In this document: piece by piece, positions 1 through 64,000 of the stretch
Position numbering within the stretch: position 1 is the first letter of the stretch
Layout of the letters: each line of letters starts with the position of its first letter
Assembly (NCBI GenBank): GCA_021413445.1
Contig: JAIOQI010000021.1
Coordinates: 47,871-111,870 of the forward strand
Origin: Alphaproteobacteria bacterium
Lineage (GTDB): Bacteria > Pseudomonadota > Alphaproteobacteria > Micavibrionales > UBA2020
Length of the DNA stretch: 64,000 nt
Direction of reading: 5' to 3'
Position numbers and translations under genes: made by a program
Notes under the pieces: generated by a model
Database searches by the model: none
The model's input: only the letters and a program-made list of their open reading frames with translations
What the model was told of the DNA's origin: nothing

Positions 1-252
1 GATGTCCAGCATCGGCAGGCGCTCGTAATTGACCAGCGCGCTGTTGATGAGTTCCATGATGCCGGTTTTTGATCCCTTGCCGGTTTCATTGTCAAACCCC
101 AGCAGGCTGTCAATTTCCGTCTGGTCGAGAATGCGGCTGTCGGCGGCGGCTTCCTTGGGGGCGCCGGCATTCTCGCCGCCCGCCATCGCTTCCCATTCCG
201 CCATCATTTTAGCCTCTTCACCCGACAAATTTTTGTCTTTTACATCGCTCAT
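1..252 (-). CDS. fliM: Flagellar motor switch protein FliM, N-terminal 84 codons only (gene continues beyond the left window edge)
   Basis: The reverse-complement translation starts with ATG at 252. It reads MSDVKDKNLSGEE...ILDQTEIDSLLGF...ELINSALVNYERLPMLDI, which contains the N-terminal LxQxEIDxLL CheY-binding-type motif and the ERLPML segment typical of FliM. The start overlaps the fliL stop in an ATGA arrangement. Confidence 0.8.
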   Translation of the reverse strand, partial: MSDVKDKNLSGEEAKMMAEWEAMAGGENAGAPKEAAADSRILDQTEIDSLLGFDNETGKGSKTGIMELINSALVNYERLPMLDI

Positions 253-911
253 TGCACCAATATCTCCTGGAAAAGAACGTCGCGCACCCTGACATTCGGC
301 GCCGCGGCGCGAACGCGGCTTAACAATTCAATCTTCAGCCGGTAAATGCCGGAAGTGCCGCGCAGGTCCTCGATGCGCAGCTCCCGCAGATACATCTGAA
401 ACTGATCGACCACCCGCGGCAGGAGCGGCTCCATCTTTTTCTGGTCTTCGGCGGTATCCAGCTCAAGCTTAAGCGAAATCTTTAAAAACCGCGGCTGCTT
501 GCTGGGGCTGTTCAGGTTGACGATCATGTCGGGAATTTCGAGAAAGGCGGCGGGCTTGCCGGCGGCGGCGGCCTCCTGCATCGCGGAGCATTGGGCGAAA
601 TCCCTGTCGCCCTCCTTGACGCCCTCGCAATTAAGATGAGAGCCGGTGGGGATGAAGCCCATGAAGTAAGCGCCCGCCCCGATGGCGATCATCAATAACA
701 GCGGCAAGCCGACAAAAAGAAGGATTTTTTTAAGGGGGAAACGGGATAACGGCTTAAGGGCTTCCGTCCCCTCAGCCCCCTCGGCAGCGTCTTTTTCTTC
801 CGCCGCCGCGCCGGCCTTAGTGGCGCCCTTGGATTTGTCATCCTTGGGTTTGTCATCGCCAGGCCGGTCGTCTTTTTTGGTTTTTTTGTCGTTAGCCACG
901 ATTCCCCACAC
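249..911 (-). CDS. fliL: Flagellar basal body-associated protein FliL
   Basis: 220 aa with a charged Lys/Asp-rich N-terminus, a single TM segment (ILLFVGLPLLLMIAIGAGAYF), and a C-terminal region (FLEIPDMIVNL...RFLKISLKLEL...QMYLRELRIEDL) typical of FliL. It lies directly upstream of fliM. Confidence 0.85.
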   Translation of the reverse strand: MWGIVANDKKTKKDDRPGDDKPKDDKSKGATKAGAAAEEKDAAEGAEGTEALKPLSRFPLKKILLFVGLPLLLMIAIGAGAYFMGFIPTGSHLNCEGVKEGDRDFAQCSAMQEAAAAGKPAAFLEIPDMIVNLNSPSKQPRFLKISLKLELDTAEDQKKMEPLLPRVVDQFQMYLRELRIEDLRGTSGIYRLKIELLSRVRAAAPNVRVRDVLFQEILVQ

Positions 912-1047
912 TTATGGCAAAGTCAAAAATTCTAAACAAATTTCTTCAACCGACGCCTAAAACCCCACGCATCCATCGTGCCACGCTTTATCCGGGCTGT
1001 CATTTTAATTTTAACAAAGAGTCAAAGGGGCAAAAAATTCCCCCTGC

Positions 1048-1063
1048 TGCACCCGCTTTGCCT
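1048..1063 (-). promoter_or_regulatory. Possible sigma-54 (-24/-12) type promoter reading toward fliL
   Basis: The minus strand reads AGGCAAAGCGGGTGCA, giving GG-N10-GC spacing and a TGCA at -12. It sits about 137 nt upstream of the fliL start. This is a motif match only. Confidence 0.25.
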
Positions 1064-1137
1064 TTAAAACAATTTTTTAAAGGCCTCCGGATCATCCAAA
1101 AATAACTAACATGTTGAAAACAAAAAGAAATTATAAA

Positions 1138-1153
1138 TGGCACGATTTCTGCA
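1138..1153 (+). promoter_or_regulatory. Candidate sigma-54 (-24/-12) promoter for flgF-flgG-flgA-flgH
   Basis: TGGCACGATTTCTGCA matches TGGCAC-N5-TTGCA at all but one position of the -12 element. It lies about 100 nt upstream of the flgF ATG. Rod and ring genes are sigma-54 dependent in several alphaproteobacteria. Confidence 0.45.
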
Positions 1154-1251
1154 TTGTTTGTTCCGGGTTAACAACATCCAGCTGGCAACAAAAAAAACAA
1201 AAAGCCGGCGGGTGTTTGAAAAGAAACAGGTATTTTTGAGGTGACGGTCAG

Positions 1252-1974
1252 ATGAACGATCTTTCCCAGACAAACTCAGCACGGCAAACGATGCTGCGTA
1301 ACATGATGGACGTGATTGCGAACAATATCGCCAACATGAGCACGCCGGGTTTTAAATCGGAAAACCTGCTGTTCAGGGAATATATCAACAAGGACCAGGA
1401 TGAAAAGGACAAGGGCGTACAGGCGAATAATTCCAGCGGTTACCGCGACCTGAGCCAGGGCCTCCTCTCCCCGACATTCAATAAGTTCGATCTGGCCCTC
1501 CAGGGCGAGGGCTACTTCGGCGTGCAGACCCCGGACGGGGTCAAGTACACCCGCGCCGGCGCCTTCAGCCTGAACAACAAAAAAGAAATCGTCACCAAAT
1601 CCGGCTATCCGGTTTTGAGCGACGGCAATGCGCCGCTGGTCGTGCAGCCCGGCGCCTCTGCCATCACCGTTTCCGAAAACGGCACGGTCAGCAGCGAAAA
1701 GGGCAACATCGGAAAACTGAAACTGGTCAAGTTTGAAAACCCGCAAAGCGTCGTTCCGGCCGGGGACAACCTGTTCGATGCCGACAGCGCCGGGGAACTT
1801 CCGCCCGAAGACCTGAAGGTGGCGCAGGGCATGCTGGAAAACTCCAATGTCCAGCCCGTTTTCGAAATGAACAGAATGATAGAAATCATACGCATGTATC
1901 AGTCCACGCAAAATATCGTCACCACCGATCATGAAATGATCCGCGGCATGATACAAAAACTGACAAAAGTTTAA
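1252..1974 (+). CDS. flgF: Flagellar basal-body rod protein FlgF
   Basis: 240 aa. The N-terminal rod motif is DVIANNIANMSTPGFK and the C-terminal region is LENSNVQPVFEMNRMIEIIRMYQS. It lies upstream of flgG. Confidence 0.85.
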   Translation: MNDLSQTNSARQTMLRNMMDVIANNIANMSTPGFKSENLLFREYINKDQDEKDKGVQANNSSGYRDLSQGLLSPTFNKFDLALQGEGYFGVQTPDGVKYTRAGAFSLNNKKEIVTKSGYPVLSDGNAPLVVQPGASAITVSENGTVSSEKGNIGKLKLVKFENPQSVVPAGDNLFDADSAGELPPEDLKVAQGMLENSNVQPVFEMNRMIEIIRMYQSTQNIVTTDHEMIRGMIQKLTKV

Positions 1975-1997
1975 CCGTTTAAAAAGGGGATGACACT

Positions 1998-2786
1998 ATG
2001 TCACTGACACTCGATATCGGCGCCACCGGAATGCTCGCCCAGCAGCTGAACGTGGACACCATTTCAAACAACATCGCCAACATGACGACGACGGGATATA
2101 AGCGCCAGCGCGCCGAATTTCAGGACATGCTCTACCAGACCAAGGTCCGCGCCGGCGCGTCATCCTCCGACGCCTCGACCACCATTCCCGTCGGCATCCA
2201 GCAGGGGATGGGGGTAAAAACGGGCGCAGTTTACCGCATCAACGAGCAGGGGGCCCTGCAATCGACCAGCAATAAATTTGACCTGGCTATTGCCGACCAG
2301 GGGTACTTTCAGGTGACCCTGCCTTCCGGCGAAACCGCCTACACGCGCGACGGCTCTTTCCAATTGAATCAGACCGGCCAGATGGTGACGGCGCAGGGTT
2401 ACACGCTGCAGCCGGGGATCACGATACCGAGCGACGCCGTCGATGTGACGATCAACGGCAGCGGGCAGGTGCTCGTCAAAATCCAGGGCCAGAGCGCCAT
2501 GACCAACGTGGGGCAGATCCAGCTGGCGATTTTTCCCAACGACGGGGGACTTGAAGCTCTCGGCAACAACCTGAGCATCGTAACGGAGGCGTCGGGAACA
2601 GCCGTGATCGGCAACCCCGGTGCTGCGGGTTACGGCGAATTGCGGCAATCCTTCCTCGAGGCGTCAAACGTCAACGTGGTGGAGGAAATCACCGCCCTGA
2701 TCCAGGCGCAGCGCGCCTATGAAATGAACTCCAAGGTCATCCAGGCCGGCGACCAGATGCTCAACACAGTCACGCAGCTCCGTTAA
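1998..2786 (+). CDS. flgG: Flagellar basal-body distal rod protein FlgG
   Basis: 262 aa. It contains ISNNIANMTTTGYKRQRAEFQDMLYQ at the N-terminus and LEASNVNVVEEITALIQAQRAYEMNSKVIQ at the C-terminus, the canonical FlgG termini. Confidence 0.9.
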   Translation: MSLTLDIGATGMLAQQLNVDTISNNIANMTTTGYKRQRAEFQDMLYQTKVRAGASSSDASTTIPVGIQQGMGVKTGAVYRINEQGALQSTSNKFDLAIADQGYFQVTLPSGETAYTRDGSFQLNQTGQMVTAQGYTLQPGITIPSDAVDVTINGSGQVLVKIQGQSAMTNVGQIQLAIFPNDGGLEALGNNLSIVTEASGTAVIGNPGAAGYGELRQSFLEASNVNVVEEITALIQAQRAYEMNSKVIQAGDQMLNTVTQLR

Positions 2787-2806
2787 AACAAAGGCCGGGA
2801 AAAAAC

Positions 2807-3769
2807 ATGAAGGCAACCAAGGTCCGTAAAAAACCGAACATGCGGCGGCTGGTTCTGGCGGCCGCCCTGGCCATCTCCCTGGCCGTCAGCCCCGCCTTTG
2901 CCGCCGCCCCGAAAGCGGACAGCACCGTCACGCGCGACCAGATCACGCTGGGGGACGTTTTTGACGGCATCAGGGATAATGCGGACTACTACCTCGCCCC
3001 GGCGCCGGAAATGGGCAAGACGGTCACGCTCAACGCCGGCGACCTGCTGCGCATATCCGAAGCCTTCAACCTGGGCTGGACGCCGGGCAATGGCCCGCGG
3101 CAAGTGGTGATCCACCGCTCTGCCAATGAGATCGGCCGTCATGAAATCGAGGACGCCCTGCAAAAAAAACTGACGGAGACGCTGAAGGGGCAGAAACTGG
3201 AAGCCGAGCTGTTCGACTCTGCGGCCAGCCTGCAGGTTCCGGATCCTGCCGACAAAACGCTTAACGTCGGGAACCTGTCCTATAACGCGGCCCGCAATGA
3301 GTTCAGGGCGGAAATTTCAACCGCGGGCGCCCCCGAGCTTAAAAAGGAAGTGACGGGAAAAGTTTATTTCATTCATCAGGTGCCGGTCCTGAGAGAGCCC
3401 TTGCATCAGGGCGACGTGATTTCGTCCGGAGATATCGATTACATCGACGTGCGCGCGGCGGATATTGCCGCCAGCGTGATCCTGGAGGCGGACAAGCTGG
3501 TGGGCCAGACCCCGCGCCGCGGCCTTGCCGCCATGAAGCCCGTCATGGCCGGGGATGTGCGGCTGCCGGTCCTGATTAAAAAAGGCGACCTGGTCACCAT
3601 GCTGCTGAAAAGCGATCTTATCAACCTGACGGCGCAGGGCCGCGCGCTGGACAACGGCGCCGCCGGGGATGCCATCCATGTGATGAACACGACCTCAAAA
3701 CAGGTCATTGACGCCGTTGTCGCCGGTCCGCAGACCGTCAACATCAGGCCGCCGATGAACATCTTTTAA
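2807..3769 (+). CDS. flgA: Flagellar P-ring assembly chaperone FlgA (start may be the internal ATG at 2840)
   Basis: It has a signal-peptide-like N-terminus (LVLAAALAISLAVSPAFAAAP). The C-terminal SAF/FlgA region reads VLIKKGDLVTMLLKSDLINLTAQGRALDNGAAGDAIHVMN. Its position between flgG and flgH supports the call. Confidence 0.8.
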   Translation: MKATKVRKKPNMRRLVLAAALAISLAVSPAFAAAPKADSTVTRDQITLGDVFDGIRDNADYYLAPAPEMGKTVTLNAGDLLRISEAFNLGWTPGNGPRQVVIHRSANEIGRHEIEDALQKKLTETLKGQKLEAELFDSAASLQVPDPADKTLNVGNLSYNAARNEFRAEISTAGAPELKKEVTGKVYFIHQVPVLREPLHQGDVISSGDIDYIDVRAADIAASVILEADKLVGQTPRRGLAAMKPVMAGDVRLPVLIKKGDLVTMLLKSDLINLTAQGRALDNGAAGDAIHVMNTTSKQVIDAVVAGPQTVNIRPPMNIF

Positions 3770-3790
3770 GGAACAGGGGGAAGAAACCAT

Positions 3791-4555
3791 ATGAGCAGCC
3801 TATCCATGAAGACCTTCACGGCAGCAGTCTGCCTGACATCTCTCCTCGCGCTCGCCGCCTGCGGCAGCATGACCGAGCGCCTCTCCAGCGTCGGCAAGGC
3901 GCCGGAAATCGCCAAGATCGAGAATCCCTACATCCAGCCGGGATACAGGCCGGTGTCCCTGCCGATGCCGCCCCTGGAAGAGCAGAACCGGGAGCCGAAT
4001 TCGCTGTGGCAGGCCAGCCGCCAGACCTTCTTCAAGGACCAGCGCGCCCATAAGGTCGGCGACATCCTGACCATCATGATCGATATCAAGGATACGGCGG
4101 ACCTGAATAACAAGACCGAACGCACCCGCTCCGGCGATGAAAAACAGGGGCTGACGAATTTTCTCGGGATTGCCGAATCGCAACTGGGCAAAGTCCTTCC
4201 GGAAGCCGTCGATCCATCCGCCCTGGTCGATATGAATTCAGATTCAACCTCCACCGGCGACGGTAAAATCCAGCGCGGCGAGACGATCAGCCTGAAACTG
4301 GCGGCGATGGTGACGCAGGTCCTCCCCAACGGCAACTTCGTGATTCAGGGCCGCCAGCAGGTGCGCGTCAACTACGAGCTGCGCGACCTCGAGCTGCAAG
4401 GGGTGATTCGTCCGGAGGACATCCAGAACAACAACTCTATTTCTTACGAAAAAATCGCCGAGGCCCGCATCTCCTACGGCGGCAAAGGCACGGTCAGCGA
4501 GCTCCAGCAGCCGCGTTACGGCCAGCAAATTTTCGATGTCGTCTCTCCTTTCTAA
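3791..4555 (+). CDS. flgH: Flagellar L-ring lipoprotein FlgH
   Basis: It carries the lipobox LALAACGS and then NSLWQ...FFKDQRAHKVGDILTIMI...VTQVLPNGNFVIQGRQQVRVN, which is typical of FlgH. Confidence 0.9.
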   Translation: MSSLSMKTFTAAVCLTSLLALAACGSMTERLSSVGKAPEIAKIENPYIQPGYRPVSLPMPPLEEQNREPNSLWQASRQTFFKDQRAHKVGDILTIMIDIKDTADLNNKTERTRSGDEKQGLTNFLGIAESQLGKVLPEAVDPSALVDMNSDSTSTGDGKIQRGETISLKLAAMVTQVLPNGNFVIQGRQQVRVNYELRDLELQGVIRPEDIQNNNSISYEKIAEARISYGGKGTVSELQQPRYGQQIFDVVSPF

Positions 4556-4629
4556 AAAGTCCGGTGAGGGGGCTGCTGCCTTACCCTCACAACCCACCCA
4601 GACTACCTGTTAACCCACGACCCCCTTAA

Positions 4630-4660
4630 GGGCCGGCTTTTACGCCGGCCCTCTTTTTTT
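4630..4660 (+). terminator. Rho-independent terminator after flgH
   Basis: The stem is GGGCCGGC / GCCGGCCC with loop TTTTAC, followed by TCTTTTTTT. Confidence 0.6.
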
Positions 4661-4779
4661 GATTTATGCTAGCACTCTTTAACATAATATAAGGAGGTTA
4701 TTATCAATAATGAGCGCTTTGAATATAAAAGAATCTGATTATATTGGTCGGGGATCCAAAAGATATTAGGAGACAGGCA

Positions 4780-6516
4780 ATGATCGAGGCAGCGCGCACC
4801 ATGGAAAACGCCCAACAGGGAAAACCGGTTTTTGAAAACGACCAGTGGTTGTGGGAAAAATATTATCCCGAAGGCCTGAGCTGGCACGCCCCGCTTTTGA
4901 AAAAACCGCTGTTCCATGTGCTGGACCAGGCGGTGGCCAAATATCCCCACAATGCCCTCTGCGATTTTCAGGGGAAATCTTTCAGTTATAAAAAAATCGC
5001 CCGCTATGCGGACCAGGTCGCCGAGGGTCTGCAAAAGATGGGGGTCAAGAAGGGCGTCAAGGTCGGTATTTTCCTGCCCAACACGCCTTATTCGATCATA
5101 TTTTTTTACGGCATCCTCAAGACCGGCGCCACCGTGGTGAATTACAATCCGCTCTACGTCGAGCGCGAATTGATCGGCCAGATCGAAGACAGCGAAACCG
5201 ACATCATGATAACGGCCGACCTGAAGTTCCTCACCGACAAGATGGAACACATGCTCATCACCACGCGGCTGAAAAAAATCATCATCTGCCCCATAGCGGA
5301 AGTCCTGCCTTTCCCCAAGAACCTCCTTTACCCCCTGGTGAAAGCCAAGGATGTCGCAAAAATAACCCCCGACGACAGGCATATCCCGTTCAAGGATCTT
5401 ATCGACAATCCCGGCAAGCCGGAACCGGTGATGGTCGATGCCGAAAACGACGTTGCGGTGCTGCAATATACCGGCGGCACCACCGGAACCCCCAAAGGGG
5501 CGATGCTGACGCACGGCAACCTCTACGCCAATGTGCAGCAGACCATCTACTGGGTCAGAAGCATCGAGCCGGGAAAAGACACCATGATGGGCGTACTGCC
5601 CTTTTTTCACGTTTTCGCGATGACCGTGGTGATGAACTGCTCGATCTGGGCGGGGCTGAAGATCATCCTGCACCCGAAATTCGCGGTGGACGACCTGCTG
5701 AAATCGATCAAGAAACACCGTCCCGCCTTCCTGCCGGCGGTGCCGACCATTTTCAACGCCCTCGCCACCTCGCCGCACGTCAAGGACGTCGATTTTTCCT
5801 GCCTGAAGTTCTGCATGTCCGGCGGCGCGCCGCTGCCGGGCGACGTGAAAAGGCTGTTCGAGGAAAAAACCGGCTGCCACAATATCGGCGAAGGCTACGG
5901 GCTGACCGAAACCTCGCCAGTGGCGACCTTCAACCCGCCCGGCGGCAAGATCAAGAACGGCTCGGTCGGCATGCCGATCCCCGGCACCATCGTTGAGATC
6001 ATCGACCGCGAAGACGGCGTGTCGGTGCTGCCGGTGGGTGAAAAGGGCGAGGTTTGCATCTCCGGCCCGCAGGTCATGAGGGGTTATTTCAACAAGCCGG
6101 AAGACACCGCCGCCGTCATCAGGCACGGCCGGCTGCATACCGGCGATGTCGGTTATATCGACGAAGAGGGCTACCTGTTCCTCGTCGATCGCATCAAGGA
6201 CATGATTATGGTGCGCGGCTACAAGGTCTATCCGCGCTTTGTCGAGGAAGCGATCTACAAGCACCCTTCCGTCGAGGAATGCATCGTCGCCGGCGTGCCG
6301 GACATCGAGCGCGGCGAAACGGTCTGGGCCTGGATCAAGCCGGTGGCGGGACGGGCGCTGAGCGAAGAGAGCCTGAAAAAATTCCTCGAGGACAAGGTGT
6401 CCCCCATCGAAATGCCGCGCAAGATCATCATCCGCGACACTCCGCTGCCCAAGACGGCGGTCGGCAAGCTGTCGAAAAAAGACCTGCTGGAGCAGGAAGG
6501 CATCAAGAAGAAATAA
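4780..6516 (+). CDS. Long-chain fatty acid--CoA ligase (AMP-forming, FadD-like), copy 1
   Basis: It has the AMP-binding motifs LQYTGGTTGTPKGAMLTHGN, GYGLTETSP and TGDVGYIDEEGYLFLVDRIKDMI, plus a C-terminal PKTAVGKLSKK. I chose the ATG at 4780, preceded by AGGAG at 4768-4772, over the TTG at 4744 given in the ORF track. Confidence 0.85.
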   Translation: MIEAARTMENAQQGKPVFENDQWLWEKYYPEGLSWHAPLLKKPLFHVLDQAVAKYPHNALCDFQGKSFSYKKIARYADQVAEGLQKMGVKKGVKVGIFLPNTPYSIIFFYGILKTGATVVNYNPLYVERELIGQIEDSETDIMITADLKFLTDKMEHMLITTRLKKIIICPIAEVLPFPKNLLYPLVKAKDVAKITPDDRHIPFKDLIDNPGKPEPVMVDAENDVAVLQYTGGTTGTPKGAMLTHGNLYANVQQTIYWVRSIEPGKDTMMGVLPFFHVFAMTVVMNCSIWAGLKIILHPKFAVDDLLKSIKKHRPAFLPAVPTIFNALATSPHVKDVDFSCLKFCMSGGAPLPGDVKRLFEEKTGCHNIGEGYGLTETSPVATFNPPGGKIKNGSVGMPIPGTIVEIIDREDGVSVLPVGEKGEVCISGPQVMRGYFNKPEDTAAVIRHGRLHTGDVGYIDEEGYLFLVDRIKDMIMVRGYKVYPRFVEEAIYKHPSVEECIVAGVPDIERGETVWAWIKPVAGRALSEESLKKFLEDKVSPIEMPRKIIIRDTPLPKTAVGKLSKKDLLEQEGIKKK

Positions 6517-6534
6517 AAGAAAGGTAAGATCAAC

Positions 6535-8220
6535 ATGGGTTCTGTTGCTTTTAAAAACCCCGCTAAGGCGGAAATGCCCTGGCTCAAAAGCTATCCGGAA
6601 GGCGTGGCCTGGGATCTCCAGGTGCCTGCAACGCCGCTGTTCGCGTTTCTCGAGCAAACAGTGGCAAAATACGGCAGCCACGACGCCATTCACTTTGCCG
6701 GCCATGTCTATACTTACAGCGCGCTGGGCGACCTGGTTGACCGTGCGGCGGCGGGGCTGCAGGCTTTAGGCGTCAAAAAAGGCGGCAAAGTCGGCCTCTT
6801 CATGCCGAATTCGGCTTATTCCGTCGTGATGTACTACGCGATTCTGAAGTCCGGCGGCACGGTGGTGAACTATAACCCCGTCTATGCCGAGCGCGACCTG
6901 ATTTCCCAGGCCGAGGACAGCGAAACCGACATCCTGGTGACACTGGACGTCCCCGCCATCCTCGACAAGGCGACCGCGCTGCTCGACCAGACCCGCATCA
7001 ACAAACTCATCGTCTGCCCCTTCAAGCAGGACATGGCCGCGACCACCAGGACGCTCGAGCTGCCGGGCGATCCCGCTTCCTTTGTCTGGTTCTGCGACCT
7101 GATCGCCAATCCCGGCAAGCCCGCCCCGTTCGCTATCGACTTCGAGAAGGACATCGCGGTGCTGCAATACACCGGCGGCACCACCGGCACGCCCAAGGCG
7201 GCCGTCCTGACGCATAAAAACGTCGTGGCCAACGCGCTCCAGATCAGCAAGTGGTACCACAACGCCGAGAACGGAAAAGACAGCATGGTCGCAATCCTGC
7301 CGCTGTTCCACGTCTTCGCGATGACCGTCATCATGAACATGTCGCTGATGCGCGGCCTCAAGCTTTTTATCATGCCGCAGTTCGACATGAAGGAGATGCT
7401 GCACCTGATCCAGACGGAAAAGCCCAGCTACCTCTGCGGCGTCCCCACCATCTTCATGGCGCTGGCCAGCTATGACCGCATCGCCGAATACGACTTCTCC
7501 TCGCTGAAATTCTGCCTCTCCGGCGGCGCGCCCCTGCCGAACGAAGTTAAAAACGCGTTCGAAAAGAAAACCGGCGCTTCCCTGCTGACGGAAGGCTACG
7601 GCCTGACCGAAGCCTCGCCGGTCGTCACCTGCAACCCGCTGTCGCCCAAAGCGCGCGGGGGCTCGATCGGTCTGCCCATGCCGGGAACGGTCGTGGAAAT
7701 CGTCAGCGCCGAGGACGGCGTGACGGTGCTGAAACCCGGGGAAAAAGGCGAAGTTTGCGTGACCGGACCCCAGGTAATGCCGGGCTACTACAAAAAGCCG
7801 GAAGAGACTGCCAAAGTCCTGAAAAACGGCCGCCTGCACACCGGTGATGTCGGCTACATGGACACGGACGGTTTTGTCTATATCGTCGATCGCATCAAGG
7901 ACCTGATTTTGGTTAGCGGCTACAACGTCTATCCGCGCCATGTCGAGGAAGCCATTTACAGCCACCCGGCGGTGAAGGAATGCATCGTCGCCGGCGTGCC
8001 GGACAAGCTGCGCGGCGAAGTGCCTTACGCCTGGGTCAAGCCCATCGACGGCAACCCGCTCGACGCCGACACGCTGCGCGCCTTCCTGAAGGACAAGCTG
8101 TCGCCGACCGAGATGCCGAAGAAAATCATCGTCCGCGACGAGCCGCTGCCGAAAACGGCGGTCGGCAAGCTGTCCAAAAAGGACTTGCTGGCGCAGGAAG
8201 GGTACCTGAAAACGGTATAA
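6535..8220 (+). CDS. Long-chain fatty acid--CoA ligase (FadD-like), copy 2 (tandem paralogue)
   Basis: It shows the same motif set (LQYTGGTTGTPKAAVLTHKN, GYGLTEASP, TGDVGYMDTDGFVYIVDRIKDLI, PKTAVGKLSKKDLL). It is colinear with copy 1 and starts 18 nt downstream of it. Confidence 0.85.
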   Translation: MGSVAFKNPAKAEMPWLKSYPEGVAWDLQVPATPLFAFLEQTVAKYGSHDAIHFAGHVYTYSALGDLVDRAAAGLQALGVKKGGKVGLFMPNSAYSVVMYYAILKSGGTVVNYNPVYAERDLISQAEDSETDILVTLDVPAILDKATALLDQTRINKLIVCPFKQDMAATTRTLELPGDPASFVWFCDLIANPGKPAPFAIDFEKDIAVLQYTGGTTGTPKAAVLTHKNVVANALQISKWYHNAENGKDSMVAILPLFHVFAMTVIMNMSLMRGLKLFIMPQFDMKEMLHLIQTEKPSYLCGVPTIFMALASYDRIAEYDFSSLKFCLSGGAPLPNEVKNAFEKKTGASLLTEGYGLTEASPVVTCNPLSPKARGGSIGLPMPGTVVEIVSAEDGVTVLKPGEKGEVCVTGPQVMPGYYKKPEETAKVLKNGRLHTGDVGYMDTDGFVYIVDRIKDLILVSGYNVYPRHVEEAIYSHPAVKECIVAGVPDKLRGEVPYAWVKPIDGNPLDADTLRAFLKDKLSPTEMPKKIIVRDEPLPKTAVGKLSKKDLLAQEGYLKTV

Positions 8221-8222
8221 GC

Positions 8223-8837
8223 CTACTTCGGGTTTAACCCGTATTTCTGGGGATTATCTTTAAAAACCTGGCAGAGGTCTAAAGAAGAAAGCCCGCTGTT
8301 TTTTGCCTTGGCGCAAAAGCTTTTGAAATCTTCCAGCGGCATGTCCAGAAGGGCTTCGTTGTTAGTTCCCGCGAACGGCGGGCGCTGGGCGGCGGCGTTG
8401 AATTTTATTTTGATGCTTTTTCCGCTTTTCGACCTGCCTGTTTCATAGTGTTCCGCACTGGCAATATTTACCTCCGGAAAGTCATGGACAACAACGCTAT
8501 TCGTGTTTTCCCTGCGCAAGAGAGCTCTCATATTAAGATGCAATGAAATGACGGCGCTGCCGGTGACGTTCCGCAAGTCAAGGACGGGTTCGCGGAAATC
8601 CGGGGTATAGATTTTTTTCTCCAAATCTTCATGAGGAAGCGCCACGGCGATCTTCATGCCGGAGCGAAGAATGAGGGTGGAGCGCTTTTCCCCCGCTCCC
8701 ATCACGCCCTCCACGGCGGCTATCGAAAAGCTGAAGGGGAGAAAAGTTGTGCCGTCTTCATCCGGCACCCAGACGCGGATCAGCCGCTCACCGGCATCGC
8801 GGGAGAGGAAATTACTCTTGGGGGAAAAATCGTTCAT
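8223..8837 (-). CDS. Hypothetical protein, member A of a tandem paralogous pair
   Basis: 204 aa with no family recognised. It shares blocks with the upstream gene: IAVALPxxxLxxxIYxPDF, RRxxxNxV..DFxE..IAS, G.RSK.G.S..I.FNA, DMP..DF and LDLC..F..NP..YG..P. Its start overlaps the stop of member B in an ATGA arrangement. Confidence 0.6.
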   Translation of the reverse strand: MNDFSPKSNFLSRDAGERLIRVWVPDEDGTTFLPFSFSIAAVEGVMGAGEKRSTLILRSGMKIAVALPHEDLEKKIYTPDFREPVLDLRNVTGSAVISLHLNMRALLRRENTNSVVVHDFPEVNIASAEHYETGRSKSGKSIKIKFNAAAQRPPFAGTNNEALLDMPLEDFKSFCAKAKNSGLSSLDLCQVFKDNPQKYGLNPK

Positions 8838-9499
8838 GCTGGATCAAACCCGTACCGGTTGGGGTTCGCCACAAACAGGCTGCAAAGGTCCAGCTTCGCC
8901 AGGCCATTTTTCTTCGCATTGACGAGTTCTTTCATGAAGTCCGCATACGGCATATCAATATGGTGGGTGGCATCCTTGCCGAAGGGTGTTTTTGCCAAAG
9001 CATTAAAAATTATTCTGACCGAATGGCCGGTTTTAGACCGGGTGCCGGACTCATCGGAATAAGAGGCGATGTCGCTCTCGGAAAAATCAAAACCAACCGC
9101 GTTATTGCTGCTTCCCCTGCGCAGGATGGCGCTGATGACCAGGCCTGACTTCGAGGGGGCATTGAATTCATCCGCCAGTTTCGGCACCAGGACATCCTTA
9201 ATAGCCGGCCCGGTGAACGGCTTCAGATCCAAAAGTGAAGCCTGCCTGAAATCCGGTTCGTAAATCATCCGGTTGAGTTCCTGATAGGGGAGCGCCACCG
9301 CAATGGTCACATTGTTTTTCAGGACAAGGGCGGAAACCTTGTCGCTCACATCCATCACATAAGAAATTTCCCCGGCCCGGAAAAGGATAGTGCGAATAAC
9401 TCCGACATTGTTTTTTTCAGGCACCAACGCCTCAATCCGCAGATCCGAGGCATCAAGAGAAATGAAGCGCATGACATGGTCCTTATTTTCCATGTTCAT
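8834..9499 (-). CDS. Hypothetical protein, member B of a tandem paralogous pair (start may be the second ATG at 9493)
   Basis: 221 aa and colinear with member A across the blocks listed for that gene. No family was recognised. Confidence 0.6.
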   Translation of the reverse strand: MNMENKDHVMRFISLDASDLRIEALVPEKNNVGVIRTILFRAGEISYVMDVSDKVSALVLKNNVTIAVALPYQELNRMIYEPDFRQASLLDLKPFTGPAIKDVLVPKLADEFNAPSKSGLVISAILRRGSSNNAVGFDFSESDIASYSDESGTRSKTGHSVRIIFNALAKTPFGKDATHHIDMPYADFMKELVNAKKNGLAKLDLCSLFVANPNRYGFDPA

Positions 9500-9528
9500 A
9501 AGTTAAGGTAAGCTGGCTGTTATGTCAA
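9500..9528 (-). promoter_or_regulatory. Candidate sigma-70 promoter abutting the start codon of paralogue B
   Basis: The minus strand reads TTGACA (9528-9523), then 17 nt, then TAACTT (9505-9500), followed immediately by ATGAACATG. Confidence 0.35.
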
Positions 9529-9556
9529 CTTAGAAATACCTATATAATTCAATATA

Positions 9557-10441
9557 TTAGTCTGGCCAACGGCGGTGAATCCACAGCCATTGCTCGGGCC
9601 GCTCGCGAATCCAGTTTTCGAACTGGCGGTTGATTTCGGTCAGGATCGCGCGGGTATCCTGCTCCTTGTCCCCGGAGCGGGGAATCTCCAGGCGCGGATA
9701 AACCGTGATTTTAAACCGGACGCCGCCCAGACGCTCGATGCGCACCGGCAAGACCTGGCACTCAAAGCGCAGCGCAAAACTGGCGATAGCGGGCGCGGTC
9801 ATGGCCGGACGCCCGAAAAAAGATATCGCCATGCCCTCATTCAGCTTCTGGTCCATCATGATGCCCAGCGCGCCTTTGTTTTTCAGCACTGTCAGCATCT
9901 CCCGCGCGCCCGCCGCGCCCTTCGCGATCAGGCCGACCGAGCCGGTGCCGCGGGCATAACGCAGCAGCCCCTCGACGCCGGGATTATTGGGGCGGCGATA
10001 AACAGGATAGACGTTAAACCCGGCGCGTTTGACGCCGATCGAGCAGATCTCCCAATTGGCGAGATGCGCCGCAAAAAACATCACCGGCCCGCCGCCCGCC
10101 CGCGCCTTATCCAGGTTTTCTTTTCCCGCCAGCTCGACATAGTCCCAGATGCGGTGAAGATGCGCGTATTCCGCCAGCACGCGCCCGAGGTTATCCCACA
10201 TCCCGGCGACGATTTTTTCGCGCTCGTCTGCGCTTTTCCCGGGAAAAACCCGCGCCAGGTTTTTACGCGCCACCGCCGAAGACGGCAAATGCGGCCCGAT
10301 GCTGCGGCAAATCCACCCGCTGAAGCCGGAGGCCGCCCTGATCGGCAGCAGGCGGAAAAAAGCATAGAGGATATAAACCAAAACGGTTTCCAGCGCATAG
10401 CGCAGCCGCCGCAATAGTGGTTTTTTTTGCGTATCGGTCAT
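9557..10441 (-). CDS. Lipid A biosynthesis late acyltransferase (LpxL/HtrB family)
   Basis: 294 aa with an N-terminal membrane anchor and FFAAHLANWE, which is the HX4(D/E) acyltransferase motif. The overall LpxL-like layout and position next to lpxK and waaA support the call. Confidence 0.8.
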   Translation of the reverse strand: MTDTQKKPLLRRLRYALETVLVYILYAFFRLLPIRAASGFSGWICRSIGPHLPSSAVARKNLARVFPGKSADEREKIVAGMWDNLGRVLAEYAHLHRIWDYVELAGKENLDKARAGGGPVMFFAAHLANWEICSIGVKRAGFNVYPVYRRPNNPGVEGLLRYARGTGSVGLIAKGAAGAREMLTVLKNKGALGIMMDQKLNEGMAISFFGRPAMTAPAIASFALRFECQVLPVRIERLGGVRFKITVYPRLEIPRSGDKEQDTRAILTEINRQFENWIRERPEQWLWIHRRWPD

Positions 10442-10442
10442 A

Positions 10443-11441
10443 TTATCTTTTTTGCAGGGCTTGTTCGATCAACGGCACGACCTCGGCGGGGTTTTGCCAG
10501 ACAAGATGAATGGAGAAAGTCTGGACCTTCTGGCGCAAGCTGTTCGGCAGCCGCACATGGTCCTTGGTCGTCGTCAGCAGCAGGAGCCCGCGTTCTTCGG
10601 CCTGCGCCACGATCTCCTTCAGGTCTTCCTCGTCGTAGGGGAAATGGTCGGGAAACTCCATCCAGCCCTCGATGACCGCGCCTGCCGCCTCCAGCGTTTC
10701 CTTGAATTTTTGCGGGCGGCCAATGCCGGCAAAGGCGGAAACTTTCTTGCCCCTGATGTCGGGATTGTTTTCATCCGCCGCCAGGCTGGCAGACAGGATG
10801 GGGATATCTGTCAGGCGCCGGACGTATTCGGCGGCGCCGGTCTTGTCTTCGCCGATGATGACGACGGCATCGGCGCGGCTGAGGCCGAATCTTATATTCT
10901 CGCGCAAAGGCCCCGCCGGCATCACTTGTTTGTTGCCCAGGCCGACCACGCCGTCAATCACCAAAAAGGAAAAATCCTTGTAGATGACCGGGTTCTGAAA
11001 CCCGTCATCCATGATGACGATATTGGCGCCGCTGTCCATGGCCTCCTGCGCGCCGAGATGGCGGTTGACGGAAACCCAGGTGGGCGCCTTCTCCACCAGC
11101 AACAGGGCTTCATCCCCCACATCGCTTGCCGTATCGCGGCCGGGACTGACCTGCAAGGGGCCGCTTTCCGTGCCGCCGTAACCGCGGATCAGCAAATGCG
11201 GATTGTAGCCCTTCTCCTGCAAAAGTTCGGCCAGCGACAGGACGACTGGCGTCTTGCCCGCGCCGCCAGCCACCATGTTGCCGACACAAATCACCGGCTT
11301 GACCATCGGCACAGGGAAATAAAGATCGAACCGTTTGCGCACCAGCCAGCCATAGACCCAGCCGGCGGGAAGCAATAGCAGTTTCAGAAAAACTTCGCCG
11401 GCGGTTTTTTGCCGGTACCAGAAAGCGGGGGTGGCGATCAT
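10443..11441 (-). CDS. lpxK: Tetraacyldisaccharide 4-prime-kinase LpxK
   Basis: It has the P-loop VICVGNMVAGGAGKTPVV and IRGYGG, both typical of LpxK. Confidence 0.9.
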   Translation of the reverse strand: MIATPAFWYRQKTAGEVFLKLLLLPAGWVYGWLVRKRFDLYFPVPMVKPVICVGNMVAGGAGKTPVVLSLAELLQEKGYNPHLLIRGYGGTESGPLQVSPGRDTASDVGDEALLLVEKAPTWVSVNRHLGAQEAMDSGANIVIMDDGFQNPVIYKDFSFLVIDGVVGLGNKQVMPAGPLRENIRFGLSRADAVVIIGEDKTGAAEYVRRLTDIPILSASLAADENNPDIRGKKVSAFAGIGRPQKFKETLEAAGAVIEGWMEFPDHFPYDEEDLKEIVAQAEERGLLLLTTTKDHVRLPNSLRQKVQTFSIHLVWQNPAEVVPLIEQALQKR

Positions 11442-12754
11442 GCGGCCACCGCCTTCATTTTACCCATGAAGGGCGCGATCTCGGCGGAGATTTCATCGAC
11501 GACATGGGACTGGCGCAGCGCCCAGTCTTTGGCGGCGGCGGCCATCGGCGCGAAATGCTCCGGATTTTTTAAAGCCTGCGCCAGCACCTGCTTCAACTGG
11601 TGTTCGTCCGCCACCCTTTGTGCGGCGCCCCGGCTTTCAAAATCATTACAAATGGAAATAAAATTAAACATATGGGGCCCGTAAAAAATCTGGCAGCCGA
11701 GTTGCGCCGGCTCGATGGGGTTGTGCCCGCCGTGGGGCACAAACGACCCGCCCATTATACACAAGGATGACAGCCTGTAGAAGAGCCCCATCTCCCCCAG
11801 CGTGTCGGCGACATAAATATCGTCGCTGGCGGCGGGCAGCGCGCCTTGCGAGCGGAGCCCGGCCTTAAGACCAACCCCGGCGGCAAGGGCGGCGATTTCA
11901 GCGCCGCGCTGCGGGTGGCGCGGGACAATAACACTTAACAGCCCGGGCGCCCCGACCCGAAGTTCCTTATGGATACGGCAGGCGATTTCCTCTTCTCCGG
12001 GATGGGTGACGGCCCATAATAAATGCGGCCGCGCGCCGATGGATTGCCGGAGTGCGGCCAGACGCTCCGCGTCACAGGGCAGCGGCGTGGCCGCATATTT
12101 CAAATTGCCGGAGATTTTGGCCTTCACGGCTCCCAGTTGCAGGAGTCTGTCCACTTCAGCCTGATTTTGCCCCAGGCAGAGCTGAAAAGTTTTCAACACC
12201 GCGCCGATAACGCCCTTGAGCAGAAGCCAGCGGCGGAAGGAAGTCTGCGACATGCGGGCATTGAGGAGGATGGCGGGAATCCGGCGCTGCTGGATTCCCA
12301 GCAGCATATTCGGCCAGAATTCCGATTCCGACCAGATCACCAGGTCCGGCCGCCAGTAATCAAGAAAGTTCTCCGTCCAGTCGGGATGATCGACGGGCAA
12401 AAACTGGTGAAAGGCGCGCGGCGGCAGGCGTTCCGCCATCAGCCGCGCCGAGGTCACCGTGCCGGTCGTCACCATAACCCGGATCTCCGGGTAATCGCCG
12501 AGCATCCTCTGGATCAGCACCAGCAGGGATTGGGATTCGCCGACGCTGGCCGCATGAAACCACACCAGCGGCTTGTCTTCCCGCGCCCGCAGCGGGCGGC
12601 CGAGCCGCTCGTTGAAACGCGCCGGGTCTTCCTTGCCCCGCCGCAAGCGGCGCTGCAGATAGGCCCGCAGCACAGGCGTTGCGCTTTTCATCAAATATTT
12701 ATAAAGGGAAACCAGCATAAGCCCATAGATTGGGTGTTTTCCGGGAAAATTCAA
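11438..12754 (-). CDS. waaA: 3-deoxy-D-manno-octulosonic acid (Kdo) transferase WaaA/KdtA
   Basis: It contains WFHAASVGESQS and GGSFVPHGGHNPIEPA, both typical of KdtA. It overlaps the lpxK start. Confidence 0.9.
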   Translation of the reverse strand: MNFPGKHPIYGLMLVSLYKYLMKSATPVLRAYLQRRLRRGKEDPARFNERLGRPLRAREDKPLVWFHAASVGESQSLLVLIQRMLGDYPEIRVMVTTGTVTSARLMAERLPPRAFHQFLPVDHPDWTENFLDYWRPDLVIWSESEFWPNMLLGIQQRRIPAILLNARMSQTSFRRWLLLKGVIGAVLKTFQLCLGQNQAEVDRLLQLGAVKAKISGNLKYAATPLPCDAERLAALRQSIGARPHLLWAVTHPGEEEIACRIHKELRVGAPGLLSVIVPRHPQRGAEIAALAAGVGLKAGLRSQGALPAASDDIYVADTLGEMGLFYRLSSLCIMGGSFVPHGGHNPIEPAQLGCQIFYGPHMFNFISICNDFESRGAAQRVADEHQLKQVLAQALKNPEHFAPMAAAAKDWALRQSHVVDEISAEIAPFMGKMKAVAA

Positions 12755-12796
12755 GTTTTTCCTGACGATCAGCGCCCGGGCGCTGAAAATAGATGC

Positions 12797-13363
12797 TTAT
12801 GACAATGGTTTCAGGCAATTCAGGATAAAATCCGCCCGCTCCGCCACCGGCATCACCGGCACGCGAATCGGCGTATAGCCGACAGCCCTGTAATCTTCCT
12901 CCAGCATTTTATCGATTTTGTCGGCAATGGCTTCGCTTTCCGTCCGGATGGAATCTTTGACGACCGGCAGGCGGTCAAAAATAAAAACGGCGCGATAGCG
13001 GAAAAGATGCGACGTGGCCAGCGCTTCTATTCCATCCAGCCCGGCCAGCTTGAAATAAGTAATGCTGTCCGGCAGGCCGCGATCCATAAAAATCAGCGCC
13101 TTGACGTCCAGCGCCATTTCCCGCGCCAGCGCGATTTCCAGGATTTCCTTCTGCAGGCGGGAGACGTTTTTGCGGATCTCTTCCAGGGTGCGCCCGTGGT
13201 TCATGCTCATCTCGATCAGCTCGCGCGCCACCTCGCCCTGGATGGGGAAGCCGCGATGCGCCAGCTCCTTTATCACCGAGGTCTTTCCGGACGACGGCGC
13301 GCCTGTTATCACGCACCAGTTCGTTTTGTATTTAAACTTGTTTTGACCGGGGGCCTCCATCAT
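12797..13363 (-). CDS. AAA-type ATPase of the NadR-kinase-like (AAA_28-like) kind
   Basis: It has the Walker A motif ITGAPSSGKTS and a Walker-B-like LIFMDRG, and is small at about 188 aa. I chose the ATG at 13363, which forms ATGA with the EVE gene stop. Confidence 0.65.
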   Translation of the reverse strand: MMEAPGQNKFKYKTNWCVITGAPSSGKTSVIKELAHRGFPIQGEVARELIEMSMNHGRTLEEIRKNVSRLQKEILEIALAREMALDVKALIFMDRGLPDSITYFKLAGLDGIEALATSHLFRYRAVFIFDRLPVVKDSIRTESEAIADKIDKMLEEDYRAVGYTPIRVPVMPVAERADFILNCLKPLS

Positions 13364-13773
13364 GGCTGGATCCCGCCCATTTTGCAAATCGCCACCCACT
13401 CCGCCGCCGTCACCGGCGATACCGACAGGCGCGACTGGCGCACCAGCGCCATATTCCTCAGCTGCGGCTGCGCCTTGATCTCCGCCAGCGCCACCGGTTT
13501 TTTCAAAGGCTTCTCCGCCGTCACCTCCACCATGCCGAATTTTCCGCTCGTGTCTGTGGGATCGGAGTGATAGGGCCTGGACACTTTCACAATCCCGGCG
13601 ATCTCGCGCCCGTCATTGGAGTGATAGAAAAAAGCCCTGTCGCCGGGCTTCATCGCCTTCATGTTATTGGCGGCCTGATGGTTGCGCACGCCGCTCCAGA
13701 CGGTTTTTTTGTCGCCGGCCATCTGTTCCCAGGAATAAACGGCGGGCTCCGATTTCATCAGCCAATAGGCCAT
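13360..13773 (-). CDS. EVE (PUA-like) domain protein
   Basis: 137 aa. MAYWLMKSEPAVYSWEQM...WSGVRNHQAANNMKAMKPGDRAFFYHS...IAGIVKV is the canonical stand-alone EVE domain signature. Confidence 0.85.
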   Translation of the reverse strand: MAYWLMKSEPAVYSWEQMAGDKKTVWSGVRNHQAANNMKAMKPGDRAFFYHSNDGREIAGIVKVSRPYHSDPTDTSGKFGMVEVTAEKPLKKPVALAEIKAQPQLRNMALVRQSRLSVSPVTAAEWVAICKMGGIQP

Positions 13774-13783
13774 ATCAGCGCCC

Positions 13784-14356
13784 TCACGGTTTGGGGAATT
13801 TTTCAGGATAAAGTTTTTTGTAGATCTCGGGGTGGCTTTTCAGCATCGCCTGGCGGTTCTCTTCGGCTTGGCAGCGCTGGTCGGTGATTTGCGGGTGGTT
13901 GAGGACGGCGGCCAGCAGTTTTCCGCCGCGTCCGGACAAAACATCGACCATTTCCACGATCAGGATGTTGGGCGCGGCTATAGGGCGGATGTCGAGCAGC
14001 TTTTCCAGCAAAGCCGCTTCATCATGATCCGGGTATTGCAGCGCCAGCACGCCAAGAGCAATGGCGACGCTGCGCGATTTCCCGGCATGGCAATGGATCA
14101 GCACATCCCCCTTCTCGAGATGTTCCATGACGAACTGTATCCCCGCCTCGACCTGGGCCAGGTCCGGGCCTTTATGCACCTTCTGCTCGGAATCCCAGAA
14201 GCACAGGATCAGTTGCGGCGGGTTCTGCAGCCGCGGCGCGGCCCCCTTGCCGCCCGGCACGGCGCCGGGATGCTCGATGGAGAGAACAGCAACCACCGGC
14301 TGCCGGGCGAGCGCTCCTATAACTTCATCGGCACGGGTGATAATCAAACGTGACAT
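13784..14356 (-). CDS. Putative Cys-based protein phosphatase (dual-specificity/tyrosine phosphatase-like)
   Basis: It has the HCX5R(S/T) active-site loop IHCHAGKSRS and is 190 aa. Confidence 0.6.
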   Translation of the reverse strand: MSRLIITRADEVIGALARQPVVAVLSIEHPGAVPGGKGAAPRLQNPPQLILCFWDSEQKVHKGPDLAQVEAGIQFVMEHLEKGDVLIHCHAGKSRSVAIALGVLALQYPDHDEAALLEKLLDIRPIAAPNILIVEMVDVLSGRGGKLLAAVLNHPQITDQRCQAEENRQAMLKSHPEIYKKLYPEKFPKP

Positions 14357-14358
14357 TT

Positions 14359-15369
14359 TTAACAGCTTTCGAATTTGAGGTGGCGGGACAAAAGTTCTTT
14401 TACAATATCATCAACCGTGGCGCCGTGATGTAAAATATTATTGACGGCAAGGGAAATCGGCATATCGATACCCATCGCCTTCGCGCCGTCGGCGACCGCC
14501 TTCGCGGTCGTGACGCCCTCGCTGACGGTGCGGCGCGACGCCAGAATATCCTCTATGCTCTGCCCCCGTCCCAATTCAAACCCCAGGGAATAATTGCGCG
14601 AGAACATAGAGTGACAGGTGAGCGTCAGGTCGCCGATGCCGGAAAGCCCGAGAAAACTTTCCGCCGTGGCTCCCTTTTTCAGCCCCAGCCGCTTGATTTC
14701 CGCCATGCCCCGGGTCATCACCGCCGCCTTGGCATTCTGGCCGAGGCCCTTGCCTTCGACAATCCCGCAGGCAATCGCGATCACGTTCTTGACCGCGCCG
14801 GCGATTTCGGCCCCGACGGTATCGGGCGAAAGATAAGGGCGGAAAGTCCTGCTGGACAGCGCCTGCGCCCAGTGCTGCGCCTGCGGCAGGGGCGCCGCCG
14901 TGGCGAGCGTGACCGCCGTCGGCAATCCTTTCGCCACTTCGCCGGCGAAAGTGGGACCCGACAGGACGGCGTAAGCGTATCCCGGCACCAGCTCGGCCGC
15001 CACTTCGGATAAAAGTTTTCCGCTGGCGATTTCGATGCCCTTGGCGCAATTCACCAGCAGCATCTCCGGCGCCAGATGCGGCTTGAGTTTCATCAGGAGG
15101 TCGCGCACAAACTGCGTCGGCGTCACCAGCAAAACGATGCCGGCGCCGGCCACAGCCTCCGCCAGGCCTGCGGTGGCGCGAATATGGCGGTTGAGCGGGA
15201 CGCTCGGCAGATAAACGTCATTGCGCCCGGTTTTATTGATGGTGTCGGCAAGGCCGGGGTCGCGCGCATATAAAACAACATGGCGCTCCGCCTCGGCGAA
15301 AACCTGCGCCAGAGCCGTGCCCCAGGCGCCGGCGCCGATGACGGCGATATTATTCAACGCCTGACTCAT
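14359..15369 (-). CDS. gpsA: NAD(P)H-dependent glycerol-3-phosphate dehydrogenase GpsA
   Basis: It has an N-terminal Rossmann motif IAVIGAGAWGTALA, and LSGPTFAGEVA and KNVIAIACGI, all typical of GpsA. Confidence 0.9.
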   Translation of the reverse strand: MSQALNNIAVIGAGAWGTALAQVFAEAERHVVLYARDPGLADTINKTGRNDVYLPSVPLNRHIRATAGLAEAVAGAGIVLLVTPTQFVRDLLMKLKPHLAPEMLLVNCAKGIEIASGKLLSEVAAELVPGYAYAVLSGPTFAGEVAKGLPTAVTLATAAPLPQAQHWAQALSSRTFRPYLSPDTVGAEIAGAVKNVIAIACGIVEGKGLGQNAKAAVMTRGMAEIKRLGLKKGATAESFLGLSGIGDLTLTCHSMFSRNYSLGFELGRGQSIEDILASRRTVSEGVTTAKAVADGAKAMGIDMPISLAVNNILHHGATVDDIVKELLSRHLKFESC

Positions 15370-16235
15370 ATTTTATCCACCGGTATTTTTATATACTGCA
15401 CGCCCTCGACGCTGGAGCCAAAGCTCCCGGCGCGGAGGTTGACCTGCAACGATGGCAACAGCAGCAGCGGAACGTCCTTGTCCTTGTCGGCTTCAATGCG
15501 GTTTTTGATAAAAATATCGCGGCCGACGCCTTGGTTGGCGAGAATATTGGCGCTTTTCTGTTCAGCAATCGTCGCCAGGCACAACGGCCCGCGATTGCTT
15601 TTTTGCGGATAGTCATGCCCCACATACATCCGGTAATCATCGGGCAGCGCCAGGAGTTTGCGGGTCGAGGCGTAGGAATCGGCGGCGCTGCCGCCCGGAA
15701 AATCGCAGCGGCCGGTGCCGACATCGGGCAGGAACATCGCATCGCCGACAAACACGGCGTCGCCGATAATATAGGTCGTGTCCGCCGGCGTGTGCCCGGG
15801 GGTGTGGATGATGCGCGCTTCCAGGGCGCCGACGGAAAAGGTTTCATCATCCTTGAAAAGATAGTCGAACTGCTGCCCGTCCAGCGGCGTGTCTTTTTCA
15901 TTGTGAAAAACGGACTGCCAGGTTTTCAGCACCTCCAGGATATGGCGGCTGATCGCGGTTTTGCCGCCCAGCTTTTCCTTGAGGTAACGCGAAGCCGTCA
16001 GGTGGTCGGCATGGATGTGCGTTTCCAGTATCCACTCCGCCTGAAGCCCCTTCTGTTTCACGAAAGCGACCAGCTTGTCCGCCGATCCGGTCGCGGTGCG
16101 CCCGGACGCCATGTCGTAATCGAGCACGCTGTCGATGACCGCGCATTTTTTGTCCGCCGCGCCCTCGCTCCAGACCACATAGCTCCAGGTGGCGGTGACG
16201 GGGTCGAAAAATCCGCGGACATCCGGTTTTAACAT
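15366..16235 (-). CDS. MBL-fold metallo-hydrolase, persulfide-dioxygenase/glyoxalase-II-like
   Basis: It has the metal motif ETHIHADHLT plus HTPGHTP. I chose the ATG at 16235 (MLKPDVRGFFD) because the longer track ORF would overlap the upstream gene. Confidence 0.75.
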   Translation of the reverse strand: MLKPDVRGFFDPVTATWSYVVWSEGAADKKCAVIDSVLDYDMASGRTATGSADKLVAFVKQKGLQAEWILETHIHADHLTASRYLKEKLGGKTAISRHILEVLKTWQSVFHNEKDTPLDGQQFDYLFKDDETFSVGALEARIIHTPGHTPADTTYIIGDAVFVGDAMFLPDVGTGRCDFPGGSAADSYASTRKLLALPDDYRMYVGHDYPQKSNRGPLCLATIAEQKSANILANQGVGRDIFIKNRIEADKDKDVPLLLLPSLQVNLRAGSFGSSVEGVQYIKIPVDKI

Positions 16236-16248
16236 GTCGCTTCTCCCG

Positions 16249-16863
16249 TTACGCGCAGCCGCCGGGCGATTTGGGCCCCGGTGCGGCAATAATGCTGCAG
16301 GCCCCTGCGGCGGCGGCTTTATTCCACGGCGCTTTGGTCAGCACCAAAGCCATGCCGCAACGGTCGGTAATCCCGGCATAGACAAGGCCCGCACCCACCA
16401 GCAGCGATAATAAATAAAAAGCCGGGGACAGGAAATACCCGAGGATGGAACCAACCACAACCAGCGCCCCGGCGGCAATCCGCACCTGCCTTTCCAGGGA
16501 AATGATTTTTGTTCCTGTTGCCGCGCCCGCCTGCGCCGACGAAACCTCCACGCCACAGCCTTCGCAGGCGACAATCCCCCCTTCGATGACATGAACATTA
16601 GGGTATCCCGCCGCAATGAATTTTTCCGCCGCCGCCCGGGCGCGGGTGCCGCCGCGGCACAGCAGATAGACCGGCGTCTCCCGGTCCAGTCCGCGGCGCA
16701 GCATGAAATCTTTGGGGTTCAGTAAATCCAGCGGCATATGCTCATGCGGGCGCAGCAGGCGCTGGGTCTGGTGCTCCAACGGCGTGCGGACATCGACGAT
16801 AACCGCGTTGGCATCGGGGATTTTCTTCACATCCGCCGCCGGGATAACAGTATAGCCTGACAT
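16249..16863 (-). CDS. Rhodanese-domain protein with C-terminal membrane (YgaP/DUF2892-like) region
   Basis: It has a rhodanese-type active-site loop LLCRGGTRA and two C-terminal hydrophobic segments. The ATG at 16863 is preceded by AAGGAGG. Confidence 0.75.
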   Translation of the reverse strand: MSGYTVIPAADVKKIPDANAVIVDVRTPLEHQTQRLLRPHEHMPLDLLNPKDFMLRRGLDRETPVYLLCRGGTRARAAAEKFIAAGYPNVHVIEGGIVACEGCGVEVSSAQAGAATGTKIISLERQVRIAAGALVVVGSILGYFLSPAFYLLSLLVGAGLVYAGITDRCGMALVLTKAPWNKAAAAGACSIIAAPGPKSPGGCA

Positions 16864-16877
16864 AGCAACCTCCTTGG

Positions 16878-17936
16878 TCAATGTTCTCTAACGGCGTCGG
16901 CATCCAGGGGCCAGCGCGGGTAAACCGGAAAATCAACCGCATCCGTCATCCCCAGCAACAGCCTCTCCATGCCCGCCCAGGCGATCATCGCCGCATTGTC
17001 CGTGCAAAGATTTAAAGGCGGCGCCGCAAAGCGAACATAGTGCCTGGCGCTTATCTTTTCAAGCCCCTGCCGCAGCATCTGGTTCGCCGCCACCCCGCCC
17101 GCCACCACCAGCGTGGGGGATTTTTGCCCCGGATAGAGGGACAGGTATTTTTTCAGGGCCCGCTCGGTGCGGTCATTGACCATTTGCGCCACGCTGTGCT
17201 GGAAGGAGCAGCAGATGTCCGCCGCGTCGCGCCGCTCAATATCCGCCGGCAGCCTGTCCACGATGCGCTTGACCGCCGTCTTCAGCCCGGAAAAGGAAAA
17301 GTCGCACCCCGCCTTGCCCACCATCGGCGTCGGCAGCGGGTATTTTGCCAGCGCCGCCGCTGAATCGGTGCATTCTTTGGCTATTTTTTCCACGGCGGGG
17401 CCGCCCGGATAGCTTAAGCCCAGCAGCTTGGCCGTCTTGTCGAAAGCCTCGCCCGCCGCATCGTCCAGCGTTGTGCCGAGACGTTTGTACTTCCCCACCC
17501 CCTCGACGACCAGCAGCTGGCAATGTCCGCCGGAAGCCAGCAGCAGCAGGTAAGGAAAGGGCACGTCTTCCGTCAGGCGCACCGTCAGGGCATGCCCCTC
17601 GAGATGATTGACCGCGATCAACGGGAGGTTGTGGACGGCGGCGATCGCCTTCGCCGTCATGACGCCGACCAGCACGCCGCCGATCAGGCCGGGGCCGGCA
17701 GTGACGGCAATCGCGTCAAGCTCCTGAAAACGGAGCCCGCTTTCCTGCAAAGCCTCCCTCACCAATGTATCGATGTGGTTGAGGTGCGCGCGAGCGGCGA
17801 TTTCCGGCACCACGCCGCCGAAGGCCAGATGTTCCTGCTGGCTCAGGACCAGATTGGCCAGAATTTTCTTGTCCTCCGTCACGATGGCGACGGCGGTTTC
17901 ATCACAACTGGTCTCGATGCCTAAAACTTTTTTCAT
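16878..17936 (-). CDS. tsaD: tRNA N6-adenosine threonylcarbamoyltransferase TsaD
   Basis: [26 protein letters not shown] and [10 protein letters not shown] are typical of TsaD/Gcp. Confidence 0.9.
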
Positions 17937-17951
17937 GAGTTATTGTAGCAT

Positions 17952-17985
17952 AAAAAAAACGGCCCGGCATATCATTCCGGGCCGT
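17952..17985 (-). terminator. Rho-independent terminator downstream of the SPFH gene
   Basis: The stem is ACGGCCCGG / CCGGGCCGT (17959-17967 / 17977-17985). On the minus strand it is followed by a run of 7-8 T (plus-strand A run at 17952-17958). Confidence 0.5.
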
Positions 17986-18007
17986 TTTAGTGGTTATTAC
18001 GTCATTG

Positions 18008-18901
18008 TTACGGCTTCGCTTCCGATGTGCCTTTATTGTTCGGTTTAACCCCGTCATTGGCGGGTTTCGCCAGCGGCTTGGCCAGCGTTTTGCCCAGGGT
18101 TTGTATCTGGCTCAGGATGTCGCTGGAATTGCTGGTGGTGATGATGACATTGCCGTTCTTCGCGGCATCGCGCAGGGTGTCGTTTGCCATCGCCAGCAGG
18201 ATGGTTTGCTGCGCCATTTCCTCGGTCAGCCCCTGTGCAGACAGTTTGTTGAACTGTTCGGCATAGTTTTTGAAGATGGCGCTGCGCTGTTCGGCGACGC
18301 CTTCGCCGTCCAGGCGCAGTTCTTCCTTGCGGCCTTCGGCGCGGAGGATAGCCGATTTCTTTTCCGCCTCGGCGTTATTGAGTTTCGCCGTTGCTTCGCG
18401 CTCGCTCGCTTTGACGTTGTTGTAAGCGGTCTGGATTTCCGCCGGGGCCTGCGGCTCATCGACGATGACATCGACGATCTTGACGCCATAGAGGTCTTCG
18501 ATCTCCTTGCCGACCTTTTCGCGCACCTGCTCGCTGAGGAGTTCACGCGCCTGATAAAGCTCGGCGAAGTCCATTTTGGAGGTCAGCTGCTTCATGGCCG
18601 CGGTAATGCGCGACTGGACCTGTTCATCGGGATTGTTGGAGTTGTAGTGATATTTCTTGCTGTCAAAAACCTGCAGGTGCATCTTGATCGGGATGGTGAC
18701 GAAAATATCGTCCTTGGTTTTAGTCCGGAGATCGTCGCGGCTCTGATAGATCTCGGTGGAGACGCGCTTGGCGATGGTTTGAAAAGGCCACGGCAGCTTC
18801 ACTTTCAGCCCGGCCGCCGTAATGGTCTTGACGTATTTGCCGAAGCTTTCGATAATCAGTTCTTCTTTTTCGCCGACAGTATAAATAAAAGCCATTATCA
18901 T
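18008..18901 (-). CDS. SPFH/Band-7 (prohibitin-like) domain protein
   Basis: 297 aa. The N-terminal SPFH-like segment reads ESFGKYVKTITAAGLKVKLPWPFQ...DDIFVTIPIKMHLQV, followed by a long coiled Ala/Glu-rich region. Confidence 0.8.
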   Translation of the reverse strand: MIMAFIYTVGEKEELIIESFGKYVKTITAAGLKVKLPWPFQTIAKRVSTEIYQSRDDLRTKTKDDIFVTIPIKMHLQVFDSKKYHYNSNNPDEQVQSRITAAMKQLTSKMDFAELYQARELLSEQVREKVGKEIEDLYGVKIVDVIVDEPQAPAEIQTAYNNVKASEREATAKLNNAEAEKKSAILRAEGRKEELRLDGEGVAEQRSAIFKNYAEQFNKLSAQGLTEEMAQQTILLAMANDTLRDAAKNGNVIITTSNSSDILSQIQTLGKTLAKPLAKPANDGVKPNNKGTSEAKP

Positions 18902-18938
18902 TCTCCTTAAAGGTTTTGTGCATTTATCAGACCCGCAA

Positions 18939-18967
18939 GAAGTAGATCAAAGCAAAGCTTATGTCAA
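18939..18967 (-). promoter_or_regulatory. Candidate sigma-70 promoter for the SPFH gene
   Basis: The minus strand reads TTGACA (18967-18962), then 17 nt, then TACTTC. The -10 element is weak. Confidence 0.3.
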
Positions 18968-19037
18968 TATAGCCTTATCATAATGATTCCATTGTGCTTT
19001 TTGCTTTTAACGATAAAAAGCGATACAACTGTTAGCC

Positions 19038-19979
19038 ATGACAGCATGTCTCAAAATCGGCACGCGCGGCAGCCCGCTGGCGCTGGCGCAGACAGAACTC
19101 CTGATCGCCCAGTTGCGCGGGAAACACCCCGCATTGCGCGAGCCGGGGGCGGTGGAAATCGTGAAAATCGTCACCACCGGCGACAAGATCCAGGACCGCG
19201 CCCTCTCCGAAGTGGGTGGCAAGGGCCTTTTCACCAAAGAGATCGAGGAAGCCCTGCTCGACGGCGCGATTGACTGCGCCGTCCATTCGATGAAAGATAT
19301 GCCGACGCAGTTGCCGTTGGGATTGTCCATCCCCTGCCTGTTGCCGCGGGAAGACGTCCGTGACGCATTTTTTTCACTGAAGGCGGAGACGCTGGACAGC
19401 CTGCCGCCCGGTGCCGTGATCGGCACCTCCAGCCTGCGCCGGCAGGCCATCATTCTGGCGCGCCGCCCCGACCTGAAAACAACCGTCCTGCGCGGCAATG
19501 TCGGCACACGGCTGAAAAAACTTGAAGAGGGTGCGGTCGATGCGACCATCCTGGCCGTGGCGGGACTGAACCGGCTGGGGCAAAGTCATTTGATTAAAAA
19601 CATCCTGGAGCCGGAAGTGATGCTGCCCGCCGTGGCGCAAGGCGCCGTCGGCATCGAGGTGCGCGAGAACGACGCCCGCGTCAAGGCGCTTCTTTCCGCC
19701 GTGCATTGCAACATAACCGAATTGCGCGTGACGGCGGAGCGTGCCTTTCTGGAAGTGATGGACGGTTCCTGCAAGACGCCACTCGCCGCGCTGCTGGGCG
19801 TGCCGGACCCGCAGCACCGCGCGCGTTTTGATGTATTGGTGGCGCGCCCGGACGGCAGCGATGTCAGGAAAGAATCCTACCTGATGCAGGTGTCGAATTT
19901 AAATGAGGCACGGCAACTGGGTCAGCATGCGGGCAATGAGCTGAAGGCGAAGCTGCCCGCCGGATATTTTTCGTTTTAA
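19038..19979 (+). CDS. hemC: Hydroxymethylbilane synthase (porphobilinogen deaminase) HemC
   Basis: LKIGTRGSPLALAQ, TTGDKIQDRALSEVGGKGLFTKEIE and GTSSLRRQ are typical of HemC. Confidence 0.9.
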   Translation: MTACLKIGTRGSPLALAQTELLIAQLRGKHPALREPGAVEIVKIVTTGDKIQDRALSEVGGKGLFTKEIEEALLDGAIDCAVHSMKDMPTQLPLGLSIPCLLPREDVRDAFFSLKAETLDSLPPGAVIGTSSLRRQAIILARRPDLKTTVLRGNVGTRLKKLEEGAVDATILAVAGLNRLGQSHLIKNILEPEVMLPAVAQGAVGIEVRENDARVKALLSAVHCNITELRVTAERAFLEVMDGSCKTPLAALLGVPDPQHRARFDVLVARPDGSDVRKESYLMQVSNLNEARQLGQHAGNELKAKLPAGYFSF

Positions 19980-20563
19980 AAACCGCAACGGTATTTGCGG
20001 ATAATTTTATCTCGAATCGAGCGCAGCGTCACCGGCGACGCGACCCATCTGAGGTTCAGCCTGTCAGGGATCGCATAGTGGTTGAAAACTTCCGTCAATT
20101 TTATGAATTCCGACGTTTTTTCCATTTCCCACGCCCGGTGCGGCTGGGTGGCGCTGGAAATAAACCCCTGAATATCCTCGATATTAAACGCACTCGCTAC
20201 CCCCATGATCGCATGAAACAGCGTGTCGGTATCTTGGGGATCATGGAGAACTTTATTCAGTTCCGGATTATAAGCGGTCAGGAGATGCCAAACCCCGGCC
20301 AGTCTTTCCTGCTGCTCCGCCACCGTCAGGCTTTCCTTCCGCCAGGACAAAAGGGCGTAATTTTGCAGGTCACGCGGGGAGAGCCCCTCCGGCAGGCGGT
20401 ACCGCTGTGAAACTCCGGTCAGGCTGTATTTCTTTTCAAAGTCCACGGGAGGCTGGCAGAAATCCCGGTCCGGAATTTCTCCAAAAACAGCTTCATGCTC
20501 ATCCCGCCACTGTTTCAGGCAGGCTGTGATCCCAGCCAAGGTGTCGCGCGTCATGTCATCCAT
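19976..20563 (-). CDS. Hypothetical protein (195 aa), no recognisable domain
   Basis: This is an intact ORF in a gene-dense context. It is convergent with hemC, with a 4 nt overlap of the gene ends. No motif was recognised. Confidence 0.45.
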   Translation of the reverse strand: MDDMTRDTLAGITACLKQWRDEHEAVFGEIPDRDFCQPPVDFEKKYSLTGVSQRYRLPEGLSPRDLQNYALLSWRKESLTVAEQQERLAGVWHLLTAYNPELNKVLHDPQDTDTLFHAIMGVASAFNIEDIQGFISSATQPHRAWEMEKTSEFIKLTEVFNHYAIPDRLNLRWVASPVTLRSIRDKIIRKYRCGF

Positions 20564-20708
20564 GTCTGCTTTCTACAAAATGTTTATGAAAAAAACAAGC
20601 TTTTAAAAAATAAGAACCATTTTCTCTATATTATTCAAGCAACTAATCACCCTTGCCCTGCGGGCGAAACGCGGGTGATAATAGGCAGCGTAGGGAGATT
20701 CAGAAATC

Positions 20709-22811
20709 ATGCGTTCCGTTCTCGTCACCCGCCCCCAGCCGATGGCCGATGAATTTGCGGAGAAGCTGCGCCGTGAAGGCTTCGGGGTCTATCTGGCGCC
20801 GATGATGGAATACGTTGAAATGGAAGCCGATCTTGACGACCTGGGCCCTTACCAGGCTCTGGTTTTCACCAGCGCGCAAACGGTGCGGGTTTTTTCCCGC
20901 CGCTCCCGCGAACGGCGGCTGCCCGTGCTGGCGGTGGGCGATGCCACGGCGGAAACGGCGAGCCTGGCCGGGTTCACCGAAGTCTATTCGGCCAAAGGCA
21001 ACGGCAAAGACGTGGTCAACCTGATCCGCGCTAAGGCAAAAGAGCTGTCGCTTAAAAAAGTCCTTCACCCCTGCAGTGAAAATACACCGCACGACATCAG
21101 CGTCACCGCCGGCAAGTTCGGCGTAAAAATCGTCCAGCGCCAGCTCTACAAAGCGCGTTTTGTCGATCGGCTTCCGGACGATGTGTTGTGGGCCCTGCAG
21201 GACGACAACATCGACACTGTGACCTTGTTCTCCGCGAGAACCGCCGCCAATTTTGTCCGTATCATGCAGCAGGACAACCTGCGCGGCGTCAGTAAAAAAA
21301 TAAGAGTCGTCTGCATTAGTGAGCAGGTGGCGGCAGCCGTAAAGGATGTCCCTTGGCGGGAAGTAAACGTTTCCCCCCAGCCCAACACGGGGTCGATGCT
21401 GGAAATCCTGAAAGAACGGAAACCTATATACGCGGATATGGCGCCCCTGCCCGTGGAAGCCGTCATCCTTGCTTTCGGCGGCATCCGGCCGCTGGCCAAC
21501 CGGCTTAAAATCACCTCCAGCACCGTGCAGGGCTGGAAGAAGCGCGGCATCATCCCCGAGATCCGCACGGAAGCCGTGCTGCGGGCGGCCAAAGAGGACG
21601 GGATTGATATCGCCCGGCTGCGCGGAAAAGAAACGGAAAAAGCGAAACTACCGGCGCAAAACCAGGTAAAGCCGCCGCCCGCCGGCCCCCGCGTCCACAA
21701 GCAACCGCCGCAAGACGCTATCCTCCAGGAAAAACTGCGGTTCCTGAAACGCGGGGCCCTGACCTTCGTTGTTATATTTATTGCGGCGGGACTGGTGGGT
21801 CTTTTCCTTTTAGCTCCCGAATACTCCTATATAAAAACCCACCCCTTCACTTTCGGCAAAACTCTCGGCAGCCAGATCAGGAATCTCACCCAACCCCTGG
21901 CCACCGCCGCCAGCCAAATTGAAACAACCGCTTTCAGCGCCGGTTCCCCGCAGGAACTCCTGAGCATGCTGAATGACGTGGCAGCGCTACGCCAGACGCC
22001 GGAAGGCAGCGCCGCCATAGCCGAATCCCTGAAGACGCTGCACGCGCTTCTCGCCCAGTCCCCGGACGCGCCTGAAAATATAGATGCCGCCGTCAACGCG
22101 GCGCGAAGCCGCGACCAGACGCTGAACGGCCTGTTAGGCCAGGTCGGCGTCAAGGACGTGGCGGCGGGGGCGATGCTGCTTGCCCTGAACGAGTTCAGGA
22201 ATAATTTTGACAACCACCGCCCTTATGCCGAGGATTTGGCGCTGTTGCAGAAACTGGCGGGGAACGACCCGGAAACAAGCCGCGCCCTGCAGCGCCTGTC
22301 CCCCTACGCCCGAAAAGGCGTCATGAGCCGCGAAGCCCTGCAGGTGGAACTCAAAGGCCTTGCCGCCGACGTCGTCCTGGCAAAAGTGCAGGGCCAGAAC
22401 GTCTCGGTAAAGGAACAGGCCTTGCAACGGCTCGACAAATTGTCAAAATCCGCCCGCGCCGGAGATATACAGGGCCGGGAAACCGAGGCGGTTGTAGCGC
22501 GGGCGCAATTGCTGCTGAACCAGGGCGATGTCAAAGGCGCGATGCGCGAACTGCAGGCGCTGGAAGGCGCATCGGCGCAAACCGTCGAACCCTGGATGGA
22601 CAATGCCGCGGGATATGTGATCGCCGGCCAATCTTCAGACGACCTGACACAGGTCATCCTGCAGGCTGTCTCGGGGGGTTCCACTTCTTCGCTGGAAAGT
22701 TTTCTGTCCTCAATCAAGGAAGCGATCAGCGGCCCTGATGTTCCCTATCTCTCCCCTGCCCTGAAAAACGGCAGCGGTTATGAAGGCGTATTGCCGCCAA
22801 CCGCGCCATAA
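20709..22811 (+). CDS. hemD: Fusion protein: uroporphyrinogen-III synthase (HemD) domain, a short helix-turn-helix-like segment, a TM anchor, and a mitofilin (Mic60)-like C-terminal region
   Basis: This is a single uninterrupted 700-codon frame. Residues 1-235 look like HemD (VLVTRPQ..., [20 protein letters not shown]). Residues 349-369 form a TM segment ([21 protein letters not shown]). Residues from about 520 to 650 read [12 protein letters not shown]...[41 protein letters not shown], matching my recollection of the alphaproteobacterial mitofilin-domain pattern. That pattern is GDL.gA...L..L followed by W.. near the C-terminus. Confidence 0.7.
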
Positions 22812-22835
22812 GGCTTTCATTGGCGCCATCAGCCG

Positions 22836-24212
22836 TTACTGGTTCATGACACGGAAGAATTCATCGTTGTTCTTGGTGTCCTTCAGCTTATCGAGCAGGA
22901 ATTCCATCGCATCGACGGTGCCCATCGGCGACAGAATGCGGCGCAGCATCCACATCTTGTGCAGGACATCCTTATCGACCAGCAATTCTTCTTGCCGCGT
23001 GCCGGATTTCTGGATGTCGCTCGCCGGGAAGACGCGCTTGTCGGAAATCTTGCGGTCGAGGACGATTTCGCTGTTGCCGGTACCCTTGAATTCTTCGAAG
23101 ATTACCTCGTCCATCCGGCTGCCGGTGTCGATCAGCGCCGTTGAAATGATGGTCAGTGATCCGCCTTCCTCGACGTTGCGGGCGGCGCCGAAAAAGCGCT
23201 TCGGGCGCTGCAGCGCGTTGGCATCGACGCCGCCGGTCAGGACCTTGCCGGAAGACGGGACGACGGTGTTGTAGGCCCGCGCCAGGCGGGTGATGGAATC
23301 AAGCAGGATCACCACATCGCGTTTGTGCTCGACCAGGCGCTTGGCTTTTTCCAGCACCATTTCCGCCACCTGGACGTGGCGCGATGCCGGCTCGTCGAAG
23401 GTGGAGCTGATGACTTCGCCCTTCACGGAACGGTCCATATCCGTCACTTCCTCGGGGCGCTCGTCGATCAGGAGCACAATCAGGTAGGCGTCCGGGTGGT
23501 TGGCCTCGATGGAATGGGCGATGTTCTGCATGATGACGGTCTTGCCGGTGCGCGGCTGCGCCACGATCAGGGCGCGCTGGCCGAAGCCGATCGGCGCCAC
23601 CAGCTCGATCACCCGCTGGATGTTGGCTTTCTTGGTCGGGTTGTCCAGCTCCAGCTTGATCTTGCGGGAAGGATAAAGCGGGGTCAGGTTGTCGAAGTTG
23701 ATGCGGTGCTTGATATTTTCCGGGTTCTCGAAGTTGATGGTGTTGACCTTCAGCAGGGCGAAGTAACGCTCGGTATCCTTGGGCGAGCGGATCTCCCCTT
23801 CGACGGTGTCGCCGGTGCGCAGGCCGAAGCGCTTGATCTGGCTGGGGGAGACGTAAATATCGTCGGGGCCGGGCAAGTAGTTCTCTTCCGGCGAACGCAG
23901 AAAGCCGAAGCCGTCCTGCAGCACTTCCAGCACGCCGGAGCCGACAATCGGGATGTCCTGCTCGGCCAGGCGCTTCAGGAGCGCGAACATTATTTCCTGC
24001 TTGCGCATGGTGGAACAGTTTTCGACGCCGATGTTCTCGGCGTAGGCCAGAAGCTCGGCCGGCGACTTGTCCTTCAGCTCGGTCAGGTTCATGGCCTTGC
24101 CGTCGGTGCTGCGCGTGGAGGCTTCCGCCTCCATCAGTTCGGCTTCGGAGGGGCCTTCGGGGATATTGGTGCCGCTGCTGGAACCTGTCTGGCGCGGGGG
24201 GCGTTTATTCAC
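22836..24212 (-). CDS. rho: Transcription termination factor Rho (canonical core begins at MNLTELKDK; the about 41-residue N-terminal extension is uncertain)
   Basis: It contains [14 protein letters not shown], the P-loop PRTGKT, and the C-terminal [27 protein letters not shown]. Confidence 0.95.
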
Positions 24213-24357
24213 GGGTGTTCTTCTTTCGTGGAAATGGGTTGGGGGGATATAAGATGCTTGAAACAGATCGAGGGGTGGGGGGTGTTTTATAAATATGTCC
24301 TGGCGCGTTCACGGAAACAGGCTGCCCTGCCTTCCCTTCGCAAACCGGATTGCTTTG

Positions 24358-24386
24358 ATTAAACCCCATAACGCGATGTATGTCAA
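24358..24386 (-). promoter_or_regulatory. Candidate sigma-70 promoter for rho
   Basis: The minus strand reads TTGACA (24386-24381), then 17 nt, then TTTAAT (24363-24358). This leaves a leader of about 140 nt before the first rho ATG. Confidence 0.4.
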
Positions 24387-24409
24387 CTCGTTTTAGACGG
24401 TCTCTTATA

Positions 24410-24440
24410 GAAAAAACCGGCAGAGGCCGCCCTCTGCCGG
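24410..24440 (-). terminator. Rho-independent terminator downstream of the 74-codon ORF
   Basis: A perfect 10 bp stem CCGGCAGAGG / CCTCTGCCGG with loop CCGC. On the minus strand it is followed by TTTTTTC. Confidence 0.6.
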
Positions 24441-24455
24441 TGAATGGTTTTTCCC

Positions 24456-24680
24456 CTAAAGTCCAAGCACCTTCCGGGCGTAGTTTTTCTGCCGCTCGGT
24501 CGTGGTTTTTTTGGCCGCAAACTCAAAAGCCTTGACGACTTTGGAAACAGTCAGTCCCTTCCTTTGAAATTCGGAAGCCGGAATAATGTCGATAAGCCGG
24601 TTGCCTTCCACAACAGAATAAGCGTCGTTGTTGCAGATGGAGCCTCTGTGGCCCTCGATAAAATATACGTTGATGGTCAT
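24456..24680 (-). CDS. Small hypothetical protein (74 aa)
   Basis: The ORF is bracketed by its own candidate promoter (24883-24911) and a strong terminator (24410-24440). AAAAGGAAAAAAGACC precedes the ATG. No family was recognised. Confidence 0.45.
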   Translation of the reverse strand: MTINVYFIEGHRGSICNNDAYSVVEGNRLIDIIPASEFQRKGLTVSKVVKAFEFAAKKTTTERQKNYARKVLGL

Positions 24681-24882
24681 GGTCTTTTTTCCTTTTAAAA
24701 TAAAGCGTTGGGTGTTTATTGCGTGGGAGGCGCGGATAAAAAACGCGGCATCCTCTTCGGGGGCAGAAATTCCTATAAGGGGGTTCTTAGGCTCTGCCCG
24801 CCAACATTCGCATGCGGGGCATCATGGTGCGCCCGTTTAAAAAAGATACTGAGTACTGCTGCGAATCGGTTTTCATATCTCT

Positions 24883-24911
24883 AATATATAAAAACCACAG
24901 CTCTTCGTCAA
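24883..24911 (-). promoter_or_regulatory. Candidate sigma-70 promoter upstream of a long leader and the 74-codon ORF
   Basis: The minus strand reads TTGACG (24911-24906), then 17 nt, then TATATT (24888-24883). Confidence 0.35.
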
Positions 24912-24938
24912 TATTTTAATACGAAAAACATCAGCCTC

Positions 24939-25388
24939 TCAAAACGGCTTCACGATCACCATGATGACGATCACGATCATCAGGACCGTCGGTATCTCAT
25001 TCGCCTTGCGGTAAAACGCCGCCGAATGATGGTTTTTGTCTTTCAGGAAAGCCTTGCGCCACCGCGACAGGAAGGCGTGGAATATCTGCATCAGGACAAG
25101 CGCCCCCAGTTTTACATGCATCCACCCCCCCGACGACAGGAGGCCGGGATTGGCGGCGAGCATCGCCAGCCCAAACCCCCAGGACAGGATCATCGCCGGA
25201 TTGATAATGATGCGCAAAAGTTTCCTTTCCATGATTTTAAGCGTTTCAGAAAGCTCCGAACCTTTGTCAGCGCCGGTATGATAAACGTAAAGCCGTGGCA
25301 GATATAACATCCCCGCCATCCAGGACATCACCGCGATGAGGTGAAGGGCTTTAAACCAGTCATAATGGGATAAAATAAAATCAGTCAT
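24939..25388 (-). CDS. hemJ: Protoporphyrinogen IX oxidase HemJ-type membrane protein (149 aa)
   Basis: MTDFILSHYDWFKALHLIAVMSWMAGMLYLPRLYVYH... with four TM segments is typical of the HemJ family. The ATG at 25388 overlaps the hemH stop. The longer 311-codon track ORF is an artefactual upstream extension through hemH. Confidence 0.8.
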   Translation of the reverse strand: MTDFILSHYDWFKALHLIAVMSWMAGMLYLPRLYVYHTGADKGSELSETLKIMERKLLRIIINPAMILSWGFGLAMLAANPGLLSSGGWMHVKLGALVLMQIFHAFLSRWRKAFLKDKNHHSAAFYRKANEIPTVLMIVIVIMVIVKPF

Positions 25389-26406
25389 TTTTCGCTCCTT
25401 TGTAACATTTGTTGAAACGGCCCGGGCAGGTTCTTTCGCTCGTCGCGGGAGCGTACAAAACCAGATCCCGCAAGCCCTCGATAAATTGGGGATGAGCGCC
25501 AACCGTGGGCACCCGCGCAAAATAAGGGATGCCCATTTCCTGCGCGCGCTGGCGATATTCAATGTCGATTTCCACCAGTGTTTCGACATGCTCCGATACA
25601 AAGGCGCAGGGATAGACAACAACCCCCGTCCTGTCCGCCGCCGCTTTTTGCAAAGCCTCCCCGATGGAGGGGCCGATCCACGGCAGCCGCCCGACCCGGC
25701 TCTGGTAGCAGAGCCGGCAATCCAGCCCCGGAATATCCAGTTGCCGGACAATCGCCGCTGCCGTTTGCTCGCACTGGTGCTGGTAGGGATCGCCGCGCCT
25801 GATGACTCTTTCCGGAAGGCCGTGCGCGGAAAGCAACAGCCGCGTTTTTTGCGGCGCTTTCCGCAAGGCCGCACGGATTAATTCCACGGAGGCGGTGATA
25901 AATCCCGCATTAAGAGGGTAACAGCAGATCTCCGTTGTTGGCAGCTCCAGCCCGAGCTTTTTTGCCGCCTGCTGCCAGTTCTGCAATGATGAAAAGCTGG
26001 TGGTGGTGGAAAACTGCGGATAAAGCGGCAACAGGACGATTTTGTCCGGCCGGAAAGCGGCGACCTCCTGAACCGTCTGTTCCGCCAGAGGATGCCAGTA
26101 GCGCATTGAAACAAAAACCCGCGCGCCGGGAGATTTTTCCTGCAAGGCCCGCTCCAGCGCCTCTGCCTGGGCGATGGTATTGGCCAGCAGCGGCGATGCC
26201 CCGCCCAGATGCCCGTAAGATTTTTTCGCCGCGCCGCCGCCGCGCCGCCATGAAATCCATTTTGCCAGGCCATAGCGCAGCGGCTGTGGCAGCGGAATGA
26301 TATTTTTATCCATGAAAAAATTGAACAGGAAGGGTTTGATGGCGGCCGCCGAAGAAGGCCCGCCCAGATTCAACAGCACCACGGCCAGCTTTTGCGTTGA
26401 CGGCAT
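25381..26406 (-). CDS. hemH: Ferrochelatase HemH
   Basis: VLLNLGGP, YPQFSTTT, SAHGLP and AFVSEHVETLVEID are typical ferrochelatase blocks. Confidence 0.9.
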   Translation of the reverse strand: MPSTQKLAVVLLNLGGPSSAAAIKPFLFNFFMDKNIIPLPQPLRYGLAKWISWRRGGGAAKKSYGHLGGASPLLANTIAQAEALERALQEKSPGARVFVSMRYWHPLAEQTVQEVAAFRPDKIVLLPLYPQFSTTTSFSSLQNWQQAAKKLGLELPTTEICCYPLNAGFITASVELIRAALRKAPQKTRLLLSAHGLPERVIRRGDPYQHQCEQTAAAIVRQLDIPGLDCRLCYQSRVGRLPWIGPSIGEALQKAAADRTGVVVYPCAFVSEHVETLVEIDIEYRQRAQEMGIPYFARVPTVGAHPQFIEGLRDLVLYAPATSERTCPGRFNKCYKGAKND

Positions 26407-27479
26407 TATCTTTGGTGCGTCTTGATGATTTTTGCCAGCTGCTCGATATGCTCCAGCGGCGTTTCCTTGATCACGCCGTGCCCCAGGTTGAAAATGAAGG
26501 GCGCGTTTTCGGCCGACTTCAGGATATAATGCAGGGCGCTTTCCAGCGGTTTTCCTCCAATCAGAAGCAAGACCGGGTCGAGGTTGCCCTGCAGGGCAAC
26601 TTTGCGGCCGAAGCTGTGCACCGCCTCTTTCAACGGGAAATACTGGTCAAGGCCGACGCAGCTCACCCCTGATTTTTCGGCATACGGCTGATAAAGCTGC
26701 CCGGCGCGGCGCGGGAAGCCGATCACGGGGAATTTGGGAAAAACCTTATGAATGTTGTCGACGATCTTGCGGGTGGGCGCGATCACCCAGCGCTCGAAAT
26801 AATGATCGGGCAGCAAACCCGCCCAGCTGTCGAAGATCTGCACCGTGTCCGCGCCATGCCGGATCTGCTCGATCAGGTAGCGCGACGTCGCCTCGACCAG
26901 AGTGTTGATGAGTTTATCAAAGCCGGAAGGGTTGCCGAAGGCGAATTTTTTGACTGCGGTGAATTCATTGTCGCCATGCCCTTGTATCATGTAACAGGCC
27001 ACCGTCCAGGGCGCGCCGGCAAAGCCGATCAGGGCTTTGTCCGGCTCCAGGGCTTCGCGGACGCGGCTGACGGTTTCATAGACCGGCTGAAGTTTTTTAT
27101 CAAAAGCGCCGATGTCAAAGTCATGAAAATCCTTCAGGCCCGGAAAGGGGCCAAGGCGCGGCCCCTCCCCCTCGGCAAAATCGAGCTTTTGCCCGAGGGC
27201 GTAAGGGATCACCAGGATGTCCGAAAAAAGAATCGCCGCATCCATGTCAAAACGCCGGAGGGGCTGCAGCGTCACTTCGGCGGCCAGTTCGGGACTGAAG
27301 CAAAGGTCGAGGAAAGACCCGGCCTTTTTGCGCAGCTCGCGGTACTCGGGCAAATAACGTCCGGCCTGCCGCATCAGCCAGAACGGCACGTAAGGCGTGG
27401 CTTCCCCTGCCAGGGCGCGCAGCAGCAGTTTTTCTTCCGGCAGCTTTTCTGATGGCATGTTCACTTTAATCTTCCTCAC
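26406..27479 (-). CDS. hemE: Uroporphyrinogen decarboxylase HemE (start may be the ATG at 27458)
   Basis: PFWLMRQAGRYLPEY, LFSDILV and the C-terminal FNLGHGV are HemE signatures. Confidence 0.9.
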   Translation of the reverse strand: MRKIKVNMPSEKLPEEKLLLRALAGEATPYVPFWLMRQAGRYLPEYRELRKKAGSFLDLCFSPELAAEVTLQPLRRFDMDAAILFSDILVIPYALGQKLDFAEGEGPRLGPFPGLKDFHDFDIGAFDKKLQPVYETVSRVREALEPDKALIGFAGAPWTVACYMIQGHGDNEFTAVKKFAFGNPSGFDKLINTLVEATSRYLIEQIRHGADTVQIFDSWAGLLPDHYFERWVIAPTRKIVDNIHKVFPKFPVIGFPRRAGQLYQPYAEKSGVSCVGLDQYFPLKEAVHSFGRKVALQGNLDPVLLLIGGKPLESALHYILKSAENAPFIFNLGHGVIKETPLEHIEQLAKIIKTHQR

Positions 27480-27959
27480 GGCAAGCGTCAGACGAAGATG
27501 CCAGCTTTCCCCCTGAAGTAAAAGAGAAACCCCTCTATCCTTAATAGATATATATAAGAAAGTAGTAGTAGATTGTAGGGCGGTGGACTACGGGGATGAA
27601 AACCAATGTACAGAGTTAACCACACCCCCCTGCCGCGGATTTGGCCAGAGGCTTTGAATAACTTTTGTATGTAGCGCCGGATTTGGCCGGGAGTCTGGTT
27701 TTTCCAGGCGGTGTGAATTGCGGGGATAAACGCTTTTCTGTCAAATATAGTTATCCACACTTCGAATATCCAGAGTCCGTCTCGGCATGAGGCCGGTATC
27801 CTCTTGTTCCGACTCGTGGATTATCCTCCGGTTTTTTTTACACACCTGTTTGTACGCAGGGTTATCTGCCAAGTTATCCACCAGTGGCCGGGGGGCCCGG
27901 TTGCTTTTCATTTTTTTTCCGATAGGATGAAAAGCAGGCCATCAAGGGGTTGGGTTGAT
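27480..27959. other. Candidate chromosomal replication origin (oriC), hemE-adjacent
   Basis: This is a 480 bp non-coding gap next to hemE. It holds one perfect DnaA box TTATCCACA (27751-27759) and two one-mismatch boxes, TTAACCACA (27616-27624) and TTATCCACC (27874-27882). Weaker boxes lie at 27821-27829 and on the minus strand at 27721-27729. There is an AT-rich tract at 27541-27575. Dominant gene orientation switches here, from mostly minus to the left to mostly plus to the right. Confidence 0.6.
27751..27759 (+). promoter_or_regulatory. Perfect consensus DnaA box
   Basis: An exact match to TTATCCACA inside the hemE-proximal intergenic region. Confidence 0.6.
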
Positions 27960-28568
27960 ATGAGCGAAGACTGGAAAAAGCTGGACGTTGAAGGCGCGGC
28001 GCGGGCGTTGAGCGAGATCAATCCGCAGCTGGAACCCATTCCTTTCAGTTCGGACACCACGACGATACGGACCATGAAACTCCCCTTTTACCGGGACTAT
28101 TTGCTCTATGAGCTGACGGACCTTTCCGCCGTTCCCGGCGCGCGCAAATACGCGCTTTACAAGCCGGGCGACGTACATGTGATTAACTGGACCAACCAGC
28201 CGATTTATGAAGTGAACGAAAAAGCGCCCGTGATGCTGAAAGAGAGCACGGTCGTTGATTACGTCAAGTTTTTCTTTGGCTACGTGCGCGGCCGCCATGG
28301 ACGCTTCACCATCATTGAAACGATCGATGACATCCGCTGGCAGATCGACCCCCCGGCGCAGGGCCGCAAGGTGATGCAGGAAATGCTCGAGCCGGTGACC
28401 CTGACCGACCTGGAGCCGGACGGCACCTTTAACCTCGAAGCCTTCATGCTTTTCAAAGATTCCCTATTCAAGACCCAGGTGCATGTCAAAAAGGACGGGC
28501 TGGTCAGCATGTCCAGCGAAGAGCTGAAGATCGAGGGCATGCCGATCTTGCAGGATGTCGCGGTCTAG
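27960..28568 (+). CDS. Conserved-looking hypothetical protein on the origin flank (about 202 aa)
   Basis: I chose the ATG at 27960 (MSEDWKKLDVEG...). The track ORF start at 27804 would run through the DnaA-box region. No domain was recognised. Confidence 0.5.
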   Translation: MSEDWKKLDVEGAARALSEINPQLEPIPFSSDTTTIRTMKLPFYRDYLLYELTDLSAVPGARKYALYKPGDVHVINWTNQPIYEVNEKAPVMLKESTVVDYVKFFFGYVRGRHGRFTIIETIDDIRWQIDPPAQGRKVMQEMLEPVTLTDLEPDGTFNLEAFMLFKDSLFKTQVHVKKDGLVSMSSEELKIEGMPILQDVAV

Positions 28569-28574
28569 GGGGGT

Positions 28575-29633
28575 ATGGGCTTCCTGTTTCAAGAACCTAT
28601 CGGACGTGAAGCGCGCCCCGCATGGGCGGAGGTTCCGCCGGCGCTGGTGGCTCAGCTTCAGGAGCTCCTGAAACAAAAAATCATTCATGCCGATATTGCC
28701 TGGGGCGGCTATTCGCCCTCCGCGACATTCGTGGCGACGCTGGCTTCGTGGGAAAAAGCTTTCATCAAAGGGACCCACCCCGGACAGGACACCCACGGGA
28801 CCCAGATGCTGCGCCAGGAAATCGAGGCCTATCAGACGCTGCCGGACATCCAGAGTTTTTCCCCCGCCTATCTCGGGTGCGTGAGCGATGGCCGTGAAGA
28901 GGGATGGATGCTGGCGGCTTTCGATAGTATCGACACGCTGCCGACCCTGCCCTGGACGGAAGAAAAAATAACCACCGTTTTCAGGCTGCTTTCCCGCCTT
29001 CATTTTTGCGACAAAAAAAATATCCCCCCGGCGCTGCCCCCCGCGCGGGATAAAAACTATATCGAGAAATTTCTCCGCCCCGAGGGCGGCTGGCTGCGCT
29101 TCAGGGACGAGCGGCAGACGGCGGACAAGTTTTTGGCCCTTTTTGAGGATCAGGATGCAGGCAGGGACTGGCTTTCGTCAGCCCTGCCCCGGCTTTGCGA
29201 AAAACAGGCCAAAGCCCATATGACCGGCGGCGCTGTGGGGATGCTCCATCAGGACTTGCGCTCGGACAATATCCTCTTCGACCGGGAGGACAGGGCCTAT
29301 CTGGTGGACTGGGTGAATGCGTGCCAGGGGCCGGTGGTCATGGACCTTGCCCAGTTTCTGCCCGCCGTCAGCGCCGAAAGCGCGTTCGAATGCGGGGCGC
29401 TGCTCGGGTTGTACGAGAAAATATCCGGCGTGAAAATCGACCGGGAGAGTTTGGTGATTGCTCTCGCCTCCGCGTCGGGGCACATGGCCGACAACGCTTA
29501 CCGGGCCGTTCCCGCGAAACTACCGCGGCTGCGCTGGATGCAGAAAAGCGTGCTGTGGGCCATGCTGCAGTGGGCTGTCGTTCTGATGGACATTCCGCCG
29601 CCGCCGCGTTTTACCGGGCCTTATCATGATTAA
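28575..29633 (+). CDS. Phosphotransferase (aminoglycoside/choline kinase-like, APH family) protein
   Basis: It has a kinase-like catalytic loop LHQDLRSDNILF followed by YLVDWVNA, which is the HxDxxxxN ... D pattern. Confidence 0.7.
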   Translation: MGFLFQEPIGREARPAWAEVPPALVAQLQELLKQKIIHADIAWGGYSPSATFVATLASWEKAFIKGTHPGQDTHGTQMLRQEIEAYQTLPDIQSFSPAYLGCVSDGREEGWMLAAFDSIDTLPTLPWTEEKITTVFRLLSRLHFCDKKNIPPALPPARDKNYIEKFLRPEGGWLRFRDERQTADKFLALFEDQDAGRDWLSSALPRLCEKQAKAHMTGGAVGMLHQDLRSDNILFDREDRAYLVDWVNACQGPVVMDLAQFLPAVSAESAFECGALLGLYEKISGVKIDRESLVIALASASGHMADNAYRAVPAKLPRLRWMQKSVLWAMLQWAVVLMDIPPPPRFTGPYHD

Positions 29634-30894
29634 GGCCCTGCTCTGTTCGCGCCATTTCATGCCGCTGTTCATGACCCAGTTCCTGGGTGCGCTGAATGAC
29701 AATATTTTTAAAAACGCGCTGGTGATTTTTGTGCTGTTCGCGCTGGCGCCGCACAATGCCCCGCTTTACGCCACGGCGGCGGCGGGGATATTCATCCTGC
29801 CTTTCGTGCTGTTTTCGGCCCTGGCGGGTTTTTTCTCCGACACCATCGACAAAGCGGCAATCATGCGCGCGGTGAAAGCCGCCGAGATCGCGATCATGCT
29901 GCTGGCCGCCGCCGCCTTTTACCTGCAGAGCGCTTATTTTCTGCTGTTCGTTTTGTTCCTGATGGGAACGCATTCGGCTTTTTTCGGCCCGGCAAAGTAC
30001 TCGATCCTGCCGCAGCACCTGCCGCCGGAAATGCTGGTGGCTGGCAACGGCCTCTTGTCGCTGGGAACTTTTGTGGCGATTTTATTGGGCGCCATCATCG
30101 GCACGCTGGGTATTGCCGGAGAAAACGGCGTGGAAACCATTGCCTTCATATGTCTTGCGGTTGCGGTGGCCGGTTCCTGGTGCAGTTTTTATATTCCCGC
30201 CGCGCCCCCCGCTCCGTCAAATATCGGTCTGTCGCTGCACCCCCTGAAAGACACCGGCAGAATGTTGTCTTTGACTCTCTCCGGCAAAGAGATCCGCCGC
30301 TGCGCCATTGCGATTTCATGGTTCTGGTTTTTGGGCGTCACCTACCTGACGCAGTTCCCCAACCTGGCGGTCCAGGTTTTTCATGCCGATGAAAGCGTGG
30401 TGACGCTGTTTCTGGTGATGTTCACGCTGGGGGTCGCCGCAGGCTCCCTGCTGTGCGGAAAACTTCTTCATGACCGGGTTTCCACCCATCTGGCCTCTTA
30501 CGCTGCCCTGGTTCTGGCGCTTTTCGGCCTGGATTTCTGCGCGGCGGCAAAAAACTATACGCCCTCCGGCGTGGTTCCGGCGAACATCATTGCATTCATC
30601 GCGCAGGGATTTTTGCCCCTGCGCCTGCTTTTCGACCTGTTTATATTGTCCACCGCCGGTGGTGTTTTTTACGTGCCTTTATATGCCCGGGTGCAAAGGC
30701 TCATCCCACTGGAGCGGTGCGCCCGGGTGATGGCGGGCATCGGCTTCCTGAATGCGGTTTTCATGGCGCTTTCCAGCCTTGTGGGCCTGGTTCTTCTGGC
30801 GCTGGGATTCTCCAGCCTTGGCGTGATTTTTGTCAGTGTTTTCATGACATTGGGCGTAGCCCTCTATTGCCGCCCTCCCGGGAAACACGCCTAA
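29626..30894 (+). CDS. MFS transporter, lysophospholipid transporter (LplT)-like
   Basis: 422 aa with about 12 hydrophobic segments. The N-terminal FMPLFMTQFLGALNDNIFKNAL resembles the LplT signature. Confidence 0.7.
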   Translation: MIKALLCSRHFMPLFMTQFLGALNDNIFKNALVIFVLFALAPHNAPLYATAAAGIFILPFVLFSALAGFFSDTIDKAAIMRAVKAAEIAIMLLAAAAFYLQSAYFLLFVLFLMGTHSAFFGPAKYSILPQHLPPEMLVAGNGLLSLGTFVAILLGAIIGTLGIAGENGVETIAFICLAVAVAGSWCSFYIPAAPPAPSNIGLSLHPLKDTGRMLSLTLSGKEIRRCAIAISWFWFLGVTYLTQFPNLAVQVFHADESVVTLFLVMFTLGVAAGSLLCGKLLHDRVSTHLASYAALVLALFGLDFCAAAKNYTPSGVVPANIIAFIAQGFLPLRLLFDLFILSTAGGVFYVPLYARVQRLIPLERCARVMAGIGFLNAVFMALSSLVGLVLLALGFSSLGVIFVSVFMTLGVALYCRPPGKHA

Positions 30895-31125
30895 AAACCC
30901 CCAAACACCCCCAAACACCCCCAGTTTTTCGTAAGATTGTAATTTATATGCTTTTGTATGCCTGGAAGCAATTTATTAACCATCTGTGTTGCATGATGGA
31001 GATAGAGACGAAAGGCAAAGAAATGCCTTCTGTGGGGAAGTTTTGAGGAGCTTTTTTCACGGGGTCGCGAGAGGGTCTAGCGCCTTGGGTACCGCCGGAA
31101 TAAGAACAAGAAGGAGGCATCATTT

Positions 31126-32160
31126 ATGACCAATGACATCGATCGTGATGGCGAGCCTTTAGTCAAGAAACCAAAAACGACGGGGTTTAAAGACACCTCG
31201 AAGCGGCTGCGGCGCGGCAAGGAAAACCATATCGCGCACCGCGCCAGCCTGGACTGGCGCCAGGACCGCGACCGGGTTTGCACCCCGTTTGGCGACGTCG
31301 TTGATTATGTCGATCTTGCCGAATTGAAAGCTGTCGTCATAAAATCCGGCACCGGCGAGGCGCTTTTGTGCGGGGACAGCGCCAGAGGTTTAAATGTCTA
31401 TTATGATTCACAGGTGCCGGTGTCGCAGTTTTACCCGCGGGACAAGGAATGTTTCATCACCCTTAACCCGCACCACACCAAAGGCGAGCTTCTCAATATG
31501 CTGGTGCGCGAACTGCGCCGCGCCTGGCAGTATTATCAGGGTGCCTTGATCAATCCGATGCGTTTTGAGCCGGACGAGGCCATATTGGTCAACCGCGCCC
31601 AGCAGGCTGACGTGCTGATGGCATCGGTCAAGGTAGCCTGGGAGCTGAAGCTGGCGGGCGAGGCGGAAGCCTGGAATTTTATGGCCGGGTCGCCGATGGC
31701 GGATGTGACGCGCGTGTTTGAAATTCATGCCCAGAAAGATTTCCGCACACTGAACAACGGCGAAGCTTCCCGCGCGGCCTACGACAAATTTTTCGAGGAG
31801 AAGCGCACCAAGGCGCATGACAAGCGGATCATCCACCAGATGCTTCTGGATGACCTGGGATACATGAAGGCGCCGCAGAAATTTCCCAAGGTCGGCATGG
31901 ACCTGTTCAGAAAACTGGGCGAGATGCCGTACGGGCGCAACTATCTGTCGATCAGCAGCAAAAAACCGCCGACGGACACGTGCTATTCCACGATCGAGGA
32001 CCGCTCCAACGCCAATTTCCTGTGGTTCATCAAGTTTGAGCGCAGCTTCCAGGAAAAAGAGCAGGAGATGCTGCAGGAATCGGCCAAGGCTTCGGCGAAC
32101 GTCGTTGATTTCACCCGCTGGTCTTCGCAGGCGCGGCGCCAGCAGGGGCCGGGAACCTAG
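31126..32160 (+). CDS. Hypothetical protein, paralogue of the HExxH protein at 42309-43274 but with a degenerate motif (RELRR)
   Basis: A strong RBS GAAGGAGG precedes the ATG. It shares the block I.L.P....L..LV.ELR..WQY.Q......NR...AD with the 42309 gene, but the histidines are replaced (LVRELRRAWQYYQ). Confidence 0.6.
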   Translation: MTNDIDRDGEPLVKKPKTTGFKDTSKRLRRGKENHIAHRASLDWRQDRDRVCTPFGDVVDYVDLAELKAVVIKSGTGEALLCGDSARGLNVYYDSQVPVSQFYPRDKECFITLNPHHTKGELLNMLVRELRRAWQYYQGALINPMRFEPDEAILVNRAQQADVLMASVKVAWELKLAGEAEAWNFMAGSPMADVTRVFEIHAQKDFRTLNNGEASRAAYDKFFEEKRTKAHDKRIIHQMLLDDLGYMKAPQKFPKVGMDLFRKLGEMPYGRNYLSISSKKPPTDTCYSTIEDRSNANFLWFIKFERSFQEKEQEMLQESAKASANVVDFTRWSSQARRQQGPGT

Positions 32161-32262
32161 TTTTATCTGCGTGCACAACCTTACCGATTCGTGTTCCAGA
32201 GGTCAGAAAAAGTCAGGATATTCTTTTCAAGTTATTGAAAAGAAATAAATATCCAGGGTTTA

Positions 32263-32292
32263 TTGACAAAAAAGGCACCACACCTGTATAAT
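32263..32292 (+). promoter_or_regulatory. Near-consensus sigma-70 promoter (TTGACA-N18-TGTATAAT)
   Basis: TTGACA lies at 32263-32268 and TATAAT at 32287-32292, preceded by TG as an extended -10. It sits 34 nt upstream of the ATG at 32326. Confidence 0.6.
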
Positions 32293-32325
32293 ATGTTAAA
32301 TAACACAGAAGAGGATGGACCGGTC

Positions 32326-32634
32326 ATGAAAAAAGATAAATCTTCAGCAATGAGAACTTTGTTCCAGATGGCGGCGATGGCGCTGGCTGTCATCACCGGG
32401 GAGAATCAGGTTTCTGCGGAAAGATCTGCCGGCATCGCTTACGATAATTTCCGCTCCGGCCTGACCCTGCATAACCTGAGGGAGATTTTCAGGAGCCGTG
32501 TTTCATTTGCGCAAAGGACACGCAGTTCGAAAAGACGCCCCGCGCGCCGGCCTGAGCAGGCGCCGAAAGCCAGCACCACCCGCAAGGGTGGAGCGTCTAA
32601 ATTCAAGCGCTATACCGCGAGAAGGGACGTCTAA
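32326..32634 (+). CDS. Small hypothetical protein (102 aa) with a hydrophobic N-terminal segment and a highly basic C-terminal tail
   Basis: The ATG at 32326 is preceded by GAGGA. The sequence reads MKKDKSSAMRTLFQMAAMALAVITG..., and the C-terminus is RTRSSKRRPARRPEQAPKASTTRKGGASKFKRYTARR. The stop overlaps the next ATG in a TAATG arrangement. Confidence 0.45.
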   Translation: MKKDKSSAMRTLFQMAAMALAVITGENQVSAERSAGIAYDNFRSGLTLHNLREIFRSRVSFAQRTRSSKRRPARRPEQAPKASTTRKGGASKFKRYTARRDV

Positions 32635-32984
32635 TGAGCAAACAACCCAATCCAAAAGAAGCCGCGCTGATCGCGGAAATGCAAAAAGCGCTCGAAAAGC
32701 ACATGAAACCGGATGAGCGGGAGGGCGGCCATTATTTCGAGGGCGGAACAGAGGCCGTCTTTCAAGATCTCGCCCGGAAAACGGCCGCCTTGATTGAAGA
32801 GCAGGGAGTCAAGGGAACCTGCAAAACGCTTTTGTCGGTTGCGAGAGAAATGAAAGGGCTTGAGGAGATCGAATGGAATCACGCTAACTCGATAGGTTTT
32901 GCCTTTAAAAAAGCCCTTGGCGCAGAGGCGACGTCCCCGGCAAAATCTAATCCTTTCGCCAAAAAGAATTTTCCCAAACTTTAA
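32634..32984 (+). CDS. Small hypothetical protein (116 aa)
   Basis: It is translationally coupled to the upstream ORF. No family was recognised. Confidence 0.45.
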   Translation: MSKQPNPKEAALIAEMQKALEKHMKPDEREGGHYFEGGTEAVFQDLARKTAALIEEQGVKGTCKTLLSVAREMKGLEEIEWNHANSIGFAFKKALGAEATSPAKSNPFAKKNFPKL

Positions 32985-32998
32985 ATAGTGAGAAAGCC

Positions 32999-33166
32999 AT
33001 GAGCAACCAAGCCAGTGATATATCCCAGGAAGCGCAGGCGGAGCTCGATGCCCTGATGCTCAAGGCGGTGCGCGTTTTTCAGGAGGCTGCCGAAGCGATG
33101 CTGGCGCCGCAGGCCAAAACAAAAAACCAGCCCGCGCCAGCGCCGAAACTCACCTTAAAAATTTAA
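32999..33166 (+). CDS. Possible small ORF (55 aa), below the ORF-track length cutoff
   Basis: The ATG at 32999 is preceded by GTGAGAAAG. It reads MSNQASDISQEAQAELDALMLKAVRVFQEAAEAMLAPQAKTKNQPAPAPKLTLKI, lies on the same strand, and starts 14 nt after the previous stop. Confidence 0.3.
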   Translation: MSNQASDISQEAQAELDALMLKAVRVFQEAAEAMLAPQAKTKNQPAPAPKLTLKI

Positions 33167-33172
33167 AATAAT

Positions 33173-33817
33173 TTACGGCTGCGCATCCAGCAGATTCCCC
33201 TCGTTTTTTTTGTCAAGCCATTCGCGGGCCAGTTGCAGCGCGCGGTCGCGGCGGGTGAGTTGGGTGGTCACGTTGTCACGGTCCTCGATGGCGCGTTTCT
33301 TTTCCGCCCCGTCCGGATAATGCGCGATGGCGATGTGCAGCCACATCAGCGCCTTGACCGCATCCGCCTGAACCCCCTCTCCCGTATAGTAAATAATCCC
33401 CAGGTGATGTTGCGCCAGCGGCCGGTTGGCGTCAGCTGCCTTGTTCAGCCAGAGCAGGGCCTGCTCGGGATCTTTCTGCACGCCCTGGCCGTTCCTGTAC
33501 ATGATGCCGATCAGTTCTTCCGCCTGATCCTGGCCGTTTTTCGCCAGCGGGAGAAGGCGTTTTGCAGCGATGTCGAATTTTCCCTGTTGATAAGCGGTAA
33601 CCAGATCTTCAATGGTCATGAGACCCGACGGATCTTCCTCGGCTTTATTCTCAGGCAGCGCCATGTCCTGTTCTTCCGGCGGGGGGGAGCCGGTTTCCGG
33701 CATCAGGAGGCCGGGCTTGATATTGCTGTATTCATCCAGCGACGGGGCGCTGTCTTCGGCTTGCGCGGAAAGAACGGAGATCATCAGCAGAACGAAAACA
33801 GCGGATAAAAAACGCAT
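33173..33817 (-). CDS. Secreted Sel1-repeat (TPR-like) protein
   Basis: It has a signal peptide MRFLSAVFVLLMISVLSAQA. It also has repeated Sel1-type units (AEELIGIMYRNGQGVQKDPEQALLWLNKAA, LAQHHLGIIYYTGEGVQADAVKALMWLHIA). Confidence 0.8.
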   Translation of the reverse strand: MRFLSAVFVLLMISVLSAQAEDSAPSLDEYSNIKPGLLMPETGSPPPEEQDMALPENKAEEDPSGLMTIEDLVTAYQQGKFDIAAKRLLPLAKNGQDQAEELIGIMYRNGQGVQKDPEQALLWLNKAADANRPLAQHHLGIIYYTGEGVQADAVKALMWLHIAIAHYPDGAEKKRAIEDRDNVTTQLTRRDRALQLAREWLDKKNEGNLLDAQP

Positions 33818-33845
33818 CTCAAAAACTCCTTGTCAGCCTCTATTA

Positions 33846-34778
33846 TTAGCGGATCGGTTTTTGCAAAACAAGCGCCTGCCAGTCGCCGATTTCCTCGGCG
33901 CGGACCAACTGCAGCCCCAGCTTTTCATGGGCGGCGACCACCTCCGGTTTTTGCCGGCTCAGCAGGCCGGACAGGACGGCATAGCCGCCCGGCTTGAGGA
34001 CGGCCGCCAGGTCGGCCGCCATCTCGATCAGCGGGTTGGCCAGAATATTGGCGGCGACGATGTCATAGGGCGCGTTCACGGCCACCAGCGGGGCGCGGTA
34101 GCCGTCTCCCGCCTGTGCCTGGATTTTATCGCTGACGCCGTTCATTTCCGCATGACGTTTGGTGACGACGACGGATTCAGGGTCAATGTCGATGGCGGTG
34201 ACCTTGAGGGCGGGCCAGAGCTTCGTCAGGGCGATGGCGAGAATGCCCGAGCCGCACCCCATATCGAGGGCGTTTTTAAACGCGTTTTTGCCTTTCAATT
34301 GCTCCAGCGCCTGAATGCAGCCGCGTGTCGTCTCATGTTCGCCGGAGCCGAAGGCTGTCGCGGCGTCTATTTGCAGCGGGATGAAACCCGGCGGCAAGGC
34401 GCCGGTGTAATACGAACCATAAACGAAGAAGCTGCCGATTTTGATCGGCGGGAAATTGTCATGCACATGCTGGAGCCAGTCTTTTTCCGGCAGGGTTTCC
34501 GCAATAATGCCGTTTTTATCGATTAGATCGGAAATGTTTTCGGCTTCGCCGACCAGAAGGATGCGGCAGAGAATTTCCCCTGTGTCCGGCTTGCCCATGG
34601 TGGTGAGGGTAACGGTCCAGTTGTCCCCATCGGCGGATTCCAGATTATGGAGAAGCACGGAGACGGCGACGTCTTCCAGCGCTTCGGAGAGGAGCGACGC
34701 GAGGTGCCCGCTCAAAATCTGCCGGAAGCTGAATTTGACGGTCCAAAGCGGATGGGGGATGTGGTTATCGTCTGACAT
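33846..34778 (-). CDS. prmA: Ribosomal protein L11 methyltransferase PrmA
   Basis: It has FGSGEHETTRGC and the SAM motif ALDMGCGSGILA. I chose the ATG at 34778. Confidence 0.85.
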   Translation of the reverse strand: MSDDNHIPHPLWTVKFSFRQILSGHLASLLSEALEDVAVSVLLHNLESADGDNWTVTLTTMGKPDTGEILCRILLVGEAENISDLIDKNGIIAETLPEKDWLQHVHDNFPPIKIGSFFVYGSYYTGALPPGFIPLQIDAATAFGSGEHETTRGCIQALEQLKGKNAFKNALDMGCGSGILAIALTKLWPALKVTAIDIDPESVVVTKRHAEMNGVSDKIQAQAGDGYRAPLVAVNAPYDIVAANILANPLIEMAADLAAVLKPGGYAVLSGLLSRQKPEVVAAHEKLGLQLVRAEEIGDWQALVLQKPIR

Positions 34779-34849
34779 GCCTGTATCATTATTGACCCGC
34801 GGGGCTTTGTCCACCATATTTGTAGAGGACTTTTAATCTCGCCCGCCTG

Positions 34850-35779
34850 GTGGTGAATATCGCCGGCCTCCCCCTGTCGGTCGGCGGGGTGACCGTCAAC
34901 CGTTTTTGCGGTTCCTCGATGCAGTCCATCCATCAGGCCGCCGGCGCCATCCAGATGAACGCCGGCCACGCCTTTATCTGCGCCGGGGTCGAGTCAATGT
35001 CGCGCATCCCGATGGGCGGTTTTAACCCCCTGCCCAACCCGGCGCTGGCGAAAAATTACCCGCAGGCCTATATCAGCATGGGCGAGACCGCTGAAAATCT
35101 TTCCAAAAAATACCAGGTGAGCCGCGACCGCCAGGAAAAATTCGCCCTGTCCTCCCAGCAGAAAGCCACCGCCGCGCGGGCTGGTGGAAAACTGAAGGAG
35201 GAGATTGTGCCTGTCATGAATGGGGAAGGCACCCTTGTGAGCGAGGATGGCTGCATCCGCCCGGAAACGACGGCGGAGGCGCTGGCGGGATTAAAGCCGG
35301 CCTTCGACCAGTTCGGCACCGTGACGGCGGGGACCTCCTCGCCGCTGACGGACGGCGCTTCGGCGACCTTGGTGACGTCCGAGGAATACGCCAAGGCGCA
35401 CGGCCTCAAAATCCTGGCGCGGATCAGGTCCATCGCCGTGACCGGCTGCGCGCCGGAGATCATGGGCATCGGCCCTGTCGAGGCCACCCGCAAGGCGCTG
35501 GAGCGCGCAAAGCTGACCATTAAGGACATTGACATCGCCGAGCTGAACGAAGCCTTCGCCGTGCAGGTCCTGTCCGTGCTGCAGGAGCTGGGGCTGGATG
35601 AGGCGAAAATCAATCTCGATGGCGGCGCAATCGCGCTCGGCCATCCGCTGGGCGCTTCCGGCGCCCGCATCACCGGCAAGGCCGCCAACCTGCTGAAGCG
35701 TGAAGGCAAGCAATTCGCCCTGGCGACAATGTGTATCGGCGGCGGCCAGGGAATCGCGACGGTATTAGAGGCGGCGTGA
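34850..35779 (+). pseudogene. 5-prime-truncated FadA-type 3-ketoacyl-CoA thiolase (lacks about 70 N-terminal residues)
   Basis: The active-site block VNRFCGSSMQ, normally near residue 90, sits at residue about 20 of this ORF. Thiolase-like sequence can be followed back only to about 34838, and an in-frame stop lies at 34823-34825. The prmA 5-prime end occupies the space where the N-terminus would be. The C-terminus (ATMCIGGGQGIATVLE) is intact. Confidence 0.55.
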
Positions 35780-36771
35780 AAAGCATCCCTAAAGTGGATC
35801 TGCATGTTCATCTTGAGGGCACGATCACGCCGGAAATGGTCATGCGTCTTGCGGCGCGCAACAAGATCCCCGTGCCGCCGGGGCTGGTTAAGGCCGGCCG
35901 TTTCGCCTGGAAGGGCGACGGCACCGCCACCGGAGAATTGACGGCGTTTCTTAAATCCTATGACGGCGCCACCTCGGTCATGAAAGGCGCGGCGGATTAC
36001 ACCGACATCACCTATGATTTTTTGAAGCGCTCGGCCGATGAGGGCTGCATTTATGCCGAGATCACGATTTCGGCGGACCACGGCGCGATGGTGGGCCTCA
36101 CTTATCCCGAAATGGTGAAAGCGATAGCGGCCGGCTGCAAGAAGGCGAAAAACGAGACCGGCATCGAGGCGCGGCTTATTTCCAGCTGTGTCCGCCACTT
36201 CGGGCCGGAGGGGGCGCTGATGGTCGGGAAACTCACCCATGATTATCCGCACCCGCTGGTGACGGCTTTCGGCATGGCGGGGGATGAAAATGCCTATACC
36301 CCGGCCGATTTCAAGCCCGCCTTTGACGTTTCCGGCCTGCCCTTCCGCACGGCGCATGCCGGGGAAGCGGCGGGCCCGGACAGCATCCGCGCCGTGAGCA
36401 GCACCCTGAAGACGCGCCGTTTCGGGCACATGGTGCGGGCGATTGAAAGCCCGGCGCTGTTAAAGGAACTGAAGGCGATCGATGCCGTGCCGGAGGTTTG
36501 TGTCTCCAGCAACCTGGCGCTGAAGGTGTTCCAAGACTATGCGTCGCACCCGCTGCGGCAATTTTTCGATGCCGGCCTGAAGGTGACCCTTGGCAGCGAC
36601 GACCCGAGTTTTTTCAACACCAGCATCGGCCGCGAGTACCAGATCGCGCAGGAGCACTTCGGTTTCAGCGACGCGGAGCTGCGGCAGGTCTCTAAAAACG
36701 CCGTTGAGGAAGCTTTCGTCGATGACGCCACGCGTTGTCAGTTGCTGGCCAGATTGGGAGAAACGCCATGA
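35776..36771 (+). CDS. add: Adenosine deaminase
   Basis: PKVDLHVHLEGTI, the C-terminal SDDPSFF and the HAGE block are typical. The GTG at 35776 overlaps the thiolase stop. Confidence 0.85.
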   Translation: MKSIPKVDLHVHLEGTITPEMVMRLAARNKIPVPPGLVKAGRFAWKGDGTATGELTAFLKSYDGATSVMKGAADYTDITYDFLKRSADEGCIYAEITISADHGAMVGLTYPEMVKAIAAGCKKAKNETGIEARLISSCVRHFGPEGALMVGKLTHDYPHPLVTAFGMAGDENAYTPADFKPAFDVSGLPFRTAHAGEAAGPDSIRAVSSTLKTRRFGHMVRAIESPALLKELKAIDAVPEVCVSSNLALKVFQDYASHPLRQFFDAGLKVTLGSDDPSFFNTSIGREYQIAQEHFGFSDAELRQVSKNAVEEAFVDDATRCQLLARLGETP

Positions 36772-37259
36772 AAAGATCAGATGCGGCGGCGATCAGCGTC
36801 GGCACTTTGACAGCGCTGATTGTGGGAATAACAGGATCAATGCTATTTCCCGTGGCGGGGTTGATGGCGGGCGCTTATTTTTCAGCGACAGCGGCAACCG
36901 GTGCGGGGATGGGTTTATTCGCCGTATGGGCCTTGGGTGCTGCCGGCGCGATCGGCGGCCTGGCGCTGGGAAAGCTGGCTAAACCGCTGGCGGTCTGGAC
37001 CGGCGTGGCGGCTGGCATTGTGGCCGGCGGCGTGACCAAAGCCTCCGGCGTTATTGTGGGTTTTTTGTCCAGGGCCTTCGGGAAAAACAAGCCTGCAGCC
37101 TCGTCTGTGCCGCCGGAAAAGAACGTGAACGTTTTTAGCGGATTGAAGGGTTTGTTCAAGTCAAAAAAAATTAAACCCGGTTTTGACGCTTCTTCAGGCC
37201 GGGCGGCCAGGAATAAACCGCCGCCGTCCGCGCCCGACGCACCGCAACCGCCGTTGTAA
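36768..37259 (+). CDS. Hypothetical Gly/Ala-rich membrane protein with a Pro-rich tail
   Basis: The ATG at 36768 is preceded by GGGAG. The protein has several glycine-zipper-like hydrophobic segments (GAGMGLFAVWALGAAGAIGGLALG) and a basic, proline-rich C-terminal tail. Confidence 0.45.
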   Translation: MKRSDAAAISVGTLTALIVGITGSMLFPVAGLMAGAYFSATAATGAGMGLFAVWALGAAGAIGGLALGKLAKPLAVWTGVAAGIVAGGVTKASGVIVGFLSRAFGKNKPAASSVPPEKNVNVFSGLKGLFKSKKIKPGFDASSGRAARNKPPPSAPDAPQPPL

Positions 37260-37271
37260 TCAGGGTTTGTT

Positions 37272-37661
37272 TCAGGTAAGGCCCGGCAGCGGCACTGTCC
37301 GGAGGGAAGGGCGCCCCGGCGCATCAATATTTTTTTCAACCAGGCGGACAATCCTCATCCCGATCTGCGGATTGAGCTCGAGAAGTTTTTCTTTCACCAG
37401 ATTGAATTCGCGCAAGGCGGAAAACTGCGACGGGTTGCGCAGGTTTGTCATCAGCGACGGCGCACCGGAGGACGGACGGGCGCGGCGGTTGAATTCATTT
37501 TCGCTGGAACTGAGCTTGCTGGCGGCCTGATAAAAACGCTCCAGCATTTGCGTCGCATTTTTCCTGTCCGCATCCCCGACCTCGGCAAAAAAATCCAGAT
37601 GCAGGGAGGTCAGGTTCATGGAACGGAAATCCGCGCTCAATTTACCTTTCAGGTTGTCCAT
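37272..37661 (-). CDS. Hypothetical protein (about 129 aa)
   Basis: The ATG at 37661 is preceded by GGGAGAGA. No family was recognised. It is convergent with the previous gene, with a 12 nt gap between the ends. Confidence 0.4.
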   Translation of the reverse strand: MDNLKGKLSADFRSMNLTSLHLDFFAEVGDADRKNATQMLERFYQAASKLSSSENEFNRRARPSSGAPSLMTNLRNPSQFSALREFNLVKEKLLELNPQIGMRIVRLVEKNIDAPGRPSLRTVPLPGLT

Positions 37662-37845
37662 GTTGTCTCTCCCTTTTAAACGCGTCACAATTTAATATCC
37701 TTGTGTTTTGATAGTGTTTGGTTTAATTATTTTCCTTAAACACCACACCACCTTCTACGCTCACAATGCATTGTAACGCGAAAATGGTTATGAAAGTATT
37801 GCCAGAAACAATTAAAAGCTGGTTTATTGATAAGGCCTTGAGATA

Positions 37846-39723
37846 ATGAAGAAATTTGATGTCATAGTGATTGGCGGCGGACATGCGGGCTGCGAGGCGG
37901 CGGCCGCGGCGGCGCGCATGGGCGCGCAAACCCTGCTGTTGACACATCGAATCGATTCCATCGGCGTCATGTCCTGCAATCCCGCCATCGGCGGTTTGGG
38001 CAAGGGGCATCTGGTGCGCGAGATAGATGCGCTGGACGGCGTGATGGGGCGCGTGATTGACCGCTCCGGCATCCAGTTCAGGATCCTGAATGCCAGCAAA
38101 GGCCCCGCTGTGCGTGGGCCGCGGGCCCAGGCCGACCGCAGGCTCTATCGCGAGAACATGCAGCAAATATTGCTCAATTATCCCAACCTGGAAATTTTCG
38201 CGGACGGCGCGGAAGAAATCCTGCGCGATGCGGCGGGCCATATCAGCGGCATTAAAACCACCGCTGGTCACGTGTTTTCCTGCGCCGCGCTGGTGGTGAC
38301 CACCGGCACTTTTTTGCGTGGGATCATTCATCGCGGCGCCCTTCAGCAGCCGGCGGGGCGGGTGGGGGAAAAACCTTCCGTTGGCCTGGCGCTCAGCCTT
38401 GAGAAATTGAATCTGCCGCTGGGGCGCCTGAAAACCGGCACCCCGGCCCGGCTGGACGGGCGCACCATCAACTGGTCCATCCTTGAAGAGCAGGCCGGCG
38501 ATACGCCGCCCACTCCCTTCTCTTTTATGACAAACAAAATCACCGTGCCGCAGATCAGCTGCCATATCACTTATACCAATGAAAAAACCCATCAGATTAT
38601 CCGCGATAACCTGCATGTGGCGCCGATGTATTCGGGGCAGATAAAATCCTCCGGGCCGCGTTATTGCCCGTCGATTGAAGACAAGGTGGTGCGCTTCGCC
38701 GACAAAACGCGCCATCAGGTGTTTTTGGAGCCGGAAGGGCTCGACGACCATACCGTTTATCCGAACGGCATTTCCACCTCGCTTCCTGAAGAGGTGCAGC
38801 AGGCCATGATCGAGACCATCCCCGGCCTTGAAAAGGCCACGATCTTGCAAGCGGGCTATGCGGTGGAATACGACTATATCGATCCCCGCGCCCTGAAGCA
38901 TACCCTGGAAATCAAGACCGTCCCGGGATTGTTCCTGGCCGGGCAGATCAACGGTACGACAGGCTATGAAGAAGCGGCGGCGCAAGGGTTGATCGCCGGC
39001 ATCAACGCCGCCCTGCGCGCCGGCAGCGGCGATAGCCAGACCTTTGTGCTCGACCGCGCTGACGGTTATATCGGCGTCATGATTGATGATTTGGTCACGC
39101 AGGGCGTTTCCGAGCCTTACCGGATGTTCACCTCGCGCGCCGAATACCGCCTGCTGTTGCGCGCCGATAATGCCGACCAGCGCCTGACCCCGGCGGGGAT
39201 TTCGATCGGCTGCGTCGGTGCGGAGCGCGCCGGCGCTTTTGAGGCGAAGCACCTTTCCCTGAACAGCCTCCGCGAACAGATACAAGCCCTGACCGCACTG
39301 CCCATCGAATTGGAGCGGGCAGGGTTCAAGATCAACCAGGACGGCGTGCGCCGCACCGCCCATGACATGATGCGCTATCCGGAAATCAATTTTGAGGTGC
39401 TGAAGAAATTCTGGCCGGAGCTGGCTTCCGTGCCTGCCGACATTGCCGAACAGATTGAAATCGACGCCCGCTACGCCGGCTATATTCAGCGTCAAGAGGC
39501 TGATATTAAAGCCTTTCGCCGCGATGAGGCGCTCTTGATTCCGGCGGACCTGGACTACAATATGATCGGCTGTCTCTCCAACGAGATGCGGCTGAAATTG
39601 TCAAAATTCCGTCCCGAAACGTTGGGCGCGGCGGGGCGTATCCCCGGCGGCACGCCGGCGGCCATGGTGGCGCTGTTGCGTTACATCAAGCGTAAATCCA
39701 AGACAGAGAAAAAAGTTGCCTGA
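37846..39723 (+). CDS. mnmG: tRNA uridine 5-carboxymethylaminomethyl modification enzyme MnmG (GidA)
   Basis: [38 protein letters not shown] and [16 protein letters not shown] are typical of MnmG. Confidence 0.95.
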
Positions 39724-40339
39724 TTTTATCCACTATCCTTTTGAAAAATACGGCCTCGACGTTTCACGTGAAACACGCGAGAAGTTTAACCGCTATGCGG
39801 AAATTTTACTGAAGTGGCAAAATGCCATCAATCTTGTCAGCGAAGCCACGCTGGAAGATATGGTGAAAAGGCACTTTCTGGATTCCGCGCAGCTGATGAA
39901 ATATATCCCCAATAAAAACATCAAACTGGCGGATCTGGGCTCTGGCGCCGGGTTTCCGGGCCTGGTGCTGGCGATGCTGGGCGTTGCAGAAGTGCATTTA
40001 ATTGAATCGGATGTGCGCAAGGCGACTTTTTTGCGCGAGGTTTCACGTGAAACCTCTGTAAAAACATTTATTCACGACGACAGGATTGAAGAGACAAAAA
40101 TCGACAATCTGGATTTTATCACCGCCCGCGCCCTGGCGCCCCTGAAAGACCTGTTGGTGATGGCAGCTGGTCTTTCCACACCCGGCCACCCGGCGACATG
40201 TCTGTTTATGAAGGGCGAAAAAACGGAAGAGGAGCTTGCTAAGGCTCAGAAAAAGTGGGGTTTTTCTCTCGAGGTCCACCAAAGTGTTACGGAACAATCC
40301 GGAAAAATATTAAAAATCAACAACTTAAGTAAAAAATAA
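39716..40339 (+). CDS. rsmG: 16S rRNA (guanine527-N7)-methyltransferase RsmG (GidB)
   Basis: It has [10 protein letters not shown], the SAM motif [16 protein letters not shown], and ITARALA. Confidence 0.9.
39760..39775. promoter_or_regulatory. parS centromere-like site 1 (inside rsmG)
   Basis: cGTTTCACGTGAAACa has the perfect 14 bp palindromic core of the parS consensus TGTTTCACGTGAAACA. Confidence 0.75.
40039..40054. promoter_or_regulatory. parS centromere-like site 2 (inside rsmG)
   Basis: gGTTTCACGTGAAACc has the perfect 14 bp core. Confidence 0.75.
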
Positions 40340-40367
40340 TAAATTATTTTTTATATTTTTATTTCAA

Positions 40368-40383
40368 AGTTTCACGTGAAACA
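40368..40383. promoter_or_regulatory. parS centromere-like site 3 (rsmG-parA intergenic)
   Basis: aGTTTCACGTGAAACa matches 15 of 16 positions of the consensus and lies in an AT-rich spacer upstream of parA. Confidence 0.8.
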
Positions 40384-40445
40384 TAATGTTTATATTTATA
40401 AATAGACCTTGATTGTTACGTTCTATCCGGGCTATTAAATGGATT

Positions 40446-41306
40446 ATGAATCAGGTTTTGCCGAAAAACAGCCTTCTTCCTGTCTCCCAAGGCGGGAATA
40501 TCCGCCCCGCCGCGACACGCTATATCAGCGTTTCCAACCAAAAGGGCGGCGTCGGAAAAACAACCACAACCATCAATCTTTCCACGGCTTTAGCGGCGAC
40601 CGGCAAAAAAGTTCTGGTGATTGATCTGGACCCGCAGGGCAATGCCTCCACCGGCCTGGGCGTTGACCGCTCCAGCCGCCTGAATGACAGTTATGGGGTG
40701 CTTTTCGGGGAATGCGACATCGACCAGGCGGCCGTGCCGACCAAGGTGCCCAATCTTTTTGTTATCCCAGCCTCTATCCACCTTTCCGGCGCGGAAATCG
40801 AGCTGGTCGATGCCAAGCAGCGGGAATTTCGCCTGAAAACGGCGCTGGAAAAGAGTGAAACGCAGTATGATTATGTCATGTTCGACTGCCCACCATCTCT
40901 TAACCTATTGACTTTAAACGCTTTAGTGGCATCAACCGGAGTCCTGGTTCCTTTGCAGTGCGAGTTTTTTGCGCTGGAAGGATTGAGCCATCTCGTCAAC
41001 ACGATCGAACGTGTCAGGGGTAGTTTTAACCCGCACCTGGAACTGATGGGGGTTGTCCTGACGATGTATGACAAAAGAAACAACCTGTCAAATCAGGTGG
41101 CGGAGAATGTCCGGGCCCATTTCGGGGATAAAGTCTATGAAGCGGTTATTCCCCGCAATGTGCGCATTTCCGAGGCGCCATCTTTCGGCCTGCCGGCGAT
41201 CGTCTATGACATGAAGTGCAACGGCTCGCAGGCTTATATCCAGCTCGCCAAGGAAATACTGAAGCGCGAAAAAAATACGCAAGTGAAGTACGGCGCCGCG
41301 GTTTAA
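40446..41306 (+). CDS. parA: Chromosome partitioning ATPase ParA
   Basis: It has the deviant Walker A SNQKGGVGKTTT, and DCPPSL. I chose the ATG at 40446 over the TTG at 40413. Confidence 0.9.
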   Translation: MNQVLPKNSLLPVSQGGNIRPAATRYISVSNQKGGVGKTTTTINLSTALAATGKKVLVIDLDPQGNASTGLGVDRSSRLNDSYGVLFGECDIDQAAVPTKVPNLFVIPASIHLSGAEIELVDAKQREFRLKTALEKSETQYDYVMFDCPPSLNLLTLNALVASTGVLVPLQCEFFALEGLSHLVNTIERVRGSFNPHLELMGVVLTMYDKRNNLSNQVAENVRAHFGDKVYEAVIPRNVRISEAPSFGLPAIVYDMKCNGSQAYIQLAKEILKREKNTQVKYGAAV

Positions 41307-41324
41307 AAAATACGGAGTAGGACG

Positions 41325-42293
41325 ATGACATCTGATACAAAGCCATCTGATATAAAAAAGCGCGGTCTTGGCCGCGGCCTGGACGCCCTTTTCCAGGACG
41401 CCCGCAACGAAGAGGCGGCTTTCGCGCCGAAGATAAAGCGCGCCGACGAAATCGTCTCGAAAAAAGCGCCGCCGCAGCAGCCGGCATCCTCCGCCCCGCT
41501 GAAGGTCGCCATCGACAAGCTCAGGCCGGGAAAGTTCCAGCCGCGCCGCCGTTTTGACGAGGCGTCCATCAATAGCCTTGCCGAATCCATCGCCGTGCAC
41601 GGCGTTTTGCAGCCTTTGCTGGTGCGCAAGCTGTCCGCCAACGCTTATGAAATTATCGCCGGCGAGCGCCGCTGGCGCGCAGCGCAAAAAGCCCAGGTGC
41701 ACGAGCTGCCGGTGCTGGTGCTTGACCTGAACGACAACGACGCGCTGGAAATCGCGCTGATCGAGAATTTACAGCGCGAGGATATTTCCGCCATCGAGGA
41801 GGCCGAAGGCTACCAGCGCCTGATCGACGAATTCCACCATACGCAGGAAGTGCTGGCGCACCGTCTCGGCAAAAGCCGCAGCCACGTCACGAACATGCTG
41901 CGCCTGCTCAGGCTGCCGAACAAGGTCCGGCAATATATACAGGACGGGACCTTAAGCGCCGGCCATGCCCGGGCCCTGGTCGGGTGCAGCAACGCCGACG
42001 AGATCGCTGCCGCGATCGTGAAGCGCGGCCTTAGCGTGCGTCAGACGGAAAGCCTGGTCAAGAAAGCGGCGACCGGCAAGGCGCCGGGCAAAAAAATCCC
42101 GAAAAAATCGGCGAAAATCATCATCATGAAAGACGTGGATGTTTTGGCGCTGGAGGGGAAAATGTCTTCCCTGCTCGGCATGAAGGTGGCGATCGAGGGC
42201 GTTGGCTCCTCAGGCGCTTTGTGCATCGAGTATAAATCCCTGGAACAGCTGGACGACCTCCTGGAGAGGCTGTCCCGCACGCCGGGAAAATAA
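41325..42293 (+). CDS. parB: Chromosome partitioning protein ParB
   Basis: It contains GLGRGLDALF, QPRRRFDE, the GERRWRAA box and an HTH region (QEVLAHRLGKSRSHVTNMLRLLRLP). Confidence 0.9.
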   Translation: MTSDTKPSDIKKRGLGRGLDALFQDARNEEAAFAPKIKRADEIVSKKAPPQQPASSAPLKVAIDKLRPGKFQPRRRFDEASINSLAESIAVHGVLQPLLVRKLSANAYEIIAGERRWRAAQKAQVHELPVLVLDLNDNDALEIALIENLQREDISAIEEAEGYQRLIDEFHHTQEVLAHRLGKSRSHVTNMLRLLRLPNKVRQYIQDGTLSAGHARALVGCSNADEIAAAIVKRGLSVRQTESLVKKAATGKAPGKKIPKKSAKIIIMKDVDVLALEGKMSSLLGMKVAIEGVGSSGALCIEYKSLEQLDDLLERLSRTPGK

Positions 42294-42308
42294 TTGCGGG
42301 GGAGCGTT

Positions 42309-43274
42309 GTGAATTTTTTCACCAAATTAAAAAAACGCCTGCAATGGGCGCGGACGCCGGATCAGGAAAAACAGCAGCTGCTGGAGAAAGCCGTCACGCT
42401 GCTGCATTTCGACCCCGACGCGCTGGAACTGTTCAGGATGGCGCAGGCAGACGGCGTTGAAATCAAGTTTTCATCGGGGCTGACCGGTTCCCGGACGGCG
42501 GCGCGGCATGTCCTGAATTTCAACAAGAAGAAGCAATATATAGAAATCTGCCCTTACACGGGGTCCGGCAGGCTGAAAACCCCGGTGATGATCGCGTCCG
42601 ATCTTGTGCACGAGCTGCGCCACTACTGGCAATACAAGCAGTTGGGGGTCACGCCGCAGAACGGAAACCACATCAACAGAAACCCCCGCCTGTCTTTTGT
42701 CTTTAACCGGGTGGCCGAAGCGGATGCTTACGCTTTTCAGGATAAATTCATCAAAACCATGAATGAAACTTCAGATGTTTTTTCGGAGTTTTTGAAGGAG
42801 ATTCCCGCCCCGACGCCCCTGCAGGCGCACCAGATTAACTATGAAGCCAATAAAAAATTTCAAAAATTGCGGGCGAATGACGCGCAGTATCTGCGCGAGC
42901 GGTTTGTCGAGATGCTCAAAAAAGGGGTTCTTTCCCAAAGTTATGACCCGCAGGAGGCGCGCTACCTGCATCTCCGGCACACGTCCTCCCTCGCCGAAAA
43001 AACCGATTTTGACGCTGTAAAACACATTCCGGAACTGACGCTGGCCGATATCAAGAAGGTGTTAAAAGCGGGTGTGGTGAAAAACGCCCCCGGCTATCTC
43101 GGCGACATGAGCGACGACCAGTTCGAAGACCTGGTGCTGGGCAATGCGCACCGCGGCGCATTGGAAGCCGTCAACCTGATGGAAAAATTCAGCAGGGCCG
43201 TGGCCGGCAACGACAACAAAACGGCGAAAGAGCTGCGCCGCCAGGTGAAAGAAAAAATCCATAAACTGAAATAG
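42309..43274 (+). CDS. Hypothetical protein with an HExxH zinc-metallopeptidase-type motif
   Basis: The GTG at 42309 is preceded by GGGGGAG. The motif DLVHELRHYWQYKQ contains HELRH. It is paralogous to the 31126-32160 product, starts 15 nt after the parB stop, and is on the same strand. Confidence 0.6.
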   Translation: MNFFTKLKKRLQWARTPDQEKQQLLEKAVTLLHFDPDALELFRMAQADGVEIKFSSGLTGSRTAARHVLNFNKKKQYIEICPYTGSGRLKTPVMIASDLVHELRHYWQYKQLGVTPQNGNHINRNPRLSFVFNRVAEADAYAFQDKFIKTMNETSDVFSEFLKEIPAPTPLQAHQINYEANKKFQKLRANDAQYLRERFVEMLKKGVLSQSYDPQEARYLHLRHTSSLAEKTDFDAVKHIPELTLADIKKVLKAGVVKNAPGYLGDMSDDQFEDLVLGNAHRGALEAVNLMEKFSRAVAGNDNKTAKELRRQVKEKIHKLK

Positions 43275-43275
43275 C

Positions 43276-44325
43276 CTAAGCCCGGCGCCTGACGCCGGCG
43301 GCCTTGGCCCCGGTCTGCGACAGGGACAGGACGGCGCGGCTGCAGAGCGTGTGCGGGTCGTTGGCGGTCTGCTTGCATTTGGCCTCGACGCCGGAGAGCA
43401 GCGCCAGCGCCTGTTCCATCTGGTTCAGGCTCCAGGTGGAAAGCTGGGATTCAAAAGCGGATTTGACCTTGAAAAACAGGGGCGGACGCAGTTTTTTCAA
43501 GGCCCCCTCCATGCTTTCGCCCTGTTGCAGGCGGGCCTTGCTGATATGCAGGCGCAGGAAATAATTTTGCAGGTTGCGCAGGATGCTGACGGCGGGAATC
43601 CCCTCCGACAGCACATGATCGAGGATTCTTTCCGCCGCGGCAAACTGGCCGGAGGCGACATGCCGGGCGAGGTCGTCCAGAGACAGGGCGGCGCTGTTGC
43701 CGACGCAGGCAACGACGTCGTCGAGTGAAATCGATTTCTGACCCGCGCTCATATAAGTGATAAGTTTTTCAACTTCCGACCGCGCCACGGCGCGGTCGCC
43801 GACGACATTGCCCGCCATATAGGCAATCGCTTCGGAGGGAATGGTATAACCGGCGGTTTTCAGCGAATCCCCGATGACGCGGCCGATGTCGCGCTCGTCC
43901 TCGATATAGCAGGGGATGGCCGCGCCGTTTTCGGCGTTTTCGAACAAAAGCCGCAGCGACGAGCGCGGCGACAGCTCGCCCGCGCCCAGCAAAACCAGGT
44001 TGTCCGCGGGCCTCAGCGCGGCCAGGACGCCTTTGACGACCGTGGTCATGTCATCGCCCGCGCCCTGCACCCGCACCACCCGCCGTCCGCCCAGCATCGA
44101 GATGGACAGGGCCTCGTCCATCAGCCGCGCCGGATTCTCGGACAACTGCTTGGCGGACAATTCCACGACGTTGAAGGGATCGCGGATGTCAGAGACAATA
44201 TTTCCAGTCAGGAGGTTCATCCGCTCGCGGATCAATCCTTCGTCCGGCCCGTAGAGCAGCAGCGCTGCCATTGCCGGCGGCGGCTTTTTGACGAAGCTCT
44301 CGATATTTTTCGGGGCGATTTTCAC
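43276..44325 (-). CDS. holA: DNA polymerase III delta subunit HolA
   Basis: 349 aa. The N-terminus reads LLYGPDEGLIRE and the overall layout resembles HolA. Its position downstream of leuS-lptE supports the call. Confidence 0.85.
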   Translation of the reverse strand: MKIAPKNIESFVKKPPPAMAALLLYGPDEGLIRERMNLLTGNIVSDIRDPFNVVELSAKQLSENPARLMDEALSISMLGGRRVVRVQGAGDDMTTVVKGVLAALRPADNLVLLGAGELSPRSSLRLLFENAENGAAIPCYIEDERDIGRVIGDSLKTAGYTIPSEAIAYMAGNVVGDRAVARSEVEKLITYMSAGQKSISLDDVVACVGNSAALSLDDLARHVASGQFAAAERILDHVLSEGIPAVSILRNLQNYFLRLHISKARLQQGESMEGALKKLRPPLFFKVKSAFESQLSTWSLNQMEQALALLSGVEAKCKQTANDPHTLCSRAVLSLSQTGAKAAGVRRRA

Positions 44326-44832
44326 GGCGCGGCCAGCGCTTCCCCGCCGCGGCGGAAATAGAGGTTCAACTCGGTAATGGCGTCATCGCCGAGCCGCTGG
44401 ATAAGGTTCTCGGTGACGTTTTGCTGGGATACCAGCGTTGCCAGTTGGTTGTCCAGCAGGTTGTGGGAACCGGCGGCCTTGAGCTGGCGCTGCAGAAGGA
44501 CGGCGCCGGTGTTTTTTTCCACCAGCTGCATTTTGGTGGAGATTTGTATCTGGGAGATGGTGGCGGTGGCGTTTTTTTCGATGCCGATGTTATTGGTGTT
44601 TTTCTCCAGCGGGGAGAAGGTTAGCCGATAAAGCGCCTCTGCCGGACGGCCGTGCGTATAGAGCCGGTCGATCAGCAGGTTGCGCAGCGCCTGGCCTTCC
44701 CGGTCGGGAATGTTGCTGATTTCGATTTCCGGCCTGGCCGGGGCAGGCTGGTTTTTTTGCGCATAGAGGGATTCGAAGCCGCAGCCGGAAAGCCCCGCGG
44801 TCAGAAACAGGCAGGAACAGAGGATAAGGGCC

Positions 44833-44846
<14 letters not shown>
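44322..44846 (-). CDS. lptE: LPS-assembly lipoprotein LptE
   Basis: It has the lipobox [10 protein letters not shown] and is about 174 aa. It lies in the conserved leuS-lptE-holA order. I chose the ATG at 44846. Confidence 0.7.
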
Positions 44847-47364
<2,518 letters not shown>

Positions 47365-47393
47365 TTTACTCATCCACATCATTCCGGCGAAGG

Positions 47394-47948
47394 TCAGTTT
47401 TGTTTCAACCCCAATTGCACGACGCGCATCTCGCGGGCGCGGGTCAGGACGGTGTTTTCAATGGAGTTTGCCATATCATCCGTAACCTCGGTGTCCTGCC
47501 ACCCGGCCTTGTTTTTTTTCTGTTTGAAGACGGAAACCCGCAGGCCGTCGGCGCGCAGCTGTTTGTCCAATATATAGAGGTTGATTTTGAAGCGCTCGCC
47601 CCGGGCTTTGGGGTTTTCATACCAGTCGGTCAGGATAACGCCGCCGAAGGGATCGGCGGAGAGCACAGGCATGAAGGAAACAGTATCCAGCGAGGCCCGC
47701 CACAAAAAGCTGTTGACGCCGATGCCGGCGCCCCCGCCGCTGTTATTTTCTTCATCTTTGCCAAAGAGCTTGTCGCTGAGCGTGTCATCCCCTCCCCAGA
47801 CCGTTTCGCGTTTCTGGTCGCTATAAAGGATTTTGTCGGTGCCTTCCGGCCGGGTTGGATAGCTGGCTTCCTTGACAAGGGGGCCGGCACAGCCGGTCAG
47901 GAGGACGGCGATCAACAAGATCGGGAGTAAACAGGGTGGGCGCAACAT
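47394..47948 (-). CDS. Lipoprotein (DUF3576-like), conserved upstream of leuS in alphaproteobacteria
   Basis: The ATG at 47948 gives [23 protein letters not shown], which has a lipobox. It also has the WRASLDT..FMP...ADPFGG.I.TDWY block that I associate with this family. Confidence 0.6.
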
Positions 47949-48060
47949 CAGATCCCTCTTCAATAAAGTTATATGTGTCTCACTGTGATTAGCACGATCA
48001 TGCCTGTTTATAAAGACTATATATATGAGAGCCGGGCCTAAACTCCTATCATCTTCTCCC

Positions 48061-48087
48061 GCCATTCCGGCGAAAGCCGGAATCTGA
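48061..48087. repeat. Palindromic GAAA-loop element (REP/MITE-like), copy related to those at 49720 and 49800
   Basis: GCCATTCCGGCGAAAGCCGGAATCTGA has the stem TTCCGGC/GCCGGAA around GAAA. It has the same architecture as the 49.7 kb copies. Confidence 0.4.
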
Positions 48088-48352
48088 CGGACACACCGGA
48101 GTAATCGTGTTTTACAACGGGATGATGAGCATGGGAATCCTAATCATCGTTTATGTAAATCCACATACCATAAATTGTTGCACAAAAGCAACAGCCGGGG
48201 GCCATTATCGCCCCCAGGACCCGGCATGTGTTGACCGTTTGCGGAAATAGACCTAGCCTTCAGGGAGGTGGCGTGACACGGGGTTTGTCCGCACACACCA
48301 CCCTAATGAAAACAAGTCCCTGCATTCAGCGGGGCATTTTGGAGAAAACACA

Positions 48353-49651
48353 ATGAAAAAACTTTTACTCGTAAGCACGGCGATCGCTGGTGTGGCGCTT
48401 CTGTCGTCTCCCGCTTCTGCTGCCGTTAAAATGGATCTCGGCGGCTTCTTCCGTGGTTACGGCGTGTATGCCGATAACAATGAAGATACCGGCGCATCCA
48501 ACTCGCTGTACAACTTTGAATTCCGCCGCGATGCCGAGCTGCATGCCAATGGCGAAACCACGCTCGACAACGGCCTGACCGTCGGCGCGCACGGCGAACT
48601 GAAAATCGCCAACGGTTCCAATTCGACCCTGTCGGATGAAATCTACGGTTATCTTTCCGGCGGCTGGGGCCGTATCAACCTCGGCATTGAAGACGGCGCA
48701 GCCTACCTCCTGCAGGTAGCCGCTCCTTCCGCTGATTCCAACGTGGATGGCCTGCGCACCTATATCCAGGCGCTCAACCCGAAAAGCACTGCGATGGATT
48801 CCAACCTCGCGTCGCTGACCGCCAACAGCAATGCTTTCTTCGGCCTCCTGGATTACGATCAGGGTGATTTCGCGAAGAACGACCGCATCACCTACCTGAC
48901 GCCGAAGTTTGACGGCTTCCAGGCCGGCGTTTCCTATGCGCCGAAACAAGGCGTTACCAGCAATACAGGCAGCATGGCTTTTGACCAGGATGGCCAGGGT
49001 TTCTACAATCCGGGTGGAACATCCATCACGGCTGATTACCAAAACCTTTGGGAAGTTTCCGCCCGTTATGACGGCGAATTCGAAGGCTTCGGTTTTGCCC
49101 TCGGCGGCGGTTATAGCGATTCTGGCATTGAATCCACGCCATCCGCAGCTCAGCTGACCGACGATGCCGGCGGTGACACTTTCAACGACGGGGATTACTT
49201 CCTCGACGACGGTATCCAGTCCTATAACGGCGGCCTGACCCTTTCTTCACAGGGCTTCAGCCTCGGCGGCGCTTACAAGCAGACCAAAACATCGCGCATC
49301 ACCAATACTGACAACGGTGGTACGGACAATGCCCAGTCGGGTGACATTACCGCCAAGACCTGGGTTATCGGTGCGGGCTATGATAACGGCCCCTGGCATG
49401 CCGGGGCGAGCTACCTGAACACCAAAACGGAACTTGATGCCATCATCAACGGTCTGGATTCCGGTAACATTGCTGCAACCTCTTACGAAGATGACAAGTA
49501 CACGGTCGGCGGTGGTTACACCTTCGGTCCCGGTATGACCTTCCGCGGCGCTGTGGCCTGGGGTACGTTTGATAACGCAACCGCTGGCACACTCACCACG
49601 GATGACAACGATTTCACGCAAGTTACCGTTGGTGCGGACGTACAGTTCTAA
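48353..49651 (+). CDS. Outer-membrane porin (beta-barrel)
   Basis: It has a signal peptide MKKLLLVSTAIAGVALLSSPASA, alternating Gly/Tyr/Asp-rich beta-strand pattern, and a C-terminal VGADVQF ending in Phe. Confidence 0.8.
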   Translation: MKKLLLVSTAIAGVALLSSPASAAVKMDLGGFFRGYGVYADNNEDTGASNSLYNFEFRRDAELHANGETTLDNGLTVGAHGELKIANGSNSTLSDEIYGYLSGGWGRINLGIEDGAAYLLQVAAPSADSNVDGLRTYIQALNPKSTAMDSNLASLTANSNAFFGLLDYDQGDFAKNDRITYLTPKFDGFQAGVSYAPKQGVTSNTGSMAFDQDGQGFYNPGGTSITADYQNLWEVSARYDGEFEGFGFALGGGYSDSGIESTPSAAQLTDDAGGDTFNDGDYFLDDGIQSYNGGLTLSSQGFSLGGAYKQTKTSRITNTDNGGTDNAQSGDITAKTWVIGAGYDNGPWHAGASYLNTKTELDAIINGLDSGNIAATSYEDDKYTVGGGYTFGPGMTFRGAVAWGTFDNATAGTLTTDDNDFTQVTVGADVQF

Positions 49652-49678
49652 CCAACCGGCATTTGGATGAGACAAGAA

Positions 49679-49708
49679 AGAGGCGCCTCCGGGCGCCTCT
49701 TTTTTTTG
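49679..49708 (+). terminator. Rho-independent terminator after the porin gene
   Basis: The stem is AGAGGCGCC / GGCGCCTCT with loop TCCG, followed by TTTTTTTT. Confidence 0.7.
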
Positions 49709-49719
49709 TTTATATCTCC

Positions 49720-49746
49720 GTCACCCCTGCGAAAGCAGGGGCCTAG
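49720..49746. repeat. Palindromic GAAA-loop element, left copy of an inverted pair
   Basis: GTCACCCCTGCGAAAGCAGGGGCCTAG has the stem CCCCTGC/GCAGGGG around GAAA. Confidence 0.5.
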
Positions 49747-49799
49747 TCGGGTCTTTGTTTTAAAGATCTTCGTCCTAGTAATAATATATAAAACACCAA

Positions 49800-49826
49800 C
49801 TGGGTCCCTGCTTTCGCAGGGATGAC
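49800..49826. repeat. Palindromic GAAA-loop element, right (inverted) copy
   Basis: The reverse complement reads GTCATCCCTGCGAAAGCAGGGACCCAG, matching the left copy at 24 of 27 positions. Confidence 0.5.
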
Positions 49827-49919
49827 AGGGGGTGCTCGGGAACAGACATTAAGCTTGGCATTTTCCGCCGCCAGTGCTTAAATCCACCGCAGTGCAACAA
49901 AACCGCATGAGGTGATTCT

Positions 49920-51110
49920 ATGCAAAATAACGATCCGGTGGTCATCGTCGCCATGGCGCGGACGCCGATGGGCGCCTTCCAGGGAGAGCTGGCGGGATTC
50001 AGCGCCAGCGACCTCGGCAAGGCCGCGATTGAAGAAGCGCTGAAGCGCTCCACCCTGAAGCCGGAAGACATCGAAGAAATCATCATGGGCTGCGTGCTGG
50101 CGGCGGGGCAGGGCCAGGCCCCGGCGCGACAGGCGGCATTGAAGGCGGGTTTGCCCGAATCAACCGGCGCCACCACCATCAACAAGATGTGCGGCTCGGG
50201 CATGAAGGCGGTGATGCTGGCGCATGACAACCTGCTGGCCGGCAGCGTCACCGTCATGATGGCCGGGGGAATGGAGAGCATGAGCAATGCGCCTTACCTG
50301 CTCGACAAGGCGCGCGGCGGTTACCGCATGGGGCATGGCAAGATGTACGACCATATGTTCCTCGACGGGCTGGAGGATGCTTACGATAAGGGGCAGCTGA
50401 TGGGGGTTTATGCCGACGATACGGCGCGCAAGCTGCAGATCACCCGCGAAGACCAGGACAAATTCGCGCTGACCTCCCTCAGCCGCGCGCAACGCGCTGC
50501 CAAAGAGGGCGACTTTAAATCTGAAATCGCCGTGCTGAAAATCAAGGCCAAAGAGGGTGAAACCGTCATCAGCGACGACGAAAGCCCGAAAAAGGGCAAG
50601 CCGGAGAAAATTCCGCAGCTGAAGCCGGCTTTCTCCCCGGACGGCACGGTGACGGCGGCCACCTCCAGCTCGATTTCCGACGGCGCCGCGGCGCTGGTGC
50701 TGATGCGCAAGTCCGAAGCCAAAAAGCGCGGCCTCAGGATCATCGCTGAAATCAAGGCCCACGCCACCCACGCGCAGAAACCGGCGGAGTTTACGCTGGC
50801 GCCGGTGGCCGCGACGCGCAAGGTCATGGAAAAATCCGGCTGGAGCGCCAATGATGTCGATCTGTTCGAGATCAACGAGGCTTTCGCGGTGGTGACGCTG
50901 GCGGCGATGCGCGAGCTGAACCTGCCGCACGACAAGGTGAACGTGAACGGCGGCGCCTGCGCCCTCGGCCATCCCATCGGCGCGTCCGGCGCGCGTATTA
51001 TCGTGACGCTGCTCTCTGCGCTGGAAAGGCGCGGCCTGAAAAAAGGCGTCGCTTCCTTGTGCATCGGCGGCGGAGAGGCGACGGCGATAGCGTTGGAAAT
51101 GGTTGCGTAA
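49920..51110 (+). CDS. Acetyl-CoA C-acetyltransferase (thiolase II, full length)
   Basis: VVIVAMARTPMG, the active-site block INKMCGSGMKAV, and the C-terminal NGGACALGHPIGASGARI and LCIGGGEATA are typical. Confidence 0.9.
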   Translation: MQNNDPVVIVAMARTPMGAFQGELAGFSASDLGKAAIEEALKRSTLKPEDIEEIIMGCVLAAGQGQAPARQAALKAGLPESTGATTINKMCGSGMKAVMLAHDNLLAGSVTVMMAGGMESMSNAPYLLDKARGGYRMGHGKMYDHMFLDGLEDAYDKGQLMGVYADDTARKLQITREDQDKFALTSLSRAQRAAKEGDFKSEIAVLKIKAKEGETVISDDESPKKGKPEKIPQLKPAFSPDGTVTAATSSSISDGAAALVLMRKSEAKKRGLRIIAEIKAHATHAQKPAEFTLAPVAATRKVMEKSGWSANDVDLFEINEAFAVVTLAAMRELNLPHDKVNVNGGACALGHPIGASGARIIVTLLSALERRGLKKGVASLCIGGGEATAIALEMVA

Positions 51111-53019
51111 AAAACGTTCCATTTTCAGGAAGCGCCCCCGTCAGCTGGGCGGAAAAAACATCGGCAAGCTGGCGCTGTGGGGCGTGGCCGCGCTTTTCAC
51201 GCTCGGCGCCTATTTCCTCTATGACCTGCCGGATATCGACAAGGTCAAGCCGCTCGATACCAAGCCCAGCATCACCATCCTCGCCAATGACGGCACGCTG
51301 ATCGCCCGTTACGGCGGGTTGCAGGGCGCTGTGCTGGGCATGAAAGACCTGCCCCAGACCCTGATTGAAGCCGTCTTGTCGGTGGAAGACCGGCGTTTTT
51401 ACAGCCATTTCGGGATAGATCCCTTAGGATTAGCGCGGGCGATGTGGACGAACCTCCGCGCCGGGCGGTGGGTGCAGGGCGGCTCGACCATCACCCAGCA
51501 GCTGGCCAAAAACCTGTTCCTGACCTCGGACAAGACCATCCGCCGCAAGGTGCAGGAGGCGCTGATGGCGTTTGAGATCGAGCATAAATTCACCAAGAAC
51601 GAGATTTTGACGGCCTACCTGAACCGGGTTTATTTCGGCGCCGGCGCCTACGGCGTCGATGCGGCGGCGAAGACCTATTTCAGCAAGCCTGCGTCGCAGC
51701 TGACCTTGTGGGAAAGCGCCGTGCTGGCGGGATTACTCAAAGCGCCGTCGCGCTTTTCGCCCGCCACCAATCCCGAACTGGCGCAGCGGCGGGCGGAGGT
51801 GGTCATCGAGGCGATGAAGGATGCCGGTTATCTCGACGCCAAGACCACCGCCCGGGAAATCAGGAAAATCAAGGCCCATATGTCCGGACCGGCGACGGCG
51901 GGGGATTTCAACCGCTATTTCTCCGACTGGGTGGTCGATCAGATCGGCAGCTTCATCTCCGCAACGGACGGCGACATCGTGGTGATGACGACGCTTGACC
52001 CGCAGCTGCAGCGCCTCGCCGAAGAAAAACAAAAAGCGCTGTTCAGTAAAATCAAGCCGCAGGACCAGGTGTCGCAGGCGGCGCTGGTCACGGAAGACCT
52101 GAACGGCGCCATACTGGCGATGATCGGCGGCGTTGATTACAGGGCCAGCCAGTTCAACCGCGCCCTCCAGGCGGAACGCCAGCCGGGCTCCGCCTTCAAG
52201 CCCTTCGTGTACCTGGCCGCGATTGAAAACGGGGCCAGCCCCGATGACTTGATTGAAGACGCCCCGATCAAGGCCGGCGACTACCGCCCGGACAATTACG
52301 ATGACAAGTATTTCGGCGAGGTGACGCTGACGCAGGCCCTGGCCAAGTCCCTGAACACGGCAACCATCCGCCTGTTGCAGCAAACGGGCATTGAAAGCCT
52401 GATCGATGTGGCTGAACGCATGGGCTTCAGCGGCACGCTGAAGCCGGAGCTGGCCAGCGGCCTCGGCACGGACGAGGTCACGCTGCTGGAATTGACCAAC
52501 GCCTACGCCATGATCGCCAATGGCGGCTATACCGTCTGGCCCTATGCCGTGTTGTCGGTCAGGGACGGCCAGGGGCAGCTGCTTTACCAGCGCACGGAGC
52601 TGGAACACCCCCGCGCCTTTTCCGGCCACGATATTGAGAAGCTGGACGACATGCTGGTGCAGGTGATCGAAGAGGGCACCGGCACGGCGGCGCAATTGTC
52701 GCACGGGCATGTCGCCGGAAAAACCGGCACGACGCAGAATTACCGCGATGCCTGGTTTCTCGGCTATACCGACAACCTTGCCACCGGCGTATGGATGGGG
52801 AATGACGACGCGACGCCGATGGTGCGCATCACCGGCAGCAAATATCCGGCGCAGCTCTGGCGCGATTACATGAACGAGGCGATCGATGTCACGGTGCCGG
52901 AGTTCACGCCGGAATCTTCCGCGCCCGACAACGGCGAATTTTCCGGCATGCTGGAGCGCTGGTCGTCGGCGGGGCCGGGAAAAGCATCTGAAGCCGAGAC
53001 GCCTGATTACAACAGGTGA
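51103..53019 (+). CDS. Class A penicillin-binding protein (glycosyltransferase plus transpeptidase, PBP1A family)
   Basis: It has the GT51 motifs EDRRFYSHFGIDP and GGSTITQQLAKN, and the transpeptidase motifs SAFKPFVY (SxxK) and KTGTT. The TTG start at 51103 overlaps the thiolase stop. Confidence 0.85.
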   Translation: MRKKRSIFRKRPRQLGGKNIGKLALWGVAALFTLGAYFLYDLPDIDKVKPLDTKPSITILANDGTLIARYGGLQGAVLGMKDLPQTLIEAVLSVEDRRFYSHFGIDPLGLARAMWTNLRAGRWVQGGSTITQQLAKNLFLTSDKTIRRKVQEALMAFEIEHKFTKNEILTAYLNRVYFGAGAYGVDAAAKTYFSKPASQLTLWESAVLAGLLKAPSRFSPATNPELAQRRAEVVIEAMKDAGYLDAKTTAREIRKIKAHMSGPATAGDFNRYFSDWVVDQIGSFISATDGDIVVMTTLDPQLQRLAEEKQKALFSKIKPQDQVSQAALVTEDLNGAILAMIGGVDYRASQFNRALQAERQPGSAFKPFVYLAAIENGASPDDLIEDAPIKAGDYRPDNYDDKYFGEVTLTQALAKSLNTATIRLLQQTGIESLIDVAERMGFSGTLKPELASGLGTDEVTLLELTNAYAMIANGGYTVWPYAVLSVRDGQGQLLYQRTELEHPRAFSGHDIEKLDDMLVQVIEEGTGTAAQLSHGHVAGKTGTTQNYRDAWFLGYTDNLATGVWMGNDDATPMVRITGSKYPAQLWRDYMNEAIDVTVPEFTPESSAPDNGEFSGMLERWSSAGPGKASEAETPDYNR

Positions 53020-53026
53020 CCGGAGT

Positions 53027-53740
53027 TTAGTTCTTCACGAGATGTGCGGCTAAAAAGGCGGCGGTGCGGCCATTGGCCTGTTGCGCCGCGCCCGGGTCGT
53101 AGTGCTGTCCGCCGATGCGCGCGAAGGCGTGATCGGCTCCCGGATAAACATGGATTTCCACATGCGGGTGGTTATGCAGGGCATTGGTGATTTTCTGCCG
53201 CGCCGCCGGGGGGACGAACTGGTCTTTTTCGGCAACGTGCATCAGCAAAGGTTTGGCGATGTTTGCCGCCGCGCCCAGCAGATCCTCGATGCCAACGCCG
53301 TAATAGGCGACGTTGCAGTCGGCATCCGATCCGGTGGCCATCAGGTAGGCGAGTTTGCCGCCCAGGCAATAGCCGATCGTTCCGGCCTTGCCGGTGCAGG
53401 CGGGGTCCTTGCGGATGAAGGCCAGCGCCGCCCTTAAATCATTGATGCCTTTGCCGACGTCAAAGCCCTGATAAAGCTGGAAGGCCCGCGCCCATTCGGC
53501 TTCCGACTGGTCGGTCAGCTGGATGCCGGGCTCCTGGCGCCAGAACAGGTCGGGACAAACGGCGATATAGCCGGCCTGCGAGATTTTTTCGCAGATGTCC
53601 CGCATATTCTTGTTCACGCCGAAAATTTCCTGGATGACGATGACCGTCGGGGCGGGCAGTTTGGCCGGGAAGCTGGCGAAGGCGGAAAAACTGCCGCTGT
53701 TGTCCGCGGCGTTTATTTTAAATTCCTTGTTCATGTCCAT
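53027..53740 (-). CDS. Dienelactone hydrolase family protein
   Basis: It has VIQEIFGVN, the nucleophile block GYCLGG, and a C-terminal GADHAF. Confidence 0.8.
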   Translation of the reverse strand: MDMNKEFKINAADNSGSFSAFASFPAKLPAPTVIVIQEIFGVNKNMRDICEKISQAGYIAVCPDLFWRQEPGIQLTDQSEAEWARAFQLYQGFDVGKGINDLRAALAFIRKDPACTGKAGTIGYCLGGKLAYLMATGSDADCNVAYYGVGIEDLLGAAANIAKPLLMHVAEKDQFVPPAARQKITNALHNHPHVEIHVYPGADHAFARIGGQHYDPGAAQQANGRTAAFLAAHLVKN

Positions 53741-53764
53741 ACCTTAACCTCAAACTTTAAAAAA

Positions 53765-55819
53765 TCAACCGTCATTTGCGGCGGGGCGGCCTTGTTTGCT
53801 GCGCTCTTCCCGCAGCAGCTGTTCAAGGTTTTGCGGGTCAGTCACCGGCGGGAGGCAGCGCCGGCCAAAACACACATAAGCCGTTGTTTTCCCCTCGACC
53901 GGTATTTTGCCGAAGGCGGGATGGTCTTGGGGAAAAATACTGTCCCGGGCTATGTTCATTTTAATCAGGAACGGCAGGGAAATTTTTTGCAGCATGCTGT
54001 CAAACGCTTTTGGATTGTCAGCGCCGGCGGCGATCATGACGCAAAGCGGGTTCAGGAAAAAATCACAATTTTTCAGCAGAGTTGCAAAAGGGAAGACTTG
54101 GTGAAGGACCTCTCCGGAAAAGGCCGCAGCGGTTTTTTCCGCCTGGTTCAGGTGCGCGGCGTTACCGGTCAGGTAATAGAGGCGCGTCAGGACGCCGATC
54201 ATGACGCTGTTGCCGGAGGGGACGGCGCTGTCGTGGGCGGATTTCGGCCGCAGCGGCACGTCGGTCACTGACGCCGCCGTCATGAAATAGCCGTGATGCT
54301 GCCGGTCCCAGAATTCTTTATCCAATATATCAACCCAGACGGCGGCCTGCGTCAAAAACTGCGGATCAGGCGCGGCGTCATGCAGCGCCAGGGCGGCCTC
54401 CAGCATACAGGCGTAGTCTTCCAGCAGCGCGGCAGACTGCGTTTTGCCGTCACACCAGACATGATGGAGGTGCCCGTCTTTGTCCATCATATATGCGGTG
54501 ACAAAACGGAAGGCGCTGGCCGCCATCTCGACCCATTCCGGACGGCTGAAGGCGGCCCCGGCCTTGGCCAGTGCGGCGATCATCAGCCCGTTCCAGTCGG
54601 CGAGCACTTTATTGTCGCGCGCGGGTGCCGGCCGTTTATTCCGCGTCGCCTTCAGTTTTTTTCGCCAGCTATCTAGTTGCACCTCTTCCGGTTCGGTCAG
54701 GTAATCGGGATTTTTCAGGCGGTTGAGGATATTTACTTTTTCCCAATTGCCAAATTTGGTGACGTCATAGGTTTTTTTGAACGCCCCGGCATCGGGGCCC
54801 AGGGTTTTGTCGATCTCATCTTCTGTCCAGACATAGTATTTGCCTTCCCCGCCTTCGCTGTCCGCGTCCAGGCTGGCGGCAAAGGCGCTGGCGCTCAGGT
54901 TCTTGACCATCAGTTCCGCCCCAACCCAATCGATAGTTTCGCGGATGCGCCGGGCGAACAGGGGATGCTGCGTCTCTTTGCAGACCTCCGTCAGCAGCGC
55001 GATGAACAGCGCGTTGTCGTAGAGCATTTTTTCAAAATGCGGCGCCAGCCATTCTTCATCGACGGCGTAACGGGAAAAGCCGCCGCCGATATGGTCATAG
55101 ATGCCGCCCTGGCACATTTGCGTCAGGCTGTGGATGACGGCGAATTTATAGGCGTTGTCCCCGGTGCGGAGGTAGGAGTCCCACAACAGGTTCATGATAG
55201 TCAGGTTTGGGAATTTGGGCGCGGTGCCGATACCGCCGTGAGCGGGGTCGATGAGATTCAAAAAATAATGGCTGATTTTGTCCAACTGCTCGCGGTGGGG
55301 GAGGATTCCCTGCTGGTTATGATGGATTTTATCCAGCGCCGCCGCCAGGCTTTGGGTGTTATGCGCGATTTTGTTCTTGTCGTGTTCATAACTTTCCGCC
55401 ACGCCGCGCAGGACTTCCCTGAAGGAGGGCATGCCGTGGCGCGGCTGCGGCGGAAAATAGGTGCCGCCCCAGAACGGCTTGGCGTCCGGCGTCAGGAACA
55501 TGGTGAGCGGCCAGCCGCCGGCCTTGCCCATCAGCGCCAGGGCGCTTTGAAAAACGGCGTCCAGGTCCGGCCTTTCCTCACGATCGACCTTAATGTTGAT
55601 AAAATACCGGTTCATCAGGTCAGCGGTGGCGGCATCCTCGAAGCTTTCATGCGCCATGACATGGCACCAGTGGCAGGCGGAATAGCCGATGGAGAGCAAA
55701 ATCGGCTTGTTTTCGCGCCGCGCTTTTTCCAGGGCGACTGCGTTCCACGGCATCCAGGCCACGGGATTATGCATGTGCTGCCGGAGATAGGGGCTGGTTT
55801 CATTGCCGAGAAGATTCAT
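53765..55819 (-). CDS. Thioredoxin-domain protein of the DUF255/YyaL type (thioredoxin-like N-terminus plus a six-hairpin glycosidase-like domain)
   Basis: It contains [17 protein letters not shown] and [18 protein letters not shown], and is 684 aa. Confidence 0.8.
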
Positions 55820-55872
55820 GTTGTCGATTTTCTCTCTTTTGTTTAGCTTACAGGAAACAAGGAAAGACCGTC

Positions 55873-56244
55873 ATGAAGGAAGATAATCTTTATTATAAAG
55901 CACATATTTTTTGCTGCAACAATGAACGCCCGGCCGGGCACCCCAAGGGCTGCTGCAAGGAAAAAGGCGCCGAGCCCCTGCGTAATTACATGAAGACCAA
56001 GATCAAGGAGCTGGGGATCCAGGAGGTGCGGGTCAATCTTTCCGGCTGCCTGGACCGCTGCGCGCTGGGGCCGACGATGGTCATTTATCCCGAAGGGGTC
56101 TGGTACACCTATGCCTCCACGGCGGATATCGACGATATCATCGAACAGCACCTGCAAAAGGGCGGGCGGGTGAAAAGGCTGCTGCTGACGGCGGATCAGA
56201 AAGAGCTGCGGGACGAGCAAAAACAAGGGCGGCAAAAAAACTGA
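55873..56244 (+). CDS. Thioredoxin-like [2Fe-2S] ferredoxin-domain protein
   Basis: HIFCC...KGCC...LSGCLDRCALGPTMVIYPEGVWY shows the Cys pattern of (2Fe-2S) ferredoxin-domain proteins. Confidence 0.75.
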   Translation: MKEDNLYYKAHIFCCNNERPAGHPKGCCKEKGAEPLRNYMKTKIKELGIQEVRVNLSGCLDRCALGPTMVIYPEGVWYTYASTADIDDIIEQHLQKGGRVKRLLLTADQKELRDEQKQGRQKN

Positions 56245-57560
56245 TGGACACGATTTTTGCATTGGCGTCGGGTTCGCAGCGGGCCGGGGTGGCGGTGATC
56301 CGCGTGTCCGGCCCGACGGCTTTGCAGACCTATAAAAACCTGAGCGGAAAACCGGCACCGGTGCCGCGCCAAGCGGTCGTCAGCGATTTTTGCGAACCGG
56401 GCACGCAGAAAATGCTTGATCGCGGTTTAGTGATTTATTTCCAGGGTCCCGCCAGCTTCACCGGCGAGGACGTCGTTGAGTACCATGTGCACGGCGGCGT
56501 GGCCGTTATCCACGGGTTTTTGTCGGTGCTGGCGAAGCAGCCCGGCTGCCGCCTGGCGGAACCGGGGGAATTCACGCGCCGCGCCTTCGAGAACGGCAAA
56601 CTCGACCTGACCGCCGCCGAGGCGGTGGCTGACCTGATCGATGCGGAAACCGAGGCGCAGCGGATGCAGGCGCTCGACCAGCTGGGCGGCGGCCTGGCGC
56701 GCCTCTATCAGGGCTGGGCGGAGAACTTGAAAAAAACATTGGCGCACCAGGAAGCCGAGATCGAATTTCCCGACGAGGACATGCCCGTTGGCATCGCGCA
56801 AAACCTGAAGCCGGAAATTCAAGCCCTGGTAAAAGAGATCAGGGAACATCTGGACGACAAAAGGCGCGGCGAGCGCCTGCGCAACGGCGTCTTGATCGCG
56901 ATCTTAGGCGCGCCCAACGCCGGAAAATCCAGCCTGCTCAACGCGCTGGCGCGGCGCGAGGCGGCGATTGTGTCGGAAGAGGCGGGCACCACGCGCGACA
57001 TCATCGAGGTGCACCTTGACCTTGGCGGCTATCCCGTCATTCTCGCCGATACCGCCGGTTTGCGGACGGCCGAAAGCAAGATCGAGGCGGAGGGCATCCG
57101 CCGCGCGCAAAAGCTGGCGTCCGACGCCGACATCAAGATTGTTTTATTCGACAGCACATCCGCCGCGCCGGATGCGGCAACACTGAAAATGGTGGATGAA
57201 AACACGCTGGTGGCGCTGACGAAAGCGGACCTGTCGCCGCCGCGTTTCCCTGAAAAAGAAGGCTGGCTGCATATATCATCCACCACCGGCGCCGGGCTTG
57301 ATGTGTTTCTGGAGGCGCTGACAAAAAAGGCCGCCGGACTTTTCGCTTCCCGCAGCGGCCCGTCCCTGACGCGGGAGCGGCACCGTCTGGCGTTGCAGGA
57401 AACAGTCACCGCGCTGGAGCGTTGTCTTGGGACGGTTTTGCCGGAGCTGGCGGCGGAAGATCTCCGTCTCGCGTTGCGCAGTCTCGGCTCGATCACCGGC
57501 AAAGTGCAGGTGGAAGACCTGCTGGACACGATTTTCCGCGATTTTTGCATTGGAAAATAG
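56244..57560 (+). CDS. mnmE: tRNA modification GTPase MnmE (TrmE)
   Basis: It starts MDTIFALASG, has the G-domain motifs GAPNAGKSSLLN and DTAGLR, and ends with the C-terminal FCIGK. Confidence 0.9.
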   Translation: MDTIFALASGSQRAGVAVIRVSGPTALQTYKNLSGKPAPVPRQAVVSDFCEPGTQKMLDRGLVIYFQGPASFTGEDVVEYHVHGGVAVIHGFLSVLAKQPGCRLAEPGEFTRRAFENGKLDLTAAEAVADLIDAETEAQRMQALDQLGGGLARLYQGWAENLKKTLAHQEAEIEFPDEDMPVGIAQNLKPEIQALVKEIREHLDDKRRGERLRNGVLIAILGAPNAGKSSLLNALARREAAIVSEEAGTTRDIIEVHLDLGGYPVILADTAGLRTAESKIEAEGIRRAQKLASDADIKIVLFDSTSAAPDAATLKMVDENTLVALTKADLSPPRFPEKEGWLHISSTTGAGLDVFLEALTKKAAGLFASRSGPSLTRERHRLALQETVTALERCLGTVLPELAAEDLRLALRSLGSITGKVQVEDLLDTIFRDFCIGK

Positions 57561-57658
57561 ATTTCTCTTGGCAGCGGAAACAAGAATCAGTATATATAGG
57601 CGAAACCTCCCCCACATCACGGTTTCATTGAAAAGCGTCCTTTGAACGGAGATGAGCC

Positions 57659-58672
57659 ATGCGCATTGAAGCTGACCGTAAACTTGATTTTGCCGATGTA
57701 TTGATTAGGCCGAAGCGCTCCGGCCTGAAGTCGCGCTCCGAGGTGGAGTTGCGGCGCACTTTCAAGACTCCGCATGCAAAAATCGAAATCAGCGGCGTGC
57801 CGGTTATCGCCGCCAACATGGACCGGGTCGGCACGCTGAAAATGGCTGCCGCGCTGGCCGGGCATGAGATGTTCACCGCCCTGCACAAGCATTATTCGAT
57901 CCCGGAACTGAAGCAGGCCAAAATTTCCGGCGATTTTTCCTTCATCACTTTCGGCATCGAAGATATGAACAAGATCGATGCGGTGATGGACGAGCTGAAG
58001 GACCGGGAAGCGAATAAAATTTGCCTCGACGTGGCGAACGGCTACACCGAGACTTTCGTCGATTTCATCCGCGACGTCCGCAAGCATCACCCTAAAAAGA
58101 TCATCATGGCGGGAAATGTGGCGACGGCGGACATGACCGAAGCACTGATCCTGGCGGGCGCCGACATCGTCAAGGTCGGCATCGGCCCCGGCTCCGCTTG
58201 CATGACCCGCGCCATGACCGGCGTGGGTTATCCGCAACTTTCCTCGATTATCGAGTGCGCGGATGCGGCGCACGGCCTGGGCGGGCTGATGTGCGCCGAC
58301 GGCGGCTGCCGGATGCCGGGCGATGTCGCGAAAGCCTTCGGCGCCGGGGCGGACTTTGTCATGCTCGGCGGCATGCTGGCGGGACACACCGAGAACGTGC
58401 CCGAGGAAGACCTGAAAAACCTTTCCAAGAACGACAATATGATCGAATATTATGGGATGTCCTCTGAAGAGGCGATGAACAAGTATTCAGGCGGTATCGC
58501 CAAGCACCGCGCTTCCGAAGGCCGGGTGGTGAAGGTGGAATACAAAGGCGACGTGAAAGACACTGTGCGCGACATCCTGGGCGGCATCCGTTCCGCCTGC
58601 ACCTATGTCGGCGCCTCGCGCCTGAAGGAGCTTTCCAAACGCACGACTTTCGTCATCAAGAGCGCCGTGTAA
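57659..58672 (+). CDS. guaC: GMP reductase GuaC
   Basis: [26 protein letters not shown] and the IMPDH/GMPR-family layout without a CBS insertion support this. It is 337 aa. Confidence 0.9.
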
Positions 58673-58686
58673 GGAATTTCCCCGGT

Positions 58687-59118
58687 TTATTTTTTGAGCA
58701 GAACAGGCGCCGGTGATTGCGGGGCGGTCGCTTTCGTTACTTTCGTGATAAAGTAATCGGTGTCCGCAAAACGAGGGCGATGGTTCCATACTTCTTTATA
58801 GTGCAGCTTGACGCGGTCGCCGTTTTCCTGGGCTTCCTGAAGCTGCCTGACAAGCGCTGTATCTGCGTCCTTCACCGTAAATTCAAAAGAGTTGGAAGTG
58901 CTGCCGTCTTCGCCGGAGCTCTTGAAGTTATCCATCGCCAGTTCACCCTCCCAGGATTTGTTAAAAAACCCTTTGTAGGAAAGCTTTGTAACCGTCCCGA
59001 CGCGGTCGCCTTCGGAGTAAGGATCGGTCGTGTCATTGCTGCAGCTTTGCATGGCGCCGACGGAGGTCACGAGAGCCGCACCAAGAACCAGTTTGTTAAA
59101 AAGATTGCGCATACTCAT
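58687..59118 (-). CDS. Hypothetical lipoprotein (143 aa)
   Basis: It has a signal peptide and lipobox LVTSVGAMQSC. The RBS AGGAGAAAAAAA precedes the ATG. No family was recognised. Confidence 0.55.
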   Translation of the reverse strand: MSMRNLFNKLVLGAALVTSVGAMQSCSNDTTDPYSEGDRVGTVTKLSYKGFFNKSWEGELAMDNFKSSGEDGSTSNSFEFTVKDADTALVRQLQEAQENGDRVKLHYKEVWNHRPRFADTDYFITKVTKATAPQSPAPVLLKK

Positions 59119-59153
59119 TTTTTTCTCCTATGTTTGAAACCTTAAGTTTCCAT

Positions 59154-59182
59154 AAACTATCATGTAGTGCAGTTTATGTCAA
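59154..59182 (-). promoter_or_regulatory. Candidate sigma-70 promoter for the lipoprotein gene
   Basis: The minus strand reads TTGACA (59182-59177), then 17 nt, then TAGTTT (59159-59154). Confidence 0.35.
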
Positions 59183-59486
59183 TAAATTATTTGTTTTTCA
59201 TTTAAAAAAACAGAGTTTTAAAAAAAATAACAATTAAAATCAATCTGTTATAACAGATAAAAGACTCTGTTACCGGGAAGTGTGGTGCAAAAAGGAAGAT
59301 TAATAAGGGCATTCAGAAAGGATTCGGATGAGAAACCAGAGAATCATGAGTCCCGGGAAGACAAAAAATACAGCCGAGATCGCCGGATCCTGCGAAGACT
59401 GAGAAGCCTGTTGACGAAAATTAAAAAAATCAGTAGTTTGCAGGGCTTATCAGAATACGTTTTGTGAAATAGATCGGAATCGAGAC

Positions 59487-60687
<1,201 letters not shown>

Positions 60688-60822
60688 TCAATCTTCTCAG
60701 GGGCTTGCTAAAGTCACCGCTTGTCTTCATTAAAGAAAGCCTGTTATACTCGAAAGAGGGGTAGTTTTTTCAAGGGGTGTCGCTTGTTTTCCGACCAGCC
60801 ACAGAAGACCGTTTTGAAGTCC

Positions 60823-61707
60823 ATGCCGCTGAAAACCACGACCGTACAGATCATGCCGGTGGTGGTGTTGCGGGCGGCGCCGGCGGTGCTGATTTTATTG
60901 GCCCTGACTTTGATGATGTTGCACCGCGCCGATACTTTGCCCGTGGAACGTCTGCGGACGGCGATGACGGATGCGCTGACGCCGGCGCTGACGGCCGTGT
61001 CGGCGCCTTTTAACGCGCTGGTCGAACAGATCGACGGCGTGACAACCATTCGCGACCTCAAGGCTGAAAATATCCGCCTCGAGGAAGAGAACGCCAAGCT
61101 GCAGCAATGGTACGAATCCGCGCTGAAGCTGCAGGCGGAAAACCAGAGTTTCCGCGAGCTGCTGAATGTGAAGGCCGACCCCACCTTGAATTTTATAACG
61201 GCGCGGGTGATTTCTGACGCCGGCGGCTCGTTTGTGAAAAGCGTGTTGCTGCCGGTGGGTGTCCTGGACAAGGTGCAGAAAGGCAATGCCGTGATGTCGG
61301 GGCATGGGCTGGTCGGGCGCGTCACTGAAGTGGGGCAGCGCTCCTCCCGCGTGCTGCTGATTACGGACCTGAACTCGCGCATCCCTGTCCTCATTCAAAA
61401 CACGCGCACCAAGGCCATCTTGGCCGGAAAAAACCAGAATTTGCTGAAGCTGGAGCGTTTGCCGCCGGACAGCGGCATGACGATTGGCGCCCGGATCGTG
61501 ACGTCGGGGGATGGCGGGCAATTGCCCGCCGATTTGCCGGTGGGCACGATTGTTTCCACCGGCGAAAACGGGGTCTGGGTCAGGCCGGTGTCGGATATTG
61601 ACAGGCTATCTTACGTTCAGGTTGTGAATACGGATATAGACCAGGCTTTGGCCACGGGCGAGATCACGCCGCCGCCAAAGCCGGCCATTTATAAAAGCGG
61701 AAAATAA
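60823..61707 (+). CDS. mreC: Rod shape-determining protein MreC
   Basis: It has an N-terminal TM segment and a coiled region (ENIRLEEENAKLQQW). It also has the beta-rich blocks GHGLVGRVTEVGQRSSRVLLITD and TSGDGGQLPADLPVG. I chose the ATG at 60823 over the track start at 60721. Confidence 0.85.
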   Translation: MPLKTTTVQIMPVVVLRAAPAVLILLALTLMMLHRADTLPVERLRTAMTDALTPALTAVSAPFNALVEQIDGVTTIRDLKAENIRLEEENAKLQQWYESALKLQAENQSFRELLNVKADPTLNFITARVISDAGGSFVKSVLLPVGVLDKVQKGNAVMSGHGLVGRVTEVGQRSSRVLLITDLNSRIPVLIQNTRTKAILAGKNQNLLKLERLPPDSGMTIGARIVTSGDGGQLPADLPVGTIVSTGENGVWVRPVSDIDRLSYVQVVNTDIDQALATGEITPPPKPAIYKSGK

Positions 61708-61728
61708 GTTTTGAGAAAATCCTGAATA

Positions 61729-62259
61729 ATGGATCCCGAGTGGAATGAATCGCTGTTGCGGGTGGTCGGACGCTGGGGACTGGTGCTGCTAGTGCTGACA
61801 GCGCTGTTCGTGCTGAGCGCCATCCCGCTCAAGATCACGCATCTGGGCGAAATCCGCCCGGTTTTCATGCTGATGGCGATCTACTACTGGACGATTTTAC
61901 GGCCCTCGCCGTGGCTGCCGGTCGCGTTTTTCGTGATCGGCCTTGTCCTCGACCTGCTGGCCGCCTATCCCCTCGGCATGCACGCCCTTATCTTCGTGCT
62001 GGCGCAGTGGGTGACCGGCAGCCAGCGCAAGTTCCTTCTCGGGCAGTCGTTTCTGGTGATCTGGGCGGGCTTTGCCGCCATCGCCCTGGGGGCGGGGGCG
62101 CTGCAGTGGGCGCTGTTCAGCCTGTTCAACCTGACGCTGTTTTCCGCCAAGCTGATGCTGATCAGCGCCGTGCTTTCGGTCTTTTTATTTCCGCTGCTCG
62201 CGCTGCCGCTGTCGGTCGTGCATAAAGCGCTGGCTGATGACCCGTCATCCGTGCCATAA
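61729..62259 (+). CDS. mreD: Rod shape-determining protein MreD
   Basis: 176 aa, polytopic and hydrophobic, positioned between mreC and mrdA. Confidence 0.75.
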   Translation: MDPEWNESLLRVVGRWGLVLLVLTALFVLSAIPLKITHLGEIRPVFMLMAIYYWTILRPSPWLPVAFFVIGLVLDLLAAYPLGMHALIFVLAQWVTGSQRKFLLGQSFLVIWAGFAAIALGAGALQWALFSLFNLTLFSAKLMLISAVLSVFLFPLLALPLSVVHKALADDPSSVP

Positions 62260-62271
62260 ATTATACTTATC

Positions 62272-64000
62272 ATGAATCGCGATATGGAGAGACATAAGGA
62301 GTTTTCCCGGCGCGCCCTTATTTTGGGCGCGGGGAAGATTCTTGTCTTCGGCACGCTGGCGTCGCGCCTCGCCTATCTCCAGATCGTCGAGCAGAAAAAA
62401 TTTCAGACCTTGTCGGATAAAAACCGCATCAGCCTGCGCCTGCTGCCGGCGGGGCGCGGCGAGATCATGGACCGTTTCGGCGTGCCGCTGGCGGTCAACC
62501 GCCAGGATTTCCGCGCTTTCCTGGTGCCGGAACAATCGGAGGATGTGGCGGAGACGCTGACGCGCCTCGGGCAGCTGATCCCGATTTCCGAAGAGGAAAA
62601 ATCCGACATCATGGCTGAGATCGGCCGGCGCCGCCCCTTTACGCCCATCCTGGCTAAGGAAAACCTGACCTGGGACGATATGTCCAAGGTGGAGCTCCGT
62701 TTGCCGGACCTGCCCGGCGTATCGATGGAGGAGGGACAGATGCGCTCCTATCCGCTGGGGACGGCGACGGCGCACATCATCGGCTATATCGGGCGGGTGA
62801 GCAAGGCGGAGCTGACCGACGACCCGGTGATGGAGATCCCGGGCTTTCGCATCGGCAAAACCGGCGTGGAGAAGAAATATGACGGAACTCTGCGCGGCGA
62901 GGCGGGGCAGATTCAGGCCGAAGTCAACGTGGTGGGGCGTGAAATCCGCGAATTGTCCCATACCGAGGGAAAAAAAGGGCACCGCCTGACCCTGACCATC
63001 GATGCCGATCTGCAGATGCAGTGCCAGGAATATCTGGGACGGGAAGCCAGTTCCGCCGCCGTGGTGATGGACGCCCACAATGGGGAGGTTTACGCGCTTT
63101 GTTCGCACCCGAGCTTCGATCCCAACCTGTTTTCCAGCGGCATTCCGGCGGATATGTGGGAGGAGCTGCTGGCCAACCCCACCAACCCGCTCACCAACAA
63201 GGTGATTTCGGGGCAATATCCGCCGGGCTCGACCTTTAAAATGGTGACGGCGATGGCCGGGCTTGAAAGCGGCGCGATCAACGCATCGACGCATGTTTTT
63301 TGCCCCGGCTATTATATGCTCGGCAACACCAAGTTTCACTGCTGGAACAAACAGGGGCACGGTTCGGTCGATGTCGTGGCGGCGCTGCGCGAATCCTGCG
63401 ACAGTTTTTTCTATGAAGTGGGCAAGCGCACCGGCATCGATAAAATCGCCGCCATGGCCCGCCGCATGGGGCTGGGCAGCAAGCTGGATTTCGACGTGCC
63501 CGGCGAAGTCGGGGGGCTGGTGCCGGACCAGGAGTGGAAACAGAAGCGCTACAAGGAGAAATGGCAGCAGGGGGAAACCATCATCGCGGCGATCGGGCAG
63601 GGCTATATGCTGACGACGCCGCTGCAGCTGGCGACAATGACGGCGCGGCTGGCGAACGGCGGCAAGGCGGTCAAGCCGGTGCTGGTGCGTTCCATCGAGG
63701 CGGAGGGAAACCAGATTCCGGATTGGCCGGAAACCGGCTTTAACAGCCAGCATCTTGATCTCGTCAAAAAAGGCATGGCGGCGGTGGTGAATGACCCGCG
63801 CGGCACCGGCTACGGGTCGCATATAACCGAGGCCCCTTATTCCATGGCCGGCAAGACGGGGACATCGCAGGTGAGGAGAATCACGCTGGCGCAGCGCGAT
63901 GCCGGGATCAAGAACGAAAGTCTGCCGTGGAAGTTCAGGCACCATGCGCTGTTTGTCGGCTATGGCCCGGTTGAGGCCCCCAAATACGTGACGGCGGTGA
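62272..64000 (+). CDS. mrdA: Penicillin-binding protein 2 (MrdA), 3-prime end beyond the window
   Basis: It reads MNRDMERHKEFSRRALILGAG...RGEIMDRFGVPLAVN and has the active-site block PPGSTFKMVTA (SxxK) and SCDSFFY. The frame is open to position 64000. It is absent from the ORF track because no stop lies within the window. Confidence 0.9.
   Translation, partial: MNRDMERHKEFSRRALILGAGKILVFGTLASRLAYLQIVEQKKFQTLSDKNRISLRLLPAGRGEIMDRFGVPLAVNRQDFRAFLVPEQSEDVAETLTRLGQLIPISEEEKSDIMAEIGRRRPFTPILAKENLTWDDMSKVELRLPDLPGVSMEEGQMRSYPLGTATAHIIGYIGRVSKAELTDDPVMEIPGFRIGKTGVEKKYDGTLRGEAGQIQAEVNVVGREIRELSHTEGKKGHRLTLTIDADLQMQCQEYLGREASSAAVVMDAHNGEVYALCSHPSFDPNLFSSGIPADMWEELLANPTNPLTNKVISGQYPPGSTFKMVTAMAGLESGAINASTHVFCPGYYMLGNTKFHCWNKQGHGSVDVVAALRESCDSFFYEVGKRTGIDKIAAMARRMGLGSKLDFDVPGEVGGLVPDQEWKQKRYKEKWQQGETIIAAIGQGYMLTTPLQLATMTARLANGGKAVKPVLVRSIEAEGNQIPDWPETGFNSQHLDLVKKGMAAVVNDPRGTGYGSHITEAPYSMAGKTGTSQVRRITLAQRDAGIKNESLPWKFRHHALFVGYGPVEAPKYVTAV

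Follow-up and report, generated by a model that had tools for sequence, protein, structure and literature searches.

What do two adjacent, clearly related minus-strand genes of an uncultured alphaproteobacterium encode, and what does their position beside the genes for lipid A assembly mean? The genes lie in a 64-kb stretch of DNA, hereafter the window, and a first-pass annotation made from the sequence had described them as translationally coupled tandem paralogues of no recognised family. The pair and the genes upstream of it are as follows.

8834..9499, minus strand: gene A (longest ORF), 221 aa, a two-module (N+C) protein
8223..8837, minus strand: gene B, 204 aa, paralogue of A, its start overlapping the stop of A as ATGA
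9557..10441, minus strand: lipid A acyltransferase (Lip_A_acyltrans, Pfam PF03279)
10443..11441, minus strand: LpxK (Pfam PF02606)
11438..12754, minus strand: Kdo transferase WaaA (Pfam PF04413)

Both open reading frames were present at the positions and lengths that had been reported, and the stop of A and the start of B share the ATGA. A and B were 36% identical across 211 residues (BLASTP, E = 3e-41), and every shared block that had been listed was found. The BLASTP match and the overlap bear out the description of the genes as true, translationally coupled paralogues. The surroundings also agreed with the annotation: the lipid A genes lie upstream, the downstream side has two convergent AMP-binding acyl-CoA synthetases, and FlgH is located about 3.7 kb from the pair. 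Orthologues on other contigs were 60-81% identical to A and 55-77% identical to B. When compared with the orthologues at the locus designated L001, dN/dS was 0.20 for A and 0.19 for B, and 0.11-0.14 for the neighbouring genes. With a dN/dS of about 0.2, A and B are real genes under purifying selection.

The two proteins were compared with the known families. Neither had a match at E <= 10 in Pfam, NCBIfam or PADLOC, and comparison with PHROGs gave only noise (E 0.015-0.35). The PDB sequences also returned only noise, whether they were searched with the single proteins, the family profile or the module profiles. A relaxed Pfam scan of 125 family members (E <= 1) produced no recurrent weak family except Lcl_C and Fib_succ_major in fusion proteins. 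A confident match to a family with a well-understood role, which would have been at odds with the first-pass annotation, was found neither in Pfam, NCBIfam and PADLOC nor among the PDB sequences. A word-indexed search of 5.8 billion proteins found eight relatives of A and five of B, all of them 'hypothetical', and the NCBI copies of these relatives belong to a MAG labelled 'Alphaproteobacteria bacterium'. When 1.84 billion cluster representatives were searched exhaustively with a profile, 141 clusters were obtained at E <= 0.001, including 32 at E <= 1e-30. The source names of ten diverse family members were uninformative, 'hypothetical protein' being the sole name. No relative was found in the viral contigs that were scanned, and a phage origin was rejected on these grounds. 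An Rfam scan of the window detected no RNA family, and in the literature we found no description of such genes beside lpxK or lpxL. Because none of the comparisons with known families returned membership, we regard A and B as members of a new protein family with a new domain. If it is confirmed, it adds a protein domain with no sequence relative in Pfam, NCBIfam, PADLOC or PDB.

Each protein consists of two modules, which are located as follows.

9200..9451, minus strand: N module of A (residues ~17-100), five strands, a helix and an 'LDL' strand
8837..9145, minus strand: C module of A (residues ~119-221), a homologue of the N module
8550..8789, minus strand: N module of B (residues ~17-96)
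8226..8540, minus strand: C module of B (residues ~100-204), hyper-divergent and mosaic with respect to the L001 orthologue

Alignment of the N and C module profiles with hhalign gave a probability of 97.4% (E 1.6e-11, 80 columns), and independent, smaller alignments gave 94.2% (E 1.1e-7). Therefore, each protein is an internal duplication of one module of about 95 residues, and the gene pair thus encodes four modules. Domain HMMs run on 153 family proteins identified 83 with the N+C architecture, 62 with N only, four with N+C+C and four with C only. The AlphaFold2 models of A (pLDDT 79.8) and B (pLDDT 92.4, pTM 0.75) are confident and each show two packed beta-rich domains, in agreement with the two-domain proteins that had been suggested; in the model of A the linker between the modules is disordered. 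In both models, the module is composed of five strands, a helix of 9-13 residues, a short strand with the conserved 'LDL', and a short helix. Most of the near-invariant positions of the family are hydrophobic; D91, R127 and D204 come in addition, and no catalytic constellation is apparent among them. No signal peptide or transmembrane segment was detected in any array member, and no membrane-binding feature was found. Many family members end in K/R/P-rich C-terminal tails.

Comparison of the two models with the PDB using Foldseek gave no match below E 0.01. Even the pLDDT-92 model had no significant fold match. The weak matches that recurred were to the tandem PH-like proteins Spt16M, Pob3/SSRP1, Rtt106 and BBS5, to PTB/PH domains, to a LytTR domain, and to the bacterial PH domains 3hsa and 3dcx (E 1.4). 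The best were the tandem PH proteins, at non-significant values (E 0.014-0.4, probability <= 0.38, TM ~0.2). The weak matches of the predicted folds may be said to lean towards PH. Like Rtt106 and the FACT subunits Spt16M/Pob3M, which together with the bacterial PH family DUF1696 (3hsa, 3dcx) were the best, non-significant matches of both models, A and B appear to consist of two consecutive beta-sandwich-plus-helix modules packed together. However, over these proteins the E-values were 0.014-1.4, the TM-scores ~0.2-0.3 and the rmsd 7-17 Å, and the A/B family has no Pfam PH or bPH match. In addition, the helix precedes the last strand in the A/B models, whereas in PH it closes the domain. Since no fold match was significant, the binding role that we propose below has no structural precedent.

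The first-pass annotation had raised the idea that A and B could be PilZ- or YcgR-like, on account of an RRxxxN...(D/N)IAS block and, in part, of the flagellar genes nearby. Proteins of the YcgR type derive from tandem PilZ domains, a short helix separates beta5 from beta6 in PilZN, and lineage-restricted PilZ-like domains that lack the motifs are on record (10.1101/814665). The general resemblance is real: A and B, like the tandem PilZ proteins (PilZN + PilZ; PF07317 + PF07238), comprise ~200-250 aa and have two small beta-rich domains of tandem-duplication origin, and the models place a short helix late in the module, which recalls that of PilZN, in proteins that are predicted to be cytoplasmic and non-enzymatic. 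The existence of motif-less, lineage-restricted relatives would accommodate even a divergent pair of c-di-GMP receptors of this kind. Nonetheless, the profiles PilZ (PF07238), PilZN/YcgR (PF07317), YcgR_2 and PilZ_2 had no match in A or B at E <= 10, and the PilZ-family Pfam profiles had none among the 125 family members, at E <= 0.001 or at E <= 1. Within the proposed block, only R127 is conserved among 60 N+C members (57/60); R128 occurs in 6, D143 in 35 and S146 in 23 of the 60, and there is no conserved Gly. Profile-profile alignment, which had been recommended as a check, gave a probability of only 0.1-0.2% when the full-length, C-module and N-module family profiles were compared with E. 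coli YcgR by hhalign, the YcgR sequence having been validated beforehand against 5y6f_A (PDB 5y6f). No PilZ or YcgR structure was among the top 50 Foldseek matches of either model. The flagellar genes are near the pair only in the window and in L001, and in other lineages UvrA, SSB or Ank genes take their place. A and B thus differ from YcgR in having neither HMM or profile similarity, nor a Foldseek match, nor a conserved flagellar link, their conserved neighbours being lipid A genes. Given the outcome of the HMM, motif and profile comparisons and the gene context, we rejected membership in the PilZ/YcgR group. A divergent receptor pair is barely credible, although a very remote resemblance of the barrel may exist.

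We then mapped the distribution of the family and its neighbourhood, as the annotation had advised. A genome scan with one family alignment found no relative; an alignment of the neighbouring LpxK was used in its place, and this worked. It retrieved 80 lpxK loci from species-representative genomes. The family was present at three of them, those with 61-62% LpxK identity to the window; the carriers are uncultured alphaproteobacterial MAGs, one of which is a complete chromosome of 3.3 Mb. The family is absent from the other 77 alphaproteobacterial lpxK loci (<= 49% LpxK identity). In those genomes lpxK-lpxL adjacency is common and the next genes vary. Therefore, the family was appended to an ancestral operon in one clade. 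The order waaA-lpxK-acyltransferase followed by the array, on the same strand, was found in the window and in L001, L007-9, L011-13, L015-17, L038-40 and L119. The array directly follows lpxK in L010 and L118. In L002/L003 the acyltransferase precedes the family gene and the contigs end just upstream, so that lpxK and waaA, if present, would lie beyond the visible sequence. L004 is the only exception to the conserved same-strand adjacency to waaA-lpxK-lpxL: other genes are upstream, but both the promoter of the pair and the acyl-CoA synthetase convergent to it are retained. Among the N+C lineages with fetchable DNA, the position after the lipid A genes was kept in all but this one, about 10 lineages, despite changed flanks and an LpxK identity of only 43-65% between lineages; since most family-bearing loci also have a wider synteny in common (RsmD ... 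UvrA), these loci are not fully independent observations. The N+C family is restricted to one uncultured alphaproteobacterial lineage, where it is almost always located just after the lipid A genes.

The array has a promoter of its own.

9500..9528, minus strand: sigma-70-type promoter of the array; -35 TTGACA at 9528..9523 followed by TAA, a 17-nt spacer, and -10 TAACTT at 9505..9500

This TTGACATAA-type promoter is conserved. The arrangement TTGACAT(A/T)A, 17-nt spacer and TAnnnT was found directly upstream of the first family gene at 18 of 19 loci, L004 included. TTGACAT(A/T)A occurs once per locus, save for one extra copy in L017; in control loci its frequency is about one in 118 kb. The interval from lpxL to A yielded no site resembling a terminator. 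The -10 hexamer in the window ends 6 nt before the second ATG of A (9493), which corresponds to Met3 and is invariant among the orthologues. Because of the place of the hexamer and the invariance of Met3, the true start of A is probably the ATG at 9493, which would make A a protein of 219 rather than 221 aa. As the same geometry recurs in L001, L002, L004 and L017, the mRNA that starts at the array promoter is likely leaderless. Within the window, TTGACATAA also lies ahead of two other genes, one for an SPFH protein and one for a lipoprotein. A special operator was rejected for this reason, and the motif is therefore read as a strong sigma-70 consensus promoter. The homology between N and C domains, the lipid A operon as conserved partner and the promoter of the array had not figured in the first-pass annotation.

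A conserved promoter of this strength, shared with the SPFH and lipoprotein genes, could also belong to abundant structural or scaffold proteins that assemble by themselves into a cytoplasmic polymer or lattice of repeat modules and have no relation to LPS. The repeat-module architecture, the production of the paralogues in what would be a fixed proportion, and the absence of a catalytic signature agree with such a role. Polymerisation is purely conjectural, however, known cytoskeletal and scaffold families show no similarity, and the mosaic, variable C modules described next are not expected in a lattice protein. We consider this explanation very unlikely.

The family evolves fast, with 18-33% identity between lineages against 43-65% for LpxK. 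Its GC content is 51-52% and its GC3 62-63%, against a GC3 of 73-82% in the neighbouring genes. Over 8 kb of synteny, nucleotide identity between the window and L001 is 80-95%, with a trough of 54-64% that lies exactly over the C module of B. Synonymous divergence in this module is saturated (pS 0.775), as opposed to 0.40-0.51 in the other three A/B modules. Across lineages, the N modules are 65-80% identical. The C modules range over 45-86% in a bimodal manner, with classes at ~80% or ~50%, and the class pattern of A is incongruent with that of B. The behaviour of the C modules is therefore that of exchangeable alleles. Thus, N modules are constant and C modules are mosaic and allelic. Gene conversion of A into B was rejected as the source of the divergent C module of B, as the C modules of the window B and the L001 B are about equally far (~42-43%) from that of A. 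A diversity-generating retroelement (DGR) acting on A and B was also rejected, as neither a reverse transcriptase nor a template repeat was found in the 64-kb window.

Outside the clade, the N module is associated with a different partner. The only Pfam domain in the family is Lcl_C/DUF1566, present in N+Lcl_C fusions (24 of the 125 members, 26 at the relaxed threshold); A and B have no Lcl_C domain. In L024/L030, N+Lcl_C proteins are part of an array of six Lcl_C paralogues with differing N-termini, beside an RVT_1 reverse transcriptase. When the C-terminal ends were compared with the AAC-rich copy proximal to the reverse transcriptase, 12-16 of the 19-27 mismatches were at adenines. Adenine-biased mismatches beside a reverse transcriptase are the signature of a DGR, and DUF1566 is a known class of DGR target (PMC5758913). 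Distant relatives of A and B thus carry the N module as the invariant N-terminus of DGR variable proteins of the DUF1566/Lcl_C type (CLec2, class 'd'), of which Legionella LdtA is an example, and to judge from these arrays the N module can supply the constant handle to which a hypervariable ligand-binding domain is joined. In both groups the N part is constant and the C part varies. They differ in that A and B carry a second copy of the module where the DGR relatives carry Lcl_C, and in that the C modules of A and B vary by allelic exchange and not by retrohoming. LdtA-type targets bear lipoprotein signals, whereas A and B have no such signals. As an invariant handle of DGR-diversified lectin-like proteins that are devoid of signal peptides, the N module may provide an entry to the localisation of cellular DGR targets, and the mosaic C modules suggest a design of constant handle and variable specificity that needs no retroelement. 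One other N+Lcl_C gene is solitary and adjoins a Wadjet-like JetABCD cluster.

Taking these observations together, we tentatively propose that A and B are soluble, non-enzymatic, hetero-oligomeric binding adaptors in which a constant N module serves as the handle and a variable C module confers specificity, linked to the envelope and lipid A; we hold this as the leading possibility rather than as a probable one. A strong sigma-70-type promoter of their own would drive both genes, probably as a leaderless mRNA, and translational coupling would supply A and B in fixed proportion. The coupling of the genes points to an assembly of the two proteins, most likely a hetero-oligomer with four modules on display. 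The N module would be a handle for docking or oligomerisation, and the C module would set specificity. Because the array stayed attached to waaA-lpxK-lpxL throughout one alphaproteobacterial clade, we infer that the complex most likely works at the cytoplasmic face of the envelope, where it would act together with, or upon, the late steps of Kdo2-lipid A assembly.

More specifically, A and B may form an accessory complex, peculiar to this clade, cytoplasmic and built from a new protein domain, that serves late Kdo2-lipid A assembly as a scaffold or a chaperone of lipid intermediates that works with LpxK, WaaA and LpxL through docking N modules and swappable C modules. The N copy would then be a docking handle of universal use, which in other proteins anchors DGR-hypervariable lectin-like domains, and the C copy would be exchangeable, so that envelope biogenesis could be tuned through allelic module swapping. 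Stated this specifically, the role is distinctly unlikely. The adaptor proposal itself has points against it: fast evolution, varying copy number, mosaic alleles and a lower GC3 are unusual for accessories of an essential pathway. Moreover, as the array has its own promoter and in L004 lies apart from the lipid A genes, the linkage may be historical rather than functional.

A historical accident is what the main rival explanation assumes for the adjacency. It sees A and B as binding proteins involved in conflict (immunity proteins, decoys or sensors of phage or competitor molecules) or as factors of host interaction, the variable C module tracking a fast-changing target. The low identity of the family between lineages next to that of LpxK, the variation in copy number from one to three, the mosaic C-module alleles with saturated synonymous divergence and the GC3 below that of the neighbours all fit this explanation, as do the strong promoter that belongs to the array itself, the use of the N module as a handle of DGR-diversified lectin-like proteins in other bacteria, and the K/R/P-rich tails of many members. 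On the other hand, the chromosomal position is fixed and inheritance across the clade looks vertical. Toxin, nuclease, secretion and mobile-element genes are absent from the adjacent positions, PADLOC gave 0 matches and PHROGs only noise, no relatives were found in the scanned viral contigs, and the overall dN/dS is ~0.2. A conflict or host-interaction role is in our judgement unlikely, and we retain the adaptor proposal.

The lipid A pathway is among the best-studied essential pathways. To our knowledge, hardly any accessory factors restricted to a clade are known for the late cytoplasmic steps of this pathway, and a conserved, strongly expressed, non-enzymatic partner following waaA-lpxK-lpxL would, if true, be a concrete new lead. 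Its reach is bounded by the narrow taxonomic range of the family, all carriers of which are uncultured.

The adaptor proposal includes an assembly of A with B, and the first-pass annotation had regarded the pair as a candidate for a novel heteromeric module. As a candidate this is reasonable, since the ATGA overlap that couples the genes was kept at 6 of the 8 array junctions across lineages. The heteromer is not obligatory, however, because two lineages have a single copy (L002/L003 and L119). Most lineages have two, and L007, L040 and L118 have three; such tandem sets of two or three recur in lineages where separate duplications gave rise to the pairs. In an NJ tree, A and B are each other's closest paralogues and group with the last genes of the arrays of other lineages, and the first genes constitute older, deeper classes. 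Tandem paralogues therefore arose or were retained repeatedly. In one lineage, an N+C+C protein is followed by an N-only gene.

The promoter motif TTGACATAA-N14-TAnnnT is kept upstream of the family array, the one to three tandem A/B-type genes found mostly directly after waaA-lpxK-lpxL, in 18 of 19 loci. Three matches to the motif were observed in the window against 0.22 expected; the only two besides the array copy precede an SPFH/Band_7 gene and a lipoprotein gene.

9500-9528, minus strand: promoter motif of the array, upstream of gene A
18959-18967, minus strand: copy preceding the SPFH/Band_7 gene (18008..18901)
59174-59182, minus strand: copy preceding the 143-aa lipoprotein gene (58687..59118)

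The geometry of this promoter, together with an invariant Met3, suggests that gene A has a leaderless mRNA and that its translation would begin at 9493, the second ATG (site at 9491-9499, minus strand). This start disagrees with that of the longest open reading frame (9499) and also with the NCBI call (Met10, 212 aa). At the other end of the pair, the ends of gene B (8223) and of the convergent acyl-CoA synthetase gene (8220) are 2 nt apart (8218-8225). Therefore, any terminator of either gene must fall within the coding sequence of the other.

The gene content of the window looks like that of an ordinary alphaproteobacterial chromosome, with open reading frames that we take to be mnmG-rsmG-parAB, holA, lptE, leuS, mnmE and mreBCD. 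The GC content is 57.7%, and an Rfam scan of positions 1-64000 returned no family at the gathering threshold. The A/B pair (8223-9499) has a GC content of 51-52% and a GC3 of 62-63%, and the values are higher in the housekeeping genes around it (57-62% and 73-82%, respectively). Despite this lower GC content, the pair appears to be vertically inherited within the clade. One segment of it is mosaic.

8226-8540, minus strand: C module (the C-terminal of the two homologous halves) of gene B, mosaic segment

When the window was compared with L001, a locus with A/B orthologues, identity was 54-64% in this module and 80-95% in its flanks, and synonymous sites within the module were saturated. Across lineages, the C modules sort into discrete allele classes, and these are incongruent with the N modules. 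A reverse transcriptase and a template repeat were looked for in the window and neither was found.

Two loci with distant N-module relatives contain a diversity-generating retroelement (L024:4141-10541 and L030:4482-11138). There, six Lcl_C/DUF1566 paralogues and an Ank protein adjoin a helicase/methylase of 1795 aa and an RVT_1 reverse transcriptase. The N-termini of the paralogues vary, consisting of an N module, a signal peptide plus Sel1, another sequence, or none. In their C-terminal ~100 nt, the mismatches to the AAC-rich copy proximal to the reverse transcriptase are mostly at adenines.

In the region L014:99-8738, a solitary gene combining an N module with Lcl_C (P0052) has a LigD gene as a neighbour, together with a Wadjet-like JetABCD cluster; neither lipid A genes nor a reverse transcriptase lie within 8 kb of it. 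An unannotated pair of ~230-aa and ~390-aa proteins, for which no Pfam family was recorded, is duplicated in L007 (413-4252), where the copies have hydrophobic, signal-peptide-like N-termini. The pair is also found upstream of waaA in L008, L011, L015, L017 and L119; its location between rsmD and waaA is conserved in most family-bearing lineages but not in the window. The second array gene of L015 (9014-9364) encodes only an N module (116 aa), is preceded by a gene for a 338-aa N+C+C protein, and may be a truncated copy or the product of a domain rearrangement.

Follow-up and report, generated by a model that had tools for sequence, protein, structure and literature searches.

A probable hemE-linked replication origin with a proposed Bacillus-like unwinding module in a Micavibrio-related alphaproteobacterium

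The 480-bp intergenic region between hemE and a gene for a 202-amino-acid protein (hyp202), at positions 27480-27959 of the 64-kb stretch of alphaproteobacterial DNA analysed here (the window), is very probably a DnaA-dependent chromosomal origin of replication (oriC), which by its position corresponds to the hemE-linked origin known from Caulobacter and Rickettsia. An oriC at this site had been suggested in a preliminary description of the same DNA, and the suggestion is now supported by what we observe in and around the gap: a significant cluster of DnaA boxes, an unwinding module and GANTC sites, conservation in 42 relatives, the polarity of the GC skew, the direction of the genes and the position itself. 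The doubt that is left stems from a 64-kb view of the replicon, from a skew minimum that lies about 5 kb from the gap, and from the fact that the reading is based on sequence. The unwinding module is an addition of the present analysis.

Results

Gene neighbourhood of the candidate origin

The gap is flanked by two diverging genes, hemE on the left and hyp202 on the right, within the following neighbourhood.

19038-19979, + strand, hemC
20709-22811, + strand, hemD-fusion ORF
22836-24212, - strand, rho
24939-25433, - strand, hemJ
25381-26406, - strand, hemH
26406-27479, - strand, hemE (uroporphyrinogen decarboxylase; TIGR01464, E = 6e-118), left boundary gene abutting the gap
27480-27959, no strand, hemE/hyp202 intergenic region, candidate oriC, top DnaA-box cluster of the window
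27960-28568, + strand, hyp202 (202 aa), right boundary gene, no Pfam or NCBIfam match
28575-29633, + strand, APH-family kinase
29626-30894, + strand, LplT-like transporter
31126-32160, + strand, DUF6782 protein
37846-39723, + strand, mnmG
39716-40339, + strand, rsmG
40413-41306, + strand, parA
41325-42293, + strand, parB
43276-44325, - strand, holA

The closest match to hemE is 71% identical (search of 185,579 species representatives), and the records matching it are metagenome-assembled genomes labelled Alphaproteobacteria, Rhodospirillales or Micavibrio. Several genes that are typical of origin regions lie near the gap, namely rho, mnmG, rsmG and parAB with three parS sites; these sites, at 39760, 40039 and 40368, adjoin parAB (40413-42293), in agreement with the parAB/parS locus noted before. 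We found no dnaA among the annotated ORFs of the 64-kb window, and no tRNA genes in the window. Rfam searches returned no family for the whole window at gathering thresholds and no match for positions 27300-28100 at E values up to 1; therefore, no known small RNA was detected in the origin.

The gap had been described as the largest non-coding stretch near hemE. This holds only if a 74-aa ORF at 24456-24680, for which a ribosome-binding site and an intrinsic terminator can be recognised, is genuine; failing that, the 726-bp interval between rho and hemJ in which this ORF lies (24213-24938) is longer than the 480-bp hemE gap.

[quoted passage not shown]

The gap contains the sole perfect match to the DnaA box TTATCCACA in the 64 kb (27751-27759), for which we estimate an expectation of about 0.27 from base composition. 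Allowing up to one mismatch, 19 boxes occur in the window against 6.5 expected; three of them are in the gap, all on the + strand, including the two one-mismatch boxes that had been reported in the same orientation at 27616-27624 and 27874-27882. The two weaker boxes listed in the preliminary description, at 27721-27729 (-) and 27821-27829 (+), are also present, with two mismatches each. The complete set of boxes is given below, together with the forms that they take in relatives.

27582-27590, - strand, trio-proximal DnaA box TAGTCCACC, 3 mismatches; majority form in relatives TTATCCACC
27591-27599, - strand, second DnaA box TCATCCCCG, abutting the proximal one, 3 mismatches; majority form in relatives TTATCCCCG
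27616-27624, + strand, DnaA box TTAACCACA, 1 mismatch; same in the 88%-identical relative L081; majority form in relatives TTATCCACA
27712-27720, - strand, DnaA box CAATTCACA, 3 mismatches; majority form in relatives TTATCCACA, majority fraction 0.85
27721-27729, - strand, DnaA box TTATCCCCG, 2 mismatches; in tandem with box 27712-27720
27751-27759, + strand, DnaA box TTATCCACA, exact consensus; best-conserved alignment block, majority fraction 0.91
27815-27829, both strands, overlapping weak boxes TAATCCACG (-) and TTATCCTCC (+), 2 mismatches each; only moderately conserved
27862-27870, + strand, DnaA box TTATCTGCC, 3 mismatches; TTATCCAAA in relatives
27874-27882, + strand, DnaA box TTATCCACC, 1 mismatch; TTATCCACA in relatives, majority fraction 0.90

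Two of these boxes, at 27862 and 27874, form a tandem with starts 12 bp apart, and the 18-nt tandem-box unit of 27582-27599 recurs at 27713-27730 (repeat D2).

Among all 480-bp windows of the 64 kb the gap is the richest both in boxes with up to one mismatch (3) and in boxes with up to two (9 against 1.2 expected). Its weighted box-cluster score is 14; in 300 simulations that kept the local composition the maxima averaged 5.0, the largest was 8 and none reached 14. The gap therefore holds a significant DnaA-box cluster in non-coding DNA, as expected of an oriC. A denser cluster elsewhere, which the preliminary description had said would speak against the gap, was not found within the 64-kb window, whose runner-up scores 6 and lies within coding sequence; this ranking covers the window, and the surroundings of dnaA lie outside it. 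This runner-up, at 34.4-34.8 kb, was discarded, consisting of just two-mismatch matches in the prmA coding sequence. The three boxes of the gap with up to one mismatch are 129 bp apart on average, so that the published rule of at least three boxes less than 100 bp apart on average (PMC7561715) describes the gap only when two-mismatch boxes are counted.

The AT content of the gap is 51.7%, compared with 42.3% for the window. Other gaps in the window are equally AT-rich and lack boxes, and the TTATNCACA box is absent from the other 12 gaps longer than 200 bp in the 64-kb window. As in origins of the Cori type (the Caulobacter crescentus origin), AT content is thus raised, and no rival large gap with comparable sites exists within the window.

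Conservation of the gap in relatives

In 42 of the 80 loci that we fetched with hemE, hyp202 and hemE form a divergent pair with hemH, hemJ and rho after it. The gap between the two genes measures 300-600 bp in nearly all of the 42 loci and about 1.27 kb in two. Boxes with up to one mismatch occur at 4.5 per kb in these gaps, compared with 0.26 per kb in the rest of the loci, a 17-fold enrichment.

When 20 gaps are aligned, the boxes fall into shared columns, as conserved islands amid free sequence, and every conserved island coincides with a box or another motif. The conserved box islands are the 27582-27599 pair, 27616, the 27712-27729 pair, 27751 and the 27862-27882 pair, and most close relatives also have 123 bp between the boxes that correspond to those at 27751 and 27874. 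Box positions are conserved across genomes whose hemE proteins are 55-72% identical. The majority fraction averages 0.75 in annotated elements and 0.51 elsewhere, a comparison that is not fully independent since some of the elements were chosen from this very alignment. The 11-bp direct repeat CGGATTTGGCC pointed out earlier is indeed present at 27636-27646 and 27678-27688; as an iteron it was rejected, being conserved neither in L081 nor in 19 other relatives, and it is therefore probably due to chance.

A proposed Bacillus-like unwinding module

An AT-rich stretch at 27541-27575 had been proposed as the site of unwinding. We find that it has 20% G+C and that its first 20-40 bp form the third to fourth least stable duplex segment of the 64 kb, so that the gap has an easily melted AT-rich element beside its boxes, as expected of an oriC. 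Next to this element lies a run of trinucleotides resembling DnaA-trios.

27541-27561, no strand, AT-rich tract, proposed DNA unwinding element, 10% G+C, least stable segment of the gap
27560-27571, + strand, DnaA-trio-like run AAG TAG TAG TAG, which from the box side is 3'-GAT-5' three times; an extra TAG lies at 27576-27578

Read on the - strand from 27599 to 27541, the sequence is TCATCCCCG / TAGTCCACC / GCCCTACAAT / CTA CTA CTA CTT / TCTTATATATATCTATTAA. The elements in this order are a pair of abutting boxes, a spacer, a run of four trios (three of 3'-GAT-5' and one of GAA when read on the partner strand) and the AT-rich tract. The orientation assigned to these trios is based on published descriptions (PMC7561715, PMC8287927) and, beyond these, on the B. 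subtilis and E. coli sequences.

The basal unwinding system (BUS) has been described with the order of boxes, trios preceded by a G+C cluster, and unwinding element (PMC7561715, PMC8287927, PMC6669920), which is the order found here. Our module resembles the sequences of B. subtilis and C. difficile, that of C. difficile being given as 5'-CACCTACTACTATTACTACTATGA-3' (PMC7561715). BUS trios are defined as at least three consecutive 3'-NAN-5', ideally GAT, running in the right orientation from the box to the unwinding region (PMC8287927), and such a run is found at 27560-27571. The BUS search rule further places a DnaA box with up to two mismatches within 0-16 bp of the first trio (PMC8287927). 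No such box was found in the window: TAGTCCACC has three mismatches at 10 nt, and TCATCCCCG three mismatches at 19 nt. It is because both trio-proximal boxes carry three mismatches that this genome falls outside the strict rule. Several relatives fall within it: there is a one-mismatch box 10 nt from the trios in L007 (TTATCCACC) and in L044 (TTATTCACA), and in some Micavibrio-like loci (L017, L024) a box with up to two mismatches lies 13 nt from the trios. Since the strict rule describes several relatives and not this genome, we regard the region as BUS-like and do not file it as a rule-conforming member; on the strength of its sequence and of the analogy, the module is predicted to work like BUS.

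The module is also conserved. Relatives keep the AT-rich tract as ATATATAAGTATTA, and TAGTAGTAG (up to one mismatch) occurs in the gap of 19 of the 42 relatives, with all matches except one on the + strand, about 40-130 bp from the hemE end. It reaches 1.22 per kb within the relatives' gaps and 0.019 per kb outside them (64-fold). In distant Micavibrio-like loci the AT-rich tract, trios, spacer and TGTGnnnnn + CGGGGATnA are all kept, with a spacer of 4 nt.

GC skew and gene direction

Over the window the cumulative GC skew describes a V, going from 0 to about -450 at 22-23 kb and then to +500 at 64 kb. This polarity is that of an origin, not of a terminus. In the left arm the pooled skew, measured on the + strand, is -0.034 for + strand genes and -0.019 for - strand genes, and in the right arm it is +0.028 and +0.065, respectively; the sign of the skew is therefore independent of gene strand, linking the skew to replication. 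Genes diverge from the gap, running with replication on both arms, and about 65% (two-thirds) of the coding bases on each arm are replication-aligned. The earlier statement that genes from 8.2 to 27.5 kb are almost entirely on the minus strand overlooks about 3 kb of + strand genes, hemC and the hemD-fusion gene.

The valley of the curve is flat between 17.5 and 31 kb. Its exact minimum is at 22.1-23.0 kb, about 5 kb left of the gap, and a change-point model (naive, with independent sites) prefers 23.0 kb, with 27.7 kb worse by 4.2 log-likelihood units. This offset is almost entirely due to the skew of rho (+60 G-minus-C), and at 22.8 kb there is just a 24-bp gap between two converging genes. 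Given the flat valley and the effect of rho, the skew points to the neighbourhood as the origin site without choosing the gap. A skew minimum elsewhere on the replicon had been named beforehand as evidence against this origin; the 5-kb offset bears weakly on that point, the skew having been computed on 64 kb of the replicon. When profiles of the 42 loci are pooled, the sign of the skew flips at the hemE gap (-0.07 to -0.04 in the bins at -1.5 and -1 kb, +0.05 to +0.06 in those at +0.5 and +1 kb), a pattern that is confounded by gene orientation.

GANTC sites and other motifs

GANTC is the target of the alphaproteobacterial CcrM methylase. The gap has three GANTC sites, which amounts to 6.3 per kb compared with 1.6 per kb for the window; relatives have 8.7 per kb within their gaps and 1.5 per kb outside (5.7-fold).

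27691-27695, GAGTC, third GANTC site
27773-27815, no strand, pair of GANTC sites spaced by 38 bp (GAGTC at 27773, GACTC at 27811)

Of the 20 sequences in the alignment, which includes the window, 13 have both sites of the pair at the fixed 38-bp spacing, while the sequence between them varies. A hairpin formed by GAGTC...GACTC, in RNA or in DNA, was considered and rejected, since nothing beyond the invariant 5 bp is paired in the consensus fold and covariation is absent. No GATC sites occur in the gap.

In line with the preliminary description, which had seen no convincing CtrA site, TTAA-N7-TTAA with up to one mismatch is absent from the gap; a looser TTWW-N7-TTWW search gave one match there, which we judge meaningless. 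A CtrA-type site was found in 19 of the 42 related gaps. The IHF consensus WATCA-N5-WTR does not occur in the gap either.

Close to hyp202 lies one further conserved block, not counted as an origin element.

27901-27936, + strand, conserved block GCTTTTCA ... TAGGATGA (27903-27930)

From its sequence, this block is probably the promoter or leader of hyp202. A 10-bp inverted repeat before hyp202 was also considered as a structure and set aside, as it is not maintained in L081. Separately, the exact box at 27751 overlaps with a site on the - strand that looks like a promoter.

Discussion

How the origin might work

By analogy with characterised origins we infer an order of binding, a filament hand-off, a melting site and a role for methylation. 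DnaA would occupy the consensus-type boxes at 27751 (exact), 27616 and 27874 first, after which ATP-DnaA would fill the weaker boxes, including those of TTATCCCC type at 27591-27599 and 27721-27729 and those at 27582-27590, 27712-27720, 27815-27829 and 27862-27870. The left-most abutting pair (27582-27599), which faces hemE, may then hand the DnaA oligomer to the + strand of the TAG repeat (27560-27571), and the adjacent AT-rich tract (27541-27561) would open for helicase loading, with replication proceeding bidirectionally from there. A CcrM-type enzyme may methylate the origin in the course of the cell cycle, as the conserved GANTC sites suggest.

Alternative explanations

It might be argued that the gap is a mere divergent promoter region of hemE and hyp202, regulated by DnaA, and that the true origin lies elsewhere on the replicon. 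DnaA is known to double as a transcription factor, the promoters of both genes must lie in the gap, and promoter-like sequences do occur there, on the - strand at the exact box and as the -35/-10-like conserved block before hyp202; the distance to the skew minimum, about 5 kb, and the location of the dnaA surroundings outside the window would also fit. We nevertheless consider this very improbable, since the skew switches polarity inside the window independently of gene strand, the valley between 17.5 and 31 kb has no other box cluster, nine box-like sites with a trio/AT-rich module exceed the needs of promoter regulation, and the gap occupies the canonical origin site of the Alphaproteobacteria (PMC1914354).

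An origin within the window but in a gap nearer the skew minimum, for example upstream of rho (24213-24938), we hold to be very improbable. The minimum at 22.1-23.0 kb would be closer to it, and this 726-bp interval has one one-mismatch box, at 24587. That single weak box, however, falls within the 74-aa ORF, which is equipped with a ribosome-binding site and a terminator, and the interval, which shrinks to 120-200 bp in several relatives, contains neither a trio run nor a conserved box array; moreover, the atypical skew of rho alone explains the offset of the minimum, and at 22.8 kb there are just the 24 bp between converging genes. Finally, an AT-richer non-coding stretch might accumulate matches to an AT-rich motif by chance, without any function. 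To this we assign practically no probability: none of the 300 simulations reached the observed cluster score, equally AT-rich gaps elsewhere in the window are devoid of boxes, and conservation of the box positions at a hemE identity of 55-72% effectively refutes it.

Comparison with known origins

Our preferred reading, a DnaA-dependent oriC in the hemE/hyp202 gap, can be compared with several well-studied origins. Cori of Caulobacter crescentus lies between hemE and CC0001 (COG1806/DUF299) and contains seven DnaA boxes, of which two are moderate G-boxes and five are weak (low-affinity) W-boxes; CtrA has five sites there and IHF one, and five GANTC sites as well as an AT-rich region are present (PMC1914354, PMC6393856, PMC4468827). 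Like Cori and the Rickettsia prowazekii origin, the candidate is directly upstream of hemE in a divergent gap of about 400-500 bp (PMC1914354, PMC6393856); it shares with them several DnaA boxes including weak ones, an AT-rich region, GANTC sites, promoters inside the origin and a dnaA gene that is not adjacent. It differs from Cori in having hyp202 in place of DUF299/COG1806 on the other flank, in lacking TTAA-N7-TTAA CtrA and IHF consensus sites, and in that its strongest boxes are of the TTATCCACA consensus type, whereas those of Cori are G-boxes weakened by a T-to-G substitution (PMC4468827).

With the B. subtilis BUS, the module on the - strand shares tandem boxes, a short G+C-containing spacer, at least three trios and an AT-rich tract, arranged in the same order and orientation (PMC8287927, PMC7561715). 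It departs from BUS in that both of its boxes have three mismatches and that distances of 10 and 19 nt separate the trio run from the proximal and the distal box, respectively. Unlike the B. subtilis oriC, the candidate origin is not beside dnaA.

In the E. coli oriC, boxes of lower affinity lie between high-affinity anchor boxes, one end carries an unwinding element beside an outward-pointing box, and methylation sites are concentrated. The candidate resembles it in its anchor and weaker boxes, its end-placed unwinding element and its concentrated methylation sites; unlike the E. coli origin, it has GANTC instead of GATC, no 13-mer repeats, no IHF consensus and different flanking genes.

Placing the origin of a poorly sampled lineage, represented by metagenomes only, should help to orient genomes, to estimate growth rates from read depth and to analyse replichores. 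The hemE side is the usual location for the class, and current understanding is not overturned. We regard as modest the ways in which this origin varies from the known type, namely its BUS-like module, its lack of CtrA and IHF sites and its exchanged flank. A Bacillus-type arrangement of boxes, trios and AT-rich tract is conserved here in Alphaproteobacteria with an origin devoid of the CtrA and IHF sites known from Caulobacter, and the hemE-linked position survives the exchange of the opposite flank.

The boundary gene hyp202

The hyp202 protein gave no match in Pfam, NCBIfam, PADLOC or PDB sequence searches, and Foldseek found no match in the PDB. Having no PF03618 match, hyp202 is not the COG1806/DUF299 gene that bounds origins of the Cori type. 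Outside the hyp202 clade, a PF03618 (DUF299) gene is divergent from hemE in all 10 loci tested, the pairing seen in Caulobacter and Rickettsia (PMC1914354), across gaps of 215-450 bp with a box density of 5.0 per kb, similar to that in the hyp202 clade. These results suggest that the hyp202 clade kept the origin site and replaced one boundary gene. A known exception at the DUF299 position is found in Wolbachia, where COG1253 takes its place (PMC1914354). A bolder idea, which we regard as improbable, is that in this Micavibrio-related clade the origin was rebuilt around hyp202, and that hyp202 itself might be a component or regulator of initiation, perhaps working with the fixed-spacing GANTC pair instead of CtrA. 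The hyp202 gene adjoins hemE in 42 loci and is more conserved than hemE.

Conserved elements beside the exact DnaA box

Within the candidate oriC, the gap between hemE and the divergent gene hyp202, we mapped the following elements:

27734-27772, region holding the conserved block ATTCCGTAAAC, directly left of the exact DnaA box
27773-27815, GANTC pair, GAGTC and GACTC in opposite orientation

The window carries the block as TTTCTGTCAAAT, and the version found in relatives holds one more GANTC, GATTC. The exact DnaA box itself falls within the spacer of a promoter-like site on the minus strand (TGGATA, 17 nt, TATATT), an arrangement that recalls the internal hemE promoter of Cori, the hemE-linked replication origin of Caulobacter crescentus (PMC6393856).

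The GANTC pair occupies matching columns in the related hemE-carrying loci L004-L006, L008, L009 and L011-L016, where its 38-bp spacing is fixed and the intervening sequence is free. It is possible that these sites form a methylation pair, or that they are the site of a dimeric protein; an RNA stem was also considered for the pair and was rejected.

The hyp202 protein

27960-28568, plus strand, hyp202, 202 aa

Among relatives that keep the divergent hyp202/hemE pair (the clade), hyp202 is 71-93% identical, as compared with only 55-72% for hemE; its length is constant and its YVRGRHGRF motif is invariant. Sequence searches of Pfam, NCBIfam, PADLOC and PDB gave no match. An exhaustive search yielded 1397 representative clusters. 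Among these are giant proteins, 900-2270 aa long, in which 2-4 copies of the hyp202 domain occur alongside TPR, Sel1 or caspase domains. AlphaFold models hyp202 with confidence (pLDDT 87.8, pTM 0.84), and a Foldseek search with this model gave no neighbour in the PDB (best E = 0.14, TM <0.25).

The skew minimum and the rho-hemJ interval

22836-24212, rho, plus-strand GC skew +0.072 (+60 G-minus-C)
24213-24938, rho-hemJ interval, 726 bp
24418-24447, clear intrinsic terminator of the 74-aa ORF
24456-24680, minus strand, 74-aa ORF with a ribosome-binding site

Despite its position on the negative-skew arm, rho has a positive plus-strand skew, and it is because of this skew alone that the cumulative skew minimum lies about 5 kb off the box cluster. 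The rho-hemJ interval next to it is just 120-200 bp long in several relatives, and the 74-aa ORF that it contains here had no homologue among 80 related loci.

parS sites and other genes in the window

39760-39775, 40039-40054 and 40368-40383, parS sites, 1-2 mismatches each
56244-57560, plus strand, mnmE
31126-32160, plus strand, DUF6782 (putative metallopeptidase) paralogue 1
42294-43274, plus strand, DUF6782 paralogue 2
20709-22811, plus strand, 700-aa single ORF, three parts joined
34850-35779, plus strand, thiolase ORF

The three parS sites are located within and after rsmG. The third, immediately upstream of parA, falls where A and T are most concentrated in the whole window (56 of 60 bases; region 40305-40400). 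The usual cluster comprises rho, mnmE, mnmG, rsmG and parAB, whereas here mnmE stands outside it, 18 kb away from mnmG and rsmG. One DUF6782 paralogue is kept downstream of hyp202 clade-wide, and the other lies immediately 3' of parB.

In the 700-aa ORF, residues 1-236 form a HemD domain, residues 249-301 a small 'carph-isopro' domain of helix-turn-helix-like type, and residues 582-633 a C-terminal segment resembling mitofilin (Mic60); the ORF may represent hemD fused to the alphaproteobacterial Mic60 homologue. The thiolase ORF, which adjoins prmA on the opposite strand, matches only profile positions 68-385 and has no N-terminus. A full-length thiolase is encoded at 49920-51110, and the shorter ORF may be its truncated paralogue.

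Follow-up and report, generated by a model that had tools for sequence, protein, structure and literature searches.

Does a protein that carries arginine in place of the histidines of a putative metallopeptidase family represent a decaying copy, or has it been put to another use? This question is raised by two genes, here called P1 and P2, in the window (the whole stretch of DNA that was analyzed, 64 kb). The original prediction held that P1 is a paralogue of P2 in which both histidines of the HExxH motif are replaced, and it saw in the two genes one active-looking and one degenerate copy. The two genes and their motifs are located as follows.

31126..32160, plus strand, P1, 344 aa, a member of the histidine-less (R-E-x-x-R) clade of the DUF6782 family
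31507..31521, plus strand, codons of R128-E129-L130-R131-R132 of P1, at the HExxH position of the family
31591..31611, plus strand, codons of N156-R157-A158-Q159-Q160-A161-D162 of P1, in the second core helix
42309..43274, plus strand, P2, 321 aa, GTG start, the DUF6782 paralogue of P1
42609-42623, plus strand, intact HELRH of P2, residues 101-105
42717-42728, plus strand, E-A-D-A of P2

P1 lacks the presumed zinc ligands of its family

The similarity between P1 (deposited as K8R48_03150) and P2 (deposited as K8R48_03220) was significant in both pairwise and profile alignments. BLASTP aligned a core of 66 residues with E = 3e-4. Both proteins scored above the gathering cut-off (27 bits) of the Pfam family PF20573 (DUF6782), P1 with 90.1 bits (E = 1.7e-25, profile positions 59-240 of 241) and P2 with 32.7 bits (E = 5.9e-8). 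When the profiles of the two clades were compared using hhalign, residues 64-165 of P1 were aligned with residues 25-142 of P2 at 96.5% probability (E = 7.5e-10). RELRR fell column for column on HELRH, and NRAQQAD fell on NRVAEAD; the slightly longer segments VNRAQQADV and FNRVAEADA are residues 155-163 of P1 and 132-140 of P2, respectively. The predicted paralogy and the register of RELRR with HELRH were upheld by all three comparisons (BLASTP, Pfam and hhalign).

At the positions of H101 and H105 of P2, P1 has R128 and R132, as had been predicted. The third putative ligand is also gone from P1: Gln160 stands in the place of the Glu that is invariant in HExxH members and that belongs to E-A-D-A in P2. 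P2 has the HExxH motif of zincins and gluzincins (HELRH), whereas P1 has neither this motif nor the Glu of the third zincin ligand (Q160). Another metal site, formed by other conserved His or Cys residues of P1, was considered and rejected; H116, H117 and the His of 'WQH' were not conserved. Across the DUF6782 family, we found no other His or Cys that is shared. Because the metal ligands are absent, P1 is very probably not a zinc peptidase, as judged from its sequence.

Conservation of the replaced site in P1 orthologues

P1 had 691 word-index matches. Among the best 120 of these, all with at least 57% identity, R128 was present in 118, E129 in 118, R131 in 120 and R132 in 112. A scan with one genome per species revealed relatives of P1 in 261 genomes, and the best 80 of the 261, which reach down to about 40% identity, were taken as the species orthologue set. 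E129, R131, R157 and D162 were each found in 80/80 species and R132 in 79/80. R128 was kept in 65/80, with mostly Q or K in the rest, and G or C in some species. HExxH was found in 0/80 of the orthologues, and there were one HELRR and one RELRH. The Arg codons at the motif varied synonymously among the species orthologues (CGC, CGT, CGG, CGA, AGA and AGG), and therefore it is the amino acid itself that is preserved. By these residue and codon counts, the replacement residues of P1 are under purifying selection.

P2 had only 14 word-index matches and is diverging fast. The residues that are invariant among its 14 relatives are H101, E102, H105, W107, Q108, R134 and E137-A138-D139-A140. P1 is better conserved than P2, and the two evolve at very different rates (691 versus 14 matches).

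One could suppose that P1 is a decaying remnant without function, or that it resembles P2 by chance. All three metal-ligand positions are replaced, as decay would have it. However, the profile-profile E-value and the Pfam scores given above speak against chance, and decay is contradicted by an intact ORF with a strong ribosome binding site, by orthologues at 57-77% identity (best 120 of 691), by motifs that stayed invariant while their synonymous codons turned over and by a synteny that was kept in 80 species. Decay and chance are ruled out by the conservation data, and we give them practically no credence. Since an entire order of predatory bacteria has strictly kept the replacement, P1 is not a copy in decay but a protein that has been repurposed.

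These results changed the view of P1 as an "inactivated pseudo-enzyme". It is true that P1 belongs to the same family and has lost the metal ligands, but the word "degenerate" does not fit replacements that are near-invariant in 80 species. The picture of one active plus one degenerate copy also had to be abandoned. P1 is the more conserved protein with the higher Pfam score, and its loss of histidine is ancient and clade-wide. Moreover, there are more than two forms in the lineage, which include a tandem partner of P1, HELRH duplicates and fusions of 2,500-2,800 aa. The parallel with effector or regulator families that had been drawn is a putative one. P1 does have the marks of a pseudopeptidase (family homology, replaced ligands and purifying selection), the activity of the parent family being itself a prediction.

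Loss of the presumed metal site within DUF6782

An exhaustive HMM search with a balanced profile against 1.84 billion representatives revealed 981 members of DUF6782. In a family-wide alignment of the best 150 of the 981, with representatives clustered at 50% identity, 73 had HExxH, 51 had xExx[R/K] and 27 were more degenerate; the His-less clade makes up about half of these 150. In P1 numbering, H128, E129, H132, Q135, E160 and A163 were all conserved at 100% in the 73 HExxH representatives. In the 51 xExx[R/K] representatives, the entropy of position 160 was 3.37 bits, while E129 and R157 were conserved at 100% and R131 and R132 at 94%. From this class-wise pattern of conservation, we infer that all three presumed ligands were lost together, and that new residues took over the two His positions and became fixed there. 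Seven residues were common to both classes (E129, R131, R157, A161, D162, D232 and Y273). It seemed that the cleft of the P1 clade has been kept, apart from the metal site.

In a rough NJ tree, 76/76 non-HExxH representatives were placed in one pure clade, and HExxH forms were found on both sides of the midpoint root. As all the His-less representatives fall in one clade, the tree indicates one ancient loss of the histidines from an HExxH ancestor. The ancestor of the clade would have lost the whole zinc site once: the first His gave way to Arg, Gln or Lys and the second to Arg, and the position of the ligand Glu became free to vary. The P1 clade may be regarded as a natural experiment in the conversion of a metalloprotease site, in which one ancient event removed all three ligands; two gave way to Arg residues that later became fixed, the third position drifted, and the general base and the other cleft residues stayed.

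What is already known of these proteins is a Pfam family and deposited hypothetical proteins. New in this study are the large monophyletic clade with a fixed R-E-x-x-R and its genomic setting, of which we found no description in the literature. Our literature search revealed no publications on DUF6782, and the papers found on Micavibrio and metalloproteases concern prey proteases, not DUF6782. As no DUF6782 member has been studied, even those with HExxH can only be called predicted peptidases. PF20573 is named 'DUF6782 family putative metallopeptidase' by NCBI and 'putative metallopeptidase family' by Pfam, and P1 orthologues are deposited under it. The name implies a metallopeptidase, but the P1 clade is without all three presumed zinc ligands. 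In hundreds of the entries under this name, zinc binding as predicted is almost certainly impossible. The name is therefore misleading for roughly one half of the diversity within DUF6782.

Predicted fold and the former active site

The AF2 model of full-length P1 was mediocre (pLDDT 67.4). The pLDDT was below 50 at residues 1-11, 13-16 and 34-44, and this low confidence agrees with the disordered look of the N-terminus noticed earlier, which is indeed basic (pI 9.4 for residues 1-60). For residues 57-255, the pLDDT was 87.7 and the pTM was 0.84. This trimmed model has the order E-E-E-H-H, with a three-stranded sheet, a long helix that carries RELRR and a second long helix that carries NRAQQAD. 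When the P1 models were compared with the PDB using Foldseek, the best matches had non-significant E-values of 0.12-0.13 and TM-scores of 0.3-0.45, and trimming of the model left E at 0.13 or worse. The top ranks were nearly all zincins, including SPRTN (prob 0.98-1.00) and the zincin-like 3e11 (0.92), all with E of at least 0.12. Selecase, PprI/IrrE, MATCAP and M61 were further top matches, none of them significant. The strand-plus-HExxH segment of the HExxH-clade profile matched IrrE (E = 0.11, 15 bits) and selecase (E = 0.21) in the PDB, both below the threshold. The P1-clade profile had no zincin match in the PDB, and when P1 and P2 were compared as single sequences with PDB chains, there was no meaningful match. 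As no structural match and no PDB sequence match was significant, the assignment to the zincin fold is not proven; it reflects a ranking that was consistent. According to the model, P1 is likely to contain a minimal zincin core.

ImmA/IrrE (PprI), selecase/minigluzincins and SprT/SPRTN have a core of a sheet, an 'HExxH helix' and a second helix like that in the P1 model, with matches at E of at least 0.1. IrrE/ImmA also resemble P1 and P2 in being small, cytoplasmic and stand-alone proteins, as far as the location of the latter can be predicted. For membership of P1 in ImmA/IrrE (M78), we found neither a match to Pfam Peptidase_M78 nor a significant sequence match. Unlike the minimal zincins, P1 has no HExxH, and DUF6782 has an extra long C-terminal helical region (180-326) with an invariant motif, which is absent from them. 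In gluzincins (thermolysin type), the ligand arrangement is HExxH plus a downstream Glu. The HExxH paralogue class of DUF6782 is similar, with an invariant HExxH, followed after 27-35 residues by an invariant Glu in the next helix, and with an invariant Asp close by as well as a conserved Tyr. This likeness is a resemblance only, as there was no significant match to any MEROPS gluzincin family, and P1 does not have the motif.

The C-terminal region of P1 also contains the following element.

31999..32061, plus strand, codons of D292-E312 of P1, DRSNANFLWFIKFERSFQEKE, where conservation among the orthologues is highest

This stretch (292-312) lies outside the Pfam model, and its entropy in the orthologue group was 0.03-0.06 bits per site. 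Conservation this extreme suggests a second, putatively partner-binding surface at the C-terminus of P1. We looked for a signal peptide and for a TM segment in P1 and found neither, so the protein appears to be located in the cytoplasm.

We think it reasonably probable that P1 is a putative zinc-free pseudopeptidase with a binding or regulatory role and a remodelled, arginine-rich cleft, and that it is the orthologue of an order-wide DUF6782 core gene. P1 keeps the general-base Glu129 and R131, R157, D162, D232 and Y273, the cleft residues found throughout the family, and would also have kept the minimal zincin core. After the loss, R132 came to be fixed, and R128 largely so. This fixation suggests that the site which was once active, presumably now a remodelled cleft rich in arginine, still does something. 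With R128, R131, R132 and R157, together with E129, D162 and Y273, this cleft would most probably bind a peptide or an anionic ligand and carry out no zinc-dependent hydrolysis. P1 would then act in the cytoplasm as a binding or regulatory subunit. The retained Glu and D162, D232 and Y273 would fit a residual or altered catalysis as well as binding.

His-less homologues of metallopeptidases with binding or regulatory roles have been described, such as the inactive ADAMs, FtsHi and alpha-MPP (PMC11266112). FtsHi4 has Arg at the first His position (REAAV), and the inactive alpha-MPP subunit pairs with an active one (PMC11266112). As in P1, the zinc ligands of these pseudopeptidases are replaced and the fold is kept, and active and inactive paralogues coexist. 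However, they are eukaryotic or organellar, and the substituted positions usually differ between paralogues. The P1 clade is bacterial, its one replacement (E-L-R-R) is near-invariant across an order and its general-base Glu is retained. This clade is more uniform than most of the known pseudopeptidases, which are eukaryotic.

Gene order and the leader of P1

The genes that border P1 in the window, and the blocks in its leader, are these.

27804..28568, plus strand, hyp254, conserved, no family match, the first gene of the hyp254-APH pair upstream of P1
28575..29633, plus strand, APH-type kinase with an intact HQDLRSDN catalytic loop, a conserved neighbor upstream of P1
30895..31125, plus strand, upstream region of P1, 231 bp, with conserved blocks and the ribosome binding site
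30925-30934, leader block TTTTTCGTAA
30976-30983, leader block TTAACCAT, an ungapped CtrA-type box 150 nt upstream of the ATG
30992-30998, leader block CATGATG
33173..33817, minus strand, Sel1-repeat protein with a Sec signal peptide, a conserved neighbor downstream of P1

The window is an origin-proximal region of the chromosome of an uncultured, Micavibrio-like alphaproteobacterium, and a DnaA-box cluster adjoins hemE. The order is hemE (minus strand), the DnaA-box cluster, hyp254, the APH-type kinase gene, an MFS/LplT-like gene and P1, then small ORFs, Sel1 and prmA (both minus strand), thiolase, add, gidA, gidB, parA, parB and P2, and finally holA, lptE and leuS (all minus strand). The hyp254 and APH genes are translationally coupled, with a median gap of 5 bp. 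Four HMMs revealed no DUF6782 members in the 64 kb besides P1 and P2. The PADLOC defence-system library and NCBIfam gave no informative match for P1, P2 or hyp254.

The best 80 of the 261 genomes with P1 relatives all belong to Micavibrio or its relatives and include the complete chromosome of M. aeruginosavorus. Micavibrio is filed under Bdellovibrionales by NCBI, which explains some of the MAG labels. A common frame was found in the 80 species, with genes that may be missing given in parentheses: hemE, hyp254, (APH), P1, (P1'), Sel1, prmA, thiolase, add and gidAB-parAB. Judged by its relatives in 261 genomes and by this conserved frame, P1 is a single-locus, fixed core gene of Micavibrio-like obligate predators and no stray duplicate. 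These predators are poorly understood, and P1 belongs to their universal, origin-proximal gene set.

The long intergenic region noticed upstream of P1 measures 231 bp, and P1 has a leader of its own in other genomes too (170-450 bp). The median length of the leader is 265 bp when it follows APH and 393 bp when it follows hyp254. The strong ribosome binding site was likewise recovered, as AGGAGG at 31112-31117, 8 nt before the ATG. P1 forms its own transcription unit, separate from hyp254-APH. In genomes that are otherwise unalignable, the P1 leaders share TT.C.TAA ... GTTAACCA.C-N7-CATGATG. In 30/76 loci (about 2.5 were expected), TTAACCA[TC] lies upstream of P1 at a distance that hardly varies, and these 30 loci are from the nearer relatives. 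The copy of TTAACCAT at 30976-30983 is the only one in the window.

The CtrA box is TTAA-N7-TTAA or the ungapped variant TTAACCAT, and activating CtrA sites lie near -35 (PMC6180460). A box of the ungapped type is present in the P1 leader, and its presence suggests that CtrA might control P1. P1 would be transcribed from its own conserved promoter region, with this box, next to the replication origin. A search of Rfam with 30700-33300 gave only a spurious, sub-threshold lncRNA match; because no Rfam family was matched, the long 5' region of P1 contains no known riboswitch or leader.

Neighbors and paralogues as possible partners

Two syntenic giant proteins of 2563 and 2804 aa (P0234 and P0269), from related MAGs, contain Sel1 repeats and two HExxH DUF6782 domains. 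Both have a sub-threshold match to Peptidase_M91 ('effector'), and an APH kinase domain is present in P0234 only. As the stand-alone neighbors of P1 are an APH kinase and a Sel1 protein, these fusions link the DUF6782, APH and Sel1 families. From the conserved synteny and the domain fusions, we infer that P1 may be functionally linked to the APH-type kinase and the Sel1-repeat protein; a link to the intact HExxH paralogue(s) is also possible. The Sel1 protein is exported and P1 is seemingly cytoplasmic, and therefore a direct complex of the two is less likely.

A tandem paralogue, P1', follows P1 in 64/80 loci with a median gap of 49 bp. With its motif, x-[A/G]-L-R-[R/D/Q], it has lost the Glu as well. 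P1' is absent from the source genome and its nearest relatives. Any model that needs P1' cannot be general, since the source genome is without it. We also considered the segment 32160-33172 as a disrupted remnant of P1'. This was rejected, as tblastn with six P1' proteins matched only P1.

The APH kinase and P1' bear on the possibility that P1 still has an enzymatic activity. Instead of the zinc, the guanidinium groups of the two arginines R128 and R132 (with those of R131 and R157) might serve as electrophile or stabilise the oxyanion, or another metal might be bound through carboxylates. P1 would then catalyse a putative hydrolysis or transfer, with a substrate that is a peptide or is phosphorylated or anionic; what the APH kinase makes might be this substrate. 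Such an enzyme would account for the presence of E129 in 100% of the R-class and in 80/80 species and for its loss in P1', plausibly the truly dead copy. It would also fit the replaced positions, which are fixed and show no drift, the retention of E129, R131, R157, D162, D232 and Y273, and the APH kinase with its intact catalytic loop, which is both a conserved neighbor and a fusion partner of the family. However, in some species, Q, K, G or C is accepted in place of R128. About half of the loci, among them that of M. aeruginosavorus, have no APH gene between hyp254 and P1, and the transcription unit of P1 is separate from that of hyp254-APH. The DUF6782 domains of the fusion proteins are of the HExxH type, not the R type. 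In addition, no zincin that works without a metal is known to us. We consider an enzymatic P1 unlikely. It would be a rather long shot, too, that the R-E-L-R-R clade is a neofunctionalised zincin, in which the two fixed arginines at the former zinc site would build, with R131, R157, Glu129, D162 and Y273, a centre that recognises anions or even catalyses without a metal, and which perhaps reads or processes a phosphorylated product of the APH kinase. If this were true, such a P1, origin-proximal and with a CtrA-type box, would be tied to the cell cycle of the obligate predators.

In a more specific version of the explanation favored here, P1 would serve one or more active DUF6782 paralogues as a partner or regulator without catalysis of its own (a decoy, an inhibitor or an activating subunit), and it would bind the same substrate or the protease, like alpha-MPP/beta-MPP. 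Active-looking and inactive-looking paralogues do occur in the same genomes, and tandem pairs are frequent: P1-P1' with its median gap of 49 bp, a HELRH-HELRH pair (L082), and a pair of 604 aa and 307 aa (L084) near dnaA in another MAG. The cleft residues other than the ligands are common to both classes, and there is the precedent in the literature (PMC11266112). On the other hand, a distance of 10 kb separates P1 from P2, the two belong to different transcription units, and their rates of evolution differ greatly. The most conserved element of P1 (292-312) is only weakly conserved in the HExxH class. This specific pairing is doubtful in our opinion, and we prefer the broader reading of P1 as a zinc-free binding or regulatory pseudopeptidase.

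The GTG start of P2 lies 15 nt past the stop of parB, and the gidA-gidB-parA-parB cluster ends with P2. P2-type genes were found in the parB-holA interval of this genome and of three further divergent genomes. The P2-type gene directly follows parB in L082 and L083, and L082 is the one case of a HELRH-HELRH tandem. In L086, parB and the P2-type gene are separated by three other genes. This intact paralogue at the end of parAB and the effector-looking giant fusions might serve as entry points to cell-cycle control or predation. The giant P0269 and the locus L008 come from the same MAG.

A tandem paralogue 3′ of P1 in relatives

P1 (31126-32160, forward strand) is a histidine-less (RELRR) protein of the DUF6782 family. 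Among the best 80 of 261 species genomes with relatives of P1, 64 carried a tandem paralogue, P1′, directly 3′ of the P1 orthologue, as in the following two loci.

L011, 10997-11938: P1′
L052, about 11400-12200: P1′

At the position of HExxH, the presumed zinc-ligand motif of DUF6782, P1′ reads x-[A/G]-L-R-[R/D/Q]. Because the Glu position is occupied by A or G, the general-base Glu is lost as well. The second helix of P1′ reads E/C-R-x-x-x-A-D.

The interval 32160-33172 of our genome is the place where most relatives have P1′, or nothing. We found the following features there.

32263-32292: perfect sigma-70 consensus, TTGACA-18-TATAAT
32326-32634: small ORF starting with ATG, 3′ of the sigma-70 consensus
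32634-32984: second ORF, after the small ORF

The product of the small ORF resembles a signal peptide at its N-terminus, and its tail is very basic. Family searches gave no match for either ORF. Further 3′, the thiolase ORF (34850-35779) is short, at 309 aa, and matches Thiolase_N from profile position 70 onwards. A close relative has an orthologue of 380 aa with a DUF1189 gene after it, and the latter gene is missing in this genome. The short ORF may represent a truncation or an assembly issue.

The region upstream of P1

The gene hyp254 (27804-28568, forward strand) was kept upstream of P1 in nearly all of the 80 loci. It had no match in Pfam, NCBIfam or PADLOC. Its translation is coupled to that of the APH-type kinase gene (28575-29633, forward strand), with a median gap of 5 bp over 27 genomes. 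Between the kinase gene and P1 lies one further gene.

29626-30894: MFS gene

It is similar to the LplT transporter domain that occurs in acyl-ACP-phospholipid acyltransferase fusions. Only this genome has it at this place, with no match there in any of the 80 related loci. On the 3′ side of its stop codon, the direct repeat CCCCCAAACA occurs twice (30897-30920).

DnaA-box matches were clustered in the divergent intergenic region between hemE (reverse strand) and hyp254 and in its flank (27480-27900).

27616: DnaA-box match, one mismatch
27751: DnaA-box match, perfect, TTATCCACA
27874: DnaA-box match, one mismatch

Over the whole window, there were 19 such matches, compared with 6.5 expected. 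The cluster lies next to hemE, the classical position of oriC in alphaproteobacteria.

Other forms of DUF6782

Other genomes carry the family in larger proteins and in another tandem.

L081 (MAG JAICWS01), 6001-14415, and a 271 kb JGI contig: giant proteins of 2804 and 2563 aa
L084 (another MAG), 7001-9754: DUF6782 tandem between mutM and rpsT-dnaA

The two giant proteins are syntenic, both being encoded between putA and the atp operon. Both combine Sel1 repeats, two HExxH DUF6782 domains and a sub-threshold match to the Peptidase_M91 'effector' family, and one of them also contains an APH kinase domain. These fusions are candidate predation effectors. The tandem in L084 pairs a protein of 604 aa, in which the DUF6782 domain occurs twice, with a DUF6782 protein of 307 aa, and the location of this tandem near rpsT-dnaA further ties the family to replication-proximal gene neighbourhoods.

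Follow-up and report, generated by a model that had tools for sequence, protein, structure and literature searches.

A DUF6782-family zincin-like putative metallopeptidase encoded directly after parB in an alphaproteobacterial genome

The window analysed here is a stretch of 64,000 nucleotides from an alphaproteobacterial genome, and the 321-codon ORF that directly follows parB in it encodes a member of the catalogued but unstudied family DUF6782, with an HExxH motif, a candidate third metal ligand and a predicted zincin-like catalytic domain. The protein is best read as a soluble cytoplasmic two-domain metalloenzyme which probably cleaves one or a few intracellular proteins and whose linkage to parB is so far best taken as an inherited position, and we put the probability of this reading at roughly 55%. 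The gene and its surroundings, the family and fold of its product, its position in related genomes and a second DUF6782 protein of the window, which lacks the metal ligands, are described below, together with the explanations that compete with this reading.

Gene structure and locus layout

The ORF extends on the + strand from a GTG start at 42309 to a TAG stop at 43272-43274 and encodes a basic protein of 36.9 kDa (pI 9.5), a DUF6782-family zincin-like protein (gene 42309..43274, +). It starts 15 nt past the TAA stop codon of parB (42291-42293), and within these 15 nt (ttgcgggggagcgtt, also ttgcGGGGGAGcgtt) a Shine-Dalgarno-like GGGGGAG was read from the sequence at 42298..42304 (+), 4 nt ahead of the GTG. 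Two findings back the start codon: orthologues have an MNFF N-terminus, and NCBI lists an identical protein of 321 aa under the name 'hypothetical protein K8R48_03220 [Alphaproteobacteria bacterium]'. The placement of the ORF 15 nt after parB behind this Shine-Dalgarno sequence, which a sequence-only reading of the region had proposed, is thus confirmed by the coordinates, the orthologues and the identical database protein.

Upstream of the ORF, and in the same direction, lie mnmG (37846-39723, +), rsmG (39716-40339, +), parA (40413..41306, +) and, directly before it, parB (41325..42293, +). ParB was recognised by Pfam ParB_N, HTH_ParB and ParB_C, and relatives of ParA carry Pfam ParA, CbiA and AAA_31 matches; the real start of parA is probably slightly downstream of the listed TTG. 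Three parS-like palindromes were found at 39760-39775, 40039-40054 and 40368-40383, whereas only 0.2 matches were expected by chance, and the mnmG-rsmG-parA-parB region is the true partition locus of the chromosome. A turn of the cumulative GC skew at about 20-22 kb makes it probable that the replication origin also lies in the window. From the other side, holA (DNA polymerase III delta, with a weak DNA_pol3_delta_C match; 43276..44325, -), lptE (44322-44870, -) and leuS (44833-47382, -) converge on the mnmG-rsmG-parA-parB side, and the stop codon of holA lies 1 nt from that of the ORF. No Rfam match was found in the window.

Consensus scanning of the + strand from parA to the ORF stop detected no terminator-like or promoter-like site. 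As the 15-nt gap is too short for a terminator and the scan saw none, co-transcription with parB is likely. The shared strand, the 15-nt gap, the Shine-Dalgarno sequence and the lack of a terminator or promoter signal at the junction are together what is expected of an extra cistron of a parAB operon. The ORF had been described as the third gene of that operon, which needs correction: judging from the layout of the genes, it is most likely translated as the last cistron of an mnmG-rsmG-parA-parB transcript, and would then be its fifth. After the ORF, a hairpin at 43280-43300 was considered as a terminator, but its folding is not superior to that of shuffled sequence (z -0.13).

Family membership and domain organisation

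The sequence-only reading had recognised no domain apart from the HExxH motif. This did not hold, because the ORF protein passes the Pfam threshold for PF20573 (DUF6782, 'putative metallopeptidase family') with 32.7 bits against a gathering cut-off of 27 and an E-value of 5.9e-8. The match covers residues 20-154 only, aligned to profile positions 26-144 of 241, so that the whole profile is not matched and the C-terminal half of the protein falls outside the match. DUF6782 is also matched by 55 of the 56 members of the subfamily. When 1.84 billion representatives were searched exhaustively with a profile, 352 relatives reached E<=1e-3. Full-length alignment was obtained for about 55 of them, and the subfamily comprises about 55 representatives at 50% identity. 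At E<=10 no NCBIfam model matched the ORF protein, searches of PDB sequences with the single sequence and with a profile gave nothing relevant, and ten longer relatives contained no other Pfam domains.

The protein is divided into two domains. The predicted N-terminal catalytic domain (aa 1-165; 42309..42803, +) was delimited from the AlphaFold models, the Pfam match (aa 20-154) and an hhalign alignment (aa 24-147), and it is followed by a C-terminal domain (aa 170-321; 42816..43271, +) that is all-helical in the model from residue 170 to 319. In the C-terminal domain, F199 and Y212 show no variation in the full-length alignment of 56 sequences and almost none in an alignment of 108 sequences, and D213, Y263, F294 and A297 are nearly invariant. 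Because the hhalign alignment to canonical DUF6782, the family of the paralogue described below, ends at residue 147, the C-terminal domain is specific to the subfamily of the ORF. The motifs HELRHxWQ and NRxxEADA are common to DUF6782 and the ORF protein, whereas the C-terminal domain of the latter belongs to a separate subfamily. No mention of DUF6782 or PF20573 was found in the searchable library of literature; DUF6782 is a catalogued family without a studied member, and the ORF protein is a new member of it at the subfamily level.

The HExxH motif and its conservation

The motif HELRH occupies residues 101-105 (42609..42623, +) and is contained in DLVHELRHYWQYKQ, which corresponds to residues 98-111 of the protein. 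H101 (42609-42611) and H105 are two putative metal ligands and E102 is the putative catalytic glutamate. From the composition of the ORF protein only 0.024 HExxH motifs would be expected by chance, and of 150 family representatives nearly all retain HELRH, so the HExxH-type motif noticed in the sequence-only reading is real. In an alignment of 108 diverse relatives, whose identity to the query is mostly 20-30%, the residues H101, E102, H105, Q108, E137 and A140 are invariant, and L103, R104, R134 and D139 are nearly invariant. E137 (42717-42719) lies in a second motif, NRVAEADA (42705..42728, +), together with R134 and D139, and is the candidate third metal ligand. A caveat to the peptidase reading is the arginine that is nearly invariant at the second x of HExxH in the family of the ORF: proven zincins do not usually have one there, and PROSITE PS00142 does not allow it. 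Compared with the 79%-identical orthologue of locus L001, the ORF gave a dN/dS of 0.108, which indicates a genuine gene that is subject to purifying selection.

By Kyte-Doolittle analysis no hydrophobic N-terminus, signal peptide or transmembrane segment was found, the largest 19-residue mean being 0.67. The absence of a signal peptide, as claimed before, therefore holds, and the protein looks cytoplasmic as far as its amino acid sequence goes.

Predicted structure and structural neighbours

AlphaFold2 gave confident models for both the full-length protein (pLDDT 89.9, pTM 0.88) and, with a deeper alignment, the N-terminal domain (pLDDT 96.2, pTM 0.90). The two models agree on the order of the elements, namely three N-terminal helices, a three-stranded sheet, the HELRH helix and the helix with the glutamate. 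The strands are predicted at residues 51-54, 65-70 and 75-80, HELRH is placed on helix 92-111, and E137 is placed on helix 126-164. Zincins and gluzincins (clan MA) carry HExxH on an alpha-helix placed after a small beta-sheet, and the AlphaFold models show this arrangement. As modelled, the layout of the N-terminal domain is minimal gluzincin-like, and the position of E137 on the helix after the HELRH helix makes it a candidate for the third ligand.

A Foldseek search of the PDB gave no significant match (best E 0.26). The top PDB neighbours, at these non-significant E-values, are all zincin-type proteins, namely Wss1, the HExxH domain of ChlB, PPEP-1 and MMP-11. Among the predicted viral structures of BFVD the best E-value was 5e-4, and the neighbours included proteins named 'IrrE N-terminal-like', 'SprT-like' and 'WLM'. 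Weak secondary Pfam matches were also observed among the subfamily members, to Peptidase_M78 (16/56), DUF3920 (15/56), SprT-like (9/56), M91 (5/56) and Tox-MPTase4 (2/56). By model comparison, the structural neighbours of the ORF protein are thus IrrE-like, SprT/Wss1-like and other zincin folds, all of them distant.

The proposal that the ORF encodes a metallopeptidase-type protein gained support from these results: HELRH is in a helix after the sheet, the invariant E137 is in the next helix, and the weak sequence and structural matches are to zincins. As two confident models carry HELRH on a helix of the metallopeptidase-like kind, the segment was not found outside such a helix. On the basis of the models, the peptidase reading of the ORF protein is reasonably supported.

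Comparison with known zincin systems

The IrrE/ImmA proteins (COG2856, Peptidase_M78) resemble the ORF protein in having a small cytoplasmic domain with HExxH and a downstream glutamate. Their EANxFA motif is similar to the EADAxAF motif of the ORF subfamily, and phage proteins of the IrrE-like type rank with the best structural neighbours. However, IrrE itself is absent from the PDB structural matches of the ORF protein. COG2856/XRE pairs are defined by an adjacent XRE-family repressor (PMC6868357), whereas the neighbours of the ORF encode ParB and HolA and no XRE-family HTH repressor is adjacent. The window protein had no match to Peptidase_M78 (PF06114, cut-off 22 bits) at E<=10, and the matches of its relatives were weak (best E 1.6e-4 among 56; two listed scores of 16.5 and 20.0 bits). 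Because of the sub-threshold scores and the lack of an adjacent XRE repressor, membership in Peptidase_M78/COG2856 was ruled out.

Similarly, the SprT-like/Wss1/WLM proteases of DNA-protein crosslinks share a minimal zincin fold and a basic character with the ORF protein, and Wss1 is its top PDB neighbour. However, these families use a third histidine after HExxH, and neither the 56-sequence nor the 108-sequence alignment shows a conserved histidine after H105; the conserved candidate in them is Glu137. For the Pfam SprT-like model (PF10263, cut-off 25.6 bits) the best score was 22 bits, reached by a relative (P0013), and the window protein had no match. With sub-threshold scores and no conserved third histidine, SprT-like membership was ruled out as well.

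Position after parB in related genomes

A homologue of the ORF is located directly after parB in nine lineages, the window included, with gaps of 1-145 nt and identities falling from 79% to 27%. Besides the window, these are loci L001/L002 (79% identity), L025 (66%), L018 (40%), L010 (38%), L003 with two tandem homologues (37-40%), L004-6 (36%), in which the downstream genes are rpmJ-mreB and not holA, JGI contig 3300050046 (36%, 4-nt gap) and L022 (27%, 1-nt gap). The synteny sample was small, as the genome scan gave 6 loci and the metagenome scan 2. The occurrence of parB-linked homologues in related genomes, raised in the sequence-only reading, was therefore found for these nine lineages but does not extend to the whole subfamily. 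In L020 the homologue (30% identity) is between parB and holA but three genes away from parB, one of which is on the opposite strand, and in at least four lineages (L007, L017, L023/24 and L026) the homologues (about 29-34% identity) are elsewhere in the genome.

The neighbour-joining tree distributes the copies linked to parB over two distinct major clades, and the position after parB is therefore old. The block mnmG-rsmG-parAB / holA-lptE-leuS is syntenic in the genomes of relatives, and because the whole block is kept, inheritance alone can explain the linkage to parB. Since the linkage is recurrent, not universal, and broken in L020, the position after parB is taken from these comparisons as ancestral in an uncultured alphaproteobacterial lineage, while a functional role is still hypothetical. 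So far, the linkage is better explained by an inherited position and hitch-hiking in the operon than by a role in partition.

A mobile or defence origin of the ORF was also considered. No match to the ORF or to a canonical DUF6782 protein was obtained by tblastn against plasmids and phages. PADLOC gave no match to the window ORF and one weak CARF_HEPN match (E 0.019) to a relative (P0150). In view of these results an origin from a mobile element or a defence system is without support.

A ligand-less paralogue in the window

A second DUF6782 protein is encoded at 31126-32160 (+). It is a full-length canonical member with a score of 90 bits for profile positions 59-240, a much better match than that of the ORF, and its putative metal ligands are replaced (RELRR, QADV). 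At equivalent sites the paralogue has RELRR and NRAQQAD where the ORF has HELRH and NRVAEAD; both histidines are changed to arginine and the position of the glutamate ligand is variable, whereas the position of the catalytic glutamate is kept. Alignment of the two subfamilies by hhalign gave a probability of 97.8% and an E-value of 8e-13, and it joined only residues 24-147 of the ORF protein to residues 63-170 of the paralogue. The earlier claim of a paralogue in the window was therefore right as to homology, since both proteins match PF20573, but this applies to the catalytic domain only, and the HExxH motif is lost in the paralogue (RELRR). For the paralogue type 691 homologues were detectable, and the best 120 of the 691 are 55-77% identical to it, so the ligand-less paralogue is far more conserved than the HExxH-bearing ORF. 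From its sequence it looks like a conserved pseudo-peptidase.

Proposed function and alternative explanations

In the mechanism that we favour, the ORF protein would be made from the mnmG-rsmG-parA-parB transcript as the last cistron. In the predicted structure, H101 and H105 of the active-site helix and E137 of the next helix would hold a metal ion, presumably zinc, and E102 would act as the general base that activates a water molecule. A peptide substrate would be bound by the small sheet through its edge strand. The C-terminal domain, which is helical and has the conserved Y212-D213, probably shapes or closes the cleft and sets the specificity, possibly by way of Y212. By analogy, the most likely activity would be site-specific cleavage of one or a few intracellular proteins. 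Such cleavage is favoured over that of a bulk peptidase because, among the nearest folds, the IrrE/ImmA proteins are site-specific regulators and the SprT/Wss1 proteins are DNA-linked proteases. If the linkage to parB is only positional, the gain is one of routine annotation, from 'hypothetical protein' to 'DUF6782-family zincin-like putative metallopeptidase, parB-linked subfamily'.

The speed at which the gene changes could be read differently, as that of an exported effector or toxin-type metallopeptidase located by chance at a site permissive for insertion between two convergent operons. The ORF is the fastest-diverging gene of the block, with 36-40% identity compared with 69-74% for ParB, 75% for HolA and 53% for LptE. 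Furthermore, tandem duplicates occur in L003 and L019, several paralogues can be present per genome, a few members have weak matches to the Peptidase_M91 effector family and to Tox-MPTase4, and the C-terminal tail is rich in Lys and Arg (pI 10.6). However, the protein lacks a signal peptide, and no secretion-system genes were present among the window ORFs scanned. No immunity-like partner is conserved downstream: the neighbours in L007, L017, L019, L020, L022 and L023 are mutually unrelated and absent from the window. The ORF has no plasmid, phage or PADLOC matches, and its dN/dS of 0.11 gives no sign of positive selection. We regard an exported effector as unlikely.

An accessory protease dedicated to the chromosomal ParABS system, which would cleave ParB, ParA or a DNA-bound protein and thereby reset or regulate the partition complex, is slightly harder still to sustain. 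Its main argument is the persistence of the gene after parB in nine lineages from two major clades and down to 27% identity, with gaps to parB as short as 1-4 nt; in L004, where the downstream neighbourhood has changed to rpmJ-mreB, the gene is still beside parB. IrrE/ImmA and SprT/Wss1, whose folds are nearest, have DNA-binding proteins as targets (PMC6868357), and the ORF protein is itself basic (pI 9.5). However, in L020 three genes intervene, one of them on the opposite strand, and the gene stands beside holA instead, and full-length members are elsewhere in the genome in L007, L017, L023/24 and L026. An inherited position is sufficient given the synteny of the block. The ORF has also diverged about three times faster than ParB (dN 0.123 vs 0.038), and no parS site is near it. 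No paper on a metalloprotease downstream of parB was found. A bolder form, in which the DUF6782 zincin of a lineage of uncultured Alphaproteobacteria is an unrecognised third ParABS protein, translated with ParB, that cuts ParB, ParA or a protein trapped on DNA at the centromere and the ligand-less paralogue 10 kb away is its regulator or decoy, deserves a little less credence again. If the ORF protein were an active protease made together with ParA and ParB, it would offer a testable first function for the unstudied DUF6782; it could also point to proteolytic control of the chromosome-partition complex, a step absent from current ParABS models.

Turning from the substrate to the chemistry, the cytoplasmic protease favoured here has to be set against HExxH proteins that do not hydrolyse peptides. 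In alpha-ketoglutarate-dependent HExxH hydroxylases (IPR026337; ChlBH, PflC) the motif is also located in a zincin-like fold, and the ChlB HExxH domain (8s5f) is a top PDB neighbour of the ORF protein (probability 0.84, 100 columns, rmsd 4.3 A). It could be speculated that the nearly invariant R104 and R134 bind an anionic cofactor. However, the Foldseek E-value for 8s5f was only 0.28, and 8s5f was not found by the profile search of PDB sequences. The NCBIfam library, which presumably holds the HEXXH-domain model TIGR04267, had given no match at E<=10. The hydroxylases are without sequence relation to the ORF protein, and no RiPP gene cluster surrounds the ORF, with no RiPP precursor, radical-SAM or MNIO gene nearby. 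With no NCBIfam matches, 8s5f missed by the profile search and housekeeping neighbours, assignment to the alpha-ketoglutarate-dependent HExxH hydroxylases was ruled out. This family illustrates that hydrolysis does not automatically follow from an HExxH motif in a zincin-like fold (PMC12636437), and a non-hydrolytic HExxH metalloenzyme more generally, for example a hydroxylase of the ChlBH, PflC or BpmH kind that depends on Fe(II) and alpha-ketoglutarate, is very improbable here.

Equally improbable is a pseudo-peptidase without catalytic activity that would bind a partner and thereby inhibit it. Such a role has been proposed for Rir, a COG2856 protein which keeps HExxH although cleavage was undetected (PMC6868357). 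For the ORF protein, the atypical arginine at the second x of HExxH and the well-conserved paralogue, in which the fold persists without metal ligands, speak for it, but the strict invariance of H101, E102, H105 and E137 is hard to explain without metal-dependent chemistry. Because the ligands of the ORF are invariant, a non-catalytic binder fits the paralogue rather than the ORF. One genome thus holds a clean pair, an active-looking enzyme and a ligand-less paralogue.

The DUF6782 paralogue and nearly invariant residues in and after HELRH

The second DUF6782 protein of the window, encoded at 31126-32160 on the forward strand, is full-length and canonical for the family. It carries RELRR in place of the HExxH motif, with Arg at both His positions, and its residue at the position of the third-ligand Glu is variable (QADV). 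Homologues of this paralogue numbered 691, and the best 120 of the 691 shared 55-77% identity with it. The paralogue appears to be a conserved pseudo-peptidase, and the constraint on it appears to be much stronger than that on the HExxH-bearing gene downstream of parB. Within the HELRH motif of the latter, the second x is R104 (window 42618-42620), and Arg at this position was found to be nearly invariant across the family, accompanied in near-invariance by Q108 and R134. Characterised zincins do not typically carry a residue of this class there.

Gene arrangement around the ORF

Just 1 nt separates the ORF's stop codon (43274) from that of holA (43276), which converges on it, so there is no intergenic terminator between the two genes. 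Compared with shuffled sequence, a GC-rich hairpin just 3' of the ORF (within 43272-43300) showed no gain in folding stability (z -0.13). Tandem duplication of the ORF homologue was found in two relatives, with HELRH kept in both copies: in locus L003 the copies (4313-5218 and 5234-6088, locus coordinates) both lie between parB and holA, and in locus L019 they occupy 66-1028 and 1021-1464. In a further relative (L020, 2144-4866) the homologue still adjoins holA but is separated from parB by an insertion of three genes. One of the inserted genes, on the opposite strand, encodes a 551-aa multi-pass membrane protein, and the two small ones encode proteins of 105 and 110 aa with N-termini that by eye resemble signal peptides.

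Putative partition and origin signals and other genes

Three copies of a parS-like palindrome, xGTTTCACGTGAAACx, were located at 39760-39775, 40039-40054 and 40368-40383, against 0.2 expected by chance; rsmG contains two of them, and the third falls in the spacer between rsmG and parA. The minimum of the cumulative GC skew is near 20-22 kb (region about 18000-28000), close to hemD (20709-22811), rho (22836-24212, reverse strand) and hemE (26406-27479, reverse strand), and the window probably includes the replication origin. With its listed TTG start (segment 40413-40446), parA has an N-terminal extension absent from relatives, which align only from residues 8-35 onwards; translation probably begins instead at the ATG near 40446.

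ORFs scanned elsewhere in the window were mostly housekeeping genes (tsaD, gpsA, kdtA, PBP1, hemD, rho, hemE), and several of those scanned had no Pfam match. Other genes encode a Sel1-repeat protein (33173-33817, reverse strand), a Porin_4 porin (48353-49651, forward strand) and a DUF3576 protein (47394-48065, reverse strand), which also adjoins leuS in the related locus L022.
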